A stretch of 64,000 bases of DNA from Bythopirellula sp. (GTDB lineage: Bacteria > Planctomycetota > Planctomycetia > Pirellulales > Lacipirellulaceae): contig OZ244170.1 of the NCBI GenBank assembly GCA_965216565.1, positions 4,000,001-4,064,000 on the forward strand, given 5' to 3'. Positions 1 to 64,000 of the stretch are shown here, piece after piece. Below the pieces are notes generated by a model. The model was not told where the DNA came from and did no database searches. It saw only the letters and a list, made by a program, of their open reading frames with translations. Within the stretch, counting starts at the first letter, position 1. Every line of letters starts with the position of its first letter. The translations under genes and the position numbers were made by a program.

Positions 1-780
1 CGTCTGCACGAACCGGCAGTGCCGATGATGCTGCCCGACAAAGTAGGCAGATTGCAGTTTCAAAACGCCTCGTTCAATTACCAGGAAAACGAACCAGTAT
101 TGGATCGTGTGACACTCGATGTAATGGCCGGCGAAACGGTGGCTATCGTTGGGCCCAACGGCTGTGGCAAGTCGACATTGATGAACCTCGTGGCTCGTTT
201 CTACGATCCTGCTGCAGGCTCGGTTATGCTAGACGGAATCGATTTGCGGAATTTGAGACTACGCGAGTTGCGCGGCCGATTGGGGATGGTTACGCAAGAG
301 ACGCTGCTGTTCAATGACACGGTGGCCAGCAACATTCTTTACGGTTCCCCTGGGGCGAGTCGCCAGGAGGTGATCGCCGCCGCAAACAAAGCCCACGCTC
401 ACCAGTTCATTACTGAAAAGCTTGCCGATGGGTACGACACCATTTGCGGCAACAAGGGGAACCGGCTCTCCGGTGGGCAGCGACAGCGAATCGTGCTTGC
501 CAGGGCGATTTTGCGCGATCCCGATATCTTAATTCTTGACGAGGCAACTAGCCAAATCGATGTCGAGAGTGAGCGATTAATCCACGAAGTGCTGGAAAAA
601 TTCGTCCGCGATCGAACCGTATTCATGATTACCCACCGACCAAGTACTCTGGCACTGGCCGACCGCATCGTTGTGATGGATCGGGGCCGCATCGCCGATG
701 TCGGTAGCTTCGACGAACTTTCAAATCGCTGCGAACTCTTCCGCCGTTTAGCGCATCTTGACTATCGAGAGAGTGCGTAA
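1..780 (+). CDS. ABC transporter (MsbA-like exporter), C-terminal ATP-binding domain; 5' part lies outside the window
   Basis: Walker A GPNGCGKS, signature LSGGQRQR, Walker B ILILDEATS, H-loop ITHR. Closely resembles the NBD of 34712..36715. Confidence 0.9.
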   Translation, partial: RLHEPAVPMMLPDKVGRLQFQNASFNYQENEPVLDRVTLDVMAGETVAIVGPNGCGKSTLMNLVARFYDPAAGSVMLDGIDLRNLRLRELRGRLGMVTQETLLFNDTVASNILYGSPGASRQEVIAAANKAHAHQFITEKLADGYDTICGNKGNRLSGGQRQRIVLARAILRDPDILILDEATSQIDVESERLIHEVLEKFVRDRTVFMITHRPSTLALADRIVVMDRGRIADVGSFDELSNRCELFRRLAHLDYRESA

Positions 781-931
781 TAGTAGCTGCCATCCGTTTG
801 CAGCTTGCCGCGGCTCAATATATCGCAAGGCAGGCGAGAGTCCTCTATGATACTACATAGAGGATACTACATAGAGAGATTTGCCTACGAGACTCCCTCA
901 CCCCTGCCCCCTCCATCCTAAACCCGTTCCA

Positions 932-1795
932 ATGTCGACCCACGAACTCCATACCTTGCACGAACGATCGTTCGAAGGCAACCGATTCGTCTACCCGGTA
1001 TTGAGTCGACGATCGCATGGCATCTCGATCGGAGTGAACCTCAATCCCGACAAGGTGTGCAATTTCGACTGTATCTATTGCCAAGTCGACCGCACCCGTC
1101 AAAGCGAAACACAATTTGTCGAGATGGACGGACTGCTCACCGAGTTGCGTGACGTTTTGCAGTTGGTCGCCTCGGGCGAGATTTTCCGAACCAACAAGTT
1201 CAAAGACACTCCCGTGGAGCTGCGGCGACTCAATGACATTGCCTTCTCGGGCGATGGTGAACCGACTACCTACAAAAACTTCGACGAGATCATTGCTGCT
1301 TGCGCCGAGGTGAAAGTCTCCGCACGACTCGATGAGGTAAAGATGGTGTTGATCACCAATGCCAGTATGTTCCACCGCGACCACGTCAAGCGTGGGCTTG
1401 CAATTCTCGACGCCAATCAGGGTGAAATCTGGGCCAAGCTCGAAGCGGGAACAGAGGAGTACTATCACCTTATAGAACGGACTCCCATTCCGTTTACTCA
1501 GATTCTGGACAACATCAAAGACGCTGCCCAGGTGCGACCGCTTGTTATCCAGTCCTTATTCATGCGAGTGAAAGACGAACCTCCCTCGGAAGCCGAGTTA
1601 TTGGCCTTCTGCGACCGGCTCAAAGAAATTACTGCCGCAGGGGGCAAACTCAGCCTGGTGCAAGTTTACACCGTTGCCCGACAACCTGCCGAAAGCTTTG
1701 TCACTCCGCTGGACGACTCCCAGGTCGACGCGATTGCCGAGTTGGTACGCACTCGCACCGGCATCCCTTCTGCTGCTTTCTATGGTGCCAGCTAA
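932..1795 (+). CDS. Radical SAM protein
   Basis: CNFDCIYC (CxxxCxxC), FSGDGEPT and LITNAS motifs. Start placed at ATG 932 (MSTHEL); the ORF extends upstream to 881. Confidence 0.85.
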   Translation: MSTHELHTLHERSFEGNRFVYPVLSRRSHGISIGVNLNPDKVCNFDCIYCQVDRTRQSETQFVEMDGLLTELRDVLQLVASGEIFRTNKFKDTPVELRRLNDIAFSGDGEPTTYKNFDEIIAACAEVKVSARLDEVKMVLITNASMFHRDHVKRGLAILDANQGEIWAKLEAGTEEYYHLIERTPIPFTQILDNIKDAAQVRPLVIQSLFMRVKDEPPSEAELLAFCDRLKEITAAGGKLSLVQVYTVARQPAESFVTPLDDSQVDAIAELVRTRTGIPSAAFYGAS

Positions 1796-1880
1796 ACGAT
1801 CTGTCTTTGCGTTGCCGCTAGCTCCAATTATGCTGGTAGCTTAGTCAATCGCTTCTCCGCTGCAAACTTGAAGGAATAAC

Positions 1881-3188
1881 ATGAAGATTGCCGTAGTAGG
1901 CACTGGTTATGTGGGACTAGTGACGGGTACTTGCTTTGCCGACAGTGGCAACGACGTGGTTTGCGTTGATATCGATGAGGCCAAAGTCAAAGCGCTACAG
2001 GATGGAAAGGTTCCCATCTACGAGCCAGGGCTGGAAGAAATGGTGGGCAATAATATCGCGGCGGGGCGGTTGAGCTTCTCGACCGATCTGGCTGAAGCTG
2101 TTAAGCCCGCTGAGATAGTCTACTTGGCAGTGGGCACTCCTCAGGGCGACGATGGCTCGGCCGACCTCTCGGCGCTGTGGGCCGTTGTCGAAGGTCTGGC
2201 ATCCCACCTACGTGAAGATGCAGTGGTTGTCACCAAGAGTACTGTTCCTGTAGGCACCAATGCACAAATCGATGCCCAACTGAAAGCACTCACGGGTCGG
2301 CAGTGCGAAGTCGCCAGCAATCCCGAGTTTCTAAAAGAAGGCGCGGCAATCGACGATTTCGAGAAGCCCGACCGAGTGGTTGTAGGCGTGCGTAGCGATC
2401 GTGCAGCCGAAGTGTTGCGACAACTTTACGCACCATTCTTGCGGACAGAGCATCCTTTTCTCGTCATGACGCCCGAAAGTGCCGAGATGACCAAATACGT
2501 GGCCAATGCGATGTTGGCAACCAAGATCAGTTTTATCAACGAAATGGCTAATCTTTGTGAACGGATGGGCGGCGACATCAACGACGTACGACGTGGCATC
2601 GGCCACGACAGCCGAATCGGTTTTGCCTTTCTCTTTCCCGGCGTGGGATATGGAGGAAGTTGTTTCCCCAAAGATGTACGCGCTCTTACTGCCATGACGG
2701 AGGAGCATGGTCTGGTGCCCAACATGTTGCGAGCGGTCGACCAAGTCAACGATCAACAAAAGCAGGTGATGATCGACAAGATCAAGCAGCACTTTGAGGG
2801 CAATCTATCTGAAAAGACCTTCGGCATCTGGGGCTTGGCATTCAAGCCACGCACCGACGATATCCGCGAAGCCCCGGCACTGGTGCTCATTGATTTTCTG
2901 CTTGAGCAAGGTGCCAAGGTGCAGGTGCACGATCCAGAAGCAATTGGTAATGTGCGCAGCGAATATGGTGATAAGCTTAGTTACTGCGAGCGTCGAGTCG
3001 ATGCAGTACGTGATGCCGATGCATTAGTCATCATGACGGAGTGGAAGAATTATCATCGGCCGAATTGGGATGAAGTGCTGTCCGCGATGCGATCGCCTAC
3101 CGTTTTCGATGGCCGCAATATCTACGAACCCGAGCGCATGAGCCAGCGTGGTATCCGCTACTATAGCATTGGCCGGCCCACGGTTTAG
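1881..3188 (+). CDS. ugd: UDP-glucose 6-dehydrogenase
   Basis: GTGYVG Rossmann motif, [15 protein letters not shown], catalytic [31 protein letters not shown] upstream. Confidence 0.93.
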
Positions 3189-3398
3189 CTGGCCAATCTC
3201 AAGATCCCTCGACCGCTTGTGCCAGCATGTCGCGATACGATGCCTATTAATTGCAGCTGAGTGCAATGTATGCTTCATTACACTCTGTAAGGATGGCGTC
3301 CGACGGTCGTACTAATGGTATCGGAAAGTGGTTGCCTGCGCAGATCGGAACATGATTCTCCTCAGCTAGACCCTTTCAACACCCCAAGAGTTGATTGA

Positions 3399-4181
3399 AT
3401 GATGATTCATTCCCCTGATCGAATGCTGGCGGCAATAGGACTAGGCATACTGTGCCTGTCGACTATGGTGGCTGCCGCGGAAGATGAGCAGTCCCAGCCA
3501 TCCACAATGGTCGTTCTAGAACTCTTCACATCCCAGGGCTGCAGTAGCTGCCCCCCCGCCGATGAATTGCTGGCTCAAATTAGTAAGCTGAATGACGAAC
3601 ACAAATTGCCCGTGGTGTGCTTGTCGTTTCACGTTGACTACTGGAATTCCCTAGGCTGGAAGGATCCTTACAGCAAGGCCGAGTTCACTGAACGGCAACG
3701 CGACTACGCCCGGGTATTTCGAAATCGCTCGGTCTACACACCGCAGCTAATCGTGAATGGAAAGACGGAGTTCGTCGGTTCCAAAGCTTCCGCCGCTAGG
3801 AAGGCAATTCGCAATGCGCTCAAGGAGAAGCCGCGAGTACAAATCGAGATAACAACTGTGTGGGAGGAAGAAAAGAATCAGTGTGCAATTGAATATTCGT
3901 TGCAAGGTGTCTCCCCAAAAGAGCTTTTGAACATAGCGATTGTTCAGAAGCAGGGGACGAACAAAGTTCCACGTGGTGAAAATGCAGGTCGGGCACTAGC
4001 TCATGCAAATATTGTGCGAAATTTCGAGTCAATCGCGGTCGAGAATCCAACAGGGAAAGTTGCCATTAAGCTGCCAGAAGACTTGTTGAAGCCGCAAGAT
4101 GCCAGAGTCGTCGTTTATGTGCAGAATTCAGAATCAAAAGCAATCTCCGGCGCCATAGCGACGGATGTTCCCTCTAAGTAA
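3399..4181 (+). CDS. Secreted DUF1223-family thioredoxin-fold protein
   Basis: Signal-peptide-like N-terminus, then LELFTSQGCSSCPPAD, FHVDYW, YTPQLIVNG and RGENAG motifs. Confidence 0.8.
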   Translation: MMIHSPDRMLAAIGLGILCLSTMVAAAEDEQSQPSTMVVLELFTSQGCSSCPPADELLAQISKLNDEHKLPVVCLSFHVDYWNSLGWKDPYSKAEFTERQRDYARVFRNRSVYTPQLIVNGKTEFVGSKASAARKAIRNALKEKPRVQIEITTVWEEEKNQCAIEYSLQGVSPKELLNIAIVQKQGTNKVPRGENAGRALAHANIVRNFESIAVENPTGKVAIKLPEDLLKPQDARVVVYVQNSESKAISGAIATDVPSK

Positions 4182-4196
4182 GCCAGGAAGATAATT

Positions 4197-4925
4197 ATGC
4201 TCTCTTTCCCCATCACCATCCCAGTACGCTGGCTCATTGGCTGTGGTCTTCTGATTTCGATTGGATGCAGTAAGCAGGCGTCCGAACCTAGCCCCCCTTC
4301 CACACAGGAAACTGCACCAGTGGCGAAAACTCGTGCTCCTTCAGCATCGAGCGATCAGAACCCTGCTTCGGACATGTCTGGCATGGCGAAAATGGCTCCC
4401 GATCCTGAAGCCATCGTCTTCAAAGACAACGTCGTCAGCAACGCCGAGGCTCCCAAAGGTTTAGACGGCCTCGTGTTTTTCGATACGCAGGAAAACCGCG
4501 TGAAGCTGAGCGATTACGTCGGCAATAAGAACGTAGTGCTTGTGTTTACTGAAGGTTTTGCTGGAATGCTCTGTCCGTTTTGCAAGACACAAACCTCTCG
4601 ACTAGTTGCCAATTACGATAAATTTAGGGAGCTCGATACGGAGATTCTCGTAGTCTACCCAGGTACTCGGAACAAATTGGACGAATTTATCGAAGCTGCT
4701 AAAAAGACTAGCAAGTCACAGGTCGATCGTGTGCCGTTTCCCTTGTTGCTGGATGAGAACTTTAGAGCTGTTGACTATTTTCAAATTCGGTCGAACCTCG
4801 CCCATCCCTCAACTTACGTCATCGATAAGACAGGCACAGTTCGCTTGGCCTACGTTGGCAATGACATGAGTGCAGACCGGCCCTCAGTGAGTGCACTGCT
4901 CGAGCAAGTTCGACTGGCAAACTGA
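4197..4925 (+). CDS. AhpC/TSA-type redoxin, probable lipoprotein
   Basis: Lipobox-like LLISIGC, LSDY..KNVVLVF, CPFC, FPLLLD and PSTYVIDK.G motifs. Confidence 0.75.
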   Translation: MLSFPITIPVRWLIGCGLLISIGCSKQASEPSPPSTQETAPVAKTRAPSASSDQNPASDMSGMAKMAPDPEAIVFKDNVVSNAEAPKGLDGLVFFDTQENRVKLSDYVGNKNVVLVFTEGFAGMLCPFCKTQTSRLVANYDKFRELDTEILVVYPGTRNKLDEFIEAAKKTSKSQVDRVPFPLLLDENFRAVDYFQIRSNLAHPSTYVIDKTGTVRLAYVGNDMSADRPSVSALLEQVRLAN

Positions 4926-5023
4926 ATACCTGAATCAATATAGAGCTGCCAGTGGGTTGGCCGACAAGCTAGAATAGGGTTGGAATCAGATAGTTCTATC
5001 TAGCACAAACTTTTGGCACGGCG

Positions 5024-6919
5024 ATGGTTCAAGACTCGGCAGCGAATCCGCCAGACGGTGCCCCAGCGCAGCGGGCCCCTACGCAAGAAGCACTTTTGTG
5101 GTTGGCGGTGGAGCGCGGGCTGCTCAGCCAGGATGATGCCACCCGGCTAGTTAAGGAGTCGACGCACAGTAGTCGCACCCCTCTGGAAAGCGCGGTCGAC
5201 GAAGGGCTCCTCAACCCTGCCCAGGCGGAGTTTCTTTCGGCTATTGCCGAACCTCAGCGATTCATCAATGGCTACGAAGTTCTCGATTTGATCGGCTTTG
5301 GGGGGATGGGCGTCGTCTATCGGGCGAAGCAGGAAAACTTAGATCGCGAAGTGGCACTCAAAACGTTGCGTCTTAGCTCGCTCGACAACCCAACGTTGTT
5401 GGGACGCACTGAGGTGGAAGCGCAAGTAATTGCCAATTTGCGACATCCCAATATTGTGGCGGCCTACGACTATGGAACTCATGACGGCAAGGTATATCTC
5501 GCCTTGGAACTGGTCGAAGGGGAAGATCTCTGCACGAGGCTCGATCGAGAAGGCGCTCTGGATGAATCTCTGGTTTGGGCAATGGCACACCAGGTGGCTG
5601 CAGCACTAGCCTATGCAAACGAATTAGATGTTGTGCATCGCGATATTAAGCCCGCCAATCTCTTGCTCACCGACCCACTTCCCGGCTTTGGGCTCCGTCC
5701 TGGTGTACCGATGGTCAAGGTTACCGACTTTGGCTTGGCTCTGCGCGCAAATACTTCAGTCGACCAAACGCGCCTTACCTTAGCCGGCGCTGCACTCGGC
5801 ACCTTGGCTTACGTTGCTCCCGAGCAGTTGCAGGAGTCGACCGTTGACCTGCGAGCTGACGTTTTTGCGCTTGGTGCTTCCGTATTTCATATGCTTGCTG
5901 GAGATGCTCCTTTTGCAGGCACTACACCAATGAAAGTGTTAATTGCGAAAACCACCGGCGATGCGAGCTGGCGAGAGTTGCTGCCCAAATCGATTTCACC
6001 GGAGTCGAGGCAGTTGTTTCGCGACATGACGGAGAGCGAACCCGAGGCGCGACTTGGCGGTTACGGCGAATTACTAGAACGTATCGAACGGTTACTTGAT
6101 AGAAAAGATTCTGAGGGCCTCCTGCAAACTACGGCCTTTCTCCAACCGAGAGACGGAGCTTCGCAAGAAAAGCGCAGGCCTGTGAATAAAGCGACGAAGA
6201 CCGAATCGCCCGTGCAGACGCGGCGAATTTCCATCCTAGCCGCTAGTTTTGCGATACTACTCGGTGTATCAGCTCTTCTACTTTATTTGGGCCAGCCAAA
6301 GTCTCGCGCCCTGGTAGATGCCGACCTACCAAACTGGACCACACGAAACAGTGAGCGAATCTATTTTTTTACCGGCAAGCTCCCAACGAATGGACGCCCC
6401 CAGGGGCTATGGAACGATGCCCAAGGCGACGAGGGGGAACTGGTCATGGCCGGTTCGAGTGGTTCTTACACGCTGCCTCTCCGCACAGCGGAGGGTAGAT
6501 TCTTAACGGAACAGTACCTGTTCCGAGTGAATATCAAGCCCCGACAAGCAAGTCGAGTGGAAGTTCACTTTGGTCGTCTTGAGCCGGAGGAGTCAGCAAC
6601 CCGGCTGGTGGTTCAAATTTCAGGGGGTCAAGCTCAACTTGGTTTACGCCCCGGAGCCGATGCAACCTTCAAGCCTTTTTCAGAATTCGAGCCGGTTCGA
6701 TTAGAGACAACTAACCCACTGGCCTATCAAACTCTAAGTATTCGACGCTGGCCAGAAGGTTGGGCTGTAAGCGTGAACGGCACTAGCCTGGGAACCATTG
6801 CCGCAGTGGAAGGCGAGGAGTTCGACCGTATTCAGTTCTTCGTCAACGGCGGTGAAGCCCACTTTGCCGATATCGAAGGACTTCCGTTAATAGAAGCCAA
6901 CAGCGAAGTTGGAAGCTAA
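5024..6919 (+). CDS. Hanks-type Ser/Thr protein kinase with a TM segment and C-terminal extracytoplasmic domain
   Basis: GFGGMGVVY, VALK, HRDIKPAN, DFG and GTLAYVAPE motifs. Hydrophobic segment ISILAASFAILLGVSALLLYL. Confidence 0.92.
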   Translation: MVQDSAANPPDGAPAQRAPTQEALLWLAVERGLLSQDDATRLVKESTHSSRTPLESAVDEGLLNPAQAEFLSAIAEPQRFINGYEVLDLIGFGGMGVVYRAKQENLDREVALKTLRLSSLDNPTLLGRTEVEAQVIANLRHPNIVAAYDYGTHDGKVYLALELVEGEDLCTRLDREGALDESLVWAMAHQVAAALAYANELDVVHRDIKPANLLLTDPLPGFGLRPGVPMVKVTDFGLALRANTSVDQTRLTLAGAALGTLAYVAPEQLQESTVDLRADVFALGASVFHMLAGDAPFAGTTPMKVLIAKTTGDASWRELLPKSISPESRQLFRDMTESEPEARLGGYGELLERIERLLDRKDSEGLLQTTAFLQPRDGASQEKRRPVNKATKTESPVQTRRISILAASFAILLGVSALLLYLGQPKSRALVDADLPNWTTRNSERIYFFTGKLPTNGRPQGLWNDAQGDEGELVMAGSSGSYTLPLRTAEGRFLTEQYLFRVNIKPRQASRVEVHFGRLEPEESATRLVVQISGGQAQLGLRPGADATFKPFSEFEPVRLETTNPLAYQTLSIRRWPEGWAVSVNGTSLGTIAAVEGEEFDRIQFFVNGGEAHFADIEGLPLIEANSEVGS

Positions 6920-6979
6920 CTATCAGAGTCGCAGAAGACCTACCTGCCCCGCTCGCAGACAATTGTCTAGACGATTCAC

Positions 6980-9841
6980 CTAGGACGAAGATCTCTGGCG
7001 ATATAGCGTGTGGTCCACCGCACCTGCCATGGCTGAGAGGTTGAGATCGTGATTGAGAAAATTCGCTAGTTGCTCCGCAGCGTCCTGGGCATTGTCTAAG
7101 ACGTCGCGGTATCCGATTACAAGCCTAGGAATCTTGTACTGATTTAGCCAAGCGTCTACTTGAGAGAGTTGACGCGAAAAGCTCTTAGCAAGTCGTTGCT
7201 CATCCAAGTCGGCCCCACGACGGCCAAGGCGGTCGAGCATGGTCCGTTGCGAACGCAGTACCTCATCGATCTCACGCTTGATGAATACGATGCGGTAACT
7301 GTGCTGGGTTGGCAGGTGGGGTAACAACTGTGCGACGAGTTTGACCACTCGCCCCTTTGCTTCGGGTAGCCATTGCTTGTTCTTGATTAACTGTCTGGCT
7401 GGCTCGTATTCGTAATACCCACGGGGATTGTCCTCATCTGCTGGACGGTTTTCATCAACTAGGGGCGTTATCCCGCCGGCAGAGAGCATCTGCATCATCA
7501 TCGAAGTCCCTGAACGAGGAAGTCCAGAGACAATCGTAACCGTCCGATTCACTGGGACCGCCTCCGACTGTTTCGTAGTGAAGGTCTCAATTGGCCATTG
7601 GAATTCAGAGCTATTCTCTACCTCAATATCTGCAGTATCCTTCCGAAGAGTTTCTTTCTTTTCTACCGGCGCGTTGCGAATTCGCACACGAATCGAACGG
7701 GCCTGCTGCCGATGATGTGTTGCCTGAGGCTGATCACCTAGTCGGTTCTTATAGATTCGAGCCAACCGACTGTGTGCAGCCGCATTGTTCGGATTCTGTG
7801 AAAGGGAAACAAGTAACGCGTCGATGGCTTCGGCCAAACGATTGGTGCGGTGCAGTGCTATTCCGAGCAAATGATGAGCGCGAGGAAAGTGGTAACTCAT
7901 GCCGACTGTCTCGAGAAAGAACTCTATGGCTTCCAAATCGCGACGCTCTGCCAATGCACAACGTCCTAAGCCGAAGAGTGCCCGCGGCTGCTCAGGATCG
8001 ATTTCCAGTACAAATTCAAAAGCTCCACGGGCATCGTCCCATCGCTTTAGCTCGGCAAAGATTTCGCCGATCGTTAGATGCATGTCAACCGACCGAGGTT
8101 TTGCCGTGGCAACTTTCATAAACCGTTTGGCAGCGCCTTCCAAATCTCCCTGAGCTAGTGCGACGAGGCCGCGTAGATAGGGTTCTACAAGTGGCCCTGG
8201 GTTGGAAAGTACTCTACAGCGGCCAAACTCATGTTGTTCTTCTGGCGTTAGGATTGGATTTTCTGTTTGCTCCTCCGCATCTTCTCCTGATTTCTCTGCT
8301 TCTTCTTTGCGACGTTCTTGTTCTTCTTGGATCTTTGTCTGAAACTCCTCGACCTTTACCTGAGCATCTTTGGCGAGTCGCTCTCTTGTCTCGAGCAATT
8401 CGTCGACGATTCGCGCCAGATTCTCGACTTCATCCAGCGATCGATAGCAAAGCATCAGCAAATTGGCAAAGCGAAGTTCATCGGGCCAATCGTGCCACAA
8501 CTCCTCCAGAATCGTCTTGCCCTCGGAAAATCGATCGTCATCCAGATATGCCTGGGCTAGATTGAACTGCAATTCTCGGACGGTCCGCTTGACGGCTAGC
8601 TCGGCATTTTCGCCCGGATCTTCGATGTATCCCAAATCGACGAGTTGCTGCAGCGATTGCCGCGCCTCGTCTGGATCGGTTCGGTAATCTGGCGGCAACA
8701 TTCCGCTATCGCCTTCAACCTTCTCCCAGCTATCGATTGTTTGCACCTCCGGAGTCGAATCAAATATTTCGAGCAGTGGTTTGCCTTGCATATCTTTGCC
8801 AACTGGCAAGTCGAACAGTTGTAAAATCGTAGGTGTGATATCTAAGAGAGATGCCCCGAATACATGTTCGCCCTGCTTGATGCCGGGACCGCGAACCACA
8901 AGGATGCCATAGGGACTATGCTCAATGGCAGGGCCCGCCGGCTCGAAAGGTATGTGGGCCGGGCGCAGATGATCGCTATGAAATCCATGATCAGACATCA
9001 AAATGACAGTCGTTTCGGGACCGGCAAGTTGTAGCAGCACGCCTAGCATCATGTCGTGGTAGCGATAGGCAGCTTCCATGACACCTTGGTACAGATCAAA
9101 ATCTTTCTCAGGAATATGTGGCTGACGTGGTGGATGATACTTCATGAAGCCATGACCAAAGTGGTCGATCGCATCGAAATAGACTCCCATAAAGTCCCAA
9201 GGCTCATTTTGCATAACCGCCGTGGTGGCTGCTTGAATGGTTGTGCAGTCGGCAAGTGTGCGAGCGACCGCTTCCAGCCGCTTGTCAGTCTCTTGGTCGA
9301 TCTCAGCTGCCTTAGGAACAAACGGCAAGAGGTGATCGGCGGTTAGCTCAGCAGGATGCATGCGGAGTCTTCGCAGAGGATCGACCAACCGCTCGGGATG
9401 CACGGTGCCTGGCTGCATAGGCCACGGCTTTCCGGCCGGGGCCATTGCTCGTTGGTAATGATTGGAAATCATGACGCCGTTAATCGGCTCGACGGGGTGC
9501 GACGGCCACCAACCAACGACACACGACCGTAGATCATTTTGATTGAGAATATTCCATATGGCCTTCACTTTGCGACTGGCGCTAGAGATGGGGCGTACGC
9601 GACCCGTATCGGGATCCGGCTCGGTGAACCCGTGCACTCCATGCTTGAATGGTCGGACTCCGGTGGCGATGGTTGTCCAGAGCATGGGCGAGAGAATAGG
9701 CCGCAAGGTGGCAAGGCGCCCCGAAACGCCACTATCGACTAGGCGTGCGAGTGCGGGCATTTTTCCCGCGTCGAGCAGTGGCTGCATGATTTTCCAATCC
9801 GCAGCATCCCAACCGATAAGTAGTACTTTGCGTTTTGCCAT
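6980..9841 (-). CDS. Alkaline-phosphatase-superfamily (phosphodiesterase-type) domain + TPR + C-terminal sulfotransferase-like domain
   Basis: N-terminal LLIGWDAADW, LSPMLWTTIATG, DHFGH and MSDHGF; central TPR-like helices; PAPS-loop-like SGLPRSGTSMMMQML. Start placed at MAKRK (9841) because the longer ORF start overlaps the terminator. Confidence 0.8.
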   Translation of the reverse strand: MAKRKVLLIGWDAADWKIMQPLLDAGKMPALARLVDSGVSGRLATLRPILSPMLWTTIATGVRPFKHGVHGFTEPDPDTGRVRPISSASRKVKAIWNILNQNDLRSCVVGWWPSHPVEPINGVMISNHYQRAMAPAGKPWPMQPGTVHPERLVDPLRRLRMHPAELTADHLLPFVPKAAEIDQETDKRLEAVARTLADCTTIQAATTAVMQNEPWDFMGVYFDAIDHFGHGFMKYHPPRQPHIPEKDFDLYQGVMEAAYRYHDMMLGVLLQLAGPETTVILMSDHGFHSDHLRPAHIPFEPAGPAIEHSPYGILVVRGPGIKQGEHVFGASLLDITPTILQLFDLPVGKDMQGKPLLEIFDSTPEVQTIDSWEKVEGDSGMLPPDYRTDPDEARQSLQQLVDLGYIEDPGENAELAVKRTVRELQFNLAQAYLDDDRFSEGKTILEELWHDWPDELRFANLLMLCYRSLDEVENLARIVDELLETRERLAKDAQVKVEEFQTKIQEEQERRKEEAEKSGEDAEEQTENPILTPEEQHEFGRCRVLSNPGPLVEPYLRGLVALAQGDLEGAAKRFMKVATAKPRSVDMHLTIGEIFAELKRWDDARGAFEFVLEIDPEQPRALFGLGRCALAERRDLEAIEFFLETVGMSYHFPRAHHLLGIALHRTNRLAEAIDALLVSLSQNPNNAAAHSRLARIYKNRLGDQPQATHHRQQARSIRVRIRNAPVEKKETLRKDTADIEVENSSEFQWPIETFTTKQSEAVPVNRTVTIVSGLPRSGTSMMMQMLSAGGITPLVDENRPADEDNPRGYYEYEPARQLIKNKQWLPEAKGRVVKLVAQLLPHLPTQHSYRIVFIKREIDEVLRSQRTMLDRLGRRGADLDEQRLAKSFSRQLSQVDAWLNQYKIPRLVIGYRDVLDNAQDAAEQLANFLNHDLNLSAMAGAVDHTLYRQRSSS

Positions 9842-9890
9842 AGTTGTCGGATAGATGTTCGAGGGATGGGTGCTGGCAGTATAGTCCAAC

Positions 9891-9919
9891 AAAAAACGGG
9901 TCGCCCAGGAGACGACCCG
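9891..9919 (-). terminator. Rho-independent terminator after the PEP-CTERM gene
   Basis: Minus strand reads CGGGTCG-tctcctggg-CGACCCG-TTTTTT, 33 bp downstream of the stop at 9953. Confidence 0.8.
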
Positions 9920-9952
9920 CAGTGTCTAGATTGGATGCAATGAGGAGGGCAA

Positions 9953-10882
9953 TTAGTTGGATTGTTCCTCGTGCTTCTGTCGGCGTGACCGTCGAGTTGC
10001 CAGTAGCCCCGCGGCACCAGTAGCCAATAGTGCGAGACCAGAAGGTTCGGGAACTGAACCGGCGTGGATTGCAACGCCCGGTTGGGTTTCGAAGGCCCAG
10101 CCGTGAATCGTTAACTTGCTGTAGTCCCCTTCCAGTTCGACATCGACCCAGGCGAAACGCGAGTCGCTATTCACATCGTCGAACTGCACACCCAAGAATC
10201 CCCGCATGCCGGGAAACTGCCCGTACGATGTAAAGAAGGAAGTAGGACCTGTGCTGTAACCACCAAAACGACTATTCAGGGTGGGGTGGGTGTAGCTCGC
10301 TGTCACACCGCCACCGGTAGAAAGAAGCTGCTTGTAGTAGCGAACCGAGGAAGTGTTGACATTAATGCGATAGCTAGAACTCAGAAATCCAAGTGCCGCG
10401 TTACTACTGCCTCCAGTGAAGAGACCTGCGTCGACGTTGGTCGAGCTCTGCAATTTTCGAGCGTAGCCACTCGTAGCAATTTGCCCACCGAAACCGATGT
10501 TCGATGCGTAGGCGTTTCCTCTATTGGTTGTGTTCCTATACGACCGAAAGTAGTTGTAGAATTTTACAGTCGCCATGGTGCCGGCAGAATTTACGTTCGT
10601 ACTCGTGCCCCCCACGTTGAAGCCATCAGTGGTTGAAAAAGAAGTCTTATTCAACCCAAGCCGTAGGTCCGGCGTGCCATCGTTATTGAGGTCCAGATCG
10701 AATGTCTGACCTGGGAGAATCATGATGTTTTGATTTATCTTGCCACTGGTCGCTGCCTCGGCCGCCTGTCCGCCAACGAGTGCTGCGCTTGCCGCCGCGG
10801 AATAGCCAATGAGCTTCTTCTTGAGTTGGCTCTTTTGATTCTTGCGCGCGAGATGTTTCTTCGATGTGCGACGTTTACGCAT
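9953..10882 (-). CDS. PEP-CTERM-sorted surface protein
   Basis: Basic leader with signal peptide (..GYSAAASAALVGGQAAEA) and C-terminal VPEPSGLALLATGAAGLLATRRSRR. AAAGGGGGAG RBS. Confidence 0.88.
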   Translation of the reverse strand: MRKRRTSKKHLARKNQKSQLKKKLIGYSAAASAALVGGQAAEAATSGKINQNIMILPGQTFDLDLNNDGTPDLRLGLNKTSFSTTDGFNVGGTSTNVNSAGTMATVKFYNYFRSYRNTTNRGNAYASNIGFGGQIATSGYARKLQSSTNVDAGLFTGGSSNAALGFLSSSYRINVNTSSVRYYKQLLSTGGGVTASYTHPTLNSRFGGYSTGPTSFFTSYGQFPGMRGFLGVQFDDVNSDSRFAWVDVELEGDYSKLTIHGWAFETQPGVAIHAGSVPEPSGLALLATGAAGLLATRRSRRQKHEEQSN

Positions 10883-11183
10883 GAGATCTCCCCCTTTGGA
10901 AGCCGGTTCGTCGGAAAAGAATTGAGCAACTAGATGGCAGCCGATGTCTTGGGCTTAATATAGTCGCCGGGAGTAGAATTCACCAGTTTAATCGAGTTAT
11001 TTCAATAGATACTGTTAGAGCTCGGAAAGCTGTATTATTTGCGGATAGCAATTAAACCGAGTCTGATTCAGAATTTACGACGTGGCCTTTCGCACAAGAT
11101 TCACCATGGGCTGATGCCAGCAAATCATACGTGGGGGTTTGGTAGCTAAAGGGTAGTTTTGATTTCAAGTAGCTAGGAAAACC

Positions 11184-11582
11184 ATGGAAGCTGAAGCACG
11201 CAGTGATGATGCGTTGAGAGACTGTCCGTTTTGCGGGGAGAAAATCAAAGCGATTGCTAAAAAGTGCCGGTACTGTCGCGAGTATCTTGACGAAGAGATG
11301 CGAGCGCAAAACTTGAGGGAATCGATGCCCTCGGCAATCGACCGCTTCATCGCGCCGGACTATACGCCCTCCTATGCAATTACCGCTGGATATTTAGGTT
11401 TATTCTCCTTATTGCCTTTGATCGGAGTTCTGGCAATTGCTTTTAGCTGGCATGCCCTACGCCGACTTCGGCAAAATCCTGAACAACTTGGTCGAGGAAG
11501 AGCAATGTTTGGCTTGGTGATGGGGATCATTACCACATGCTTCTGGGGAGGCATAATCATCGCCGCCGCCATCAGTGGGTGA
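11184..11582 (+). CDS. Zinc ribbon + DUF4190-like membrane protein
   Basis: CPFCGEKIKAIAKKCRYC followed by hydrophobic helices and G.GRA.FG.VMG. Confidence 0.75.
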   Translation: MEAEARSDDALRDCPFCGEKIKAIAKKCRYCREYLDEEMRAQNLRESMPSAIDRFIAPDYTPSYAITAGYLGLFSLLPLIGVLAIAFSWHALRRLRQNPEQLGRGRAMFGLVMGIITTCFWGGIIIAAAISG

Positions 11583-11603
11583 GGCCGCTATTTGCCAAGT
11601 CAG

Positions 11604-14600
11604 TCAGTCCCTGCGGTAGACAGGTTCCTGGTCATCAATTTGCCAACCGACTACGTCATTCAAATTCAGGCGGAATGGCAGCCCTTGGCGGAGAAGCGGA
11701 AACAATTGCGATTCGCCCACCAACTCTCCTTCAAATTGCAGGCCCCCATAGTCTCGTGAGATTGAGTCAACCGCTAAGCGAAATTCTCCGCTCTTAACCT
11801 GTGGGATACAGTACGCTATCACCTCCAGTTGCGGATTCGCGGCCGACTCGAATCGTCTTGCTACCTCAGACAGGGCGAGTCTATGCTCTCGGTCACCAAC
11901 CACATTGGGCTGCTGTTGCCAGGAGCTTAGTGAAAGTCCCTGTCCAAGGACCAAGGGCACAACACCGCTTTGTATCCAGTGAGAAACCAAATCGTGATGT
12001 GCCGGATGCATTCGAAAACCACGCCAAGAGTCCACATCTTCGATACAGAGAATCCGGGAATGGCCTTTGGATAGTTCGCCTGTGACTCTTCGGGCAACAT
12101 CCTCTGCCTCTCGATGCTCGGTTTCGGAGAGGGCCACAGTCCCCACGACTAGCCAGTATTGGCACTTAGCGGCAGTTTCGAGTAATGGATGCGTTTCGCC
12201 GTCAAATTCCCAACCTCTGTCGAATGGCCCCTTTCCCGTTGCCAACCACACTCCAGATTTATCGAGCTGAATTGCAAAGCATCCGGAAGATTCCTCCCTG
12301 CGAGATCCCAGTGAAAGCAGTTTCTTGTCCGATAGTTTGTTTCTATCTAACGCGCTTTCGATCTGTTCGCTGTCCAAGTGCCAAGGTGTCTCGGAGAGAA
12401 AGACTGCATGAACAGTGTTAAAGTCATAGGGCAGTGCCACGGGGAATTCTCGTTGCAGTTCCCCGTATTCTTTGCCCCAAAAAACAGGCCCAGTTGATTC
12501 GCTGTGATAGAACGCAGTCGCCGACTCATCTTTCCTGGCGACTTCTAGTGCAAGTTGCTGCGCGCGGCGATGATTTTCTGTCGCTGCTGCCACGATTGCA
12601 AGATAGTCGACGTCGTTTGATTTCTGTTCGCGGCGGGACGCAAGCTGCTGAGCTTCTTTAAACATGTCCGTTCTTAGTAAGGCTGCAAAAAGACGAGCCT
12701 GATACAGGTCCCTCGTATAAGAGTACGAGAAGGAATCCTCCTCACCCTCCAGTAACTTCTTGGCGTGCTTGGCAAATGCCGAGTGGTCGCCTTGCTCCCA
12801 GGCAGCATTGGCCAAGTGGCGTGTTACTTGAGAGTCAGAGCGATGTGTGGTTCGATGGGCTAACACCAGTTGTTGCAGTCCATTCCAATCCTGGTCAGCG
12901 ATGAATTCACGTGCCAAGGTATTAAAGGCATCTTCCTTTGAGTTGTCAGACCCATAGTGCTGAGCCCAAGTTCCTGCAGCAATCGACAGTTGCAAAATGT
13001 GAGTATCGAAACCAGCACGACCGTTTGCCTCGGCCAACGATCGACCTTGCTGAAGCGACTCGATAGCCGAGTTCCACAACTGCTTTCCAGCCGCGAGTTC
13101 TGCTTTATAGTAATGCCATTGAGGATCGTCCGACTGATGTGCTTGGTGCAATTCGAGAAACGCTGCGACAGCTTCCCAGTGCCCTACTTGCGATGCCAAA
13201 TGGCACAGTTGTGCAAACCGGTTTCTCTTTTCGTCTGTAAGATTGTAGGCAGCGCTAAATCGTCCTTGCTTGTAGAGGACATTTGCCAGCATATAGTTGA
13301 GGGTCTCTGCATTGTACTGCTGGTTGTCATTTGGGTCCGATTCAGATGGTCGTTCTAACCCTTGACGCAAGAGCGCTTCCGCTTCTGCGTAACGACCATC
13401 CTCCTCTGCTAAGTGAGCAGAAAAATAGTAGCCCGCTAAGGAGTTGGGAAACTCGCGAACGAATTGAGCGCTAATCTGTTCGAGTTCTTCGAGCGAAAAT
13501 TGCGAGCCAATATCCTGGTATTCATAGACAATCGCGGTGAACAGCGCCTGCTTGCCGGGCGATTGATTCCAAGCCTCAACCCCGCGTCCAATGGAGCTCA
13601 TCGCGTCGACATAATTTTCGACGTAGCCATTGCGCGTCTGCTCGTCGTGCTCCGCTTGAAAGGCGAGTCGAAATTCGTCTGCAGCCTCTTGGAGTCTGCC
13701 AGCACTGCGCTGTGCAAGCCCGGCGACGTAATGACTTGCTGGCGACGTTGGGGAATTCCTTTGAAGATAGTCTCGCAGAAACGCAATCGCCTCTGGGTCT
13801 TGCCACGCAACCGATTGGGCCACCAAGGCTGCTGCTTTAGTTGGGTCCTTCTGACGCTCTAAGATGTTCTCAAACTGAGACTTCTGTTCAGCAGGCAACG
13901 CCAATAGCAGGGACTGCAAAGCGTTGGCGTGGTTAGGATCGATGCGGAGTATCTGCTCCCACTCCGCCAGGGCATTTTCATCTTGGCCCGAACGTTGGTA
14001 CAGTCGCGCCATTGTTTCACAAAGCTCAAGTGTCGGTCCCACACATTGCTTGTACTTCTTGGCATACTCGATGGCTCGTGCAGGATCTTTCCAGCGATAC
14101 GAATTCATCAGGCCGAAATAGGTCCCAGGTGTCTCTTGCGGTCGAGAGATTTGCTCGAAACATCGCAGTGCTTCGTCCTGTTCCCCAGCGGATTGCCAAA
14201 GATAACCAGCCGTCAGCCAACAGTACCCAACCATTTCCGGCGGGATCGGCTGGGTCTCGGCTTGCCGGAGTTTGTTTGTCGCATTTTCGTAGTCGCCCTC
14301 AGATATAAGTTGGTTCGATTCCGTGAGCAGATCGCTCCAGCGATTAAATCCTTCGTACAGATTGGTATCGAAGTGCCTTGCGTAAACTCCCCACTCTTCC
14401 GAGTAGTGAATGCCTTGATCCAACCGCTCCCAGTCGTACAGCTTCCACTGATCACCATCCCAACCAAGGATCAGACGCAATTCGGCACGGTCTTCTAGGT
14501 CGGGTAGTTTACCGTAAGCATAGATTATGCGAGTGTCGTGATCGTCCTCCGGAGTGAGTACACGAGCCACAACCAAATTGCTCCAGTAAGTATCTACATA

Positions 14601-15086
14601 AGCGGACTTTTTTAGCTGAGTTCGCAGATACCGCTTCTCCAAGAGATTATAGTTATCGAGATTTCCACCTAGCTCGATTCGCTTGAATAGCTTGTGGTGA
14701 TCAACCAAATTGCGGAATTGCTCGCTATCATTTGCCGCTGCAAATGCTCGCAGGTTGTTTAGTAGGCTTTCGATTGCTTGACGCTCTTCGACGTTTTCAA
14801 GCGGAATGCCAGGCAATACGTCATCAGAGGCCTCGAAGTTGCTAAACGCATCGACGGCTTCCGATTGCAGATGGGAAGTACTGTGCAAGCGGGTGACCGT
14901 CACGTTCTCGTCGGTTAACCGGGTCCGACGAATCACAAACCCAATAAATACGACAGTTGTGATTAGGCTAAGTAGAATTCCTCCCACGATGAGCAGGATT
15001 GGAATAACGCGGCGAGGTTTCTGGCGTTCGTCGATGGAGAGCCACTCGACATCCGAATCGAAAGAAGGATCGTTGCTGTGATTCAT
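11604..15086 (-). CDS. Large membrane-anchored TPR-repeat protein (last gene of the Ubl operon)
   Basis: 1160 aa with one N-terminal TM (VIPILLIVGGILLSLITTVVFIGFVI) and many TPR-like helices, e.g. ALAEWEQILRIDPNHANAL. Confidence 0.7.
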   Translation of the reverse strand: MNHSNDPSFDSDVEWLSIDERQKPRRVIPILLIVGGILLSLITTVVFIGFVIRRTRLTDENVTVTRLHSTSHLQSEAVDAFSNFEASDDVLPGIPLENVEERQAIESLLNNLRAFAAANDSEQFRNLVDHHKLFKRIELGGNLDNYNLLEKRYLRTQLKKSAYVDTYWSNLVVARVLTPEDDHDTRIIYAYGKLPDLEDRAELRLILGWDGDQWKLYDWERLDQGIHYSEEWGVYARHFDTNLYEGFNRWSDLLTESNQLISEGDYENATNKLRQAETQPIPPEMVGYCWLTAGYLWQSAGEQDEALRCFEQISRPQETPGTYFGLMNSYRWKDPARAIEYAKKYKQCVGPTLELCETMARLYQRSGQDENALAEWEQILRIDPNHANALQSLLLALPAEQKSQFENILERQKDPTKAAALVAQSVAWQDPEAIAFLRDYLQRNSPTSPASHYVAGLAQRSAGRLQEAADEFRLAFQAEHDEQTRNGYVENYVDAMSSIGRGVEAWNQSPGKQALFTAIVYEYQDIGSQFSLEELEQISAQFVREFPNSLAGYYFSAHLAEEDGRYAEAEALLRQGLERPSESDPNDNQQYNAETLNYMLANVLYKQGRFSAAYNLTDEKRNRFAQLCHLASQVGHWEAVAAFLELHQAHQSDDPQWHYYKAELAAGKQLWNSAIESLQQGRSLAEANGRAGFDTHILQLSIAAGTWAQHYGSDNSKEDAFNTLAREFIADQDWNGLQQLVLAHRTTHRSDSQVTRHLANAAWEQGDHSAFAKHAKKLLEGEEDSFSYSYTRDLYQARLFAALLRTDMFKEAQQLASRREQKSNDVDYLAIVAAATENHRRAQQLALEVARKDESATAFYHSESTGPVFWGKEYGELQREFPVALPYDFNTVHAVFLSETPWHLDSEQIESALDRNKLSDKKLLSLGSRREESSGCFAIQLDKSGVWLATGKGPFDRGWEFDGETHPLLETAAKCQYWLVVGTVALSETEHREAEDVARRVTGELSKGHSRILCIEDVDSWRGFRMHPAHHDLVSHWIQSGVVPLVLGQGLSLSSWQQQPNVVGDREHRLALSEVARRFESAANPQLEVIAYCIPQVKSGEFRLAVDSISRDYGGLQFEGELVGESQLFPLLRQGLPFRLNLNDVVGWQIDDQEPVYRRD

Positions 15087-15143
15087 TTGCAGGCGGCAGG
15101 CGTTGAGTGACAGTCAAGGCGACCGCACAGTTCTTGGTGGAAA

Positions 15144-15638
15144 CTAGACCCCTATTGTTTTCAGCGTCCAATTCCCGATTAGCACGGCGATCAAACATGA
15201 GCCAATCCAGGTAGGCCACTGTCGCTGCACTATCGTATGACGCATCTCACGGAGGCAAAAGATTCGATAAGGGATCTGCAAAACTACGGCAATCCAAAGC
15301 AGCCAGCCCACACGATGGAACTGGATTGACTTAGTCAAATCACCACTCGACAGTGCAATAAAACTTCTTGTCAAACCGCATCCCGGGCAATCGGTTTCGA
15401 ACCAATAGCGGCTGCCACACATGGGCGGGAGCTCGACGCCACCGATGGTTACCGCCGAGGTCGTTCCGCTATCTTGGACGGAGAGCACAAGTGAAAGACC
15501 AAGTATCACAATGCTTGCTATGAGCATCGTCCAATGTCGATCGCGCAATTGTCGAACAATCTTCGCGGAATTAAGACTGGACCCTGCCTGATGTTCTGCG
15601 ACGGTCGGTTCGAGAACCAATTGGACTTCGTCATTCAT
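15144..15638 (-). CDS. DUF2752-family membrane protein
   Basis: C..R......CPGCGLTRSF motif flanked by TM helices. Start placed at ATG 15638. Confidence 0.8.
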   Translation of the reverse strand: MNDEVQLVLEPTVAEHQAGSSLNSAKIVRQLRDRHWTMLIASIVILGLSLVLSVQDSGTTSAVTIGGVELPPMCGSRYWFETDCPGCGLTRSFIALSSGDLTKSIQFHRVGWLLWIAVVLQIPYRIFCLREMRHTIVQRQWPTWIGSCLIAVLIGNWTLKTIGV

Positions 15639-15661
15639 GCGGGTCGCAATTCTCAAAAAAA

Positions 15662-16387
15662 TCAGCCCATCGTTTCGTTAGATACAGAAGGAACAAACAC
15701 GGTATCGCACTGGATGCAGCGTAACTTGCGCCCTGCCATTTCGTGGCGAAAGCGATACTTCTTTTTGCAGCTGGGACACGTTACCGAAGCTGTTGATGCG
15801 GGGTTGGCCAGCGCTTCGGAAGATGGACTATTGTTGGCCGTGGGCGATGGGGCGGGAGGCACTGGGGGTTTGAACGGTTCGCTTAGATTTGCTTGAACGG
15901 GGGCTGCTGCGGTGCTGCTTTGCTCTTCCACCAACAGGCTAACCGGATCCAAAGGAAGCTTTTCCTGGTTGAGTTCCACCCACCGTGCCGCGTCTCCATT
16001 CAGTGGACTTTTCACGTTGTAAACCTGATAGGCCAGCAATTCGCCGATGCGCATTACGATGGACGCCAATGGTTCGCCGGAACTCCAGTGGTCGCCCACA
16101 CAAATGGCATGGGGAGCAATATTCGGATGAAATACGGGCGACAACATGCGGCATTGGGGTGGAGTGCGCGGATAATTCCTTGGCAACACAATCTCAACCA
16201 TGTGGCTTTTAACGCCTTGCAACTGGTCATCGACCATGCGAACACTATTAATACGAAACTCAAGTTGGTAGCGCTCGGGAGGATCTCCCTCGGCTTGGAT
16301 CAAACGGACTCGAGGATGAAGCCGCGCGTACTCTTTCAGTTTTGCATGGTCGGCAGTCAACCGTCTCAAACGTACCGTACTCATCAA
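15662..16387 (-). CDS. Ubiquitin-conjugating enzyme E2 (UBC fold) with a C-terminal zinc ribbon
   Basis: RLRRL N-terminal helix, LPRNYPRTPP, VFHPNI..AICV..HW (HPN motif plus catalytic Cys) and SPLN. Pro/Ser linker, then CPSC-x16-CIQC. Confidence 0.92.
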   Translation of the reverse strand: MMSTVRLRRLTADHAKLKEYARLHPRVRLIQAEGDPPERYQLEFRINSVRMVDDQLQGVKSHMVEIVLPRNYPRTPPQCRMLSPVFHPNIAPHAICVGDHWSSGEPLASIVMRIGELLAYQVYNVKSPLNGDAARWVELNQEKLPLDPVSLLVEEQSSTAAAPVQANLSEPFKPPVPPAPSPTANNSPSSEALANPASTASVTCPSCKKKYRFRHEMAGRKLRCIQCDTVFVPSVSNETMG

Positions 16388-17694
16388 TCGCTCTCCTCAG
16401 CTTCTTGATCGGTAACGATATTTTGACTGGTGATGTCAAACCGTTCAGGGATCAAATCGACCAGCGTGCTAAAGTCGATCGCAAATCCCAGCCCTTCGGC
16501 AATCCTCTTTTCAGCAGTCATAGAGTTGATGCCGACTAGGTGTCCCTGAGAGTCGTAGAGTCCCCCGCCACTATTGCCGGGGTTGATTGGTGCGGAGGTC
16601 TGCAAGATCTTAAACTTCATATTCCCGCGCCTTTGACTTCGAATTTGCGAGAGGCTACCTGACGTATGGGTCCAGCCCAACCCGTGGGGATTGCCTACAG
16701 CAAATACTTCATCGCCAATCTTAGCTTTTTCGTTGTTGTCCCAATTTGCCTCTTGGACGTCTCGATTAGAAAGTGGAGCTGATACGATGGCCAGATCGAT
16801 ACCGTGGGGAGCGACCCATTCAACTGCGCCGGGAATCGACACTTGACTAATCGACATCACCATGACACTGGCGAGGTCGGACAGATTTTTTGGAGCACTT
16901 GTCGTCGAATCGGAGTAGTTCTGGTCGATGACATGCCGGTTCGTCACGATGTAGGCCTGTCCATTGTTGACTTTTAGCACAACGCCCGAGCCGATGCCGG
17001 CACGTCCGAACCCGGCATCAATTTGAATTAAGACATTCGCCCGCATGGCACGTGCGATGTACTCAGGCAAGTCGTCCAGTGAACTGGCATCAATGGCGAG
17101 TTCCGACATAGAGACGGCAGCCCGCGGTGTGCCAAAGTAGCTGGACAGCCCAATAGACCAGCCTACGACGTCTAACAGTCCCAACACCATCGCGGCAACG
17201 GCTAGTCCCATACCCCGTCGATTTTCGCGATGGATCACCAGGGCGATGCAACCGATCAGGATTGCGATAAGTCCCGTGATTATACCGAACAGAGGAATGC
17301 CCAGCAGTGCGACGACCATCGCCCAAATGCTCGCCCGATTCCACCTCCTATCAACTTTCCTGGCGTCTTCTGCCTCAAGACTATTGAACGATTTAGGCGT
17401 CGGGAGTGGCTCGGTGCTTTGAAGTTCTTCGCGAGTGATCGTCAGCGGCGTTTTTTCGCTGCTGGCAATCGTAGCTTTGCCCTCGGTACACTCATACGCG
17501 CTGCAGCCGTGGCCCTCTTGCCAACAATTTTCGTGGTGGACCGCTCCGCAAGACGTGCAGACCGCTACGGGGATGCTGAGGCTAATCTCTGCGCTGCATT
17601 TAGCACATAACGCCCCCGCCTCTCTCTCACCGGCATTGCGTATGATGGGGTCGTTGTGTGACACGTGTTTCACCAAGCTCAAAAGACTATGCAT
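16384..17694 (-). CDS. Prokaryotic RING-like domain + DUF4190-like TM region + trypsin-like (S1C) serine protease
   Basis: CAKC-x12-CTSCGAVHHENCW..GHGCSAYEC, then TM helices, then the triad TNRHV / DLAIV / NPGNSGG. Confidence 0.85.
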   Translation of the reverse strand: MHSLLSLVKHVSHNDPIIRNAGEREAGALCAKCSAEISLSIPVAVCTSCGAVHHENCWQEGHGCSAYECTEGKATIASSEKTPLTITREELQSTEPLPTPKSFNSLEAEDARKVDRRWNRASIWAMVVALLGIPLFGIITGLIAILIGCIALVIHRENRRGMGLAVAAMVLGLLDVVGWSIGLSSYFGTPRAAVSMSELAIDASSLDDLPEYIARAMRANVLIQIDAGFGRAGIGSGVVLKVNNGQAYIVTNRHVIDQNYSDSTTSAPKNLSDLASVMVMSISQVSIPGAVEWVAPHGIDLAIVSAPLSNRDVQEANWDNNEKAKIGDEVFAVGNPHGLGWTHTSGSLSQIRSQRRGNMKFKILQTSAPINPGNSGGGLYDSQGHLVGINSMTAEKRIAEGLGFAIDFSTLVDLIPERFDITSQNIVTDQEAEESD

Positions 17695-17712
17695 AATTAC
17701 GCCAACATGGCG

Positions 17713-18423
17713 TCATATCTCGGAGACAACCACAAACAGTAGCATCAACGCAGAATAGATCGCAGACAGTACGATGGCCGTCCATCCCATGATACTAAAA
17801 AGTGGCCCGCATCGCTTCAGTTTGTCGCGTCTGGGAAGAATGTAACCAAGGGCGATCAATAGCATCAGAGGAGCACAAAGCCCCAACAGCGAGCAGATAA
17901 AGATTCCTGTCACCCATTGTTTCATGGATTCCAGCTCATCGCTGAGCTTACCTTGACGACGAAGATCTCCCGCCGACATGGGATCGACTGTCTCAAAATC
18001 TGTTTGGCAGTATCTGCACCGCAGAGCAATCGATTTTATTTTCTCCCCGCATGCTGGACAACTCTTCGTGTCTCCCCAGGCGGTGAGAGGTGCTTGCACC
18101 GAGGCTTCCGACTTGTCGATTATCGATGCCTGGTCACAACCATAGGTTCCACAGCCACCCACTTCTGACCAACACTCTCGATGGTGCACTTGATCGCAAC
18201 TTGGACAGGTGACGCAATCTTCGCTGACACCAATGTCACTCTGACAAATGGGGCACAGCGCATCTCGCCCAGCATCCAGGGTCACCGAGTTTAGGAGCTT
18301 CAGGTCGGCGGTAACTGCTAGACCCTGTTCGCAGCTGGGACAGCGGAACGAACGATTGGCGCGGTCCTCGGGCAAACGGATCTTCGCACCGCACTGGCAA
18401 GTAATCGTTGTGCTGCTGTCCAC
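17713..18423 (-). CDS. Zn ribbon + prokaryotic RING-like domain + Zn ribbon + TM (candidate membrane E3)
   Basis: CQC..CPSC; CPIC-x12-CPSCDQVHHRECW..VGGCGTYGC; CPACGEKIKSIALRCRYC; C-terminal hydrophobic helices. Confidence 0.85.
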   Translation of the reverse strand: MDSSTTITCQCGAKIRLPEDRANRSFRCPSCEQGLAVTADLKLLNSVTLDAGRDALCPICQSDIGVSEDCVTCPSCDQVHHRECWSEVGGCGTYGCDQASIIDKSEASVQAPLTAWGDTKSCPACGEKIKSIALRCRYCQTDFETVDPMSAGDLRRQGKLSDELESMKQWVTGIFICSLLGLCAPLMLLIALGYILPRRDKLKRCGPLFSIMGWTAIVLSAIYSALMLLFVVVSEI

Positions 18424-18427
18424 TTGT

Positions 18428-18967
18428 TTACGGCGCCTCAGCCACTACGCTTAGCAGGACTCGCACCACCATCCAGAATCCCTGCACGGCAAGTGAAACC
18501 AGAAACATCTTTTTGCCCTTTGGTTTACCCTGAATCATCCAGATGATGCCTACGATACACCCAATTCCGGAACAGAGAATAGCAATCACCCACTCACCGG
18601 TGGACAGGTCGTCGTCTTCGTAACCTCCAGCGGAGCTGGTCTTCTTTACCTTCTTTTGTTCTTGTTTTTTGAGATCGGGATCAAAGATCTCTCCGCAGAA
18701 CCGACACTTGACCGCCTTGCGAAGAATCATTTCGCCACAGGCGGAACAGGGCTTGCGGTCGTCTTCTTGAACCTCGCCGGAAGTCAAATCTGCTTCGCTC
18801 AGTCCAGCCAGCGGCGACGCGAGTGGGTCGAGTGCATCGTCCTCTTGTTGAAGATTCGGGATCTGCAGCACACCACCGCACTTGGGACATTTGGCTTTTT
18901 TCCCGGCGGAACTATCTGGTGTGCTGAGCGTGGCACCACAGCCGTTGCAAGTCACTTTGATAGACAC
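18428..18967 (-). CDS. Double zinc-ribbon membrane protein
   Basis: CNGC..CPKC and CSAC..CRFC with two C-terminal TM segments. GTG start with a GGGGAG RBS. Confidence 0.8.
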   Translation of the reverse strand: MSIKVTCNGCGATLSTPDSSAGKKAKCPKCGGVLQIPNLQQEDDALDPLASPLAGLSEADLTSGEVQEDDRKPCSACGEMILRKAVKCRFCGEIFDPDLKKQEQKKVKKTSSAGGYEDDDLSTGEWVIAILCSGIGCIVGIIWMIQGKPKGKKMFLVSLAVQGFWMVVRVLLSVVAEAP

Positions 18968-19092
18968 TGGTTAACTCCCCTACAGTTAAGATCCTGTCAT
19001 TACATTCGAAATAGCAGATGCATCGAAAAGTTGGCTTCTATTTTATCGAACCTCCGTCGCCGATTCCTCATTTTTCTCCTGCGGAACAGCCG

Positions 19093-20076
19093 TCATCGGA
19101 GATCACTCCTTAAATCGATAGCGGCCATGAGAGACTTGAGCAACCGAAGGAACCACACAAAGGCAACGATGGCCGCCACAAGTATCGTTATGCCGAGAAT
19201 TCCCAAGACAATCCCAGCTTCCTGATCTCCCAAAACCACACTAAGAATACCAATTCCAACGGTGCCGAAGAATAATACGACACCGAAGATTATGAATCTC
19301 GCCGCACTGCGAGCCAAAACATCGTCATCAAGATGTATTGCCGTGCGGCGAATAAACAGAATGAAGAAAACGTTTCCAATAGTTGAGCAGAGGCTTCCGA
19401 GAGACTTGAGAGCCTCTGACTCCATCCCACTACCAAACATAGAAAGGCCTGCACTTGCCATCGTGCAGAAAAAGGCGGTCAACGCAAAAGCACGGGCTCC
19501 ACTGTTTGCAGGAACCGCGGTGGTCCGCGCTTGTCCAATGAGTATGGTTAGGCCGGCTCCTAGAATGGTCAGTCCGGCAACTCCGAATACTGTTAGAAAC
19601 AAGACTGACGGAGCCTTGTTATCTTCTTCCACAAAGGCACCAGTCACCATCAGTGCCACCATCATCGCAACGAAGCAGACAAAGACAATGACTATGCCGT
19701 AATAGATATTCGCCAATCCTCCTCGGACCTTATACCAACTGGGATCATTCGGATCGAATGCTCCGCCACTCGTCCTGGCCATCGATTTATCGAAAATCGT
19801 GCTGCAAAAACGGCACTTCACGGCCGTGCGAATGATCATCTCGCCACACGCGGGACAAGGCTTACGTTCGTCTTGGTCCTCTTCCCCAGCAGTTGTTTCT
19901 TCCTCACCATAGCCTCCGAGAGGCGATGCGATTGGCTCGAGTGCGTCGTCCTCTTGTTGAGGGCCGGGGATCTGCAACATACCGCCACACTTGGGGCATT
20001 TCGCGCGCTTGCCGGCAGCAGAGTCGGGCGTGCTGAGTTTACTTCCACAGCCGCTGCAAGTCACTTCGATGGGCAC
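19093..20076 (-). CDS. Double zinc-ribbon polytopic membrane protein
   Basis: CSGC..CPKC and CPAC..CRFC with about six C-terminal hydrophobic helices. The N-terminus is paralogous to 18428..18967. Confidence 0.8.
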   Translation of the reverse strand: MPIEVTCSGCGSKLSTPDSAAGKRAKCPKCGGMLQIPGPQQEDDALEPIASPLGGYGEEETTAGEEDQDERKPCPACGEMIIRTAVKCRFCSTIFDKSMARTSGGAFDPNDPSWYKVRGGLANIYYGIVIVFVCFVAMMVALMVTGAFVEEDNKAPSVLFLTVFGVAGLTILGAGLTILIGQARTTAVPANSGARAFALTAFFCTMASAGLSMFGSGMESEALKSLGSLCSTIGNVFFILFIRRTAIHLDDDVLARSAARFIIFGVVLFFGTVGIGILSVVLGDQEAGIVLGILGITILVAAIVAFVWFLRLLKSLMAAIDLRSDLR

Positions 20077-20149
20077 TAGTTAATTCCCCTACGTTGAAAA
20101 GTCAGTCTTCGGAATCAAGAGTACGTCGCTATCCTCAGGGCGTTTCTTC

Positions 20150-20286
20150 CTAGAACCAGTTTCAAAAACCGAAAACAGTTCTATGTAAGCCGACGGCGTT
20201 AGCCGCGGGTGGCGTAAGTCTAGGTGTTGTTCTGATGCTACCCGACGCTAGCGCGGTCGGCTCATTGGTTTTGAAACAGCTTCTAG
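20150..20286. mobile_element. 137-bp MITE-like element with CTAG-ended imperfect terminal inverted repeats and an internal inverted REP-like pair
   Basis: Left end CTAGAACCAGTTTCAAAA vs reverse complement of right end CTAGAAGCTGTTTCAAAA. Internal GTAAGCCGACGGCGTTAGCCGCGGG vs reverse complement ATGAGCCGACCGCGCTAGCGTCGGG. Confidence 0.7.
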
Positions 20287-21350
20287 GCATTCTTAGACTC
20301 CTTTAGGGAGAACTCCAATACAGTTTTCCCAAGGACAATCTGATCTCCATCTTCCAGAATCCGGTTGGTTACGGGAATACCATTCACGTAGGTTCCCTCA
20401 GGCGAATCGCAATCTTCGATCACAAACCGGCCTCCTCGATTGACGATCTGCGCGTGCCGAGGTTCGATGGCGTCGTCTTTGAATAGATAGATATCAGCCT
20501 TGGGCGAACTTCCCAAGAAGGTGGTGTCCTTGAAAAGGATAAACTGCTTGCCGGCCAACGGGCCCTTACGCATCATTAGCCAAGCGGTCTTTGTCCAGCC
20601 CTCGACAAGTCCGACAAACAATCCGACCGACGCACCAATCACGGCAAACCCAACGCCACGGCTATACGTGGCCTGTCCGTCTTCGGTAAGCAGCACCAGG
20701 CTAATGGGATCGAAAAGCAGACCCCCCAGCAATCCACCCAGTACCGCGCCGACTAGGCCATTGATGATTACTTTTTTCTCGCGCAACGCAATGCCTTGGC
20801 CAATCCCGGCAGGAATCGAGACTATAGCCCACGCCGCTCCACGGCCCATCATCAATACCAATAGAGCGAGCCCTGTGGGCATGACATTGGGATCGGGATC
20901 TTCCCATAGACTTTCTGCCAAAACGCTCATGATTCCAAATACAAATCCTGTGGGGATCAGAGCCATGACTCCACCAAGGAACCCAACGCCGAGTCCCACG
21001 AAGCCACAACGAATTGCCCGCAGAGGATTTCGGCAGATGATCCCTTCGGCAGAGCCCAAGAGCAGGCCAATGAAACCAGCAACCGTGGGGAACAGTAGGA
21101 GCTTGGCGGCCAAGCCTTCATCTTCCAGATCGTTGTCGTCGACCCAGGGTTCCAAAATTCCCCACCCGATGAGACCACCCACCATGGCGGCGAGGGAGAG
21201 ATAGAACCAGTTTGCGTAAATCACCTTCACGATCCACGACTGATGTCCCATCTCGCCGAGGTCACGGCTGAGGTATTGCTGCATCTCGACGTATTGCTCA
21301 ACGTCGGGTGAATGCAGATCAGTGGACGTGATACGGATTGGATCCGACAC
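20283..21350 (-). CDS. Polytopic Gly-rich membrane protein with a C-terminal FHA-fold domain
   Basis: About six TM helices, then GPLAGKQF..LGSS..DI......IEPRHAQI.....F.IED.DS..GTYVNG......L.DGD.I.LGKT.L.F. Confidence 0.85.
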   Translation of the reverse strand: MSDPIRITSTDLHSPDVEQYVEMQQYLSRDLGEMGHQSWIVKVIYANWFYLSLAAMVGGLIGWGILEPWVDDNDLEDEGLAAKLLLFPTVAGFIGLLLGSAEGIICRNPLRAIRCGFVGLGVGFLGGVMALIPTGFVFGIMSVLAESLWEDPDPNVMPTGLALLVLMMGRGAAWAIVSIPAGIGQGIALREKKVIINGLVGAVLGGLLGGLLFDPISLVLLTEDGQATYSRGVGFAVIGASVGLFVGLVEGWTKTAWLMMRKGPLAGKQFILFKDTTFLGSSPKADIYLFKDDAIEPRHAQIVNRGGRFVIEDCDSPEGTYVNGIPVTNRILEDGDQIVLGKTVLEFSLKESKNA

Positions 21351-21355
21351 AAAGA

Positions 21356-22573
21356 CTACCTTTCGTCCGGTTCTGGCGAATCGGGAACTTCTAGTTCGGG
21401 TTTACGAGGCTCGAGACTTGGTGCCGCGGGAAGTTTATCTGCCAGGGGAATCGGGGTTGTTTGTTTTTTAAGATTCGATTCCGGAACTGTTCCTTTCTCG
21501 TCGCTTTGCGATTTCCTCTCTTTGTCCGCTTGCTCGAGTATCTTTAGCTGCTTGGCTTGGAGACGTCTGGAAAGCTCCGCCAGGGCCCGGCGTTCGCGGT
21601 CGTCGAAGCTGTATCTTGAGCTAACCTCGTCCAGCCGCTTCGATATTCCCAAGAGATTTCCGATCAGCAGTTTGCGATCGTTGGCGAGTTCTTTGAGTTG
21701 CTCCTCGGAGAGTTCGTTGGTCTCGGTCGGCATCGATTTCATCTGCTTGGTGGCAGAGGCCAGAAATTTCTGCACCTCGGCCAGTTCTTCGCGCAAGCCA
21801 AGTTTCGTCAGGCGGAAATCGGTGTAGTTGAACACCACACCGTCGACAATCGCTTGACGCTCCCAGGAAGACTTCATGCCGGCAAGCAGATAGCCCAAAA
21901 GGAACAACGCCAACAGGGCCAGCGGCGTCGCCGCATACGAAAAGAATCCAGGTTCCTCAGCGGGGCCGATTCCATTAGCACCCTGTGCGTTTGCCGAACC
22001 CTCCTTGGCAGCCTCGGCGGCGGGATTGCGGATGCTGGCTTCGACGGTGCGAATGGTATTGCCAATCCAATAGTGACTGATGGGAGTCGGCTTACCATTT
22101 TTCCAGGCAAAGACTCCCTCTAAATCTCTCACTGGATCGACAACATAGGCGACTTGGCCGGGACCCGAGAAAAAATGCTCGTGGATGAAGCAGTCGCGGT
22201 CGGAGAGGAAAATGCCGAAGTCGGGATGCGAATGGTACCAGCCGACAATCCGTTTGTCTTCGAATCGAGAATCCATCTCGCTATTGATCTGGCTCCACGA
22301 TTCGTGCGTGAAGGTGACCTCGGCAAATTTGCTAGTGGCGCTCTCGCAGCGAATGAAATCTTCGGCCACAGCATAGGGACCATCGTCGTCCTGGTACCAC
22401 AATCCGACCAGCACCCCGCAGATTTCAACGGAGGTGTCTTGCTTGGCATGCTTGGATATTCCTTGATGGACCTCAGGCGAAATGTGAAATCGAAAATCCG
22501 ACTTGCCACTGGCAGGAAACTGGCTTTGCTGGAGTTGTTCGTCGGCCAAGCCTCCGACATCAATATCACTCAT
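21356..22573 (-). CDS. JAB/MPN+ (JAMM) metallopeptidase with a TM anchor and coiled-coil C-terminus
   Basis: EICGVLVG ... VGWYHSHPDFGIFLSDRD (E-xn-HxH-x7-S-xx-D) and TM TPLALLALFLLGYLLAGM. The start ATG at 22573 overlaps the end of the E1 gene and has a GGGGAG RBS. Confidence 0.92.
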   Translation of the reverse strand: MSDIDVGGLADEQLQQSQFPASGKSDFRFHISPEVHQGISKHAKQDTSVEICGVLVGLWYQDDDGPYAVAEDFIRCESATSKFAEVTFTHESWSQINSEMDSRFEDKRIVGWYHSHPDFGIFLSDRDCFIHEHFFSGPGQVAYVVDPVRDLEGVFAWKNGKPTPISHYWIGNTIRTVEASIRNPAAEAAKEGSANAQGANGIGPAEEPGFFSYAATPLALLALFLLGYLLAGMKSSWERQAIVDGVVFNYTDFRLTKLGLREELAEVQKFLASATKQMKSMPTETNELSEEQLKELANDRKLLIGNLLGISKRLDEVSSRYSFDDRERRALAELSRRLQAKQLKILEQADKERKSQSDEKGTVPESNLKKQTTPIPLADKLPAAPSLEPRKPELEVPDSPEPDER

Positions 22574-23780
22574 GCCTTGCTCCCCCATTTGCTGTCGGAT
22601 CCTGCAACAACGGCCCCAGCAATTCTTGCCGGTCTCCTGCAAATTCGTAGTATCTCGCGTCCATGCCCGCACGTCCTGCTAGGATATCCCATGGTGGGAT
22701 TCCGAGTTCGCCGAGTGTTCGATCAAGCAGAGACGAGTCTTCGCCTAGCGTGTGATAAATATTGGGAGTGCGCGGTTCGTTGCATTTTTTGCAGCGGCCC
22801 TGGTCTTCAGAGACTTTACCTAGCGAGGTATAGATTTCCTCGGTCTCATCACAATTAGTACAGGTAAGTGTGGCCAGGAGGTCTTGATTGGTTTCAATCA
22901 CCGCTGCGGCTCCCAAGTCGGATCGGACGCGCTCCAAGAACTCGCCCACGGTTGTCTTTGCAATCTGCCAGTCTAGTTCTTCCACCGGTTCGTAGGGCTC
23001 ATGCGAGGGGCACTCCTCAAGTCTTGAATAGCTCACCAGATAACTTTGGTGATTGGTGCCATCGAGCACGAATCCTTGTCCGGCAATCGACGGTAGTTGA
23101 TGTAGCATTTTTACTGCTTCTTGCACCTGAATGCCAGCAATTATTGAGGAAGAAGTTGGCGTGGTGGGTACTTTCCCCTGTTGCATCTCTTCGCGAGTGA
23201 GCAGTGCGCAACTCCTACGGGCCTCAAGCATTTGCCAATCGATCTCGCTCATGGTGCATTCGTAACACGGCCCCGAGGCGGCGTCGAATACCCGCGCAAC
23301 CCCGTCGAGCCGTTCGATAGCTCCATCGATCCACGGTTTCCCAACCCTAGCTGCCGATAGATTGATGGCCACGCGAGCCTCGCGATTGTCGAGACCGCCG
23401 AGAATCACATCAGCCCAGCGATAAACTCCCAAACCCAAATCATAAACGATGTTGCCTTGGAACGACTGGGTGCGAAGCTCAGGATAGATGTCCCGTGCGC
23501 GTTCCGTAGCCACTTCCGCTTTGGCCCGGCCACAATCATCGCCGCGGTACAGAACAGAACGAGACAGATTCGAGTTTTCAATGGTATCCAAATCGGCAAC
23601 GAACATCTTGCCCACGCCGAGAAGGGCCAAGTTTTTGATGATTTCGTTTCCCAGTGCCCCCGCACCAATCACCAGAGCTTTCGAGGAAGTTAGAAGCTGT
23701 TGATCCCACCAACCAATCAGATCGAAGCGAGAGAAGCGTCCTTCCTCTAGCGCCGAACCAATCTTAATGGGATCCGTCAT
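22566..23780 (-). CDS. E1-like ubiquitin-activating enzyme (ThiF/UBA) with extra C-terminal Zn-binding domain
   Basis: IGAGALG, DLDTIENSNLSR, GLDNREAR, GPCYEC, candidate thioester Cys in RRSCA, CPSH, and CTNC..CKKC. Start placed at ATG 23780 (GGAG RBS). Confidence 0.92.
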   Translation of the reverse strand: MTDPIKIGSALEEGRFSRFDLIGWWDQQLLTSSKALVIGAGALGNEIIKNLALLGVGKMFVADLDTIENSNLSRSVLYRGDDCGRAKAEVATERARDIYPELRTQSFQGNIVYDLGLGVYRWADVILGGLDNREARVAINLSAARVGKPWIDGAIERLDGVARVFDAASGPCYECTMSEIDWQMLEARRSCALLTREEMQQGKVPTTPTSSSIIAGIQVQEAVKMLHQLPSIAGQGFVLDGTNHQSYLVSYSRLEECPSHEPYEPVEELDWQIAKTTVGEFLERVRSDLGAAAVIETNQDLLATLTCTNCDETEEIYTSLGKVSEDQGRCKKCNEPRTPNIYHTLGEDSSLLDRTLGELGIPPWDILAGRAGMDARYYEFAGDRQELLGPLLQDPTANGGARHE

Positions 23781-23796
23781 AAGAACTCCGTCCGAT

Positions 23797-24117
23797 TCAG
23801 TCGCACCCGACGCCAAGGATTGTGCATGGAGAATGGAACAGACGCCCCACCCCGGCGGTTATTTCCGGCTGGAGTCTAAGGATATCACCCTCTTCGACGT
23901 GGGCGGATTCCAGCGTGTCTGTATCCAAGAGCTGCCGGCCAGATTTTTTGTGATGAAACTTGTAGCTCATTGCCTGACCATCCGGGCTGTGTCGAGGCAG
24001 ATTCATGCGATCGATCAAGACGGCAATCAGACGATTCACTTCGGCATCGGGAGGAACTTCTACCAATTGACGTTTGTTGCCGGTTGCGTCCCAGACTTCG
24101 ATTTTGATATCACTCAT
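23797..24117 (-). CDS. Ubiquitin-like beta-grasp protein (YukD/EsaB-like) with a C-terminal extension
   Basis: IKIEVWDATG...VEVP...GRQL...TL....V.EGDILRLQPEITAG followed by VGRLFHSPCTILGVGCD*. First gene of the E1/JAB/E2 operon. Confidence 0.85.
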   Translation of the reverse strand: MSDIKIEVWDATGNKRQLVEVPPDAEVNRLIAVLIDRMNLPRHSPDGQAMSYKFHHKKSGRQLLDTDTLESAHVEEGDILRLQPEITAGVGRLFHSPCTILGVGCD

Positions 24118-24764
24118 ACGCTGCATTCTCGAACGTCTATTGAATTTCTTACTTGGTCCTTGAATCGCCACGAGGCCACTACTTCAACCATTGCAGAGAA
24201 TTAGGCGAAGCATAAGCAATTGCGGTTATGTAGATTTTAACCACATGTTTTGTGTGTACTACAGCAGATTTGCACTACTTTCTTGGGTGATCGTCCGCTG
24301 GGAGGATGCAACAAGGCATTCGCAAGAAGTTCTTCCAGTGATAGAGTTTAGCTGTGCTTGTTGGCGAAGCCACGATCACCATGCCCGTGCCAGAAGTCTA
24401 CTGTGCCACGTTCCTTTAGCATTGCCTTGAAAAGTAATAATCCAAATTGAGTTCGAAAGAGGACCAGTCAGCGATTTGGATGAAAACGAACCGTCGCGAT
24501 GCCAATAGCCGGCCCACCACTGTCTACCCGCCGTGGTGGGCGGTCCGAGGGACAGCGAAGGCAGGTATGCTTCCGACAGTAAATTGAACTCTAAGTCACG
24601 ATTATGTCGCCCTTGTCTCTTTCATTGGCAAGGTGCTAGCTAGCTCGATTACGCTCTTCACCTAGGCCGAAGTTGTCTTAACGGCTCAGGGCGATTCTGC
24701 TAGTATCCGCCCCGCTCTTTAGAGAGCCAATCAATCTCAAGTATGTTGCTATTCCAGTGAGACT

Positions 24765-25592
24765 ATGATGTCGAATCCATTGACGGTCCTCATTCCTTGT
24801 AAGGATGAACGCCTCAACATTGTGCCCTGCATTGAATCCATTCAATCGTTTGCCGACGAGATTCTGATAGCGGATTCAGGCTCAACCGATGGCACTTTAG
24901 AATTGGTTCACAAGCGTGGTGACTGCCGTGTGATCGAACGCGAGTACATCAACTCGGCCGACTTCAAGAATTGGGCGATTCCGCAGGCGAGTCATCCCTG
25001 GGTTCTTATTCTGGACGCTGATGAACGGATCACAGAGGAACTAGCGGCAGAGATTCGGCAGACACTTGCGAACCCTGCCGTTGAGATCGATGGCTATTGG
25101 ATTGGAAGACAAAATCACTTCGTGGGTCACCGCATCAATCATTGTGGTTGGAATCGAGACGGGGTGATACGGCTTTTTCGGCGCGACGACGTGCGTTATC
25201 AAGAGCGCTGGGTACATGCCAAGATGGAAATTGAGCCGGAAAGGGTAGCTCGCCTCAAGGAAACGATGTTGCATTACACAACGTGGTCGACCGACGACTA
25301 TTGCGAAAAGTTGAATCGCTATGCGAACTGGACGGTCAACAACTACGTGGCCAAGGGACGTCAGCCGAGTGTGCTATCGATGTTTCTGGCGGCACCGCTA
25401 CGATTCTTACAGCTTTACTTGTTGCGAGGCGGGATTCTCGATGGCGCCCCCGGTTTTCAGGTATGCATGTATTCGGCGTTCTACTCGTTTATGAAACAGG
25501 CCAAGCTATGGGAAGTGAGCCACGCCCGATTAGAGCCAGGTGCCGAACCGAGGCTGGCAGTTCACGCGAAAGACACAGCCGACGCCGCGTAG
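24765..25592 (+). CDS. Glycosyltransferase family 2 (WaaE/KdtX-like beta-1,4-glucosyltransferase type)
   Basis: DEILIADSGSTDGT, WVLILDADE (intact DxD), RLFRR...VH, KLNRY and LLRGGILDG.PG. Confidence 0.88.
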   Translation: MMSNPLTVLIPCKDERLNIVPCIESIQSFADEILIADSGSTDGTLELVHKRGDCRVIEREYINSADFKNWAIPQASHPWVLILDADERITEELAAEIRQTLANPAVEIDGYWIGRQNHFVGHRINHCGWNRDGVIRLFRRDDVRYQERWVHAKMEIEPERVARLKETMLHYTTWSTDDYCEKLNRYANWTVNNYVAKGRQPSVLSMFLAAPLRFLQLYLLRGGILDGAPGFQVCMYSAFYSFMKQAKLWEVSHARLEPGAEPRLAVHAKDTADAA

Positions 25593-25632
25593 AAATGAAG
25601 CGAATTGCTTAGGCCTGCGTTTTCAAGCATGC

Positions 25633-27231
25633 TCAGGCCGCTTGTTGCGACTCTTCGGGAACCGGCACTTCATCGCCCGCCGATCGCTCTAGATAGATGA
25701 GCGTATTCTCGTGGGTGTAAGTCTCCAGCGCAGCCAGCAGGCACGTATGCAGTCCCGCCCATCCATCACGCCAACCAGATCGCAATAGATACGTCTTGAA
25801 GAATGTAGCCACCGTCCTACTCAGCATTCTCGACGGAGTGGACTGCTGCCCTTGTAAGAAGACTCGTCCAGCATTCGTAGTCGCAAGTGCGACACGCTCC
25901 TCAATTCTCTTTGCCGGATTGTCCGACGTTTGCACGGCTAAACGAGAGCGAAGTGCCCCAGTACATTCGCTCGGGATTTTCAGTTCAGGCAAACCATCTA
26001 TTAGGCAATAGCTTCCGACTTCGTGCCGAAAAAGTCGCAAGGAGTCGGACCGTTGAAACCCACCGTAGCGAAGGTGCGTGCCCTGCACGCAAGGTGTCGT
26101 GCCGACTATGTACCCATCCTTGGTGGGATTAAAGATTAAGGTGTGCTGCACCTGCCGACCCAGCTCGGGGTTGAGGTGTTCGTTACCCCTTACCTGCAAG
26201 ATCCATGGATGCTGTGCCTGCTGACGCGCGAACTCGAGCGCCTCGCACTGATTACAAGTTGGGCTCTGAATGATACGGCCTATGCCCTGGCTGCGGACGA
26301 TATCGAGCGTACCGTCGGACGATCCCATATCGACAACTAAGATTTCGTCGGCAAAGTCGCGCACCGATTCCAAACAGCTGGCGATTGTCGATTCGTTATT
26401 AAAACTAGAAATCAGTACTGAGAAGAGTTGTGAGCCGCTGTTTTCTCGTGGGCGAGCCTCGCCTAAAAATTGCCTGGCCTCGTCGGACTGTTCGATTAGT
26501 TTGGCTGCGAAGGGTTTCTTGAGAATGGCTTGCCGTACGATTTCTGCAGCCCCGGGATTGGATCGCCAGTTGCGTGGATGGAGCAAATCGCGGACGTCCC
26601 TGCCCTGCCGTTTCCGGAAGCGATGACAATGTTTTCGATATCGTGCGATGCTTTCCAAATCGATCAGCCAAACCTTGTCTTGCGGATCGACCAGTAGGTT
26701 CTCCGCCTTCAAATCCTTGTGAGCAACTTTCAGCTCGTCGAGTCGCTGGAGAATGTCTGCAATTTGCTCCCCGATCGTTTGCATTCTCGCAGCGCTGGGA
26801 TTTTCGTGACGCAGGAGTCGATAGAGTGTGGTGGACTCCACATGATCGGTAAGAAAGTACGACCGTGTTTTCAACGGTCCCACGGTGGTTTCGATACAGG
26901 CCCGAGGTCGCGGCGTAGGCACTCCGAGATTGTATAGATACGTGCTATTTTGCATCGATCTGCGGGCAGTTGTTTTAGACAAAGCATTCTTGGCACGCGT
27001 GCCGAGATCATTGAGATCTTGGCATTTGTAGACGTACTCTCCCGCGCGATCCCGTATCTGGACGACCTTGCAGCTCAATTTCACATGCAAGGGCTCGCCC
27101 TCGGCCAATTGAGCGTAAGGGTCCTGCCACAGTTTTTCGGCCAATTCCTCTGGTAGTTGGCTGTCCCAGAGCATTGCGCGTTGGAGGGAGCGGCGCTTTA
27201 GGACCTGCAGCTTTTGAAACTGATCTGTCAT
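25633..27231 (-). CDS. Kdo/WaaP-like (LPS kinase family) kinase fused to a GT2-like domain lacking DxD
   Basis: GVPTPRP, AHKDLKAENLLV and WLIDLE in the kinase half. DEILVVDMGSSDGT in the GT half, but WILQVRGNE in place of WVLxLDADE. Confidence 0.8.
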   Translation of the reverse strand: MTDQFQKLQVLKRRSLQRAMLWDSQLPEELAEKLWQDPYAQLAEGEPLHVKLSCKVVQIRDRAGEYVYKCQDLNDLGTRAKNALSKTTARRSMQNSTYLYNLGVPTPRPRACIETTVGPLKTRSYFLTDHVESTTLYRLLRHENPSAARMQTIGEQIADILQRLDELKVAHKDLKAENLLVDPQDKVWLIDLESIARYRKHCHRFRKRQGRDVRDLLHPRNWRSNPGAAEIVRQAILKKPFAAKLIEQSDEARQFLGEARPRENSGSQLFSVLISSFNNESTIASCLESVRDFADEILVVDMGSSDGTLDIVRSQGIGRIIQSPTCNQCEALEFARQQAQHPWILQVRGNEHLNPELGRQVQHTLIFNPTKDGYIVGTTPCVQGTHLRYGGFQRSDSLRLFRHEVGSYCLIDGLPELKIPSECTGALRSRLAVQTSDNPAKRIEERVALATTNAGRVFLQGQQSTPSRMLSRTVATFFKTYLLRSGWRDGWAGLHTCLLAALETYTHENTLIYLERSAGDEVPVPEESQQAA

Positions 27232-27475
27232 GCGGCTTTGCTTCAAGCAGTTGCGTGTGCTCACTTGCGAATGCCAGTGCTAGCACGTGAGAGTACGCGA
27301 TTATTTCTTAATATTGCGACCTGTTTGGCCGACGATGTTAACTCTTGCGGCCTGGGCAGCCGATACCAATTCTATCGGTTGGAGGGCCTACTGCCGCCTA
27401 TGCAAAAAGTGCGGCAGGAGACGTTTTGTTGTCAGTAGCGTTCATGTGTCATCCAATAGAAGAGCGACTGCGAGT

Positions 27476-28693
27476 ATGAAATCCATCGAGCAACCGCTAG
27501 CACCGACTCGCTGGTTCCGCGTGGGCAAATATCTATTGCCGGTCGGTGTGAATCACACCAGTTGGCGACGCACAAAGTCTCCCAGCAAACAAGTATCGGC
27601 TGCAGAGCTAGCTGCCGAGCATCCCGAGCAGGTGACTCTCGAAACCCTTGGCTCGGAGGAATTGCTCCCAGAGTTTCCCTATGCATGCATTCAGTCGGGA
27701 GCAGTAACCGAAAAAGCCCTGCCAATTAAGAAATGCCCCGCCGCGTTCGTCGCACGAATACAGAACGGACAATCTTTCGGCCGTCATTGCTGCGCAATCG
27801 GCCCAGCAGGGAAAGCTGTTCGAGAGACCGGGTTCAATCTTGAAGGCAACGTTCGCAACCAGGGCTCGTCAATGAGCTCGTTCCGACCTCGCTATTGGCG
27901 TCGTCGGCTTGAGGGTGACGTCACTTTTCGGCCTTGGCTTCCTCCCAAGCACTATCTTCGCGGGCGGGTTGCGATTCTCAATACACGGACGAGCCACAAC
28001 TATTTTCATTGGCTCATCGATATTCTGCCCCGCTTAATGCCGCTCGAAAAGTTAGGCCTACGAGCAGATTTCTATCTCGTTGAGTGTCTCAGTGAGTTCC
28101 AAAAGCAGGTGTTGGAATTTCTCGGCATCGACCGCAGTCGATTGATCCAGCCACATTGCCGCATGTTGATCGAAGCCGATGAACTGTTGGTTCCATCGAT
28201 GCCGACTCCAACGTGTTTACGAGACTTCGGTAAATTTGTCACTGACAAACTTGGCACTCAGTCTCAGTCCAGTTCTGGAAAAAAGATCTATATCACGCGT
28301 CGCGCGACAGGTAGCCGTGCGATTGCCAACGAAGCTGAACTGATCCGCGTGCTCGCTGCTCGAGGATTCGAGACCCATGCGATGGAAGACTACACACTCC
28401 CCCAGCAGGCGTCACTCTTTCGTCAAGCGGATGTAATCCTGGCGACTCACGGAGCTGCTCTCGCCAATTTGATCTTTGCCCATCGTGGGGCCCGCGTCAT
28501 CGAAATCGTACCCGAAAACCGATACAACGCGACATGCTATCCCAGAAAGAGCCGCATCCTTGGCCTGCACCATCAACACGTGTTAGTTGAAAGTAGCAAG
28601 CACAAACAAGTACTCAATGTTTCGTTAGCAGACATCGAGGCTGCTCTTGTATGTGCTGATGAGGCTACAAGCCACCAGAAACAAGTAGCTTAA
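27476..28693 (+). CDS. Glycosyltransferase family 61 (DUF563)
   Basis: NYFHWLIDILPRL, KIYITR....R.I.NE, Q..LF..AD.I...HGAALANL.F and VIEI. Start placed at ATG 27476. Confidence 0.88.
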   Translation: MKSIEQPLAPTRWFRVGKYLLPVGVNHTSWRRTKSPSKQVSAAELAAEHPEQVTLETLGSEELLPEFPYACIQSGAVTEKALPIKKCPAAFVARIQNGQSFGRHCCAIGPAGKAVRETGFNLEGNVRNQGSSMSSFRPRYWRRRLEGDVTFRPWLPPKHYLRGRVAILNTRTSHNYFHWLIDILPRLMPLEKLGLRADFYLVECLSEFQKQVLEFLGIDRSRLIQPHCRMLIEADELLVPSMPTPTCLRDFGKFVTDKLGTQSQSSSGKKIYITRRATGSRAIANEAELIRVLAARGFETHAMEDYTLPQQASLFRQADVILATHGAALANLIFAHRGARVIEIVPENRYNATCYPRKSRILGLHHQHVLVESSKHKQVLNVSLADIEAALVCADEATSHQKQVA

Positions 28694-28764
28694 GAAGGCA
28701 CCTCGACGAAATAGTCGTGAACCATACATCGCTCAGAAATTACAAAAACTGGAGTCGTCCTGAT

Positions 28765-30372
28765 ATGCAATCTCCAACCCCTTGGCAAAGTGATCCTGTC
28801 TTCATAGAGATAGGCGTTCAGAGTGCCGATGTTGCGCTTAGTTTGCGCCACGAAGGGTACTCGAAGTACTTGGGAGTTAGTGAAAGTTCCGGGCAGGTGG
28901 CTGCTTTGCAGGCCGCTCACCCCGAGATCGCAGCCGATCTAGTGCACAGCAAACATCGTAAGGTGGTGCGTCGTAACAACGCGCAGGTCTTGATTCTTTC
29001 CGGCCTCTCGGTCTTGCACCTATGGAAGTACCGATCGGTCCGTCACGCAGAGTGTGTTGCCTGGCGAGCAAGTTTTTCGCCTCTAACGCTCTTGGGCATG
29101 CTGGGATGCTTACTGCAGATGCTCACAAAGCGATATTCAAAACCACAAATTGTTTCCCTGAAATCGGCCACAGGAAAACCTCAGCGATTGTTCGTCACCC
29201 GCGTGTTGCGACCGAAACTACCAGGGCAAAAGTCCTTGCACTTTATTCCTCACCGACTAGGAATAAAGGGTTTATTCGATCGATTCGCAGAGCAAGGGTC
29301 AAAGTATGTCGTGTTGCGCTGGTTTGACGAACTGCCCGAGATCAAGCCGAACGAGGATGTCGACCTCCTGGTGGCCGACGAATCACTGGATAGCGTCTTG
29401 GAAACTCTCAGCTCGCAGCCTGGAATTCAACCTTGCGATCTCTACAGTGAACGAGGTTTGCCGCGTTCGGACTACTGCGGTACGCCTTACTACCCAGCCG
29501 CAGTCGCACAGCGGCTTTTAGATAACGCAGTTCGGCACAACGACCTTTGCATGGTGCCTGACGATCAAGACTACTTCCATAGCCTTGCCTATCACGCGGT
29601 TTATCACAAGGGTTTGAAATCCGATCTGCCAGTTAGCGGCAGTGACGAGCAGCGAAGAAGCAAATCGGACCACGACTACGCCGCCATTTTGGAATCGATG
29701 GCGACCCAGTTGGGAATCGACGTCGAGATATCTCTTGAGGGATTACACCGCTATCTGCAGCAAACTGGTTGGGGACCTTCCGACGAAATGCTGGCCCGGT
29801 TGGCAATTGCCTGCTGGCGAAACCCATGGCTGCAAACGCTGGCCAGTCGGCTGGAAGGTCACATCCACGACCAAGGCCTGGCCGTATTTGTAGTTCGCCG
29901 TGAAGCCGTGGATAGAGGTTTGCTAGAGCAAATCACCGACATGGTCGAAGTGGGCGGATTCGAGATTCTTCAAACCAAGAAGCTCAGCGAAGAAATGATT
30001 CGAACCGGTGCATCCCAAACACGGGGAGGCAATTGGAAGTTGGAGGGGCCGTTTGATATCTCAGGCGGACCACCGGCAGCCGTTATCGTCGCCTACGACC
30101 ACCAGCCGTTGCCACTAACCGCGAAGCAAAGCCGCAAGTTTACGACGCGGACCAATGCTCGGCTGTTCGTCAAAGAAAAGATTCGCGATGTCCTGTGCGA
30201 GCAGTTGCCCTCGGGCGAGCGATTCAATGCCCTTCATTCCAGCGACCATGCCGCCGACGCCCTGCATTTGATTGAAACACTCGTGCCAGAGTTGATGGAC
30301 GATATCGTATCTCGTCTGACGGAATCACCACGAACGATCCCCATTCGCAAAGAAATCCGTCGTGCCGCTTAA
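28765..30372 (+). CDS. Multidomain protein: Rossmann-like N-terminus, nucleotidyltransferase-like middle, NDK-like C-terminus (paralog 1)
   Basis: FIEIGV; YVVLRW....EDVDLLV; RREAVDRGL..I...VE.GGFEI; SGGP; NALHSSD. Confidence 0.55.
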   Translation: MQSPTPWQSDPVFIEIGVQSADVALSLRHEGYSKYLGVSESSGQVAALQAAHPEIAADLVHSKHRKVVRRNNAQVLILSGLSVLHLWKYRSVRHAECVAWRASFSPLTLLGMLGCLLQMLTKRYSKPQIVSLKSATGKPQRLFVTRVLRPKLPGQKSLHFIPHRLGIKGLFDRFAEQGSKYVVLRWFDELPEIKPNEDVDLLVADESLDSVLETLSSQPGIQPCDLYSERGLPRSDYCGTPYYPAAVAQRLLDNAVRHNDLCMVPDDQDYFHSLAYHAVYHKGLKSDLPVSGSDEQRRSKSDHDYAAILESMATQLGIDVEISLEGLHRYLQQTGWGPSDEMLARLAIACWRNPWLQTLASRLEGHIHDQGLAVFVVRREAVDRGLLEQITDMVEVGGFEILQTKKLSEEMIRTGASQTRGGNWKLEGPFDISGGPPAAVIVAYDHQPLPLTAKQSRKFTTRTNARLFVKEKIRDVLCEQLPSGERFNALHSSDHAADALHLIETLVPELMDDIVSRLTESPRTIPIRKEIRRAA

Positions 30373-30425
30373 GCACTAGCACAGTATCCATTTTGAAAAT
30401 AGAGAGTTCGGAGACAGCAAGAACA

Positions 30426-32033
30426 ATGCGACCTCAAGATTATTGGCAGGACGACCCCACATTCATCGAGATTGGTGTACACGATGCGCATCTTGCATCG
30501 AGCATGGCCCATGAAGGCTTCTCGAACTACCTGGGAGTCTCGACAGACGCCCGCCAACTGGCCAAATTGCAGCAACAGCATCCCGAACTAGCCAACTCTT
30601 TCGTGTTCTCCAATCGCGAGCGACTCGTTCGCAATAATAATGCCAAAGTTCTCGTTCTGTCGGGCACCAAGATGCTCCATCTCTGGAAGTATCGATCCGT
30701 GCGACATTCCGAGAGCGTTGCCTGGCGACCCGGTTTCAACGTCGCAACCGTGGTCGCGTTCATGGGCTGTCTGTGGCACATGCTTAGCAGAAACTATTCC
30801 CGGCCACGCTTGGTAAAGTTCCAAACTCCCAGTCAGCGTACTGTTCGTCTGGTTGTCCATCGCATCCTGCGTCCTCGATTGTGCAACCGAAAGTCGCTGC
30901 ACTTTATTCCCCATGAGTTGGGAATCACCGGCATGTTTCAGGCGTTTGACCAGCAGCAGGTTAACTACGTGGTGCTCCGCTGGTTTGATCGATTGCCGGT
31001 TGTCGAAGAGCACGAAGACGTTGACTTGCTGGTTGCCGACGACAATTTGGGTCAGGTGCTTGAGCTACTTCAGAAGAAGCCGGGCATCGTGCCATGCGAT
31101 ATCTACAGCGAAACCGGATTGGCAAGATCCGACTATCGCGGTACGCCCTACTACCCACATCATGTGGCGGGATGGCTGCTTGAGGGCCGCATTCGCCACA
31201 ACGACTTATTTTATGTCCCAAACCGCTACAACTATTTTCATAGCCTTGCCTACCACGCGGTCTATCACAAAGGAACGCGATCGAATCTCGATCGCGGCAA
31301 CACAGGCTTACGCGCCCGGCGAGGCACACCGGGACACGATTACGTCAGTGTTCTCAGCGAGATGGCCAAGAAGTTGCAGATTGAAGTCGACATTAGCTTG
31401 GAAGGCCTCCACCGATATTTGCAAGACACGGGTTGGGGTCCTGCCCCGGAGTTACTCGCACGCCTATCGCTGGCTTGCAAAGGCAACAAATGGCTGAGGT
31501 TGTTGGCCAGTCGCTTGGCCCCCCACGTCCACGACCAAGGTCTGGCACTCTTCGCAATTCGTCACGAGGCTGTGCAACGCGGCTTCAAAGACAAGATCAT
31601 CAGTAAGATTGAACAAGGCGGTTTTGAAATTTTGGCCGTGAAAGATCTTTCCCCAGCCGAAATTGAATTCAGTGCCCTTCGCACCCGTGGTGGAAACTGG
31701 CGCACCGGGCCATTTGATATCTCGGGGGGACCTCCGGCGGTGGCCGTAGTCGCCTACGACCCGCAACCGCTAAAGCCCAATCGCAAGCAGTATCGCAAGT
31801 TTCCCGAGCGCACTAACGCGAGAATCTTTCTGAAAGAGAAGATTCGCGACGAAGTCATCGAAGAGCTGCCTGCCAACGAGAGTTTCAATGCGGTTCACTC
31901 TAGCGACCATGCTGCCGAAGCGTGGCATCTTCTAGAGCTTTATGCACCAGAACTCATTGAGACTGTACGTGGGCAACTAGCTGGAAAACACCAAGCCCAA
32001 GGCAAACAGATTACGGAGCGGCGTGCGGCGTAG
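30426..32033 (+). CDS. Multidomain protein: Rossmann-like N-terminus, nucleotidyltransferase-like middle, NDK-like C-terminus (paralog 2)
   Basis: Colinear paralog of the previous gene: FIEIGV, EDVDLLV, RHEAVQRGF..KII..IE.GGFEI, NAVHSSD. Confidence 0.55.
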   Translation: MRPQDYWQDDPTFIEIGVHDAHLASSMAHEGFSNYLGVSTDARQLAKLQQQHPELANSFVFSNRERLVRNNNAKVLVLSGTKMLHLWKYRSVRHSESVAWRPGFNVATVVAFMGCLWHMLSRNYSRPRLVKFQTPSQRTVRLVVHRILRPRLCNRKSLHFIPHELGITGMFQAFDQQQVNYVVLRWFDRLPVVEEHEDVDLLVADDNLGQVLELLQKKPGIVPCDIYSETGLARSDYRGTPYYPHHVAGWLLEGRIRHNDLFYVPNRYNYFHSLAYHAVYHKGTRSNLDRGNTGLRARRGTPGHDYVSVLSEMAKKLQIEVDISLEGLHRYLQDTGWGPAPELLARLSLACKGNKWLRLLASRLAPHVHDQGLALFAIRHEAVQRGFKDKIISKIEQGGFEILAVKDLSPAEIEFSALRTRGGNWRTGPFDISGGPPAVAVVAYDPQPLKPNRKQYRKFPERTNARIFLKEKIRDEVIEELPANESFNAVHSSDHAAEAWHLLELYAPELIETVRGQLAGKHQAQGKQITERRAA

Positions 32034-32082
32034 TCTTGAATATGGGAATTACTAGACCATAACGGATTCTGGGGAGAACACC

Positions 32083-33054
32083 GTGAAAGTTTCTGTCATC
32101 CTAGCTACTTACAACGAACCAAAGTGGCTTGCGAAAGTCATTCGGGGCTACGCGGCGCAGACACACCGAGATTTTGAACTCGTGATCGCCGATGATGGAT
32201 CGACTGCCGACACGGCGGAAGCAATCGAACGCCTGCGGAACGAAACAGGCCTCACCATTCTGCACGTTTGGCACAAGGACGATGGATTTCGCAAGTGTAG
32301 AATCTTGAACAAGGCGATCGAGGCTGCCACGAGCGACTACCTCGTCTTTTCCGACGGCGACTGCATCCCTCGCGAAGACTTTCTAGAAGCCCATGTTCGG
32401 CATGCTGCCCCAGGTCGGTTTCTTTCTGGAGGATTGGTTCGCCTGCCGATGGATGTGAGCCACAAGATTTCGGCGGAAGATATCGAAGAGCAACGGGCCA
32501 CCGATTATTCCTGGCTTCGCAACAAAGGGATGTCCTGGAACAAGAAATGTCTGATGCTGGTGAAGTCGAAATGGCAAGCCAGATTGCTCGACTTCCTCAC
32601 CACGACCCGCGCCTCTTGGAACGGTCACAACGCCTCGGGGTGGAAGAAAGACATCCTCGAAGTCAACGGTTTCGACGAGCGGATGGGTTATGGAGGAGAA
32701 GATCGCGAACTAGGCCTGCGACTGATGAACAAAGGAATCGAGCCCTATCAGCTCCGTCACCGTGCCGTATGTGTACACCTGGACCACAAGCGGGGCTACG
32801 TCCACCAAGATATTCTTGCCTGGAACCAAGAGCATCGCACGATGGTGTCGAGAATGCGACTCACGTGGACCAGGTTCGGCATCGCGGCTGCTCAAGAAGA
32901 GGCCACGGGCGGCATGATTCTCCGGTTCCCCACGCAGCAGGACGAGGCAGTGGTTCTTGGCGCCGAGTCGACAACCCAGTCCACAGCCGACGGCATGATC
33001 GTGAAGTTCCCCGAACGGGAAGAGCAGCAACAGTCCGCACGCAAGGCCGCCTAG
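32083..33054 (+). CDS. Glycosyltransferase family 2 with a galactosyltransferase-like C-terminal subdomain
   Basis: SVILATYN, IADDGS, FSDGDCIP and VNGFDERM.YGGED. GTG start with a GGGGAG RBS. Confidence 0.9.
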   Translation: MKVSVILATYNEPKWLAKVIRGYAAQTHRDFELVIADDGSTADTAEAIERLRNETGLTILHVWHKDDGFRKCRILNKAIEAATSDYLVFSDGDCIPREDFLEAHVRHAAPGRFLSGGLVRLPMDVSHKISAEDIEEQRATDYSWLRNKGMSWNKKCLMLVKSKWQARLLDFLTTTRASWNGHNASGWKKDILEVNGFDERMGYGGEDRELGLRLMNKGIEPYQLRHRAVCVHLDHKRGYVHQDILAWNQEHRTMVSRMRLTWTRFGIAAAQEEATGGMILRFPTQQDEAVVLGAESTTQSTADGMIVKFPEREEQQQSARKAA

Positions 33055-33198
33055 GTGGTAACGCCCAGATTAGCGAGAATCAGCCAAATCGAGGTGCACT
33101 TCTGGTTGAGTCTAAGCCCGTCTCTAGCCTGCACGAACCGATGAAGCCGAGACGAAGTCAAGTTAGCTGTGGTAGGGTGGCGCCGTCAGGCCCACCGT

Positions 33199-33270
33199 GA
33201 GTGAGATTCTGACGTCGTCACTCTCGGTGTGCCGCCGCGTTGCTATGGCACACCCTACGTACTACGTACT
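33199..33270. repeat. 72-bp repeat containing a REP-like palindrome, copy 1
   Basis: Matches 34202..34273 at 65/72 by my alignment. Contains the TGTGCC..GGCACA palindrome ending CTAC, preceded by an inverted GTAGGGTGG..CCACC unit near 33172. Confidence 0.8.
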
Positions 33271-33290
33271 TCGCAATGTACAGATGGCAG

Positions 33291-34007
33291 TCAATTGCCA
33301 AAATGGATCGATTGATGAATCCTGCAATTGGGAAGTGTTTGCCTTAGCTCTTGCACTTGTTCATCACTTACTGGCGTGCCATAGAGATGAAGCGACCTAA
33401 GATTCCTCAGTTGCACCAATTGGGATATGTCGTTCACCTGCGTGTTCATGAGGTAGAGCACTTTGAGATTCGTCAACTTTTCCAGGGGGGATAGATCGCT
33501 CACCCGCGTGTTGACGAGCACTAGGGACTTGAGGTTCTTCATCTCCGCCAGGGGCATGAGATCACTCACCTGGGTGTTGTCAAGATGAAGTGTAGTGAGA
33601 TACTTCATGTCAGCTAAGGGCGACAGATCACTCACCGGTGTGTTCGAGAGGTAAAGCCATGTGAGCTTCTTTAAGTCCGCTAGCGGTGACAGATCTCTGA
33701 CCGCTGTGTTGCTAAGGTTTACCCATGGTACCCTCTCGCCGAACCACTGTTCCTTCGTTTTTTCCCACGAGCTTTTGTTGATTTGAAAATCGACAATAGT
33801 ATTTTGGTAATGGGAACTGATGTAAACTTTGCCGCCCAGCTTGTTGACCCAAACAGCCACACTTTGCTCTTTACGTATTTGCTCCAGTTCCCAACAGATC
33901 CAGCCAAGCAGAATGGACAAGACGGTAACAACGATCAGCAGCGTCCGCACACGAAATCGGAGCCAGCGACGGCGGAGCTTGGCAGTTTTCTCAGTATCTT
34001 TGTGCAT
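33291..34007 (-). CDS. Membrane-anchored internalin-type leucine-rich-repeat protein
   Basis: RRWLRFRVRTLLIVV N-terminal motif plus TM, then 22-aa repeats L.NT.V.DLSPLA.LK.L..L.L. Start is ATG 34007 or 34064. Confidence 0.88.
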   Translation of the reverse strand: MHKDTEKTAKLRRRWLRFRVRTLLIVVTVLSILLGWICWELEQIRKEQSVAVWVNKLGGKVYISSHYQNTIVDFQINKSSWEKTKEQWFGERVPWVNLSNTAVRDLSPLADLKKLTWLYLSNTPVSDLSPLADMKYLTTLHLDNTQVSDLMPLAEMKNLKSLVLVNTRVSDLSPLEKLTNLKVLYLMNTQVNDISQLVQLRNLRSLHLYGTPVSDEQVQELRQTLPNCRIHQSIHFGN

Positions 34008-34201
34008 AGCATCATCGTAGCCCTGAGTATTCTGATTAGCTATGTCTGAAACGACGACATTCATGTTGCTCTAACTGCCAACAGGCACATCGACCGACGG
34101 CTTGAAATACCGCGGGTGGCACCGACTGTCGGTGTTGCCATAGGCCCATAGAAGGCAACCAGGCGTAAAATGCTGAGGCACTTACGGGCTGTGTCGAAAC
34201 A

Positions 34202-34273
34202 GAGTGAGATTGTGCCATCGTCCCCCTCGTTGTGCCGCCGCGTTGCTATGGCACACTCTACGTACTACGTACT
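34202..34273. repeat. 72-bp repeat containing a REP-like palindrome, copy 2
   Basis: Direct repeat of 33199..33270 at a 1003-bp offset. Confidence 0.8.
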
Positions 34274-34295
34274 ATTGAATTGTTCAACCCATGTT

Positions 34296-34378
34296 ACGCC
34301 GAAGGCGTTGAACTCTTCAGCCCAGGGTTGATCGCGAAGCGATCTACCCTGGGCTATGGTATGTATCCCCTTCGGGGA
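34296..34378. repeat. Multi-hairpin intergenic element (REP-like)
   Basis: ACGCCGAAGGCGT hairpin; AGCCCAGGGT..GATCGCGAAGCGATC..ACCCTGGGCT nested stem; TCCCCTTCGGGGA hairpin. Confidence 0.6.
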
Positions 34379-34711
34379 ATGTCCATGCTCAAGGCGTGAG
34401 ATGACGAGACTCTTACAGGCTGTGTCGAAACAGTAGAAATAACAATCTCTTCTGATGTTCGAATTCGAGAAGACTCCACGAGCGAGTGACTCTTCTGCGT
34501 TGGATTAAGAGGTCATAGCCAGCGACTTTGTGGGACCCCTACTCGCAGTGCAAAATTAAATTGCGAGTTGCAACCTACGCCCGTCTTTCCGAGGTCTGCC
34601 GAGAAACTTAGGGCATTACCAGTGTTCGCGTTCCGCTTGGCCGTGTACGTTTCGCGGTATGTTGGCAGACACCGCCAACAACATAGCAGGACGAAAATGT
34701 GAAAAAGTCTG

Positions 34712-36715
34712 CTACGCTGCTTTGCCGTAGGCGATGTTCGTGAGCCGTTGGTAAAGTTCGCAGCTTTCTGCCAACTCGTCGTGGGTGCCGATTTGCGAGA
34801 TCTTGCCGTTTTCCATCACGACAATTCGGTCGGCCAAAGATACGGTCCGCATCCGGTGCGTCACCAAGAGTGCCGTCCGATCGGCTAGAAACTCTTCTAG
34901 CACTTGATGAATCAGTTGCTCACTCTCCAAATCGACCTGGCTGGTGGCCTCGTCGAGCAGCACGATTTCTGGATCGCGTAGAATTGCCCTGGCCAGTGCA
35001 ATCCGTTGCCGCTGACCGCCCGAGAGTCGATTGCCGGCCGGTCCCACGATGGTTTCGAACCCATCGGAAAGTTCGTTGGTGATAAACTCATAGGCTTGCG
35101 CCTTGCGAGCAGCGGATTCAATCTCCTCTTGCGTTGCCTCTGGCGAACCGTAGGAAATGTTGAACGCAACCGACTCGTTGACCATGGGCGTTTCTTGACT
35201 GACGATGCCCATCCGCTGACGAATAGTGTGAAGACTCACGTCGCGGAGATCGACGCCATCGATGCAGATTGCACCAGAGTGGGGATCGTAAAACCGCGGC
35301 AGCAGATTGAGCAGTGTCGACTTGCCAGAACCATTCGGTCCAAGAATGGCAATTGTTTCGCCCGCTTTCACACGGAGATCGATGCCCTCCAAGAGCGGCG
35401 TCTCTGGCATGTAGTGAAACGCCACGTTGTTGAAGTGAATCGATTTCTTCAATGGGCCTAGATGTTTTGGTTGAGCTGGGTCGAGCAACTGAGGTTCCCG
35501 GTCGAGGACCTCGTACAAACGGTCCGACGCTGCGACGCTTTGCTGGATACGGTTCAACAGTGCTGAGAGCCGTCGCGCGGGGTCGGAAATGCCAGCCATC
35601 ATGGCGAAGAACACACTCATCAAGCCATGTGTTAACGGTACATCGCTGATTTTGATGCCAAACAAATGGGTGTGGTGCGTGAGGACCAGATAGCCGCCGG
35701 CGAGCGCCGTCAGCAGGATCATAATCACGCCTAGTAGCTCAGTCAGTGGACTCACCAGCGAACTGTAGCGAGCCGTTTTCATCTGACAGTCGTAATAGAC
35801 TTTAGCAGACTTTTCGAACCGCTTTTGCTCGGTCTCTTCCATGGTGAACGACTTGATGAGCTTCACGGTGCTCATGGTTTCGGTGAGTGTCTCGAAAATG
35901 CCGGACAGCTCGTGCATCGCCTTGCGATGGGCTCGCTTGAGCGATTTGGCAAGCCACATCACCGTGTAGCCGGCGATGGGAGCAAACAGTAGCGTTAGCA
36001 GCAGCAAACGCCAGCTCACCGTGGCCGCAACGATCAGGCAGGTGATCATTTTCAATGGTTCTAACAACGTGGCACCAAAAACCGTTCGCACGCCAGAGTA
36101 GACCCACGTGAGATCGGTGGTGCACCGATTCATCAGATCGCCACGGCCCTGCTCATTGAAGCTGGCCATGTCGAGCGAGAGGAGTTTCCGGTGAAACTCT
36201 TTCCGCAAGTCGAGGCTGACCGTGCAGCCGAGCCGTGCTACGAATAACACATTGATGATCCGAAACATACTGCGGAGCAGCGTGCCTGCAAACACAAAGA
36301 TCACTACGAGCACGAGTGTCTCGAACGTCGAAGTTGGAAGGTATTTGTGCGCATATGGAGACGCCCAGCGATACCGTTGCACATACTCCGCGTGGATATT
36401 CTCCTGATGTTGATGCTCCTTAATGTCAGACTGCAAGAGCAAAGATTTCTGCGAGCCCTTCGGGGCACCTGCTAGTTTCTTTTCGAGAGATTCAATCTCA
36501 GCCTGATGCACTGCGACTTGCTCTTCGTGCTGAGCGAGCTGGTCGTCGACCCACTCGGGCAAAGCCCGATCGGTCATAATGACATCAACTACAGGGAAGA
36601 CTGCACTCAAATTCGCGGCCCAAAGAATGGCCACGCAGATCGCGCTAACAACACAGCCCAGGACGTTTAGCCTGTGTTTTAGTGCGAGACGCAGGACTCG
36701 CTGAAAGTTCTTCAT
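34712..36715 (-). CDS. MsbA-like ABC exporter (TMD + NBD)
   Basis: N-terminal TM domain, then GPNGSGKS, LSGGQRQR, VLLDEATS and VTHR. Start placed at ATG 36715 (MKNF). Confidence 0.9.
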   Translation of the reverse strand: MKNFQRVLRLALKHRLNVLGCVVSAICVAILWAANLSAVFPVVDVIMTDRALPEWVDDQLAQHEEQVAVHQAEIESLEKKLAGAPKGSQKSLLLQSDIKEHQHQENIHAEYVQRYRWASPYAHKYLPTSTFETLVLVVIFVFAGTLLRSMFRIINVLFVARLGCTVSLDLRKEFHRKLLSLDMASFNEQGRGDLMNRCTTDLTWVYSGVRTVFGATLLEPLKMITCLIVAATVSWRLLLLTLLFAPIAGYTVMWLAKSLKRAHRKAMHELSGIFETLTETMSTVKLIKSFTMEETEQKRFEKSAKVYYDCQMKTARYSSLVSPLTELLGVIMILLTALAGGYLVLTHHTHLFGIKISDVPLTHGLMSVFFAMMAGISDPARRLSALLNRIQQSVAASDRLYEVLDREPQLLDPAQPKHLGPLKKSIHFNNVAFHYMPETPLLEGIDLRVKAGETIAILGPNGSGKSTLLNLLPRFYDPHSGAICIDGVDLRDVSLHTIRQRMGIVSQETPMVNESVAFNISYGSPEATQEEIESAARKAQAYEFITNELSDGFETIVGPAGNRLSGGQRQRIALARAILRDPEIVLLDEATSQVDLESEQLIHQVLEEFLADRTALLVTHRMRTVSLADRIVVMENGKISQIGTHDELAESCELYQRLTNIAYGKAA

Positions 36716-36963
36716 CGAGAATCGTTTTGCAATGGGGGAGGTGCGGGATATTGCACATTGCTTCGCAGCGTGTGCAGCCAGTTGCAAGACTTATTCACTA
36801 GGCAGAGCTTCTCTGCGAATAGCCTTCCTGCAAATGCGGCGAGGAGTGTAGCAAACCCACTACTAGCACCCAAGGGCATTGGGTAGCTAGCATCAGACCC
36901 GAGGCCGCTAGTTTTCAGCCAGTTTCCGGGTCCTGGTCAGCGGAAGATAGCATGCAGTCTGAA

Positions 36964-39900
36964 CTACACGTTTGTATAGAGCGACTGGACCTCGGCTGCA
37001 TCTACAGCTCGATCATAGATTTGCACATCATCCATCCCACCTGAGTAGGCCCGATATCCACCATGCTGCGCGCCCAAGGCTAAAGGTAGATTGTTCGTCG
37101 CGATCGTGAACTGCTCGTCCCGACTATTGTCGAGTTGACCATTGATATAGAGCTTGATCGAAGATCCGTCATACGTGGCGACCACGTGCATCCATTCGTT
37201 CCCATCGGTTGGATAAGTAACCGTACTGTTCAGGCGATAATCGTTCTTGTCACTTGCCTGGTTGAATCGCACAAAGACCTTGCCACTGGAACTGAGCGAG
37301 AGTTCGAAGCCGTCGGTTTCACCATGGTCGGCCTTCTTCACCAGATATTGGGTGCCCTTGGCGTCGGGGCGAATCCAGGTGGAAATCGTGATCTGCTGGT
37401 TCATGTCAAGCGAGGGAGTATCGGTGATTTCTACATAGTCTGACGTTCCATCAAATTGCATCGCACTACCCGTCGGACCGGCAACAACTTGAGGGCTACC
37501 ATTCACATTTCCGTGGTTCCCCTGCCCCGAAGAGTCTGTCAGTGTATTGCCGGAAGTGCTGTCGAGCGACCAGTGTCCGACAAGACCTGAAGAATTCGTA
37601 GGCAAGTTATTAACAGTAATGTTTACCTGATCGGAGCCGGTGAGCTGACCATCGTTGGCCGTGAGCTGGAGAACATAGCTCCCTGCAGCGGAGAACTGGG
37701 CGGTGGTCGTGGTGGAGCTATTGTTACCGAAGCTCACACTTCCAGGCCCGGAGACCACGGTCCAACTAGTCGAAAGGTTCCCCGGGCTGGGCAGCCCATC
37801 GTCACTGACTGAGCCAGAGAGGACAACCGACTGACCTAAGGTAATCGTCTGGTTGTTGCCCGCGTTGACCTGCGGAGCCTGGTTGGTGGGTGCCCCGGGG
37901 TTGACGGTGACGGTCACTTGATCAGACCCGGTAAGCTGGCCGTCGTTGGCCGTGAGCTGCAGAACATAGCTTCCCGCAGTGGAGAACTGGGCGGTAGTCG
38001 TGGTGGAGCTATTGTTACCGAAGCTCACACTCCCAGGCCCCGAGACCACCGTCCAGCTCGTGGTGAGATTCCCTGGGCTAGGCAATCCATCGTCGTTGGC
38101 CGAGCCTACGAGTACCACGGACTGCCCTAAGGTAATCGACTGGTTGCTGCCGGCATTGACCTGCGGCGCTTCGTTAATGGTGTTACCACCTGGTGAGAGA
38201 TAAGTTACTTCGAGCATGGGCCGATCCGAAGCATTGCCTGTCTCACGGGAGCTAAAGTCGATTCCATTGCTGGCATCGACATAGTCTTGGAAAATGAGAC
38301 CATGGTTCGAGGAAGGATCGTTCACCCAGCTCTGGACAACCGCAATCCCGGCACCGTTAAGAAGCAGCTCGTAGTTGCCCGAGCTACTGGCGGAGAGTTG
38401 CCCCAGGACGGTTGTCCCTCGGTCCGCTGCACTATCGGCTCCCTGGGAAGCCCAGGCAGCGCCACCGGCTGCTTGTTCCCAGGTGGCCGAGAGTTCATCC
38501 CAGGCCCGCTCCAGAGCATAGACTTCGTAGTCGTTGGACGTGGAGTTAGTGACGTTCAGTTCCAAACGGGCGGAGGTGACCGTACTTCCAACCGGAATCG
38601 CACTGACGTCCCAACCCAATAGGGCCGCTTGATCAGGCTTACCATCGACTTCCAGGCTCGAGCTGGAGCCGAAGTTCGAGTTCGACTCGTCACTCATGAT
38701 GTAGGTATCACGAGTGCCGTTGTAGTTGACGAAAGGGTAGATCCCATCCTGGAAGGCCATGGTCACCGGTCCCGAGCCATCGGTGACATTCACCGTCACT
38801 TGGTCCGACCCGGTGAGGAGTCCATCGTTGGCGGTAAGCTGCAAGACATAGTTACCCACCGTGGAAAACTGGGCCGAGGTGGACGCGGAGCCGCTATTGC
38901 CGAAGTTCACACTTCCAGGTCCCGAGACGACTGTCCAGCTAGTCGAGAGGTTCCCCGGGCTAGGCAGCCCATCGTCGCTCACGATGCCCGAGAGAGTGAT
39001 CGATTCGCCTAAGAGTACCGACTGATTATTACCGGCATTCACCTGTGGAGCCTGATTCGTAGGCAAGTTATTAACAGTAATGTTTACCTGATCGGAGCCG
39101 GTGAGCTGACCATCGTTGGCCGTGAGCTGGAGAACATAGCTCCCTGCAGCGGAGAACTGGGCGGTGGTCGTGGTGGAGCTATTGTTACCGAAGCTCACAC
39201 TTCCAGGCCCGGAGACCACGGTCCAACTAGTCGAAAGGTTCCCCGGGCTGGGCAGCCCATCGTCACTGACTGAGCCAGAGAGGACAACCGACTGACCTAA
39301 GGTAATCGTCTGGTTGTTGCCCGCGTTGACCTGCGGAGCCTGGTTGGTGGGTGCCCCGGGGTTGACGGTGACGGTCACTTGATCAGACCCGGTAAGCTGG
39401 CCGTCGTTGGCCGTGAGCTGCAGAACATAGCTTCCCGCAGTGGAGAACTGGGCGGTAGTCGTGGTGGAGCTATTGTTACCGAAGCTCACACTCCCAGGCC
39501 CCGAGACCACCGTCCAGCTCGTGGTGAGATTCCCTGGGCTAGGCAATCCATCGTCGTTGGCCGAGCCTACGAGTACCACGGACTGCCCTAAGGTAATCGA
39601 CTGGTTGCTGCCGGCATTGACCTGCGGCGCTTCGTTAATGGTGTTACCACCTGGTGAGAGATAAGTTACTTCGAGCATGGGCCGATCCGAAGCATTGCCT
39701 GTCTCACGGGAGCTAAAGTCGATTCCATTGCTGGCATCGACATAGTCTTGGAAAATGAGACCATGGTTCGAGGAAGGATCGTTCACCCAGCTCTGGACAA
39801 CCGCAATCCCGGCACCGTTAAGAAGCAGCTCGTAGTTGCCCGAGCTACTGGCGGAGAGTTGCCCCAGGACGGTTGTCCCTCGGTCCGCCGCACTATCGGC

Positions 39901-41688
39901 TCCCTGGGAAGCCCAGGCAGCGCCACCGGCTGCTTGTTCCCAGGTGGCCGAGAGTTCATCCCAGGCCCGCTCCAGAGCATAGACTTCGTAGTCGTTGGAC
40001 GTGGAGTTAGTGACGTTCAGTTCCAAACGGGCGGAGGTGACCGTACTTCCAACCGGAATCGCACTGACGTCCCAACCCAATAGGGCCGCTTGATCAGGCT
40101 TACCATCGACTTCCAGGCTCGAGCTGGAGCCGAAGTTCGAGTTCGACTCGTCACTCATGATGTAGGTATCACGAGTGCCGTTGTAGTTGACGAAAGGGTA
40201 GATCCCATCCTGGAAGGCCATGGTCACCGGTCCCGAGCCATCGGTGACATTCACCGTCACTTGGTCCGACCCGGTGAGGAGTCCATCGTTGGCGGTAAGC
40301 TGCAAGACATAGTTACCTACCGTGGAAAACTGGGCGGAGGTGGACGCGGAGCCGCTATTGCCGAAGTTCACACTTCCAGGTCCCGAGACCACGGTCCAGC
40401 TAGTCGAGAGGTTCCCCGGGCTAGGCAGCCCATCGTCGCTCACTATGCCCGAGAGAGTGATCGATTCGCCTAAGAGTACCGACTGATCGCTGCCTGCATT
40501 TACCTGTGGTGGTTCGTTGATATCAATCGATCCGAAACTGAATAACACTCCCTCGGCGCGGCTCCCACGCGAGGCGAGAACAACGACTTCATCGGTGAAG
40601 TTTTGCTTCGTGCTCGTTACGTTATTCAGCGACCCAGAGATCAGTGTTTCACTACTGCCAAACGAAATATTGTTTGTCGCAGTTTCCTTGTACAGAATGT
40701 CGCCGCCTGAGTCGGATTCAGTGTAGGCCACAATCAAGCGACCCGCATCTTCGTTGAGGATCACAATGGGCCGCGTCCCACTGCCGGCGACGTCGTACAT
40801 GTTGTCCCATTGGCCATTGGGTCTGCGCACGAGCAGGGCGATTTTCGTCTGCCCTCCGCCATCATAACTCGTTTTCACGGCCGCATAGAGCGTTCCATCT
40901 GAGGCAACCGCCACATTGAGGTGATCGTCGGCCATACCACCGCCTCTGTTTTGTGCTGATTGCGAGGCGGGAATTTCGTCTGCGGACCACTGATTAGGGT
41001 TTGTGCCATCTACATGGTAACGAAAACCAAAACGCTCGGTCGATTGATTCGACCACAGCACGCCCACCGTGTTATTGGGCATGGCAGTGATCACAGAAAT
41101 ATCGTCACCATCAATGTTCGAAGCCAGCACGATCGAGCTACTCCAATTCGAATACAACCCGTCGCTGTAACGAACTTCGACGCTATCGGATTGATCGAAA
41201 GCGATCCACATTCGACCCAGAGAGTCGATATCGATAGTAGCGGTCTCGATGCCGCCCGGCAGCCCCATGTCGACGAGAGTGGGCCTTTGATCCCACATGA
41301 CATAGCTGTTGAGATTTGCATCGTACTCGACTGAGGCCAATTGGGAATCGGAGCCATCTAGCAGGAGAATATGCGCGAGGTCGTCGATCGATTTTACATC
41401 GGCCTTGTAGCTGCTATTCGAGGTAAGTTGAGTCGTCTGTGTCCATTCATCGCCGTCTAGCCGCGAGATCCAAGTGCCGTCATTATCCGGAACAACGCTC
41501 CACCATTGGTTAGCATATGTCCAGATTTTAGATTGTGGTTTTTCTCCCGTGTTGATTGAGGAATCGATCGAAAGATCACCGATCGGCGCGATCGAAAGCA
41601 TCTCTTTCGACTCGAGATACTCGAATAGCAACCTGCGTGAGCCGAAAGCGGATTGACCATGCGACTTGCTGTTGTGGAACATTAGCAC
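36964..41688 (-). CDS. Giant extracellular protein: LEPR-XLL-like leader, beta-propeller-like N-domain, six PKD/Ig-like repeats, two DNRLRE/CBM96-like domains, C-terminal LamG
   Basis: LLFEYLESKEMLS; six N.[AP]PQVNAG...DDGLP...W.VVSGPG repeats; TRDTYI...ALL.WD.SAIP.G..V.SA.L.L; GLVGHW...FDG...W.HVVATYDG...LYING...DDV.IY.RA. Confidence 0.82.
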   Translation of the reverse strand: MLMFHNSKSHGQSAFGSRRLLFEYLESKEMLSIAPIGDLSIDSSINTGEKPQSKIWTYANQWWSVVPDNDGTWISRLDGDEWTQTTQLTSNSSYKADVKSIDDLAHILLLDGSDSQLASVEYDANLNSYVMWDQRPTLVDMGLPGGIETATIDIDSLGRMWIAFDQSDSVEVRYSDGLYSNWSSSIVLASNIDGDDISVITAMPNNTVGVLWSNQSTERFGFRYHVDGTNPNQWSADEIPASQSAQNRGGGMADDHLNVAVASDGTLYAAVKTSYDGGGQTKIALLVRRPNGQWDNMYDVAGSGTRPIVILNEDAGRLIVAYTESDSGGDILYKETATNNISFGSSETLISGSLNNVTSTKQNFTDEVVVLASRGSRAEGVLFSFGSIDINEPPQVNAGSDQSVLLGESITLSGIVSDDGLPSPGNLSTSWTVVSGPGSVNFGNSGSASTSAQFSTVGNYVLQLTANDGLLTGSDQVTVNVTDGSGPVTMAFQDGIYPFVNYNGTRDTYIMSDESNSNFGSSSSLEVDGKPDQAALLGWDVSAIPVGSTVTSARLELNVTNSTSNDYEVYALERAWDELSATWEQAAGGAAWASQGADSAADRGTTVLGQLSASSSGNYELLLNGAGIAVVQSWVNDPSSNHGLIFQDYVDASNGIDFSSRETGNASDRPMLEVTYLSPGGNTINEAPQVNAGSNQSITLGQSVVLVGSANDDGLPSPGNLTTSWTVVSGPGSVSFGNNSSTTTTAQFSTAGSYVLQLTANDGQLTGSDQVTVTVNPGAPTNQAPQVNAGNNQTITLGQSVVLSGSVSDDGLPSPGNLSTSWTVVSGPGSVSFGNNSSTTTTAQFSAAGSYVLQLTANDGQLTGSDQVNITVNNLPTNQAPQVNAGNNQSVLLGESITLSGIVSDDGLPSPGNLSTSWTVVSGPGSVNFGNSGSASTSAQFSTVGNYVLQLTANDGLLTGSDQVTVNVTDGSGPVTMAFQDGIYPFVNYNGTRDTYIMSDESNSNFGSSSSLEVDGKPDQAALLGWDVSAIPVGSTVTSARLELNVTNSTSNDYEVYALERAWDELSATWEQAAGGAAWASQGADSAADRGTTVLGQLSASSSGNYELLLNGAGIAVVQSWVNDPSSNHGLIFQDYVDASNGIDFSSRETGNASDRPMLEVTYLSPGGNTINEAPQVNAGSNQSITLGQSVVLVGSANDDGLPSPGNLTTSWTVVSGPGSVSFGNNSSTTTTAQFSTAGSYVLQLTANDGQLTGSDQVTVTVNPGAPTNQAPQVNAGNNQTITLGQSVVLSGSVSDDGLPSPGNLSTSWTVVSGPGSVSFGNNSSTTTTAQFSAAGSYVLQLTANDGQLTGSDQVNITVNNLPTNSSGLVGHWSLDSTSGNTLTDSSGQGNHGNVNGSPQVVAGPTGSAMQFDGTSDYVEITDTPSLDMNQQITISTWIRPDAKGTQYLVKKADHGETDGFELSLSSSGKVFVRFNQASDKNDYRLNSTVTYPTDGNEWMHVVATYDGSSIKLYINGQLDNSRDEQFTIATNNLPLALGAQHGGYRAYSGGMDDVQIYDRAVDAAEVQSLYTNV
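37594..40487. repeat. Intragenic tandem duplication with a 1461-bp (487-codon) period
   Basis: 37594..39026 matches 39055..40487 with only about six substitutions seen. Shadow ORFs recur at exactly +1461. Confidence 0.95.
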
Positions 41689-42076
41689 CTTACCCGTGAC
41701 GACGACCGTTGATGTCCTGGCTAGACAGAAACGCTCGAAGCAATCTGGAAGAGAAAAGACGAAACCAGGCGGGGAGCTGGGAGGAAAGCTACGTGTGACG
41801 AGGGGAGAAAAGTCGTCGAGGAGTGAATCTCCATACTAGGCAGATGGAGAAAACGATCTCAAACAACTAGTTAGCAATTCTTCTGCCAATCCTCAGAAAT
41901 GGGCAGGACGGCAGGATGTCCGCCCCCTAATTGCAGCGGTCTTGCCAGCTAGAAGCCATCTATTAGCGATATTTATTGGTAGACGCGAAGATCTCTGCGG
42001 AAGCAGAAGCGTGTTGGAGAAATGAAACACGCTGAAGAGGTCTGTTGACGAAACGCAACAGAGGCACCGGTTGACT

Positions 42077-42138
42077 ATAGCTAAATTCGCAAGAATTCAG
42101 CCAATTGAGAGGTTTTGGATTCTTGCGAATCCAGCTAC
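42077..42138. repeat. Inverted REP-like pair (GTAG type)
   Basis: ATAGCTAAATTCGCAAGAATTCA vs reverse complement GTAGCTGGATTCGCAAGAATCCA, immediately downstream of the stop at 42157. Confidence 0.65.
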
Positions 42139-42156
42139 GCCAGATAGCGGACTGCT

Positions 42157-43551
42157 TTACGCCGCGTCTGCTTTGCTACGCTTTACGCTGCGGGAATCAG
42201 ATTCGTCCGCAGGGATCTCGAAAGAACAGGCGGTTTGGCCAGCCTCCTTGATGACTAGGCCAAATGATTTAGTCGCCACGCGATCTTCCGAGGCAGCAAT
42301 CTTAGGTTCACCGTGGACGAGTGCAAATTTGCAGTGCCCCTGGCGGAACACCCGTGGTGCCATCGTTGCAGGTCGTTGACGCCAATTTAGGCTTCGCTTT
42401 GAGGATTGTACCTCGATAGGTAGATTAAAAGCGTCGGTGTTTTCGGAATCAATAACCCACTCGGGCAACTGACGCACAAGGTCTGGCGTGGCACGCTCTC
42501 CAGGATTTAGTACTAGGACCCAAGGATACTGCGGCTTCTTGGCTTCTGCGTCGATCAGCAGATTGTCCTTTTCAACTAGCGGGCCATCGACATCGGCAGG
42601 TTTGTCGAGCGTGTGCCAGACTTGGAGCTCGACGGTCGAAGCGTTTGGTTCGACTAGCAGTATTTCATCCGCCACGTCTCGCACCGAGTCGATCGTTCTA
42701 ACCAGAGCTAGCCGATCAACGTCCTTTCTCGAGGCAGGGATAATGACCGAGATCCTGTTTGCAATCTCGGCCCCTAGATACCCTTGACGAAGTAGGTGGC
42801 AAGTCGGCATGTTGCTTTCGTTCGCCCACGATTTCAGCGTTGTCTGCAATAGTTCTTGGCGAAATACCTCAGCAGCTTCTGTATGCTCGCGCCAACTTCG
42901 AATGTGCAAAAATCTTTGCACATCTTCGATGTGCCGATGGCAAAGCCTGTTTTGGTCTCGGTGAAACTTAGTTTTCTCAAAATCAATCAGCCACACGCGA
43001 AGTGACTCGTCGACCATGAAGTTCTCTGGCTTGAGGTCGTTGTGGCTGATGTTTAGCCCAATCAATTTCTGCCAGATCTCAGCAACTTGGCGGGCAACGT
43101 TTTGTAAACTTCCAGCTGGCAAGGTTCCAGCACGAATCGCATGGAAGAGCGTCGAACCACTGATAAAATCGGTCAGCAAATAGGATCGGAAGCTCAAAGG
43201 TCCGACACCATCTACCACACAGCCTCGGACCTGCGGCACGGGGATGTTATTCTCAGCGAGCATGGCAGAGATCGCCGCGCAGCGGATGGCAGTTGGCTTG
43301 CGCCACAGCATGCGCGCTGTACGGGAAGCCGTCCCCCAAACATGCCGTTTGAGTAGGAAGCTTTGTTGGAAAGGATCCAGTTGCGGATTGTAGACCCGCA
43401 GCACCATACATCGATCTTTCTCTTGCAAGACGGTCGCTTGATGGATCAACTGCCGATCGGGATCGTCCCACAGGGCGTCGACAAGATCACTAGGCAAAGA
43501 ACGGTCGCACATCAGCTTGCGGGTTAGGCCCGACCGCTGAACTTCCAGCAT
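42157..43551 (-). CDS. Kdo/WaaP-like kinase fused to a degenerate GT2-like domain (paralog of 25633..27231)
   Basis: SHNDLKPENFMV and WLIDFE; ISVIIP..SVRDVADEILLV; WVLVLNPGE in place of LDADE. GGAG RBS before ATG 43551. Confidence 0.78.
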   Translation of the reverse strand: MLEVQRSGLTRKLMCDRSLPSDLVDALWDDPDRQLIHQATVLQEKDRCMVLRVYNPQLDPFQQSFLLKRHVWGTASRTARMLWRKPTAIRCAAISAMLAENNIPVPQVRGCVVDGVGPLSFRSYLLTDFISGSTLFHAIRAGTLPAGSLQNVARQVAEIWQKLIGLNISHNDLKPENFMVDESLRVWLIDFEKTKFHRDQNRLCHRHIEDVQRFLHIRSWREHTEAAEVFRQELLQTTLKSWANESNMPTCHLLRQGYLGAEIANRISVIIPASRKDVDRLALVRTIDSVRDVADEILLVEPNASTVELQVWHTLDKPADVDGPLVEKDNLLIDAEAKKPQYPWVLVLNPGERATPDLVRQLPEWVIDSENTDAFNLPIEVQSSKRSLNWRQRPATMAPRVFRQGHCKFALVHGEPKIAASEDRVATKSFGLVIKEAGQTACSFEIPADESDSRSVKRSKADAA

Positions 43552-43801
43552 GTTCTCCAACCGATGGTTCGAAAAAACTTGTCGCACGACTGATACCAAC
43601 GCGAAAAGACAGGCTGACTTCACAAATAGTGACGGTATGCTAACGTTTTCGACGAATCGGCCAATAGTACATCAACAGATACCGACAGGCTTCGCCAAAT
43701 ATCCAGTTAGCAGTAGAACTGACGACCGTGCGACGACAGCAGTGCATTCATCCGGCAAATGACCCAGAAAACGAGTCTCTACTCGCATTCTGTCACTATC
43801 C

Positions 43802-45958
43802 CTAGAGTGATCGACGACTCTCCGGCCCCAACAAGTGGTCGGTAAGCATATTCCAGACGTGGGTACCTACGCTTTCTCTCGGCGTCCCAAGGACGACCGA
43901 AGCACGTTGCCCCGCGTTGAGCTGCTTGCTCTGCTGGACGTCGAGCACAACCCTGGCCGTAAAATGAGGTTCTAGCAGTTCCAGTTGAGGCGACTGATCG
44001 GCAGAACTCAAGTCTGAAGCCGCTTGCCGCACAGGCAAAGGCCCGCCAAAGATTGCACAGAGGGCTGGATCCAGCGGTTCAAGCGATGCACGCGGTTGAA
44101 TACTCTCGATCCGACCGGAGAACCGGCCACCCGTGGCTAGGGACATATGAACGGGAATGTTATGACTGGTATGCAGCGCGGTCATGTCGCTTTGAGGAAT
44201 CGAGAACGCAATGGATTTTTGAGCTTCATTGCCGATCTGCAGTAGGGATTCTCCCTGGTGGAGAAATACACCGAGTTGGGAGTCCAAATTCCGCGACACG
44301 ACATGGCCGTTGACCGGTGCGCGGAGTGTAAGTCCTTCGACTTGCTCAGTCAGCTCTGCGAGTTGTTTCTCGAAGGCGGCAAGCTGTTGGCGTTCAGCGG
44401 CCAATGCGGCTAGCTTTCTCTGGCCAAGCAGGCTGCGGATTCGCAGTCGAGTGGCCGCAAGTTTTGTTTTTTGGATGGCATGATCCCGCAACAATATGTC
44501 GTTGCGTAAACGGGCCAACATTTGTCCCTGCCGTACAGAATCGCCGCTACGGACAAACATCTCCTCCACAAACCCATCGGTTTTTGATCTCACAACGGCC
44601 AGCGGTTCATAATCGACGATGCCAACGACTCGCTGCGCCCCAGGCCAAGGCAAGCACACCAAAGCGATGCCGCCGACGATTCCAATCGCTGTGAGAGTTG
44701 TTGCCATTCGGTATCGCATCGCAACGGCCTGGACCGATCGAGCACTTAGCAACCGAATCAATCGAAGTAACGGCGTGCCATACCAAGTGATCACAGCAAA
44801 CGCAGCGAGGACCACCCCTGCTCCGTGCCACATGGTTGCTGCTGCGACAATCAGTCCCGCGCAGACGAAAAGTCGCCAAACAAATGCAAGGATCGCATAC
44901 GTTCGGATCAACACTGCGCGACTGTCGAGTTTGAGTTCACTGTCTCGTGGCAAACCCAAAAAGAAGCGGCGAGCCCACCCACGCAGCCAACTATGGGCGG
45001 TAACGGCCAGATTCGGCATTTCAAGCAGGTCAGTGAGGATGTAATAGCCGTCGAAACGCATTAACGGATTCGCATTAAACAGCAGCGTAGTCACCCCGGC
45101 CATCAATACAAGATTGGCGCAAAATTGATTCATGATCCCGGGAGATGTCGCACTCCATATCAATGCAGCTAGTCCAGCGACGTAGAGTTCCAGTTGCATT
45201 CCCGCCGCGGAAATGTGCAGGCGTTGTAGGCGGCTACGAATTCGCCAGGCACTTGTCACATCGACATAGGCAATAGGCAACATCAGGATGAATTGCAAAC
45301 CCGTCTCGCGCACCGTCCCCCCATAACGATGGCAAACCAGGCCATGGGAAAGTTCGTGAATCACCTTGAGCAAGACCCAGGCAACAAGCAGACTAAGCTG
45401 TCCGGTTGGACTGAAGATCGCGCTCGTAGACTCTGCCAGACGATCCCACCGTTGTGCTACTGCCACTAGACCAAGTGCGACAATGGAGACGCCAACTACG
45501 GTGGCCCATTTGCAATAGATCCAAGCCAAATAGGGATAACATCGGGCGATCCACGCCTCGGGACTCCCTAGCGGAATTCGGAAGAAGATGGGACTGTTGC
45601 TTCCTGTTCGGCGCTTCGGCGCCGCAGCGGCTTGGGAGGAGGAGCATGACGTTGCGCTCTGCTCGCCCACTTCCAAGAGGTCATTCTGTGCGGCCCAACT
45701 CAGGATCTTCCGCGCCTGTGGTTCAGATAGCGGAGGGTCACCGAGCCACTGACACCCACTTGTGAGGGTATCCGCCCAAGAACTGTTTCCATCAAGCGAC
45801 GCTAACACCAGGTACTCACTTCGACCCAAGCGATAAAACTTTGTTTGGAGGGGATCCTCCAAAATATAGACAGTTTGCCCGGCTACTTGTTGCGGACGAA
45901 AGATAAGGTCGGACCGGAGTTTTGGCGACGGATCGTGTTGGTTGGTCGCTGCGGACAT
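43802..45958 (-). CDS. M50/site-2-type membrane metallopeptidase fused to an HlyD-like adaptor domain
   Basis: N-terminal PKLRSDL...YILEDP...FYRL domain; IHELSH (HExxH); NANPLMRFDGYY; C-terminal V.SG..V..GQ.L lipoyl half-motif, coiled coil and LRAP..G. Confidence 0.85.
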   Translation of the reverse strand: MSAATNQHDPSPKLRSDLIFRPQQVAGQTVYILEDPLQTKFYRLGRSEYLVLASLDGNSSWADTLTSGCQWLGDPPLSEPQARKILSWAAQNDLLEVGEQSATSCSSSQAAAAPKRRTGSNSPIFFRIPLGSPEAWIARCYPYLAWIYCKWATVVGVSIVALGLVAVAQRWDRLAESTSAIFSPTGQLSLLVAWVLLKVIHELSHGLVCHRYGGTVRETGLQFILMLPIAYVDVTSAWRIRSRLQRLHISAAGMQLELYVAGLAALIWSATSPGIMNQFCANLVLMAGVTTLLFNANPLMRFDGYYILTDLLEMPNLAVTAHSWLRGWARRFFLGLPRDSELKLDSRAVLIRTYAILAFVWRLFVCAGLIVAAATMWHGAGVVLAAFAVITWYGTPLLRLIRLLSARSVQAVAMRYRMATTLTAIGIVGGIALVCLPWPGAQRVVGIVDYEPLAVVRSKTDGFVEEMFVRSGDSVRQGQMLARLRNDILLRDHAIQKTKLAATRLRIRSLLGQRKLAALAAERQQLAAFEKQLAELTEQVEGLTLRAPVNGHVVSRNLDSQLGVFLHQGESLLQIGNEAQKSIAFSIPQSDMTALHTSHNIPVHMSLATGGRFSGRIESIQPRASLEPLDPALCAIFGGPLPVRQAASDLSSADQSPQLELLEPHFTARVVLDVQQSKQLNAGQRASVVLGTPRESVGTHVWNMLTDHLLGPESRRSL

Positions 45959-45962
45959 AAGA

Positions 45963-47387
45963 TCACCACCCCAACCACTGGGTCAGTGCCACATAAGGTT
46001 GATGGAATAGAATCCAACCCGTACGTGCCCAGCCCGCGCTCACGCGGGCCTGCCCTTGCATGCCGGGCCGCAGTGCGGCTTGGTGATTGGCCAATTCCAG
46101 TTCTGCAACAAACACTTGCTCCGCCCCACGAATTTCTGCCCGCGGATGAATGTTTTGTATGGTGCCCGTCCAGTGCTGGCCAGGAAATGCCTCGAGAGTT
46201 ACCGAGGTGACTGCCTCTTCTTGTGCATAAGTAACACTTTGTTCGGGAACGGCGACCTCGACCAGCACGTTGTCGAGCGGAGCAATCTCCATCAGGGTTT
46301 GACCAGTGGTTACCGGTGCACCTTCCACACGCTGTAGGTCGCCACTGATCACAACGCCATCGAATGGTGCGTGTATGGTCAGATGCTCTTGGCGGTCTCT
46401 CAGGAGTGCAAGCTGATGTTCGAGTTGCTCCATTTCTAGTCGTGCCAATTGAGACTCAGACGTTCTACGCTCAGCGAGAGCGGAGTCGCGACTCTTTTGT
46501 GCCTTCTCATAAGCGGCTTCCAAAGAGGCGATTTGCCAAAGGATTTCTCGACCGTCGAGCTCAACCAAGGGTTGGCCCTGCGTCACGACATCACCAGGCT
46601 CGACCAACGTTTGGACGAGCGTCGCCTCGAAAGGGGCCGCAACATAGCGGCGGGTGACAGGTTCCAGTACGCAGGAGCAATGAATCTTGTGAGGGAGAGG
46701 AACCGCCATGAGTGCTAAGAATCCAGCAACAGTCCACGCATACATGCGTCGCTTACTGCTGTCGCAGAATCGGCTGCGTAGCTGCTCGGTCAATCGGGCC
46801 CACGCACTCTGATGGGCCTTGCGGGAAACTTCCAGCGCTCCGGCAACCATTGGTTCGGCTCGACTCAACCACGCAGTGGCGAGCGATTGTTCGAGTTCTC
46901 CGTCGCCCCAAACTAACATCGCTCCCACTACAAATCCTGCCCCGTCCCGCAAAGTGTGGCTGACCATCCACTCACAGCCTACAAGCTGAGCGAGGTGTTC
47001 AAGTGTTTTGGCTGGCATGGCTCTAGTTTGTTGCCACGGGTACGCGAGTGGACTGGCAGCGAGAACGGTTTCGTCCAGCGCAGATTCGATGGCACGGACG
47101 CGCTCGGATCGGTGGTCGAGATCATTGCGAGTCGAAACTGCCTGCAAACTGCAAGTGCCATTGCGTCGCACCAATCCGATCGCCATTTGGCAACGCGCAA
47201 GCTGGGAAGGAAGGCAACGCGAGAGGGTTTGCGCTGCGGATGACAGGTCTGGGGCTTGAATTGATTCGAGTAGGAGCTGCAACAGTCCGGAGGCGGTTTG
47301 CTCGTCGGAACGGGGTGCGCAGTGATCGTGGTCGGGTCGGGAACGCGTCCCAACAGGAGAACCAATAGAAGGCGAAGTGATCGACAT
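45963..47387 (-). CDS. HlyD/RND-type periplasmic adaptor with an N-terminal GAF-like domain
   Basis: N-terminal cytoplasmic domain and TM, then YVAAPF..V.PGD.V..GQ.L, coiled coil, IHAPFDG and LRPGMQG. Confidence 0.82.
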   Translation of the reverse strand: MSITSPSIGSPVGTRSRPDHDHCAPRSDEQTASGLLQLLLESIQAPDLSSAAQTLSRCLPSQLARCQMAIGLVRRNGTCSLQAVSTRNDLDHRSERVRAIESALDETVLAASPLAYPWQQTRAMPAKTLEHLAQLVGCEWMVSHTLRDGAGFVVGAMLVWGDGELEQSLATAWLSRAEPMVAGALEVSRKAHQSAWARLTEQLRSRFCDSSKRRMYAWTVAGFLALMAVPLPHKIHCSCVLEPVTRRYVAAPFEATLVQTLVEPGDVVTQGQPLVELDGREILWQIASLEAAYEKAQKSRDSALAERRTSESQLARLEMEQLEHQLALLRDRQEHLTIHAPFDGVVISGDLQRVEGAPVTTGQTLMEIAPLDNVLVEVAVPEQSVTYAQEEAVTSVTLEAFPGQHWTGTIQNIHPRAEIRGAEQVFVAELELANHQAALRPGMQGQARVSAGWARTGWILFHQPYVALTQWLGW

Positions 47388-47429
47388 GGGAGGTAGGCAG
47401 GGAGAGGATTGTTTGTGGGGGGAGCTGGA

Positions 47430-48269
47430 CTACTTTTGCAGGTTGAGCGAACATGCCTGTCCGCTTTTCAGGCGAGCTTGTGGATTGGGAATTCGCACCT
47501 TGATGGCGACCGTACCACTCTCGGCATTGATAACGGGCGAGACAAATTCCACGGTGGATTCCACATGGTGTCCGTCTACGGGAAAGTAGACCGTTGCGGA
47601 ATCGCCTTCAGATACCTGGGAGGCGTTTACGCTATTGACGTCGAACATTGCGTAGAGCGGATCGAGTTGCACAAGCACAAGCAGGTGCGGATCGTTGGGG
47701 GCGGAAAACTCGCCCTCGTGCTTCAGCACTGTAGTTACCACTCCATCGATGGGTGCCCGAATCGTACGACGATCGATTTGGACTCTTATGCTCTCGTACT
47801 CTAGTTCCTTCAAACGCTGCTGCTCTCGAGCCGCGGTGAGTTGACCCTCGGCAATCGCCAGGTCGGCTCGGGCTCTTTCCAGTTCTAACTCACGAGCATG
47901 ACCGCTAAGTTGCAGAGATTCGAGTGCTTCGAGGGTATGCCGGCGTAGGTCGACCTCGGCTTCAGAGGCGTTAACTCGGCCGTGAGCATCCTTTGCCACC
48001 TTAGCGATTGCCAGCATCGCCGCTTGCACATCGATGTCGAGTTGCACTAAGGGATCGCCTTCGCGTACTTGAGTCCCTTCCTCCACGAACATGCGTCCAA
48101 TGATGCCCGATTCTGGAGCAGCGACATGAATAGTGCGGTTCGGTTCGGTGAAACCATCGCTGGCAGATGCATCATTGCCGATCGCTTCTGTCGCTGAGGA
48201 TAGAACGACCACCGATACGAGACAAAAAAGCGCGGCGAAGCACGGCCTGCGCAGCTTGGGAGTGTTCAT
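47430..48269 (-). CDS. HlyD/RND-type periplasmic adaptor subunit
   Basis: Signal peptide, then VAAPESG...V.EG..V..GD.L, IRAPIDG, FVSP.I.AESGT and N....LKSG. Confidence 0.85.
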   Translation of the reverse strand: MNTPKLRRPCFAALFCLVSVVVLSSATEAIGNDASASDGFTEPNRTIHVAAPESGIIGRMFVEEGTQVREGDPLVQLDIDVQAAMLAIAKVAKDAHGRVNASEAEVDLRRHTLEALESLQLSGHARELELERARADLAIAEGQLTAAREQQRLKELEYESIRVQIDRRTIRAPIDGVVTTVLKHEGEFSAPNDPHLLVLVQLDPLYAMFDVNSVNASQVSEGDSATVYFPVDGHHVESTVEFVSPVINAESGTVAIKVRIPNPQARLKSGQACSLNLQK

Positions 48270-48573
48270 AGGGAGGGCTTTCGTGGGAGTGCAGGCAGAC
48301 TTCTCACCGTAGTGGTCGCAGTCGCCTGTGGGGATTGCACTGGAAAATCTAGCTCACAAAACCAGGGCTAGCCTGCAAGTTGCCCGGGAAAACAAGCTGA
48401 TTGTCAGCGCGAGAGAGCTCGCGCAACTTGGAGAAGTGGTAAACGTCTGCGAAGACACTAGAGCCATTGCCGGTCTAGTCGTCAGAACCGCTACCAGCGT
48501 TATATCAGTTGTAAGAGGAGGGAAATGTCGCCTGCCAAATGAACAACGAAGTTGGCAGGAGTCATTCTTGCCT

Positions 48574-50271
48574 CTATCGAGTTGAGCACTGCACGCAGGG
48601 GTCGAACACAATCAGTTCCCCTAATGCTCGTTTGAGTTTGACTTGTGCGACGGCAAATGAGGTTTGTGCGCCGACCAACAGCTGTTCTTCATTCACAAGC
48701 CGGTCCTCCGCATCGAGCAGGTCAACCAAAAAAAGGCTTGTTGACTGATCGTGACCGGGCAATTGTTTCCATCGTTGATAGAGATAGTCAACTTCAGCCG
48801 CGGTCGCAGCTAGGGCGGCACGTCGAGACTCGAGCAGTGCATGGGCGACATACACTTCTCGCAGAACGATCTCCACCTCAGCACTAATTTCAGCCATTGA
48901 AGCATCGAGCTGATGGCTTACCCGACTCAGCTCGAGCTGGCGTTGGAACAACTGTGACTTCGCCCGCCGATTTCCGAGAGGCATTTCGAAAAACAATCCA
49001 GCTGTGTAGCTTGGCGCACCCTCAGCGAACTGGTCACCGAGTGCCCTGCCTAGCTGGGCGTCTCCCTGCAGTCCGTTGACGTAGGATTCCACGACGAGTG
49101 CTAACGATGGCAACACTTGATTGGCGGCAACATCTGTTTCCACCGCAGCGATCCGCATTTGGGCCATAAGACTGTCGATTTCAGGGCGTTGGGCAAGAGC
49201 CAATTGTCTCGCCACAATCGCAGAGATTTCCACATGATCTTCCCGTGGAATGTCTAGTGGCGCAAGTTCCACATTCGGATGGCTGAGTAACAGGGGCGAA
49301 TTGACTAGCGAGCGGAGTGTTGCCTCGGCATCGCGTACCGAAGCACTTGCACGCAACCAACTTGCTTCGCGGGTGGCGACTTTGGCTTTGGCCCGTTGAA
49401 TTTGGCTGCGAAGTACGTCGATCGCCTGCCGATTTTCCAGATGGTTGAGTATCGCCCGAGCCCGTTGCAGGTTGCGACCTTGTTGCAAAACCAGCGCCCG
49501 CTGGAAGTACAGTTGCCAGTACTGTTCAGCAACGCGAAGCAACTGATCCTGTAGGCCCGCGGCGAACACATCACTGGCAATCCGCACGTCGTATTCTGCC
49601 TGGACAATCACCGCCTCATTGAAGGCACGACCGGCACCACGCAGAAGCGGTTGGGTGACACTGACCGAGAGGCGGGTTTGCGCTTGGTCGTTGGGAATGA
49701 AGAACGTAGAGTTGCTATTCTGATATCCGAGGCGTTGCGCGACTTCGACGGAGGCACCCGACCGTGTTTTTCGCCTCACACCGATATTCTCAGTGAACGT
49801 ATCCTCCAGCAACCTGGGAACCCCGCCCGTTGTTAGAAAGCTACCGACGGGTTCGTCCCGATCAAACCACTTGGCATCGACAAAAGCTACGGGGTCGAAA
49901 GTAGCATCGGCCTGAGTTACCAGGGTCCGACTAATCTGCGGCCCTACACGCAATGCCTGCACTTGTTGCGAGTGTCGGAGTGTTTCTATCGCCAGTTGAT
50001 CGAGGGTTAGCGGTAGCGATTGCGTGCCGGGACGCTGTGGTTGGACCACCAACTGAGACCACCAATCGTTACCTTGCACAGTCGGCAATGTGGTCGAGTC
50101 TAGAGTCAGCGTTTCTTCCACCGGTGGAAGCCGCTCGAGTAGCGGAGTGCCCGTGGCTATTGGTTCCCAATGCTCGCTATTATTGGATTGAGCGCAACAA
50201 ACCGTGACACCGTGACAAAGCACGACGGCTAATCCTATCAATAGCTGAGTTACCCTCTTATCCATCGTCAT
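48574..50271 (-). CDS. TolC-family outer membrane channel
   Basis: Signal peptide, QPLLRG.G, AL..RPE, LPSL.L, PLGNR.A and LLDA, with two helical OEP-like repeats. Confidence 0.85.
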   Translation of the reverse strand: MTMDKRVTQLLIGLAVVLCHGVTVCCAQSNNSEHWEPIATGTPLLERLPPVEETLTLDSTTLPTVQGNDWWSQLVVQPQRPGTQSLPLTLDQLAIETLRHSQQVQALRVGPQISRTLVTQADATFDPVAFVDAKWFDRDEPVGSFLTTGGVPRLLEDTFTENIGVRRKTRSGASVEVAQRLGYQNSNSTFFIPNDQAQTRLSVSVTQPLLRGAGRAFNEAVIVQAEYDVRIASDVFAAGLQDQLLRVAEQYWQLYFQRALVLQQGRNLQRARAILNHLENRQAIDVLRSQIQRAKAKVATREASWLRASASVRDAEATLRSLVNSPLLLSHPNVELAPLDIPREDHVEISAIVARQLALAQRPEIDSLMAQMRIAAVETDVAANQVLPSLALVVESYVNGLQGDAQLGRALGDQFAEGAPSYTAGLFFEMPLGNRRAKSQLFQRQLELSRVSHQLDASMAEISAEVEIVLREVYVAHALLESRRAALAATAAEVDYLYQRWKQLPGHDQSTSLFLVDLLDAEDRLVNEEQLLVGAQTSFAVAQVKLKRALGELIVFDPCVQCSTR

Positions 50272-50705
50272 CCGTGCGCTTAGATGCGGATCCCCACCTA
50301 GATAGGTCTCCGTTCGTTCCGATATTGCCTTATGTGTCTATTTCGACAGTTATCAGGAGTCCACCGTAACTGATACGGGTATCGTTGCGGCTTTTAACGT
50401 CCAACCTGAATTTGTATTCGACTCAGGGAGCAAAACCGATCAATCACGAACTTGAAGACATATCGCTACAACCATTACATCTTTCCAAGGTCTTCCCGAC
50501 AGTTGCTGCAATGCGATCGAAAGTATCAGCAAGAGATAGCGTCACGACATGCGTGATGGATAGACCGGATAGTAGCTGCTTTTCTAACTTCGGGTAGGAA
50601 CCAGGCGCTTTTGTGCTGGGCAATAACCTACTATTTCAGAGCGAATTGAGTGAGTTGTCCGAACGCTCGCCGCACCTCCCTGCCCCTTTGCCAGACCGCT
50701 ATCTG

Positions 50706-53700
50706 ATGCCCCGATTACCCTTTTGGCAGAAAGCCGCTCGTTCCCCAGACAAGGCTAGTGCGATCCCTGCGGCAACCGTTCAATCGGCCCGCCCGCTCGA
50801 CCTGGCCACGCTCGAAGACCGAGTGTTGTTCAGCGCCGGGCCTATACCCTTGGATGGAACAAGCGGCGAACCCATCGAAACCGCGGCCATCAATGCAGCA
50901 CCGGTTCTCAGCGATATCGATGTAAGTCTCGACGAAATTCTCGAAGACTCAGGCGCTCCCGTGGGTGCCGTGGGAACTTTAATCTCAGATATCGTCGACC
51001 TAACGTCTAGTAGCGCGAGCGTCGATCGCGAGGATTTTGTTCCCTTTTACGCAGCCGCCAACGGCGACAATGCGCAACGCAACATCGGATTGTGGTGGGA
51101 TGGTTGGGACGAATGGGCAACAAAAGCCAAATTGAGCCTGGAAAAGCATGGTTCGCTCTGGATGCACTTGCCTTATGGCAGAATTACACCTGGTCAAATG
51201 GACTTCGATGGCCGTAGCGACGCAGCCGCTGGAGTGCCTCCCCACCACGGACCGCTACCGCATATCTCTGATGGCTTGGCTCATTATCTAGAGCAAGTGG
51301 TGACACCTACCGACGAGTTGTTCTTCTATTTCGGTGCTCCCTACCAAATTTATACAGACGGGATGACTTATACCGAATTTGAAACAGCTGTGCTAACAGA
51401 GTTCAGCGATATTCTGACGTTAGCGGACGACGCCAAAGTGAGTATTGGTTTCGATAATACTTTTGGCCGACCTGCATCGTTAGGAGGGATTTGGTCCGTA
51501 CTGGGCGGACCCACCGGGTATCATGCCCAACTATTTCAAACTGTTGCCTCCTACGGTGTGAATGTCATCTTAGAACCATGGATCTACAAAGGAGCAAGCT
51601 GGGCGTACGACTACGATACCGTTTCGGCAGAACGGTTCTACCGCCTGCAGGAGCTTCACTTAGGTGACGAACCCAAGGGTACAAATTGGGAGAATCGGGC
51701 ATTACTAAACAACGATCACTACCGCTTGCCAGAAGATGCCGATGTCGTCGAATACTACGGTGGCAGTTGGGATACTGCCCTTCGTGAAATTCTATCTATG
51801 GGCGAAATCCCTATGAGCCGACTCGCCACGGATGATTCGCCGTTCCAGCCGTCTTGGATCGAGTTTGCCGACGAATTGATCGATCCCTCTACCCTAATTC
51901 CCTTGGCGGGGTACGACCCACCCGATAGCACAAGCCTTCAGCAGAACTCCATAGATGGGCAGCTGGATTCTATTGAGCTCTTCACTGGCGACCCGACATT
52001 CGCGGCCCTCGCTACCAACTCAACTACCGGGGAGAGCGATTTCACACCCGCGGCTAATCTCGACAATGTTTTCGACTCCGATGGAGTAATTTCAGGTGTC
52101 GCGATTACAGGAGTCAATTCCACCAACGGGACGTGGTGGTACAGCACGAGTGGTGGTGATAACTGGGACGCTTTGGGAACGGTCTCAGACACCTCCGCTC
52201 GTTTGCTCGCTGCCAACCCTCTCACGCGGATATACTTTCAACCGAATGCCGAGTACAGCGGCACAATAGCTGACGCTATTACGTTTCAGGCATGGGATCG
52301 AAGCGACGCAATTGCGAACGGCACTGCTGGTGTCGATGTAACAGCCAGTGGAGGCAGTTCCGCATTCTCAACGGCCAGTGATGTCGCATCCCTCACAGTT
52401 GCCAATACAAACGATCCACCAAGTATCGGTTCGATTTTAAACCAGATCGGTATTGAAGATTCAGTAGTAGGTCCGATAACGCTCACTCTCAGCGACATCG
52501 ATACACCATTGGGAGATCTCATAGTTACTGCTTCTTCCAATGACCAAACTCTAGTGCCCGATGGCAATCTTAGTGTCAGTGGTTCCGGTGCTAGCCGTTC
52601 TTTAACGATCACTCCGGGCCAAAACCAATTCGGCACTGCGACTATTAGCGTGACGGTTGACGACGGCACCGATTCGACCACTGAGAATTTCACGGTAACC
52701 TTTACTCCTGACCCCGATCCACCGGTGGCAGTTGACGATTCCTACGTGGCAACTGAAGACGAGCCTCTGGTCGTGTCGGCCGATGGGCCACTCGCCAATG
52801 ATATTGACCCCGATGGCGATTCACTGACGATGGCAATCGTCTCTGGTCCAACGAACGGCAGCCTTGTTCCGCAGTCAGATGGGTCGTTCGTCTACACGCC
52901 CAATCCAGGGTTCCTGGGTAGCGATCAATTTCAATACACTTCCACTGATGGAACTTTTGTTAGCAACGTTGCAGTGGTGCAAATAGTGGTTCAGCCAAAT
53001 CTGGCACCCCCTCCCCCACCGATAGATCCTTCCTTGGGGCGGCCACCGCAGCTCATCGATCGTCCCCCACGCGAGTCCACTGCGACGACGACTTCAATAG
53101 GCAGCGGCAGCGAAGAGCTAGGGCAAATTGAGTTGCAGTTGGTTTCACCTAATTTGCCGGCCAACCGAGGCGTTCGAGAACTACTGCTCCAGCCGCAAGA
53201 GTCAGTAGAGACCGTTGGGCAAGCTTCAGTAGCCGACACTACGGCAGAGTCTCAGCAAGGAGCAACCACAGAGAATGTAGAAACAAAGACTGCTGTAACA
53301 GAAACGGCTTTGGCAGAATCAGAAGTAACAGACTCTGTGAATATAGATCAATCAGCGGTGGAAGACTCCACAGAGGAAAAAGTTCCCGAGCAAACTGGAA
53401 AAGACACGACCCCTAACGAAACTTTGGACAACCTCGAACCGGTCGCTATAGAAGTTGAACCAGGGGCCGACAAACTTGTCACGAAACTCGAGGCTTCCGA
53501 CCTACAACACGACGCCAAGGATCTGCAGGAAGGATTGGATGCCGACGGAGCGAAAGTGGCAGGCGCGGCACTAGCTACCGGCTGCGGGATTTTGGCCATG
53601 CGCAGCGGCTTCCTCAACGGAATTTGGCAGTGGACGTGCTCCACATGGCAGAGAAAAGACTTACCGCCAACTACCAGCAATGCTCAGGCAACTTCTGGTG

Positions 53701-53762
53701 TGCCAGGGTTGGGCTCAAAGAGCGATTCGCGCGCGGACGACGTGGAAGAGTCGGGGCCCTAG
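50706..53762 (+). CDS. Large LEPR-XLL extracellular/adhesin-like protein with cadherin/Ig-like domains
   Basis: LATLEDRVLFSA; NDPPSI..ED and PPVAVDD...ED...L.ND.D.DGD.L...GSF.YTP..GF.G.D.F.Y repeats; acidic linker; weakly hydrophobic C-terminal segment. Start placed at ATG 50706. Confidence 0.8.
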   Translation: MPRLPFWQKAARSPDKASAIPAATVQSARPLDLATLEDRVLFSAGPIPLDGTSGEPIETAAINAAPVLSDIDVSLDEILEDSGAPVGAVGTLISDIVDLTSSSASVDREDFVPFYAAANGDNAQRNIGLWWDGWDEWATKAKLSLEKHGSLWMHLPYGRITPGQMDFDGRSDAAAGVPPHHGPLPHISDGLAHYLEQVVTPTDELFFYFGAPYQIYTDGMTYTEFETAVLTEFSDILTLADDAKVSIGFDNTFGRPASLGGIWSVLGGPTGYHAQLFQTVASYGVNVILEPWIYKGASWAYDYDTVSAERFYRLQELHLGDEPKGTNWENRALLNNDHYRLPEDADVVEYYGGSWDTALREILSMGEIPMSRLATDDSPFQPSWIEFADELIDPSTLIPLAGYDPPDSTSLQQNSIDGQLDSIELFTGDPTFAALATNSTTGESDFTPAANLDNVFDSDGVISGVAITGVNSTNGTWWYSTSGGDNWDALGTVSDTSARLLAANPLTRIYFQPNAEYSGTIADAITFQAWDRSDAIANGTAGVDVTASGGSSAFSTASDVASLTVANTNDPPSIGSILNQIGIEDSVVGPITLTLSDIDTPLGDLIVTASSNDQTLVPDGNLSVSGSGASRSLTITPGQNQFGTATISVTVDDGTDSTTENFTVTFTPDPDPPVAVDDSYVATEDEPLVVSADGPLANDIDPDGDSLTMAIVSGPTNGSLVPQSDGSFVYTPNPGFLGSDQFQYTSTDGTFVSNVAVVQIVVQPNLAPPPPPIDPSLGRPPQLIDRPPRESTATTTSIGSGSEELGQIELQLVSPNLPANRGVRELLLQPQESVETVGQASVADTTAESQQGATTENVETKTAVTETALAESEVTDSVNIDQSAVEDSTEEKVPEQTGKDTTPNETLDNLEPVAIEVEPGADKLVTKLEASDLQHDAKDLQEGLDADGAKVAGAALATGCGILAMRSGFLNGIWQWTCSTWQRKDLPPTTSNAQATSGVPGLGSKSDSRADDVEESGP

Positions 53763-54118
53763 TTCTCGACAAGATCAGAACGGACACGGTTTTGTAGCAG
53801 CTCCCGACGCGCTCGGCTCAACGTTACCGCTGAGACTTTCCACCCCAATTCCTTGCGGGCAAGTGCTTGGAGCTCTCTCAGGTAGAGACCAGGTTGTTGT
53901 CGAAATTTCGCCAAAAGCCAAGGAGTATAGGGTTCCCAACTTCGCCGACGTCTGCGAGTTGTCTTCGGGAGTACTCTGCCTTCTTCTCGTCTTGTTTGCT
54001 TGATCCGACGGACCCAGGATTCCGAAACTCGGAACTGAGTTGCCACCATGCGAGTATTTCCCCCTGCATCGCAAGCAGCGAGTACGCTAAGTCGAAATTC
54101 AGGCGAATAGGCTTCCAT
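53759..54118 (-). pseudogene. IS630-family transposase N-terminal (HTH) fragment without the DDE domain
   Basis: AYS.EFR..VLAACDAG.....VA..F.VS.SWVRR.KQ..RE.G ... QP...LREL......LG..VS..TL.R. The frame ends at the stop of the convergent gene. Confidence 0.75.
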
Positions 54119-54641
54119 CGTACAACTCGGAAAACATGGAGCACCTGCCTATGGGCTAGGCAAGCGAACCACTCGTCAGTTTTAGGGCGCAATTTGGGGG
54201 GTGTATAAGGTCTACGGGCTAAAGAGCCTGCTGGACGCATGGATAATCTAGGATATATAGGTTAAGCAAATCGGGCGGTCCGGGCCAGCAAATGGTTTTC
54301 ATAAGAACAAGATGAGTGCCATGCAGTCCCAAAAAATGCCTGCCGAGGCGATGGCTACACAGGATTCTGAGCCAAGAAACCCCATTGAGTGTCAGGATTT
54401 ACCGCGAATAGCCACCCTCTGCTATTAGCAGCCAAGGTGACGTACCGTCTTCTGAAATCATCTTTTAACGCGGCAGTAGATACGGCTCAGAATATACCTC
54501 TGAAGAGGTATGTAGATTTGAATAGAGCCAAGTCCGAGCTCTAAACGATTCCTAGATCCAATGGGTGGATGTAGAGAACCGATAGGTCGGTTTCATTTCA
54601 CGGAACGTTCAACGACCCCGTTTCCAAGGTTCCAAATTGCG

Positions 54642-56246
54642 TTAGTTCCGATTCCTCACACCAATACCCTTCTTATACGGTTCGAGGATAAGGCTCGGCA
54701 CAATGCGATCGAACGTACGGCGGAACCACCAGCAGCTATCGGGATTCAGATAGATGATATCCCCTGCCTGGACAAGCACTGTTTCTCGAGAATCGTATCG
54801 CGCTTTGATCAAGTCGACGTGAATCAGCAGTGGTTTGCCGTCGGGACCGACGCGATGAACAGTCACGGTCGTTGGTGAGTTGATGGGGTCGATATACCCT
54901 GCCATCACGACTGCGGTGACCACATCGATTTCGCGTTCACGAGGAAGAATGAATCCGACGCCGATTTCTCGCTCGCGGTCACCGATGGTGAATCGGACGT
55001 TGTTCGTCGTATTGAGTTGTCCCACTACGAAGAAGACTTCGTGCCGGCGACTAGGAACGACCACAACGTCACCGGGCTGTAGACTAATATCTTCTTTGGA
55101 GAGCTGGCTGGGACCAGTTTGCCGCAAGGGAATTCTTAGTATCTGTTTATCGCCTTGAATAATGCGCTGTTCTTGAGACATAGCGTACTGACCCATTTGG
55201 GCAGGCGGCATCATCTGTTGGCAGTTTACATATTGAGGTCGTCCAGGGTGCATGGCACGAGCTACTTCAGGCAACCCGGGCGTCGGTTGAAAGACGTCGA
55301 ACTCATCTCCCATCGCTTGCGGCGTTATTGGCGTTGCTTCGATGTTGGACTGCGGTGCCGGCCACGGTTCACTTAACTGTAACGCGGGCCGGTCAGTACC
55401 TTGCTGAGTGGGGACTGCCAGTGGTTTTGAGACCTTGATGGCACTTGTGGGCGAATTCAATTTAAGGGCAACGTGCTCTGGTTCAGGTGCTCCATCAGGC
55501 ACCCAACAGGTAAGCCCAGGCGAAACTTGTTCGAACCGAGCCATGTGGACGGGGTAATTTGATTGTTGTTCCGTTGCGGACAGCTGAGGTAGCCTCATCG
55601 GCTGGCCATGCATCGGGAGCCGGCGATGGATTTCAATCACATCCGCAGACTCTTCTAGCAGGCCACCAGCCGCGGCTAAAGCATGCCCCACGTCATTTTC
55701 AAACTTTGGAAGGATATGGACGCCCGGTGCCTGGACCTTACCCAGTACAAGAATGCTGGTAGAACTCTTTTCAGCCAGCGTTACGCTGACTCTAGGGTCG
55801 ACCAGAAAGTCTTTGCTATAGGCAGCTGTGATATTCTCCTGAGCTTGCTGAAGGTTCTTCCCTCCGACAATCACAGGTCCTACCAGCGGCAATTGGATTT
55901 CGCCGCTTGCCATCACTTGCACGCGGATAGGATGCACCTCGGCTTGGTCGAATAGCCCTGGGACAGTAATTTCCAGAATGTCATTGGCGCCAAGGATATA
56001 GTCTGCAGGGGGCTGAATCGTAAGATTCGAATAATTGAGCGGTGCCCCGGCGGTTCGAATCGGAGTGCGAAAGCTATCTGGTAAACACCTGGCAGGAATG
56101 CCGTGCGAACGCAAAGGAGCCCAGCAGCCGGAGGCACTACCCAGCACACAAAGTAGCAGCACCAGCGTGACCTCACTAAATCGTGAGCGCAAAGCAGACT
56201 TCTCAGTGCTAGCAGCTTTCTTAGGTGGACGAATACTCGAATTCAT
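54642..56246 (-). CDS. Polysaccharide export protein (Wza/Poly_export + SLBB)
   Basis: Lipobox-like GSASGC, YILG.ND.L.I.V, G.I.LPLVG, V.VLG.V..PG, ALAAAGG and L.PGD.V.VP. Confidence 0.85.
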   Translation of the reverse strand: MNSSIRPPKKAASTEKSALRSRFSEVTLVLLLCVLGSASGCWAPLRSHGIPARCLPDSFRTPIRTAGAPLNYSNLTIQPPADYILGANDILEITVPGLFDQAEVHPIRVQVMASGEIQLPLVGPVIVGGKNLQQAQENITAAYSKDFLVDPRVSVTLAEKSSTSILVLGKVQAPGVHILPKFENDVGHALAAAGGLLEESADVIEIHRRLPMHGQPMRLPQLSATEQQSNYPVHMARFEQVSPGLTCWVPDGAPEPEHVALKLNSPTSAIKVSKPLAVPTQQGTDRPALQLSEPWPAPQSNIEATPITPQAMGDEFDVFQPTPGLPEVARAMHPGRPQYVNCQQMMPPAQMGQYAMSQEQRIIQGDKQILRIPLRQTGPSQLSKEDISLQPGDVVVVPSRRHEVFFVVGQLNTTNNVRFTIGDREREIGVGFILPREREIDVVTAVVMAGYIDPINSPTTVTVHRVGPDGKPLLIHVDLIKARYDSRETVLVQAGDIIYLNPDSCWWFRRTFDRIVPSLILEPYKKGIGVRNRN

Positions 56247-56552
56247 TAGAATCGTTTACCGGCTGGATGGAGGAGTTTCTTACGATGGTGTCAATTTGCA
56301 AAGGTAACTTGCATTGTTTCAGTTATTCGGGCTTTCCCGAATTGAGCGCCAAAACGATTTGCAATACGCATAGACTCACTGCAGAAGGGATACCTTTGCC
56401 AAGCAGATGCCCTTAGCTGACCGGCATATCTTGCCAAGGTTTGGTGCCAGTTTGCCTGGAATAAGAAGTGAGCAAACTCGATTGCTAGCAACCCTAGCAA
56501 TCGCCGAAGGAGATAGTTCGTCGAAAGACCAGATTCTCAGCCGGTCGGTGCT

Positions 56553-59500
56553 TCAGCTAAATGCCCGTTCTAGCAGCTCATCGACAAGCCCTGCCTGTTC
56601 GGCTGTTTCGGATTCGCTAGTGGTAGAGCTTTGTAGATCTAAGTTTTCGCCCGCCCTATCCATCAACGCTGCTTGTCTGGGCATAAATGTCTGAACGAAA
56701 CTTGATTCGACGGTCGATTGCTCGGACATGATACTAGTTCGTTCATCAACGGTATCGCGATCCCAATTTAGTGCCATCGCCGCGTCGATCATCGCATTGG
56801 GTGTCGCTACAGCAGTTCGAGAATCGTTTGCCGAAGATCCCGCTAGTGGCAATAACTCAGTTTGCCCGTAGGTAGACTCCCAGACGGCCAAGTCAGAAGT
56901 GTCGACATCGCCATCGCCGTCACTGTCGCCGTCGCTCTGCAACGCTCCGCTAGAAATGCCGAAACCTATTTGCCAAGCTAGAAAGTCGAGTCCGTCGATG
57001 ACATCGTCGTCCACAAAGTCGGCCGAGGGGACGCCCATTGAAGGCAACAAGCTAGTCGGTGCGATTTGGAGACCAACCAACTCGGCATCGACGATCCCGA
57101 ACTGGCTCCCATCAAAGTAGAGTGGGCTTGTGAATGTTCCACTTGTGGTGGGACCTAAAGATGTCGGATCGAAGACAAATACGTCTTCATCCTCGCCGGA
57201 AACACTCCCTGCAACAAAATCGCTTTGGACTGCCAAGTAGATATTGCCTCCGGCATCCACCGATACGCCTGTTACATCTTCGGGACTGAGACCCACGTCG
57301 CTACCGTCAAAGTACAATTCCCAGGTGCCTGCGGTGTTGTCGCCGAGCGAGGTCGATGTGAAGGCAATAAGGTCGTCGTCCCTGACAGAAAGCCCCAGAA
57401 TCGTATCCGAGCCGGCGATCGAAACTAGTACTCGTCCATCAGGCAGAACATCGATTGCATCAATATCGCTGGATGATCCGTCGAGTCCCACATCACTACC
57501 ATCAAAGAAGAGCTCAAAAGTGCCTTGGGTCGTCTCGCCGAAGTGGGTCCCAGTGAATTTTACGATGTCCATATCCTCGACCGTTCCAGCAATGCCGGGG
57601 ATAGTCACACCCAGCGAGAAAGACAGGAGCAATTCGCTAGGGCTGAGCAAAGTGAATCCATCCACTCGAGCGGCTTCAATTCCAACGTCTGAGCCATCGA
57701 ATAGCACTTCAAATCCGATACCATTGAAGATCAACACATCTTCATTGTCCGCAGTGATATTCCCAACAGTCGAAGTCTGATTGACCCCCAGGAGTAGCAC
57801 AGAATCTTGACCAGGCACAACGGTTACATGGAGCGTATCAGACGAATTTAAAGAAGATGAACCGCCATCTCCTGAGTCTGTGACTTGAATCGTGAGATCG
57901 CCTTCCCCGGTGAAGCCAGGGTCGGCAGCAATGGTAAGCACATGCGAGACAGGATCGATGGCTGCGCTGATACCCGAAAATGAAGAGAGTATCGTAAATA
58001 CTGCCGCAGTTGCCGGGGTTTCGACGTCTGAGTAGAAAGCATCGAGATCGATCGAATTGTCGGTGCCATTCTCGATCAACGAAACATCTGGCAAACCGGC
58101 GAGGCTGGGGGGGTCGTTCACAGGATCGATGTTGATAGAGACTAGTGCGGTGTCACTCAGGCCCCCAGCATCTTGGACCTCGTAGACGAAGCTGTCGGTG
58201 AAATTCTCGCTTCCATCGTGGGTGTAGCCGAAGGTTCCGTCTGCATTTAATGTCAATGTTCCGAAACTGGGGGCGGTGATGGGTGTCGTGGTGACCATCA
58301 ACGACCCAGACGGCAAATCGTTATCCAACAGGCTAAATGCACCACCCACCAACTGCCCTGCCGTACCGCCTTCAGACAGGAAGAGCGAGTCGTCCTGGGC
58401 CTGAAGCGTAGTGTTGCCTGCAGAAGCAGACGGAATGTGAACCGCTACCACATCAAAGGGGCTCAGCCCATAGAGGCTACCGTCCAGGAGCAAATTCGAG
58501 GCATAGTTGCCAGTAGTGTTATTGCCAAGAGTCGTTGGGGAAAAGACGAAGACGTCGTCATCTCTGATATTGCTATCCGCCAAATCGAATGCATCAACCG
58601 CCGATAGGTAGATGTCTCCGTTTTGATAGACACTTAGTGCATCAATGTCTTCTCCCTCTAAGCTCACGTCGCTGCCATCGAAATGCAACTCCCAAGCTCC
58701 CGCCGTGGTACTGCCCAGCGAAGTTGGTGTGAACAAGAAAATATCCTCGTCAGCACCTGTGATGGCCCCAACATCGAATGTACCGCGAGTCGAGACCAAG
58801 ATCCGACCATCTGCCAGCAGGTCGAGTGAATTGATATCCTCACCGCTAGTAGTCAAGCTGACATCGCTACCATCGAAGTACAGTTCGAATGTGCCGCTTG
58901 TGGTGGAGCCCAACTCCGTGGCAGTGAATTTAACGATGTCCGAGTCGTCGACGGTCTCGGCAATTCCAGGGACAGTCCCAGAGGAAGCGAAGGAAAACAG
59001 CAACTCGTTTTCTGATGCGATATCGAATGCGTCGATCTCAAGTCCACTAAGGCCTACGTCCGAGCCATCAAAATACGCACTGAATGATAAGCCATCGAAG
59101 AATGCAATATCTTCGTCTTCGACCGTGATCCCCCCTGGCAGAGTAGCCATCGAATTCAGAGCAAAGTACAGCGACTCCGGTGGATTGGGGATCGTTGTAT
59201 CTACCTCAACGCTCAGCGTCACTGGCACTAACTCGTTGGTGTCGTTGTCGGCGATCTTTGCAGCACCAAAGTTGAGCGAGATTTCGTATGTGCCATCGTC
59301 GAAAGTGCTAGCCACTGGAGAGAGCGTGACCTGGTCGAGAGTGGAATCGTAGGCGAATGTATAATCCGTAGATTCAGTTTGTGGCACTCCATCTTTTGTA
59401 AGAGAAACCGTGGCACTCGTCACCGTCGCATCATCAAGGCCAGAACTAAAGTCCAGCAATGAGATCTCCAATGAACTCTGGACTGTGTTTACTAGGACTG

Positions 59501-60545
59501 AGTGATTAGCTGTGTCTAAATCGAGAATACCGTTGTCACTAGGTTGAGTAAGTCGGGCTCGGGGAGCACTCGCAAGAGAGAATCGCTGATCGAAATCGAG
59601 ACTCAACGAGAACTGACTGTTGGCATCCGTTTCAAATGCATCGAGTGCTGGTGAATAGGTCGAAACGTTCACTAAATCCAAGTCGGGATCAAATTCGATC
59701 AGCTGCAGAAAACCATCTGCACCGGCAGGCCGTTCTTGAAAATTGGCAAGAATTTCTATGACTTCGTCCCCGGCACTATTGAGAGAGACTTGGTGTGCCT
59801 CTCCCCCGAAGTGACCGCCTAGGACCATGAAGATTTGAGGGTTTGGACTCACAAGATCCTGAAAGACGTCCTCACCCGAACGCCCGTCCGTAGTCAATTG
59901 TTGGGTTGAATGTACGCCACTGGAATTGACGTATGCGTGGGTGGTAAGAATGGTTGGTAAGTCAGCGTAAGCATCGAGTATGCCCTGAGCCCAGGTGATG
60001 GCGGCGTCGCGGGCTTCCCATTCGATTGTGAGATGGAGGAACTGCCGGTTGTCTGCGGTAAAAATCTGGAAATGGTTCAGTTCGTCAAAAGACGATCCGC
60101 CATACCAGCTTTTGCCGTCGTAGCGAGAAGCACCGAAATACTGAGTATATTTCGACGCCCCTTGGTGCGTGTTGTCGTCATCATAGTCGTGGTTGCCAAT
60201 GGCCGCGCTATAAGGCAGCAATCCGTCAGGGTCGTTGATGGGGTTGCCATCGAGAATGCTTATCGCGGTGTCGATATTTTGCCACTGCAAATCGTCTTCT
60301 GGGTCATCGACTAAGTCGCCTACTTGAGACAGAAAAACAATGTTGTTGCTTACCACATGGTCGGCGACCCATTGCGTTTGAGCATTCAGCGTGGCGGGAG
60401 ACGACTCCGCCAGCGTTTGCGTATCTGGCAGGAGCACGATGGAGTAGGGAGTGCTGGCGAGCATCACCCGCTGCTCAAGCTGTTCGATTGACAGCCGCAA
60501 GTCGGTACGCCGTGAGTGGGTCCGTTGTCGCTTCATTATTTGCAA
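56553..60545 (-). CDS. Extracellular calcineurin-like metallophosphoesterase with FDGSDV repeats, cadherin-like domains and a dockerin/EF-hand-like C-terminus
   Basis: IEQLEQRVMLA; PDTQ, GDLVD, GNHD, TTH and GH motifs; eight [FL]DGS-type repeats; DFVDDDVIDGLDFLAWQ..G...GDSDGDGDVD..DL..W. Confidence 0.82.
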   Translation of the reverse strand: MQIMKRQRTHSRRTDLRLSIEQLEQRVMLASTPYSIVLLPDTQTLAESSPATLNAQTQWVADHVVSNNIVFLSQVGDLVDDPEDDLQWQNIDTAISILDGNPINDPDGLLPYSAAIGNHDYDDDNTHQGASKYTQYFGASRYDGKSWYGGSSFDELNHFQIFTADNRQFLHLTIEWEARDAAITWAQGILDAYADLPTILTTHAYVNSSGVHSTQQLTTDGRSGEDVFQDLVSPNPQIFMVLGGHFGGEAHQVSLNSAGDEVIEILANFQERPAGADGFLQLIEFDPDLDLVNVSTYSPALDAFETDANSQFSLSLDFDQRFSLASAPRARLTQPSDNGILDLDTANHSVLVNTVQSSLEISLLDFSSGLDDATVTSATVSLTKDGVPQTESTDYTFAYDSTLDQVTLSPVASTFDDGTYEISLNFGAAKIADNDTNELVPVTLSVEVDTTIPNPPESLYFALNSMATLPGGITVEDEDIAFFDGLSFSAYFDGSDVGLSGLEIDAFDIASENELLFSFASSGTVPGIAETVDDSDIVKFTATELGSTTSGTFELYFDGSDVSLTTSGEDINSLDLLADGRILVSTRGTFDVGAITGADEDIFLFTPTSLGSTTAGAWELHFDGSDVSLEGEDIDALSVYQNGDIYLSAVDAFDLADSNIRDDDVFVFSPTTLGNNTTGNYASNLLLDGSLYGLSPFDVVAVHIPSASAGNTTLQAQDDSLFLSEGGTAGQLVGGAFSLLDNDLPSGSLMVTTTPITAPSFGTLTLNADGTFGYTHDGSENFTDSFVYEVQDAGGLSDTALVSINIDPVNDPPSLAGLPDVSLIENGTDNSIDLDAFYSDVETPATAAVFTILSSFSGISAAIDPVSHVLTIAADPGFTGEGDLTIQVTDSGDGGSSSLNSSDTLHVTVVPGQDSVLLLGVNQTSTVGNITADNEDVLIFNGIGFEVLFDGSDVGIEAARVDGFTLLSPSELLLSFSLGVTIPGIAGTVEDMDIVKFTGTHFGETTQGTFELFFDGSDVGLDGSSSDIDAIDVLPDGRVLVSIAGSDTILGLSVRDDDLIAFTSTSLGDNTAGTWELYFDGSDVGLSPEDVTGVSVDAGGNIYLAVQSDFVAGSVSGEDEDVFVFDPTSLGPTTSGTFTSPLYFDGSQFGIVDAELVGLQIAPTSLLPSMGVPSADFVDDDVIDGLDFLAWQIGFGISSGALQSDGDSDGDGDVDTSDLAVWESTYGQTELLPLAGSSANDSRTAVATPNAMIDAAMALNWDRDTVDERTSIMSEQSTVESSFVQTFMPRQAALMDRAGENLDLQSSTTSESETAEQAGLVDELLERAFS

Positions 60546-60621
60546 CTCTGCAGCCCTTGATAGGGATCACTCAATCAACTCCGGCTGCAATTTCAGTCTC
60601 GCAAGGGCACGCCACGAGGGG

Positions 60622-61644
60622 TTAATCCCCTCGAGTACGATGTTTCCACCAGTAAGCCATCAGCTGTGCTCTTAGAACTTGTGTGTTTGTACTCTGACCG
60701 ATGTTAATGCGATTCAACGCTAGGGGGTCGGCCGTACTAATATTGTTAATTCCGCGCTGAACCGAGAAGGCGATCTCGATGCCAGCGTTTTTCGCTATTT
60801 CGGCAATTTCTGTGTTCGATGCTCCACCTGGGTAAGCAAAGATGGGGAGCACCTCGCCAATTTCGCGCTTTAAATCGTTATACGAACCGACGATCTCGCG
60901 TTGTGCGTCTCCCAGCGAAATCTGTGTAAGTAACGGGTGCGTTTGCGTGTGGGGCGCTAGCGTTACACCTTGATGAGCTAATTCTCGCAACTCGTCCCAA
61001 CTCATCACACTTGGCGGCGGCAAATCAACTGCTTGCTGCTCGCAAAGATCGTCGACCAATTGCATGGCGTGTTGATGTTCTAGTTGCTTTACATGATCGC
61101 GAATCATTCTATAGGCGAGCGTGCGCTGCTCGTCTGACGAAAGATCAAGCTCTCCGCACGGCGTAGTAATCGACTGTTCTCTGCCATACCAAATTGCCAG
61201 ATGTAAGCGATCCCACCAAAATCGTCGCTCTGCCGCATCTGGATAAGCGGTGGGAACGAAGACCGTCGCAGGTAAGTTGCGCGACTGTAAGGCAGGCCAG
61301 GCAAACTCAGCAAAGTCGCGGCAAGCGTCGTCGAAAGTGATCGCTATGGAATTTGGGGGCAGCACCGCCTCGCCTCGGCATGCCTTCAGCACATCTGCCA
61401 TCGATACTACTTGGCCCATCTCAAGTACCAAATCGAGTTGGTCGGCAAACTGCTCTGGGGTGGCACTAATTAAGCCTGGATAAAGCTCGGGAGTATCTGC
61501 TGCATAGTCGACCCGATGATACGTAAGTACCGCCAGCGTATCTGAGCGCGGGGAGCCAGCCACTCGGTCCAGCATTTGGAGCATGGCACCAAATGTGGTA
61601 GTGCTGGCCGCGCTGAGCGCTGATTGTCGAAGTGTTTTAAGCAT
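60622..61644 (-). CDS. Polysaccharide deacetylase (NodB/CE4 family)
   Basis: VLTYHRV, AITFDDA, PATVFVPT, MSWDEL, HTQTHP and FAYPGG. Confidence 0.9.
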   Translation of the reverse strand: MLKTLRQSALSAASTTTFGAMLQMLDRVAGSPRSDTLAVLTYHRVDYAADTPELYPGLISATPEQFADQLDLVLEMGQVVSMADVLKACRGEAVLPPNSIAITFDDACRDFAEFAWPALQSRNLPATVFVPTAYPDAAERRFWWDRLHLAIWYGREQSITTPCGELDLSSDEQRTLAYRMIRDHVKQLEHQHAMQLVDDLCEQQAVDLPPPSVMSWDELRELAHQGVTLAPHTQTHPLLTQISLGDAQREIVGSYNDLKREIGEVLPIFAYPGGASNTEIAEIAKNAGIEIAFSVQRGINNISTADPLALNRINIGQSTNTQVLRAQLMAYWWKHRTRGD

Positions 61645-61646
61645 AT

Positions 61647-62969
61647 TTACTTTGCTGGACGTGCCATTGAAGGATTCATCTCCGTCAAATCGCTGCCCTG
61701 CCCTGCTTCGGGGCGATTCCCTTCAGAGTGAGTAGCGCGACGACGCAACCGAGATGTCAAAGCTTGTAGTCCCGCCCGGCAGAGATTACTTGCGATCTGC
61801 ACAGCAGGCATGGGATCGCAGAGCGAGAGAATATCGAATGTGTAGCTTGGTCGCAGCAGGTCGGTCATTGCCCCCAATGCTTCGCGCCGCTTCGGCAATT
61901 TCATCACCGGATGGGCAGAAGTTCCCCGCAAGACCCGCAGAATCCAGCTGATCTCCTTCTGGAAATTCTGCACCCGCACGCCGGTGCGATACTCTGGGAG
62001 CGTAGCTGATGTGTCGTCCGGAGATCCTTGTAGCGTCAACTCGCAAAGCTCAACGGGAAAATTGACACCAGCAGCAACAGCCACCGGCAAAGAACCCCAA
62101 ATGCGACCATTGATTTCCATCAACCGCGCTTCGCCTTGTTCGTTCTGCTTGAATTCAGCCATAGCCAGGCCGGTCCAATTCAACGCCTTCAGCAGATCGA
62201 GCGTATGTCCGTAGAGCTTCGGATCGAGAGATTCACTTTGACGCAGTGAGCTAGCGCCGCCAGTAAGAGGGACTTCGCGGAGCCGACGATGCTGAAATGC
62301 ACAAATAGGTTCGCCTTTGTGAGCGAGCACTTCCACGCCAACGCCCGCACCCTGAAAATACTCCTGCAACAATACCGCACACTGTCCCTCGAATGCGGCC
62401 ATTTTATCACGCAATTCAGTTTCATCGCGTGCGTATTCTACGCTCCAAACACGTACCGCCTCCTCGCCCGCAAGTGTGTGGGAAGAATTGGGTTTTAGAA
62501 CGAGAGGCCAGCCAAAATCAGGAGCTGCGTCGATTGCTTCTTCGACGCTGTGCACCAGGCAGGTCCGTGGGTAAGGTACGTCTAGTTGATCGGCCAGTTT
62601 AAACGTCAGCCCCTTGTCGCGCACGGTAGCCACAGAGTCGGCCGGCGCCCATGGAACCCGGCAAACCTTTTCCACACGTTCGCGTTCTGCTTCCAAAGGT
62701 AAGCCCGTTTGTTCGGTAACGGGCAGGATCAAATCTATGTTGTATTGCTCCACCGCCTGCAGCAAATCTTCGATGAACTGATGCGGGTCCGTTTTGGGGC
62801 ACGCGTACACAAGGCGATGCTTCGCGTATCGCGTTGCCAGTCCAGGACTACGAGGATCTGCGTCTGCCGCTACGACCTCGTAGCCACTGCGAGCTAGCGC
62901 ACGGATCGATGCTACTGCCGCTCCTCGGCAGGCGTCGGTAACAAGAACTCTGGCTTTGGGAGATTTCAC
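61647..62969 (-). CDS. ATP-grasp ligase
   Basis: DKGLT, P.VLKP, LLQEY, AMAEFK and LMEINGR.WGS. Confidence 0.85.
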   Translation of the reverse strand: MKSPKARVLVTDACRGAAVASIRALARSGYEVVAADADPRSPGLATRYAKHRLVYACPKTDPHQFIEDLLQAVEQYNIDLILPVTEQTGLPLEAERERVEKVCRVPWAPADSVATVRDKGLTFKLADQLDVPYPRTCLVHSVEEAIDAAPDFGWPLVLKPNSSHTLAGEEAVRVWSVEYARDETELRDKMAAFEGQCAVLLQEYFQGAGVGVEVLAHKGEPICAFQHRRLREVPLTGGASSLRQSESLDPKLYGHTLDLLKALNWTGLAMAEFKQNEQGEARLMEINGRIWGSLPVAVAAGVNFPVELCELTLQGSPDDTSATLPEYRTGVRVQNFQKEISWILRVLRGTSAHPVMKLPKRREALGAMTDLLRPSYTFDILSLCDPMPAVQIASNLCRAGLQALTSRLRRRATHSEGNRPEAGQGSDLTEMNPSMARPAK

Positions 62970-63670
62970 TACGGATTACTCTTAGGATTGTTCTGTTCGT
63001 AAAACGTCGTGATCCGCCGACTCACATCTTGCACGACGTCGTCTAGACTCTGGCTGGCATCAACAACTTCGAAATGCTTCACCAGATCTTTCATTTCCAG
63101 ATAGTCGCTTCGCCGTTGTTCCAGTAGTTCCAGTGTCCCCTCCCCCTTCCGCTGAAAGAGTATTTCCGCAGGAGCGTCGAGAAACACCAATAAATCGGGG
63201 CGAGGGTAAAAGCGGTTTAGCATATACCCGTGGAATCGTTGCATCCTCGTCCGCGGCGCATGATTGGCAATGTCGTAAGCGTAATAGTCCGGAAAAAAAT
63301 GACGATCGAAAATCACAACGCATTGTTTCCGCAGGTAATACCAGGCAATGCCTTGTCGATACCATTCTTCAGCGAACCGGTTTGCCACGCTAAGGGATGA
63401 TTTTGCCGTTTTCAACGATCGCTTGAACCAGCCCCGTTGAGGCACTGCATTCTCTAATTGTTTTTCGCGAGGCCCTCCCGCATATTTTTTCTTTCCCGTT
63501 ACCCGCCACAGCGCTTGTGCGAAGCGGGTCGTCGGCAACAAATGGTTGCAGGCTTCGTGATTGACACCCATATAGACATATTTTGTCGGGACCGGTAGGC
63601 TCTCGCGCAGTCGGGCTGCGACTGTCGTCTTTCCTGAGCCATCGGGGCCGATTAATGCGACGGTAAACAT
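62969..63670 (-). CDS. Thymidylate-kinase-like P-loop kinase
   Basis: VALIGPDGSGKTT, VIFDRH, P.PDL..FLDAP and RKGE. Confidence 0.78.
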   Translation of the reverse strand: MFTVALIGPDGSGKTTVAARLRESLPVPTKYVYMGVNHEACNHLLPTTRFAQALWRVTGKKKYAGGPREKQLENAVPQRGWFKRSLKTAKSSLSVANRFAEEWYRQGIAWYYLRKQCVVIFDRHFFPDYYAYDIANHAPRTRMQRFHGYMLNRFYPRPDLLVFLDAPAEILFQRKGEGTLELLEQRRSDYLEMKDLVKHFEVVDASQSLDDVVQDVSRRITTFYEQNNPKSNP

Positions 63671-64000
63671 ACTTCTTCCATTACAGATTCAATAGCTTCA
63701 AATAATTCGTTGAGATTTACATCCTGCGGTCGCGCAACAGAATAGACGTTCTTTCCCTCAACGAGTTGGTCTATCAGTTGGGCGCGCCGCGCGTAAAACT
63801 CGTCCAGCAATCCTGAGGAAGGCTGTCGATGAATCGCTTCAATGTGGTTCGTATAGAGTAAGTCAGCGGTATCGGCATCTTGCAATTCTGTCAATCGACG
63901 AACCGCGTCATCCTTGCTGAGTTGGCGTACGTCGATGTCAGTACTGGTATGGGTACTAACGAGCAGGATCGTCTGGAGGGTGGCTGACCGTGGACTAATC
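63652..64000 (-). CDS. C-terminal part of an unknown protein (frame open to the window edge)
   Basis: The frame of ORF 63652..63894 stays open to 63999 (ISPRSATLQTILLVSTH...) and overlaps the start of the next gene. Confidence 0.6.
   Translation of the reverse strand, partial: ISPRSATLQTILLVSTHTSTDIDVRQLSKDDAVRRLTELQDADTADLLYTNHIEAIHRQPSSGLLDEFYARRAQLIDQLVEGKNVYSVARPQDVNLNELFEAIESVMEEVCLPSH

What the first reader, a model, noticed from the sequence alone, without database searches (positions are those of the whole stretch)
11604..24117. Complete membrane-associated bacterial ubiquitination operon (Ubl, E1, JAB, E2, two RING-like E3 candidates)
Seen: eleven co-oriented genes with mostly short gaps or overlaps, in the order Ubl, E1, JAMM, TM-FHA, two Zn-ribbon-TM proteins, RING-TM, RING-TM-trypsin, E2, DUF2752, TM-TPR. 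Catalytic motifs are intact in the E1 (GxGxxG, RRSC), E2 (HPN plus Cys) and JAMM (HxH-x7-S-xx-D). Eight of the eleven products have predicted TM helices. Known: an E2 plus RING distinguishes protein conjugation from ThiF/MoeB sulfur transfer, and the characterised antiphage bacterial systems (CBASS Cap2/Cap3, Bil) use E1/E2/JAB without a RING E3. As I recall, planctomycete RING-containing Ub operons have been predicted by comparative genomics, but I know of no experimental characterisation. Inference: a eukaryote-like three-enzyme cascade working at the inner membrane, for envelope-stress signalling, ERAD-like quality control or defence.
Basis: partly seen in the sequence, partly recalled or inferred. 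Interest (0 to 1): 0.95.

Follow-up and report, generated by a model that had tools for sequence, protein, structure and literature searches.

The report
Membrane-bound bacterial ubiquitin-like tagging operon
A planctomycete-type bacterium carries an intact gene block for a ubiquitin-like tag, its activating, carrier and RING ligase enzymes and a trimming enzyme, mostly anchored in the membrane; this class was predicted from genomes in 2011, and its relatives show that the tag is made as a precursor that has to be cut free.

Summary
Observation confirmed: 11 intact minus-strand genes with Ubl, E1, JAB, E2 and two Prok-RING_1 domains. Two corrections: the TPR gene is not core (3 of 43 long relative loci), and a missed twelfth gene (11184-11582, +, Zn-ribbon-DUF4190) belongs to the system. 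New evidence for real conjugation: the Ubl keeps PEITAG in 120 of 120 relatives, followed by unconserved tails of 0-60 residues; 79 of 120 longer relatives fuse it to that twelfth protein and 10 to a whole E1, so a cut after Gly89 is expected. The E1 model has a C-terminal ubiquitin-fold domain, which Bil E1 lacks; the E2 is closest to Rad6/UBE2A-B; an E2-RING model gets weak support. The block is syntenic but patchy (3 of 27 same-genus genomes) and lies among housekeeping genes, which argues against essential ERAD-like quality control. It is a new member of the RING-containing prokaryotic class predicted by Burroughs, Iyer and Aravind (2011); nine literature searches found no bench study. This scan has noted the same class in other genomes several times. 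Interest 0.6.

The parts
23797..24117 (-). YukD-like Ubl precursor, 106 aa; mature end predicted at Gly89 (PEITAG), 17-residue tail
   Evidence: Pfam YukD; PEITAG in 120 of 120 relatives with tails of 0-60 aa; fusions
22566..23780 (-). E1, 404 aa: ThiF-type adenylation domain, catalytic Cys191 (RRSC), C-terminal ubiquitin-fold domain with a Zn-ribbon insert
   Evidence: model pLDDT 90; aligns 16-383 to SUMO E1 SAE2 5-535, 300 residues, rmsd 3.5 A, Z 29.2
21356..22573 (-). JAB/JAMM peptidase (H114, H116, S124, D127), one TM helix, variable helical C-terminal part
   Evidence: Pfam JAB; motif in 36 of 37; TM 215-233
20283..21350 (-). Six-TM protein with a C-terminal FHA domain lacking the phosphothreonine-binding Arg and Ser
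   Evidence: GS for GR in 45 of 45 and (E/A)PxH for SRRH; median 66% identity
19093..20076 (-). Variable double-Zn-ribbon, five-TM protein (accessory cassette gene)
   Evidence: full-length match in 1 relative locus; 0-4 such genes per locus
18428..18967 (-). Double-Zn-ribbon protein with C-terminal membrane anchor
   Evidence: match over 60% of its length in 45 loci
17713..18423 (-). Zn ribbon - C4HC3 Prok-RING (C57, C60, C73, C76, H81, C84, C91, C96) - Zn ribbon - membrane anchor; E3 candidate
   Evidence: Pfam Prok-RING_1; ligands invariant in 62 of 62; weak E2 complex support
16384..17694 (-). Prok-RING - DUF4190 anchor - trypsin-like protease (H254, D300, S375), no PDZ match
   Evidence: RING pattern in 51 of 63, triad motifs in 64 of 66
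15662..16387 (-). E2 (HPN 87-89, Cys96) with C-terminal Zn ribbon
   Evidence: Pfam UQ_con; best PDB matches UBE2B/UBE2A; alignment
15144..15638 (-). DUF2752 two-TM protein with conserved CPGCG; core component
   Evidence: present in 40 of 43 loci
11604..15086 (-). N-terminally anchored 1160-aa TPR protein; accessory
   Evidence: 3 of 43 long loci plus short locus L004, and upstream of the Ubl in L008 and L012
11184..11582 (+).
   Evidence: Pfam DUF4190; 50% identical to the fused partner in P0170; between Ubl and E1 in 9 of 38 loci, same inverted place in L004; its Zn-ribbon motif occurs in this genome only at this locus, 4 matches

Best explanation
A reversible, membrane-proximal ubiquitin-like conjugation system. 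(1, inferred from strong comparative evidence) The membrane-anchored JAB cuts the Ubl precursor after the invariant Gly89. (2, inferred from motifs and model) The E1 adenylates it, forms a thioester on Cys191 and recruits the E2 through its C-terminal ubiquitin-fold domain. (3, inferred) E2 Cys96 takes the Ubl and, docked on the membrane C4HC3 RING proteins, ligates it to a lysine of a protein at the inner membrane; the operon's own Zn-ribbon-DUF4190-type membrane proteins are the most likely adaptors or targets. (4, weakly inferred) The biological role is an accessory envelope-surveillance or conflict response: variable Zn-ribbon-TM genes act as sensors, the trypsin domain (probably periplasmic) and the TM-FHA protein as sensor or effector, and JAB resets the system.
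For: All catalytic motifs conserved. PEITAG kept in 120 of 120 Ubls with free tails; 3 of 38 locus copies end exactly at this Gly; 79 of 120 longer relatives are Ubl-Zn-ribbon-DUF4190 fusions (74 with PEITAG or PEIVAG at the junction) and 10 carry a full-length E1 behind the motif. BilC and archaeal Rpn11 process such precursors (PMC10557695, PMC5654768, passages). E1 model aligns end to end with SUMO and NEDD8 E1s including the C-terminal domain. E2 closest to UBE2A/B with canonical HPN. E2-RING model: score 0.56, best control 0.01, runs agree in at least 95% of contacts, partner pLDDT 83; that mark was reached by 116 of 157 solved and 2 of 215 mismatched pairs, but at 0.60 or under by only 18 of the 157 and by both mismatches, so it is weak, and E2-RING is a textbook pair that may pass from memory. 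Six of 150 E2 representatives carry a DUF4190-like anchor and one an FHA. Gene order conserved. Patchy presence with high conservation; 0-4 variable Zn-ribbon genes per locus.
Against: No conjugate, target or phenotype has been shown. The finger is C4HC3 and matches PHD fingers as well as RING-H2; the residue after its last Cys is Arg or Lys in only 16 of 62, whereas the archaeal E3 needs a conserved basic residue (PMC5654768; its position is recalled). No defence-specific neighbours: of 108 flanking ORFs from 30 loci, 7 hit PADLOC and all look generic (ABC ATPases, kinases, an AAA regulator). Composition is not foreign (tetranucleotide distance at the 43rd percentile of 402 windows). Membrane topology rests on hydropathy and charge only.
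Confidence: 0.6

Rival explanations
1. Conjugation is real but RING-independent, as in Bil; the C4HC3 fingers are PHD-like or structural Zn adaptors and the E2's own Zn ribbon selects targets.
For: PHD fingers rank among the best PDB sequence hits; no conserved basic residue after the last Cys; related loci L098-L100 and L103 show Ubl, E1, E2 and JAB with no match to the window's RING proteins in the stretch fetched; Bil works without an E3 (PMC10557695).
Against: RING genes sit beside the E2 in 37-38 of 43 loci and stay with the E2 half when the block is split; Ile59 (56 of 62) and a hydrophobic residue at 88 (62 of 62) are kept; weak E2-RING model support.
Confidence: 0.2
2. ERAD-like housekeeping quality control: misfolded membrane proteins are tagged and degraded with the help of the trypsin domain.
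For: Membrane RING proteins plus a protease; housekeeping neighbours; tree roughly follows taxonomy.
Against: Found in only 3 of 27 same-genus genomes and 6 of 61 relatives, 28 of 301 in the order; no AAA extractor or proteasome-type gene among the 12 genes.
Confidence: 0.12
3. Sulfur-carrier chemistry (ThiS/MoaD-like thiocarboxylate), or a non-conjugated YukD-type scaffold as in type VII secretion.
For: E1 core fold is closest to MoeB/ThiF (Z 31); Pfam names the Ubl YukD, which is reported not to be conjugated (PMC1779556).
Against: An E2 with HPN and Cys, an E2-recruiting-type E1 domain, RINGs, and no sulfur-pathway or secretion ATPase gene among the 12; invariant Gly with free tails fits processing.
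Confidence: 0.04

Closest known systems
Prokaryotic Ubl/E1/E2/JAB/RING operons predicted by Burroughs, Iyer and Aravind 2011 (Mol Biosyst 7:2261; Pfam Prok-RING_1). The paper itself was not held; known here from recall and from citing papers PMC4197634 and PMC10557695.
   Same: YukD-like Ubl, E1, E2, JAB and Prok-RING_1 in one block; sporadic in Planctomycetes and often missing from close relatives (PMC4197634).
   Different: Cannot be compared gene by gene without the paper. The precursor fusions, the ubiquitin-fold domain of the E1, the FHA without phospho-binding residues and the DUF4190 gene were not met in the passages or searches I could run, but may be in the 2011 paper or its supplements.
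Caldiarchaeum subterraneum Ub/E1/E2/srfp/Rpn11 operon (PMC5654768)
   Same: Pro-Ubl with a C-terminal extension cut by a JAMM; E1 with a C-terminal ubiquitin-like domain; E2; RING.
   Different: Ala-Gly end, not di-Gly; YukD-type Ubl; C4HC3 membrane-anchored fingers instead of a small soluble RING-H2; protease, FHA and Zn-ribbon membrane partners.
Bil (BilABCD) antiphage system (PMC10557695)
   Same: Separate Ubl, E1, E2, JAB; Ubl precursor processing.
   Different: BilD is IAD-AAD-CYS without a UFD and Bil has no E3; here a single adenylation domain plus UFD, two RINGs and membrane partners. PADLOC BilD match only 1e-6 over 107 residues.
Type II CBASS Cap2/Cap3 and Bub (6E/DUF6527) operons (PMC11601603, PMC11601596)
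   Same: E1, E2 and a peptidase.
   Different: No E1-E2 fusion, no CD-NTase or DUF6527 match among the 12 genes; catalytic cysteines kept, whereas Bub uses Tyr/Ser oxyesters.

Membership tests
Prokaryotic RING-containing Ubl operons (Burroughs 2011 class) | Prok-RING_1 domain gene(s) beside E2 | tested here: met
Prokaryotic RING-containing Ubl operons (Burroughs 2011 class) | Ubl, E1, E2 and JAB in the same block with intact motifs | tested here: met
Prokaryotic RING-containing Ubl operons (Burroughs 2011 class) | Sporadic distribution including Planctomycetes | tested here: met
   PMC4197634
Prokaryotic RING-containing Ubl operons (Burroughs 2011 class) | Exact gene neighbourhood drawn in the 2011 paper | not testable with these tools
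   paper not held
RING E3 ligase | Binds the cognate E2 and promotes Ubl transfer | tested here: inconclusive
   weak predicted support, 0.56 vs control 0.01; mixed RING/PHD sequence hits
Canonical (Uba3/SAE2-type) E1 | Catalytic Cys plus C-terminal ubiquitin-fold domain | tested here: met
   C191 conserved; model aligns 16-383 to 9dqb_B 5-535, Z 29.2, rmsd 3.5 A, 300 residues; the domain was not folded and searched alone, and Pfam gave no UFD family
Bil | E1 of IAD-AAD-CYS type without UFD; no E3 | tested here: not met
Bil | Anti-phage activity | not testable with these tools
   needs phage challenge
Type II CBASS Cap2/Cap3 | Fused E1-E2 and a CD-NTase | tested here: not met
   separate E1 and E2 genes; no CD-NTase family among 12 genes
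Bub (6E/DUF6527) | DUF6527 protease; E1/E2 without catalytic Cys | tested here: not met
Archaeal C. subterraneum ubiquitin operon | Di-glycine Ub and small soluble RING-H2 | tested here: not met
   Ala-Gly end; C4HC3 with TM anchor
Phosphothreonine-binding FHA | GR and SxxH motifs (role recalled; motifs seen in GarA/OdhI) | tested here: not met
   GS in 45 of 45; E or A at the Ser position

The most novel reading that the evidence does not exclude
The first bacterial RING-E3-dependent, fully eukaryote-like cascade (UFD-bearing E1, Rad6-like E2), built as a trans-envelope switch: a periplasmic protease joined to a cytoplasmic RING senses envelope attack and drives Ubl onto the operon's Zn-ribbon-DUF4190 membrane proteins, while the Ubl is supplied as a ubiquitin-style fusion precursor (Ubl-Zn-ribbon membrane protein, Ubl-E1) that parallels eukaryotic ubiquitin-ribosomal-protein precursors.
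Probability: 0.3. Interest if true: 0.88.

Novelty: new member of a known kind. Interest (0 to 1): 0.6.

Why it matters
The bacterial conjugation systems studied so far (CBASS Cap2, Bil, Bub) work without a RING E3, and the papers on them list RING-containing operons as uncharacterised. This block gives a defined cleavage site (Gly89), defined catalytic residues and cultured carriers among the records found (Lacipirellula limnantheis, Aeoliella straminimaris, Aquisphaera giovannonii), so the question of whether bacteria run a three-enzyme E1-E2-RING cascade, and at a membrane, can be tested directly. It bears on where membrane RING ligases and ubiquitin fusion precursors came from.

Tried and rejected
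Apparent long E2 fusions in L088 and L089 are open GC-rich frames, not genes. Trypsin-E2 'fusions' among E2 representatives (5 of 150) look like frameshifts or chimeras and were not used to place the protease; two trypsin-Ubl fusions were likewise set aside. RNA: no RNA holder listed, so co-transcription was not tested and no reads were laid. No E2 relative in viral contigs with this query. No look-alike note by place. No shared upstream motif above shuffles in 38 upstream regions (best 6 vs 4-5); promoter and terminator counts equal chance. The TM domain of the FHA protein found no family in the Atlas and fold searches were filled by the FHA domain, so it is barely tested. A CD225/DUF4190 link for the second Zn-ribbon protein's anchor was not supported by Pfam or the Atlas (scores under 0.9). 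The tree is a quick run on 57 rows with coarse labels (loci lacking any of the three genes were left out): roughly taxonomic, not decisive on transfer. Locus L087 showed no E2 hit in my script although the genome search placed one there; unexplained, and L087 is in no synteny count. Flank ORFs came from a crude caller and cover only the downstream side. Literature searches for a bench study; none found; most subscription journals are outside the library, and no supplements were read.
Full report
Observation. The eleven genes are open, co-oriented and tightly spaced. Pfam assigns YukD, ThiF, JAB, FHA, two Prok-RING_1, trypsin with DUF4190, UQ_con, DUF2752 and TPR. Eight of eleven have hydrophobic segments. 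The 5.2-Mb genome has no other E2 or Prok-RING_1 match. GC (0.528 vs 0.536) and tetranucleotide use (43rd percentile of 402 windows) are ordinary for the genome, and no tRNA gene lies in the window.

Conservation. The E2 found 194 relatives in the genome collection; the best 80 were kept, all labelled Planctomycetota, 68-89% identical. In the 43 of those 80 loci of 20 kb or more: DUF2752 40, RING-trypsin 38, RING-TM 37, second Zn-ribbon protein 37, Ubl, E1 and JAB 33 each, TM-FHA 32, TPR 3, nearly always in the window's order (the 10-kb flank can cut off the first genes). So the core is nine genes; TPR is accessory. Between TM-FHA and RING lie 0-4 Zn-ribbon genes (46 loci), and the window's first one has a single full-length match. 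Median identities: Ubl 79%, E1 66%, TM-FHA 66%, E2 56%, RING 51%. Some genomes split the block (G213: Ubl about 300 kb from E2) or keep an orphan E2 (4 of 4 genomes of one genus gave no Ubl match with this query).

A missed gene. ORF 11184-11582 (+) converges on the TPR gene 21 bp away and encodes a Zn ribbon plus DUF4190. Its orthologue lies between Ubl and E1 in 9 of 38 loci, just upstream of the Ubl in L005, and in the same inverted place in L004. Its Zn-ribbon motif occurs four times in the genome, all in this locus.

The Ubl is a precursor. It has no terminal glycine here. In the 120 best of 1999 relatives PEITAG is invariant and the tail after it is 0-60 residues with no conserved first residue. 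Among longer relatives (123 hits, 120 listed), 79 are in-frame fusions to the Zn-ribbon-DUF4190 protein, 74 with the motif at the junction (two more keep the Gly, two have Arg, one is garbled), and 14 run into an E1, 10 of them full length. One DUF4190 fusion is in a 10-Mb record named Aquisphaera giovannonii (P0131), and the linkers cluster at 17-19 residues, so assembly error is unlikely. A Ubl fused ahead of its own E1 cannot be adenylated until cut, so processing after Gly89 by the JAB is the simplest reading; BilC and archaeal Rpn11 do this (PMC10557695, PMC5654768; passages). The parallel with eukaryotic ubiquitin-ribosomal protein precursors is recalled (title seen in the reference list of PMC4197634).

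The enzymes are of the canonical type. The E1 model (pLDDT 90) has a MoeB/ThiF core (Z 31.5) and aligns end to end with SUMO E1 in the E2-loaded state (300 residues, rmsd 3.5 A, Z 29.2) and NEDD8 E1, which indicates a C-terminal ubiquitin-fold domain; BilD lacks one. That domain was not searched alone and Pfam did not name it. The E2 profile's best solved matches are UBE2B and UBE2A (1e-9), with HPN and Cys invariant (144 of 150 wider representatives). The fingers are C4HC3, the arrangement reported for prokaryotic RINGs (PMC11354881, passage); ligands are invariant, sequence hits mix RING-H2 and PHD, and no basic residue is conserved after the last Cys. The predicted E2-RING complex scored 0.56 against 0.01 for the best control, with runs agreeing in at least 95% of contacts and partner pLDDT 83; 116 of 157 solved and 2 of 215 mismatched pairs reach the mark, but at 0.60 or under only 18 of 157 and both mismatches, and a textbook pair can pass from memory. 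E3 activity is therefore plausible, not shown.

Membrane partners. The RING-trypsin protein has basic residues before and after a 34-residue hydrophobic stretch and then one more helix; by the positive-inside rule (my inference) the RING is cytoplasmic and the protease periplasmic. The FHA domain aligns to GarA/OdhI but has GS for GR in 45 of 45 and E/A-P-x-H for SRRH, so it probably does not read phosphothreonine. In other lineages the E2 itself is fused to a DUF4190-like anchor (6 of 150) or an FHA (1 of 150), tying these modules to conjugation.

Role. The system is accessory: 3 of 27 same-genus genomes and 6 of 61 relatives, 28 of 301 in the order by Ubl, 40 of 401 in the phylum by E2, 5 of them at 69% or more; these are samples, and kin are not independent. 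That argues against essential quality control and fits a conflict or niche function, as proposed for such operons (PMC3417536, PMC10557695; passages). Against a typical defence island: downstream neighbours are housekeeping genes that differ between lineages (sulfate ABC, glnA, gcv, zwf, pdxJ), 7 of 108 flank ORFs hit PADLOC and those are generic domains, and a quick tree roughly follows taxonomy. I put envelope surveillance or conflict ahead of ERAD, with low certainty.

Novelty. PMC4197634 (passage) and PMC10557695 cite Burroughs, Iyer and Aravind 2011 for such operons in Planctomycetes, Actinobacteria and Acidobacteria and call them uncharacterised; the 2011 paper was not held. I read passages only of PMC5654768, PMC11601603, PMC11354881, PMC3417536, PMC8195603, PMC10557695, PMC1779556, PMC11601596, PMC4999995 and PMC4197634, and no supplements. 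Nine searches found no bench study of a bacterial RING operon. Earlier notes of this scan report the same class in at least seven other windows; a word search returned none on the DUF4190 precursor fusion. Verdict: a real, intact new member of a predicted but untested kind, with added evidence for precursor processing and a canonical E1; interest 0.6.

Noticed in passing
L094-L097 (G035, G222, G255, G183): Orphan E2 with C-terminal Zn ribbon (40-51% identical) among metabolic genes; no Ubl match in those four genomes with the window's Ubl as query.
   Followed up: partly
L101 and L102: A second operon type in the same order with two E2s, two JABs, one E1, a Ubl and two Prok-RING_1 proteins, one with DUF3137.
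   Followed up: partly
P0210, P0228: Two Ubl-DUF4190 fusions have Arg in place of the junction Gly, perhaps uncleavable forms.
   Followed up: no
L050 and L057, around 10001-11266: E2 frame runs on into a three-TM region overlapping DUF2752; fusion or sequencing error.
   Followed up: no
G000:C1:892348-892527: A lone Zn-ribbon match to the two Zn-ribbon-TM proteins elsewhere in the genome.
   Followed up: no
window 9953-10882 (-) and 6980-9892 (-): PEP-CTERM protein followed by a 970-aa ORF that looks like a phosphodiesterase/sulfatase-TPR-sulfotransferase fusion (from recalled motifs; not scanned with Pfam).
   Followed up: no
window 24765-25592 (+) and 25633-27264 (-): GT2 glycosyltransferase and a Kdo/WaaP-kinase-GT2 fusion upstream of the operon.
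   Followed up: no
window 5192-6916 (+): Ser/Thr kinase-like ORF about 4 kb from the operon end (kinase-type PADLOC hits).
   Followed up: no

Follow-up and report, generated by a model that had tools for sequence, protein, structure and literature searches.

The window, that is, the whole stretch of 64,000 nucleotides of Bythopirellula sp. analysed here, contains on its minus strand a run of co-oriented genes in the order Ubl, E1, JAB, FHA, two zinc-ribbon genes, a RING gene that we call RING2, a fusion of RING, membrane helices and protease, E2 and DUF2752, so that the fusion is the eighth gene of the run. The gaps between the genes are at most 18 bases except for two, of 206 and 125 bases. 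Later accounts (PMC4197634, PMC3417536), citing Burroughs et al. 2011, mention operons of Ubl, E1, E2, RING and JAB from members of the Planctomycetes, Actinobacteria and Acidobacteria, and bacterial RING E3s are described as rare and such operon families as uncharacterised (PMC10557695, as far as its available text goes). The features of the locus are as follows.

15144..15656, minus strand: DUF2752 membrane protein (Pfam)
15662..16384, minus strand: E2 conjugating enzyme with HPN motif, Cys seven residues on, and C-terminal zinc ribbon (Pfam, motif)
16384..17694, minus strand: RING-TM-protease gene (ORF), probable start GTG at 17664, 426 aa
16447..17064, minus strand: HtrA/DegS-type serine protease domain with triad H254/D300/S375, without PDZ, presumably periplasmic (Pfam, structure match, alignment)
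17134..17211, minus strand: third membrane helix, residues 162-187, with conserved acidic D175 (model, alignment)
17212..17235, minus strand: Lys/Arg-rich loop, residues 154-161, cytoplasmic by the positive-inside rule (alignment)
17236..17337, minus strand: two hydrophobic helices, 120-135 and 137-153, forming a hairpin with a near-invariant Gly/Pro turn, the first part of DUF4190 (model, alignment)
17422..17445, minus strand: short conserved motif in the linker (residues 84-91; a strand and a helix cap), also present at the N-terminus of the FHA protein (motif search)
17488..17607, minus strand: C4HC3 Prok-RING_1 finger, C30 to C69, presumably cytoplasmic, with K32 at the Ile position of E2-binding RINGs (Pfam, alignment, fold)
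17713..18423, minus strand: RING2, with zinc ribbon, Prok-RING_1, zinc ribbon and membrane helices, the best candidate for an E2-recruiting E3 (Pfam, motif scan)
18428..18967, minus strand: double zinc-ribbon membrane protein (Pfam, hydropathy)
19093..20076, minus strand: double zinc-ribbon multi-helix membrane protein (Pfam, hydropathy)
20283..21350, minus strand: multi-helix membrane protein with C-terminal FHA domain and an N-terminal motif resembling the protease linker motif (Pfam, hydropathy)
21356..22573, minus strand: JAB/JAMM peptidase, single membrane helix, extended C-terminal tail; the ATG at 22573 is the probable start (Pfam)
22566..23780, minus strand: E1 activating enzyme of the ThiF family (Pfam)
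23797..24117, minus strand: YukD-like Ubl, conserved end motif closing in Ala-Gly, then a variable tail (Pfam)

Counted from its first ATG, the fusion ORF (16384-17694, minus strand) encodes 436 aa. The GTG at 17664 is probably the true start, giving 426 aa, because the protein called in the collection has this length, GGTGA sits directly 5' of the GTG, and residues 1-11 have a pLDDT below 50 in the structure model, which reaches a mean pLDDT of 85 for the whole protein. A Pfam profile search matched Prok-RING_1 at residues 27-72, DUF4190 at 122-181 and Trypsin_2 at 235-389. The preliminary description of this DNA had proposed an N-terminal Cys/His domain, a DUF4190-like region and an intact protease triad without PDZ, as well as an overlap of the stop codon with the E2 start; Pfam and an alignment of relatives (A1) confirm the former, and the overlap of TGA with the ATG of E2 amounts to one base. 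Alignment A1 consists of the query and 103 near-full-length relatives (n=104) out of 120 listed by protein search; 17 were left out, namely the entry of the window itself, two close relatives and 14 shorter proteins, and this biases the set towards RING-bearing forms. In addition, a genome scan gave 503 relatives, from which the best 80 were taken, all titled Planctomycetota. Among these 80 loci, RING and protease lie within a single ORF in 68; in the other 12, a contig end cuts three, the RING is in a different frame in six, one has a deletion, and the RING is truly absent in two. The fusion of RING, membrane helices and protease in one bacterial chain is real.

All five parts of a conjugation system, Ubl, E1, E2, RING and JAB, are intact in this operon. 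The HPN-Cys motif of E2 is intact in 88 of 91 relatives and the JAMM motif in 65 of 67 JAB relatives; 61 of the 67 have the membrane helix and the long tail (median 166 residues). Of the 41 loci with a Ubl match, 40 keep the Ala-Gly end motif and a variable tail behind it, which points to processing by JAB. The FHA domain lacks the usual phosphothreonine-binding residues. A scan for promoters and terminators stayed at chance level (6 vs 6.2 and 10 vs 10.4). Regarding the loci with enough flank among the best 80 of the 503 relatives, E2 is nearby in 62/70, RING2 in 68/69 and DUF2752 in 57/66, while E1, JAB and FHA are each near in 38/44 and Ubl in 37/44. In the genomes without an adjacent E2 a close E2 was found elsewhere in 10 out of 10, and E1 was present in all nine genomes checked, six of them without a nearby E1. 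It had been stated beforehand that a fusion usually found without E1 or E2 neighbours would speak against a role in conjugation, and a survey across genomes had been suggested; the survey shows the contrary, the fusion travelling with E1, E2, JAB and Ubl in these loci. Judged from motifs and neighbourhoods, the predicted catalytic parts of the operon are all intact and co-inherited.

The distribution of the system is patchy. A RING of this kind occurs in 56 of 301 genomes of the phylum, and the fusion in two of 24 genomes of the same genus and in none of 16 others of the order. Out of 15 genomes sampled from this survey, the fusion is present in 13, and the other two carry a protease without a RING in its place. 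In the ESM Atlas two clusters, of 68 and 50 members, show the fusion architecture, which is commonest in Planctomycetota. Some fused forms carry Riflebacteria labels. This patchiness would suit a conflict or anti-phage system: at the envelope the periplasmic protease would detect or cleave a protein of the invader, and the cell would respond by Ubl conjugation. Characterised bacterial E1/E2 systems are indeed reported as antiviral, with the uncharacterised ones predicted to be so (PMC10557695, available part). Such a role would be compatible with the membrane complex proposed below; we regard it as possible, though we lean against it. Inspection by eye of the 45 largest clusters of ORFs flanking 97 loci brought out no defence or mobility gene as a recurring neighbour, the GC content of the operon equals the local value within the window, and PADLOC gave weak generic matches only, to E1, JAB and protease (BilD 25 bits), and none for 8 of the 11 proteins. 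Moreover, E1, E2 and Ubl are strongly conserved (column identity of E2 78%), which fits a steady cellular job; the alternative purpose would be envelope quality control.

The RING of the fusion has the predicted zinc ligands C30-x2-C33-x12-C46-x2-C49-x3-H53-H54-x2-C57-W58-x5-C64-x4-C69, in cross-brace order; C4HC3 is given as the pattern of prokaryotic RINGs in the available account (PMC11354881). Each of the eight ligands is kept in 102-104 of the 104 members of A1, and this near-invariance indicates that the RING matters where it is present. The score for Prok-RING_1 (PF14446) is 28.4 bits for the whole fusion protein, against a cut-off of 29.1, and 32.6 bits, above the cut-off, for the RING as a domain in the genome search; all 104 members of A1 match at E<=0.01. 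The best structural match of the domain model is the ZNRF1 RING (Z 7.1, rmsd 1.7 A, 54 residues), followed by TFIIH p44 (Z 6.1), RNF12 (Z 6.0) and C1 domains (Z 5.3-5.5), all below Z 8. Foldseek ranked RINGs and one C1 domain at the top, the best E of 0.038 being not significant, and the RING profile gave weak and mixed matches against solved structures. It is clear from the model that the Cys/His domain folds as a RING-like treble clef, as had been supposed from its ligands, its sub-type being less certain and the fold alone being no sign of ligase activity.

A RING fold could also serve without any part in Ubl transfer, for instance as a C1-like lipid sensor or as a TFIIH-p44-like scaffold that positions the protease. 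Here the ranking of p44 and C1 domains near E3 RINGs has to be considered, together with the weak match of 9/104 members to Pfam C1_1 and with the forms in which zinc ribbons take the place of the RING. A profile search gave 150 representatives, of which 97 are full length by our rule: 58 have a RING, 24 have none (some being cut or unrelated) and 15 have a zinc ribbon alone. We nevertheless find such a module quite unlikely, since the genome has two Prok-RING domains in all, both inside this operon, and the second one, RING2, is a clear paralogue of the fusion RING (probability 99.3, E 1.6e-20).

The gene of RING2 lies directly upstream of the fusion gene and was overlooked in the preliminary description. 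Canonical RINGs close with a Cys-Pro-x-Cys-Arg pattern, and RING2 does not have it. Its residues at the expected E2 contacts were counted in an unselected scan, in which 75 RING motifs were out of frame with a nearby protease; six of them, being frameshifted or read-through protease genes, were set aside, and 69 RING2 motifs remain. Ile, Val or Leu stands between Cys1 and Cys2 in 65 of the 69, and Val, Ile or Met three residues past the Trp in all 69. The corresponding count of 66/70 in the RING2 alignment A3 is circular, because the selection pattern of A3 included the Ile position, and hence the unselected counts are used instead. In the RING of the fusion the hydrophobic E2-contact residue is absent and K32 stands between Cys1 and Cys2. 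Among the protease RINGs of 65 loci, Ile, Leu or Val occurs there in none, and Val, Ile or Met three residues past the Trp in one. Leu or Val is found at the E2-contact position in 12 of the 104 close homologues, and a hydrophobic or aromatic residue in 15 of the 58 distant fused representatives. W58 is invariant in A1 and lies on the central helix; its register is directly after the sixth ligand, unlike the Trp position in canonical RINGs. Column identity is 54% for the fusion RING and 64% for RING2. In the RING E3 of a reconstituted archaeal cascade, according to the available account, a hydrophobic patch between Cys1 and Cys2 touches the E2 and the substitution I30Q abolishes activity (PMC5654768), and we infer that the archaeal I30 is equivalent to the Cys1-Cys2 residue here. 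By these residues RING2, and not the protease-borne RING, looks like the main ligase of the operon. It had been suggested that the RING of the fusion chain could carry out the ligation; this is not borne out, the E2-contact hallmarks being in the adjacent RING2 and absent here. A complex prediction of E2 (alignment A4) with fusion residues 11-100 scored 0.00; it was run without controls and is counted neither way.

The RING is moreover dispensable in some lineages. On a protease-domain tree (n=92), nine changes of the RING label are needed, at least three being forced by well-supported branches, and one group of 11 is RING-less (support 90); this tree is a quick, unrooted one, from which eight representatives were removed by hand because their N-termini were cut, degenerate or unrelated, and one row was dropped by the program. 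RING2 is detectable in 88 of the 89 loci with enough upstream DNA, and in five of the 89 (L055, L059, L093, L096 and L119) the protease is RING-less; these five come from roughly three lineages, and there are kin and two duplicates among the 89. In L119, Ubl, E1, JAB, FHA, RING2, RING-less protease and E2 are consecutive and the protease frame opens at the RING2 stop, and in L093 a separate RING-DUF4190 gene follows E2. A metagenome scan with the RING-less proteases gave mostly ordinary HtrA genes; operon parts were present in 13 of 80 loci, and a RING-less protease in only two of these 13. Besides the protease itself, the RING-less forms keep the three helices and the motif of residues 84-91. 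This linker motif is found in 103 of the 104 A1 members, in 61 of 63 N-termini of FHA proteins and in 11 of 14 RING-less proteases, with shuffled means near 1, a control that overstates the contrast because the pattern was written after the sequences were seen. The motif looks like a shared docking element, so far as such sharing can tell. It was also considered as a phosphothreonine site for FHA and rejected, Ser being about as frequent as Thr (50 vs 53) and the FHA domain being without binding residues.

These results bear on the single-chain device suggested earlier, in which the RING of the fusion is an active E3 that binds E2~Ubl, and one chain both tags and cuts or its protease signals to its own ligase. 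The fold, with E3 RINGs as the top matches, the invariant Trp on the RING helix, the translational coupling of the fusion gene to E2, the Phe, Tyr or Val between Cys1 and Cys2 of some distant members, and the fact that the fusion is the commonest form (58/97) would all agree with it. Nevertheless we hold it to be unlikely, in view of the polar Ile position in close relatives (Ile/Leu/Val 0/65), of a RING surface conserved less than that of RING2, and of the RING being missing from intact operons such as L119, with the repeated gains or losses on the tree; the claim that a single chain couples ligation with proteolysis is weakened. The coupling, if any, is probably at the level of a membrane complex rather than of a single chain. 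An in-frame RING2-protease fusion was found in one of six long ORFs checked (L042), in one assembly, which is weak as proof of a RING heterodimer and was set aside.

As for the membrane segment, a 19-residue hydropathy scan of the fusion shows two membrane peaks only, and the structure model divides the first of them into a hairpin, which gives three helices in total; three separate hydrophobic stretches are also seen, by eye, ahead of the protease in distant relatives. The position of D175 is Asp or Glu in 103/104. The mean number of Lys and Arg is 3.5 before the hairpin and 2.2 in the loop after it, where at least one is present in 104/104; in the stretch after helix 3 it is 0.2, with a mean of 3.1 Asp and Glu (A1, n=104). 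By the positive-inside rule the N-terminus and the basic loop would be cytoplasmic and the protease outside, whether the hairpin crosses the membrane or dips into it, and the net number of crossings is presumably odd. A cytoplasmic RING and a periplasmic protease thus form the likeliest topology from charge bias and predicted fold, in agreement with the earlier suggestion for an odd number of TM helices. A hairpin of the CD225/IFITM kind was considered and rejected, with one weak match in a relative (E 1e-4) and 0/104 members, and is a resemblance only. With a 34-residue hydrophobic stretch that crosses once, both RING and protease would be cytoplasmic, and the protease might be a Ubl-gated effector or a Ubl processor. 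The two hydropathy peaks, the shortness of the first two helices (16-17 residues) and the trypsin-like cytoplasmic domains known in defence systems (weak PADLOC matches) could be read in this way. It is very unlikely in our judgement, as the basic loop past the hairpin and the acidic stretch past helix 3 are conserved throughout A1, the nearest solved structures are periplasmic domains, and Ubl processing is already covered by JAB.

These structures, closest to the protease model, are the domains of DegS, DegP and DegQ. H254, D300 and S375 are each conserved in 104/104. With regard to HtrA membership, the trypsin-fold domain and the His/Asp/Ser triad are present and the C-terminal PDZ is absent: PDZ was sought in the 104 members with Pfam and is not among the 10 families matched by any of them. 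The tail after the protease domain is short (median 17.5 residues, maximum 69, in A1), so that there is no room for a PDZ domain. Against the NCBIfam HtrA models the fusion lies far under every cut-off, the best being 104 of 416 bits, and the public names DegS or DegP on these proteins are annotation carry-over.

Taken together, the reading that we prefer, with a probability of roughly 0.5, is that the fusion may serve a Ubl-conjugation complex in the membrane as its protease subunit and carry an accessory RING, with RING2 recruiting E2~Ubl. The JAB peptidase would trim the Ubl tail and expose the terminal Gly, E1 and then E2 would be charged with the trimmed Ubl, and RING2 would bring E2~Ubl to the inner membrane on its cytoplasmic side. 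The three-helix anchor and the short linker motif would keep the fusion protein in the complex, with its own RING acting as an accessory partner, for a dimer or a substrate contact, and not as an E2-binding ligase. As RING and protease would be on opposite sides of the membrane, the same piece of a substrate would be out of reach of both; the PDZ-less periplasmic protease would instead cleave a membrane-spanning substrate in its outer part, in the manner of site-1 cleavage by DegS, and the cytoplasmic part of the same substrate would be Ubl-tagged. Processing a membrane protein from two sides in this way, with the cut outside and the tag inside, seems the likeliest job from what the sequences suggest. 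The absence of PDZ means that control of the protease would probably come from the complex, and one possible substrate is the JAB protein of the operon, whose long tail would be periplasmic. A fuller version, which we consider doubtful, is a machine spanning the envelope: a cytoplasmic Ubl ligase of two RINGs and the periplasmic protease would act from both sides on one membrane substrate, with signalling across the membrane, with a heterodimeric E3 and a shared docking motif. If true, it would be a bacterial counterpart of ERAD or of regulated membrane proteolysis.

The preferred reading of a membrane complex leads to two predictions, namely that RING2 and not the protease RING drives E2 discharge, and that the protease acts on the far side of the membrane. 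With the complete operon and with close homologues of the fusion in the cultured planctomycetes Gimesia, Lacipirellula, Botrimarina and Aeoliella, the question is open to experiment. If both predictions are true, bacteria have coupled ubiquitin-like tagging to the proteolysis of membrane proteins, and this would be relevant to how membrane E3 ligases arose. In the literature searched we found no experimental study of the fusion or of this bacterial operon class, and no reconstituted bacterial RING E3 cascade, the tested bacterial systems working without a RING.

The operon class was already predicted in 2011, and the fusion architecture is visible in the public Pfam annotation of many proteins. 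Burroughs, Iyer and Aravind in 2011 reportedly covered membrane-anchored planctomycete RINGs and are said perhaps to have shown a peptidase fusion. As far as the accounts of that work go, the PF14446 operons share with the present one the domain family, the set of Ubl, E1, E2, RING and JAB, and a sporadic spread; the present one differs by two paralogous RINGs with differing surfaces, by an HtrA-type protease whose gene has a fixed place ahead of E2, and by mostly membrane-anchored parts. Bil and type II CBASS likewise have bacterial E1, E2, Ubl and JAB and form real conjugates, and unlike the present operon they are described, in the available text, without RING, membrane anchors or protease (PMC10557695); the system-specific profiles (BilA-D, Cap2/Cap3 with cyclase) were not matched by the operon proteins in PADLOC. 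A separate tri-ligase system with a caspase-like effector is also on record (PMC7159879, available account). The Caldiarchaeum subterraneum system has a whole E1-E2-RING cascade with a JAB peptidase (ubiquitin, E1, E2, small RING and Rpn11), and a hydrophobic Cys1-Cys2 residue and the Trp of its RING mediate E2 binding; from what is described it is soluble, with one RING, true ubiquitin and no protease fusion, and its hydrophobic residue is missing from the protease-borne RING here (PMC5654768). DegS, DegP and DegQ share with the fusion the protease fold and the triad and are its best structural and sequence matches, and differ from it in that here PDZ is absent and a RING and a three-helix anchor stand at the N-terminus. 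DegS, too, has a membrane anchor and a periplasmic protease, the arrangement presumed for the fusion. In eukaryotes, the membrane RING E3s MARCH/Doa10 and PA-TM-RING have a C4HC3 RING followed by membrane helices, as in the fusion; their outer domains are not known to be active proteases, and this is an analogy only, with homology limited to the RING fold. Finally, in the heterodimeric RINGs of BRCA1-BARD1 one of the pair lacks the E2-contact Ile, which is again only an analogy to the pair of RING2 and the protease-borne RING.

Within the RING-protease, a RING domain joined by a three-helix DUF4190 membrane segment to an HtrA-type protease, the membrane segment was examined in an alignment of the query and 103 near-full-length relatives.

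Window 17134-17236, minus strand: RING-protease membrane segment containing Cys149 and position 175.

Cys149 is found in all 104 members, and all but one of these (103) carry an acidic residue, Asp or Glu, at position 175, a pattern of residues which suggests a partner-binding or assembly site within the bilayer.

Two apparent rearrangements, each at a single related locus, involve the same gene.

L042:9842-11860, plus strand: RING2, the adjoining second RING protein, and RING-protease in one 673-aa frame (one assembly).
L031:7469-9627, plus strand: JAB running into the middle of the protease's RING through an apparent deletion.

The apparent deletion takes out the FHA, zinc-ribbon and RING2 genes, and the locus is either a decayed operon or a misassembly.

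The operon is flanked in the window by the following genes.

Window 11604-15086, minus strand: TPR protein of 1160 aa whose N-terminal part includes a hydrophobic stretch, 57 bases after DUF2752.
Window 11184-11582, plus strand: small zinc-ribbon and DUF4190 gene, facing the operon.
Window 6980-10882, minus strand: PEP-CTERM protein and 970-aa protein, downstream of the operon.

Relatives of the TPR protein lie near the operon in few loci (6/97), either upstream or downstream. A protein like the small gene's product is fused in frame behind Ubl in one related locus. Judged by eye, the 970-aa protein looks like a phosphodiesterase/sulfatase-TPR-sulfotransferase fusion.

Elsewhere in planctomycetes, five genomes (G017, G043, G062, G079 and G206) each give at least 21 RING-profile matches, spread over many contigs and lying in frames as long as 1400 aa, which by profile matching is a large expansion of Prok-RING-like domains. 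Distant operons (L082, L083, L087 and L088) carry additional RING or zinc-ribbon membrane gene copies in the interval from FHA to RING2. L082, for example, has an exact duplicate of a RING there and L083 has six zinc-ribbon genes; this variable slot could set the substrate range.

Window 20283-21350, minus strand: membrane protein with FHA domain (residues compared across relatives).

Gly-Arg is among the canonical phosphothreonine-binding residues of FHA domains. Here Gly-Ser replaces it in 74 of 77 relatives and the usual phosphothreonine-binding residues are absent, therefore the operon's FHA domain is probably a phospho-independent adaptor.

Follow-up and report, generated by a model that had tools for sequence, protein, structure and literature searches.

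A ubiquitin-like protein of a planctomycete operon as a probable precursor with an Ala-Gly end

Several prokaryotic ubiquitin-like proteins (Ubls) are made with C-terminal extensions that a JAB metalloprotease removes. The ubiquitin of Caldiarchaeum subterraneum (CsUb) has a 9-aa pro-peptide and is described as refractory to E1 until CsRpn11 cuts after Gly-Gly (PMC5654768, PMC6043591). Among bacteria, BilC of the Type II BilABCD system cuts BilA at Gly97/Ala98 (PMC10557695), 12 BilA homologs with 2-9 aa overhangs are reported for Type I Bil (bioRxiv 2023.09.04.556158), and in Type I Bub the BubCD JAB cuts the BubAB pre-protein after Gly229 (PMC11601596). The idea of a prokaryotic Ubl precursor is therefore not new, trimming by a JAB having been published for BilA, BubAB and Caldiarchaeum Ub. 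In related systems a JAB has been predicted to cut the Ubl free of a longer polypeptide (PMC7159879). Operons with Ubl, E1, E2, Prok-RING and JAB genes are described as sporadically spread, with Planctomycetes named (PMC4197634, citing Burroughs 2011).

The window, that is, the whole 64,000-nucleotide Bythopirellula stretch analysed, contains such an operon, with the same gene set as those of Burroughs, Iyer and Aravind (2011) as given in secondary citations (PMC4197634, PMC3417536, PMC7159879). It resembles the C. subterraneum operon in combining a single-domain Ubl with a C-terminal extension, an Rpn11-type JAMM protease and a complete E1/E2/RING set. However, CsUb ends in Gly-Gly and the Ubl here in Ala-Gly, the Caldiarchaeum Rpn11 is soluble whereas the JAB here is predicted to be anchored by a transmembrane segment (TM), and the operon here also encodes membrane proteins with FHA, zinc-ribbon and trypsin domains. 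As in Bil, the bacterial Ubl may or may not carry a short overhang past the reactive Gly, which in Bil the operon JAB removes; Bil differs in lacking a RING and in its E1/E2 types, while a RING and membrane-protein genes are present here, and in PADLOC neither the Ubl nor the E2 had a match and the E1 matched BilD only weakly. In Bub the JAB likewise frees a Ubl from a C-terminal extension, and relatives of the present Ubl are fused to E2 (P0258, P0266), yet Bub forms Tyr/Ser oxyesters and has BubE, whereas Cys motifs in E1 and E2 and a RING are found here. No gene for a proteasome subunit turned up; the match to PF00227 lies beside an HslU-like gene and looks like HslV. A literature search with subscription papers and preprint supplements outside its reach found no experimental study of the RING-containing Ubl family, and no mention of an Ala-Gly precursor in it or of the sequence bias after the Gly that is described below.

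Operon and Ubl gene

The Ubl gene is the first of a co-directional run that forms a Ubl-E1-JAB-FHA-RING-trypsin-E2 operon. Its features, in window coordinates, are:

23797..24117, minus strand: Ubl precursor gene, 106 aa, YukD-like beta-grasp (ATG 24117, TGA 23799-23797)
23851..24117, minus strand: predicted mature Ubl, residues 1-89, ending P84-E-I-T-A88-G89 (from AG conservation and natural tail-less loci)
23800..23850, minus strand: unconserved 17-aa tail, first residue Val90 at P1' (from translation, alignment and model)
22566..23780, minus strand: E1, ThiF domain, 404 aa (Pfam ThiF, E 3e-48)
21356..22573, minus strand: JAB/MPN+ metalloprotease, Rpn11-like, 405 aa (PF01398, 50.7 bits)
20283..21350, minus strand: multi-TM protein with C-terminal FHA domain (Pfam with hydropathy and motif reading)
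19093..20076, minus strand: zinc-ribbon membrane protein (weak Zn-ribbon matches under cut-off)
18428..18967, minus strand: zinc-ribbon membrane protein (weak matches under cut-off)
17713..18423, minus strand: Prok-RING_1 protein, candidate E3, also carrying zinc ribbons and, at its C-terminus, hydrophobic segments (PF14446, 37.3 bits, cut-off 29.1)
16384..17694, minus strand: Prok-RING-like domain, 3 predicted TM (DUF4190) and HtrA-like trypsin domain (H254, D300, S375)
15662..16384, minus strand: UBC-fold E2 with HPN 86-88, Cys95 and C-terminal zinc ribbon (Pfam, motifs)
15144..15656, minus strand: DUF2752 membrane protein (Pfam)
11604..15086, minus strand: large TPR protein, possible operon end (same strand as operon)

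An E1 with ATP motifs and Cys, an E2 with HPN and Cys, a Prok-RING and a JAB are therefore all found in the operon of the Ubl. The E1 has GAGALG, SNLSR and CxxC motifs and a candidate catalytic Cys191 within RRSC, and its best PDB matches are UBA1/UBA7/UBA3; the RING of the trypsin protein scores 28.4, slightly under cut-off. Most of the operon genes encode membrane proteins, and gene order is retained among relatives, the closest named ones being Lacipirellulaceae-type planctomycetes. The system is patchy, occurring in 51/401 genomes of the phylum and 2/24 other genomes of the genus, many of these genomes being incomplete.

Past the operon end lie a zinc-ribbon DUF4190 protein (11184-11582, plus strand), a PEP-CTERM protein (10882-9953, minus), a phosphodiesterase-TPR-sulfotransferase-like protein (9841-6980, minus) and a Ser/Thr kinase (5024-6919, plus) that is a candidate partner of the operon FHA protein. 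A glycosyltransferase cluster (24765-33054, plus) is divergent from the Ubl gene. Elsewhere in the genome, another Prok-JAB gene adjoins an E1-like match that is apparently broken at its start (G000:C1:4219264-4220680), and a WXG100 gene, together with a small neighbour resembling it and an ORF of 1201 aa, makes up a type VII-like locus (G000:C1:2967997-2972929).

Translation from the ATG at 24117 gives 106 aa, the C-terminal part being DILRLQPEITAG-VGRLFHSPCTILGVGCD, with the Gly89 codon at 23853-23851; the tail of 17 aa after ...EITAG, the Gly codon and the stop position given in the initial annotation are exact. A GTG start upstream at 24171 was rejected because homolog starts align to the ATG. 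Pfam YukD matches residues 12-82 (E 1e-7, above cut-off), no NCBIfam model matches the Ubl, and a PDB sequence search returned sub-threshold matches only, CsUb among them. In the AlphaFold model residues 1-89 form a beta-grasp (block pLDDT 73-88), and confidence in the tail is low (pLDDT 45-48). The best Foldseek match of the model is Caldiarchaeum ubiquitin (6fj7, 31% identity), with SUMO/ubiquitin near-tied, and comparison with ubiquitin-like domains gives Z scores of 10-12 (e.g., 6oar: Z 11.7, rmsd 2.2, 77 aligned). K15 and K53 are invariant in 31/31 aligned Ubls and K57 is found in 27/31; K15 is a candidate chain site.

The reading frame through the tail also appears in other assemblies. 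Contigs from two runs, possibly the source, are identical over the Ubl stretch. One contig from an independent study covers it gap-free with two listed differences in the tail, both synonymous, and a contig from a further study carries the same two; that 2/2 are synonymous is a faint hint of constraint on the tail in another strain. A stop right after TAG, as a sequence error would have hidden it, is absent from these strain contigs (contigs, not raw reads), and since contigs from separate studies read through Gly89, a missed stop is very unlikely. Together with the tails of most homologs, the contigs speak against sequencing error as the origin of the tail.

End of conservation, tails and P1' residues

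Protein homologs and DNA loci were both examined. The best-scoring 120 of 2056 protein matches, query included, all contain PEITAG (120/120), and 117/120 have a tail of 1-60 aa; the tails of these best 120 match the present tail at 87/977 ungapped positions. The DNA set had 146 rows, from which 4 duplicates and 4 loci open at contig ends were subtracted to leave 138 complete loci; left out of the locus analysis were 5/55 matches, L017-L018 and L169-L170. The fold ends in Ala-Gly in 137/138 complete loci, in Ala-Ala in one and in Gly-Gly in none. The exception, L078 (G057:C135), has a 9-aa tail after its Ala-Ala and is additionally left out of the set of 137 loci used below. The 80 metagenome loci were retrieved partly via an LQPEITAG pattern and are hence biased, while the 65 genome-derived loci are free of that bias. 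Ala-Gly is kept down to about 30% core identity, Ubls of clades at about 30-40% identity differing in the preceding residues (VYPEIVAG, LTSTFVAG, LTPDVTAG, LQPNIDAG), and AG is present in 117/123 domain matches that reach the end among representatives of 50% clusters. Conservation thus stops at Ala-Gly and the tails are variable, in proteins and loci alike, as the initial annotation had predicted for such an alignment; its proposal that the mature terminus is AG, not GG, agrees with the 137 loci.

The tail is optional. A stop immediately follows the Gly in 32/137 loci, where local base composition predicts 4.1, and in 13/65 of the genome-derived loci alone; this excess of about 8 times over chance points to Gly89 as the working end of the Ubl. 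The median tail length is 4 aa, and lengths of 1-2 residues are common. On a tree of 320 sequences the tail was gained or lost at least 40 times (shuffled mean 46). The Ubl stop overlaps the start of the next gene in 37/105 tailed loci vs 1/32 tail-less loci, the tail-less group being the sole baseline; here there is no such overlap, the stop lying 16 nt upstream of the E1 ATG. To judge from these sequences the tails look like translated spacer. Because gains and losses are many, and because the sole constraint detected is a first residue suited to the protease, drift of the stop codon into the intergenic spacer likely left the tail as a tolerated by-product rather than as a regulatory mask.

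That constraint concerns P1', the first residue after the Gly, for which we used residues following internal Gly within the same tails (n=348) as control and excluded extensions >70 aa from the counts. Pro is found at P1' in 0/271 cases vs 24/348 after internal Gly (Fisher 7e-7) and Asp/Glu in 2/271 vs 28/348, while Ala/Gly/Ser reach 154/271 vs 99/348. Contrary to a simple small-residue rule, the bulky Arg is frequent (37/271); Val, the P1' residue here, occurs 18 times. With P1' having changed 186 times or more across the tree of 320 sequences, ancestry alone explains the bias poorly. When sequences were thinned to <80% core identity, Pro, Asp and Glu together gave 0/70 vs 76/486 (p 2e-5), and at <70% 0/39 vs 46/272 (p 3e-3), a level at which neither Pro alone (p 0.055) nor Asp/Glu alone (p 0.088) is significant. 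Deubiquitinases are not known to act on Gly-Pro. The pattern fits the published preferences of CsRpn11, for which Glu at P1' is reported to block cleavage and Gly to accelerate it (PMC6043591). The footprint would be indirect evidence, at the level of sequence, for cleavage in vivo across the family.

The operon JAB and other explanations of the tail

The JAB consists of an N-terminal catalytic domain followed by a single predicted TM at about 208-236 and then by a C-terminal tail. Its residues E50, H114, H116, S124 and D127 form an intact Glu and HxH-x7-S-x2-D site, these E/H/H/S/D residues are invariant in 58/58 aligned domains, and its best PDB matches are Rpn11 (E 7e-10) and CsRpn11. Preceding the single predicted TM, the domain would face the cytoplasm. 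We modelled the JAB domain with zinc and Ubl 1-95. The complex scored 0.77 vs 0.00 for the best control, against a mark that is reached by 116/157 solved pairs and 2/215 mismatched pairs; runs share at least 88% of contacts, and partner pLDDT is at least 86. Ubl residues 83-91 sit in the model against the catalytic Glu, the zinc ligands and JAB residues 66-73. Since solved look-alikes exist (6fnn, CsRpn11-CsUb; 8tyx, BilC-BilA), the model shows likeness, not binding, and both complex and TM topology are predictions. Ubl K53 and K57 fall within the modelled interface. A Gly77Ala change, which places Ala at P2, is reported to slow CsRpn11 (PMC6043591), so by analogy the present JAB, with its putative Ala-Gly substrate, would have had to adapt.

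Tail-less loci retain an intact JAB wherever the JAB gene is complete (16/16), which suggests an additional role, likely deconjugation. At one tail-less locus (L008:11534-12738) the match to the JAB gene is split over two reading frames, the break lying past the catalytic domain, and this may be an assembly error. A complete operon clearly lacking a JAB was not among the loci; at L086 and L088 the JAB matches are weak and the motif is absent.

A tail selected as a mask, whose clipping by a membrane-tethered JAB would be a localised and regulated activation, is an idea with some observations in its favour: the JAB here has one predicted TM past its domain, a TM is scored in 47/71 complete motif-bearing JABs, the operon is rich in membrane proteins, and tails are present in 105/137 loci. 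We nevertheless consider it improbable, as tail-less loci are enriched, not depleted, 10 of them retain a TM-anchored JAB, tail lengths and sequences are unconserved, and the tail has come and gone repeatedly on the tree. Moreover, 12/17 loci with short TM-less JABs, ending 44-94 residues past the motif, have tails; we rely on these 17 short complete JABs because TMs were called with a crude cut-off on hydropathy, which misses some long JABs. No association of the tail with JAB presence or with a JAB TM was seen in the locus analysis. The 32 tail-less loci and the 12 tailed ones with soluble JABs speak against the earlier view of maturation as a membrane-localised activation step. As tail and tether vary independently, the tether would more likely position deconjugation near membrane substrates.

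The initial annotation left the cutting enzyme open between the JAB and the operon trypsin-like domain. The JAB is the likely one, given the P1' footprint, its intact site and the complex model. Alternatively, the JAB would be a deconjugase only, and the trypsin-like domain, a host carboxypeptidase or some general host protease would cut the tail; retention of an intact JAB in the 16/16 tail-less loci where its gene is complete does imply a role beyond maturation, the trypsin triad is intact, and a second Prok-JAB is present elsewhere in the genome. This reading is decidedly improbable, because the P1' pattern and the complex model suit a JAMM, because the RING, TM hairpin, basic loop and third TM predicted for the trypsin protein place its protease in the periplasm (by hydropathy only), an arrangement conserved in homologs, and because 18/24 loci without a trypsin match, some of them short, are still tailed. 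We find it scarcely credible that the Ubl is a non-conjugated adaptor of the YukD/EsaB type, serving a type VII-like secretion system with the tail irrelevant, even though Pfam YukD matches above cut-off, Bacillus YukD is reported as not conjugated (PMC1779556), and a WXG100 pair lies at about 2.97 Mb in the genome. That locus, the sole match over cut-off, is about 1 Mb off, the neighbours of the Ubl are E1, JAB, RING and E2 rather than WXG100 and FtsK-like genes, and E1, E2 and JAB are all visible in 52/137 loci, many of the others being short contigs. A near-invariant terminal Gly and selection at P1' make sense only for a processed terminus.

We conclude that the Ubl is probably a precursor with an Ala88-Gly89 end that is matured by the operon JAB. 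The cytoplasm-facing, Rpn11-type JAB would likely remove the 17-aa tail constitutively, after which E1 would adenylate Gly89 and the trimmed Ubl would pass via E2 and RING to predicted membrane-associated targets. We infer cleavage, charging, conjugation and targets by analogy with the described systems.

Fusions in relatives and meaning for the family

Relatives include 19 fusions of Ubl-Ala-Gly to an extension >70 aa. In four proteins (P0193, P0202, P0205, P0207) a signal peptide of the lipoprotein type, complete with lipobox, comes straight after Ubl-Ala-Gly, and a cut after Ala-Gly would expose it. Other in-frame fusions are the proteins P0258, P0266, P0133, P0187, P0196, P0199, P0201, P0203, P0210 and P0123 and those at loci L094 and L108; the partners are E2, zinc-ribbon (membrane) proteins or the E1 start. 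In P0260 (1052 aa), residues 538-750 hold a CHAT domain and then a Ubl ending in Ala-Gly, with the first Hint-domain Cys immediately after the Gly and another Ubl following, an arrangement that suggests self-cleavage at the same Ala-Gly site.

A wider reading, which we regard as rather unlikely, is that the JAB of this family is an Ala-Gly-specific processing protease of a membrane-bound RING-E3 system and that Ubl-Ala-Gly is a general cleavable leader in bacteria. If so, one site would free junk tails here and E2s, zinc-ribbon membrane proteins and lipoproteins in relatives, a lipoprotein signal peptide would stay hidden until the JAB cut, and the arrangement would parallel eukaryotic ubiquitin-ribosomal-protein fusions.

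For reconstitution of a RING-containing bacterial ubiquitination system, Ubl 1-89 is the form to use, and the remnants to expect on targets are Ala-Gly, not Gly-Gly. The Ala-Gly end also raises a well-defined question about specificity, since archaeal Rpn11 is poor with Ala at that position. Points of interest for the family are this specificity, the P1' footprint and the relatives in which whole proteins follow the same site.
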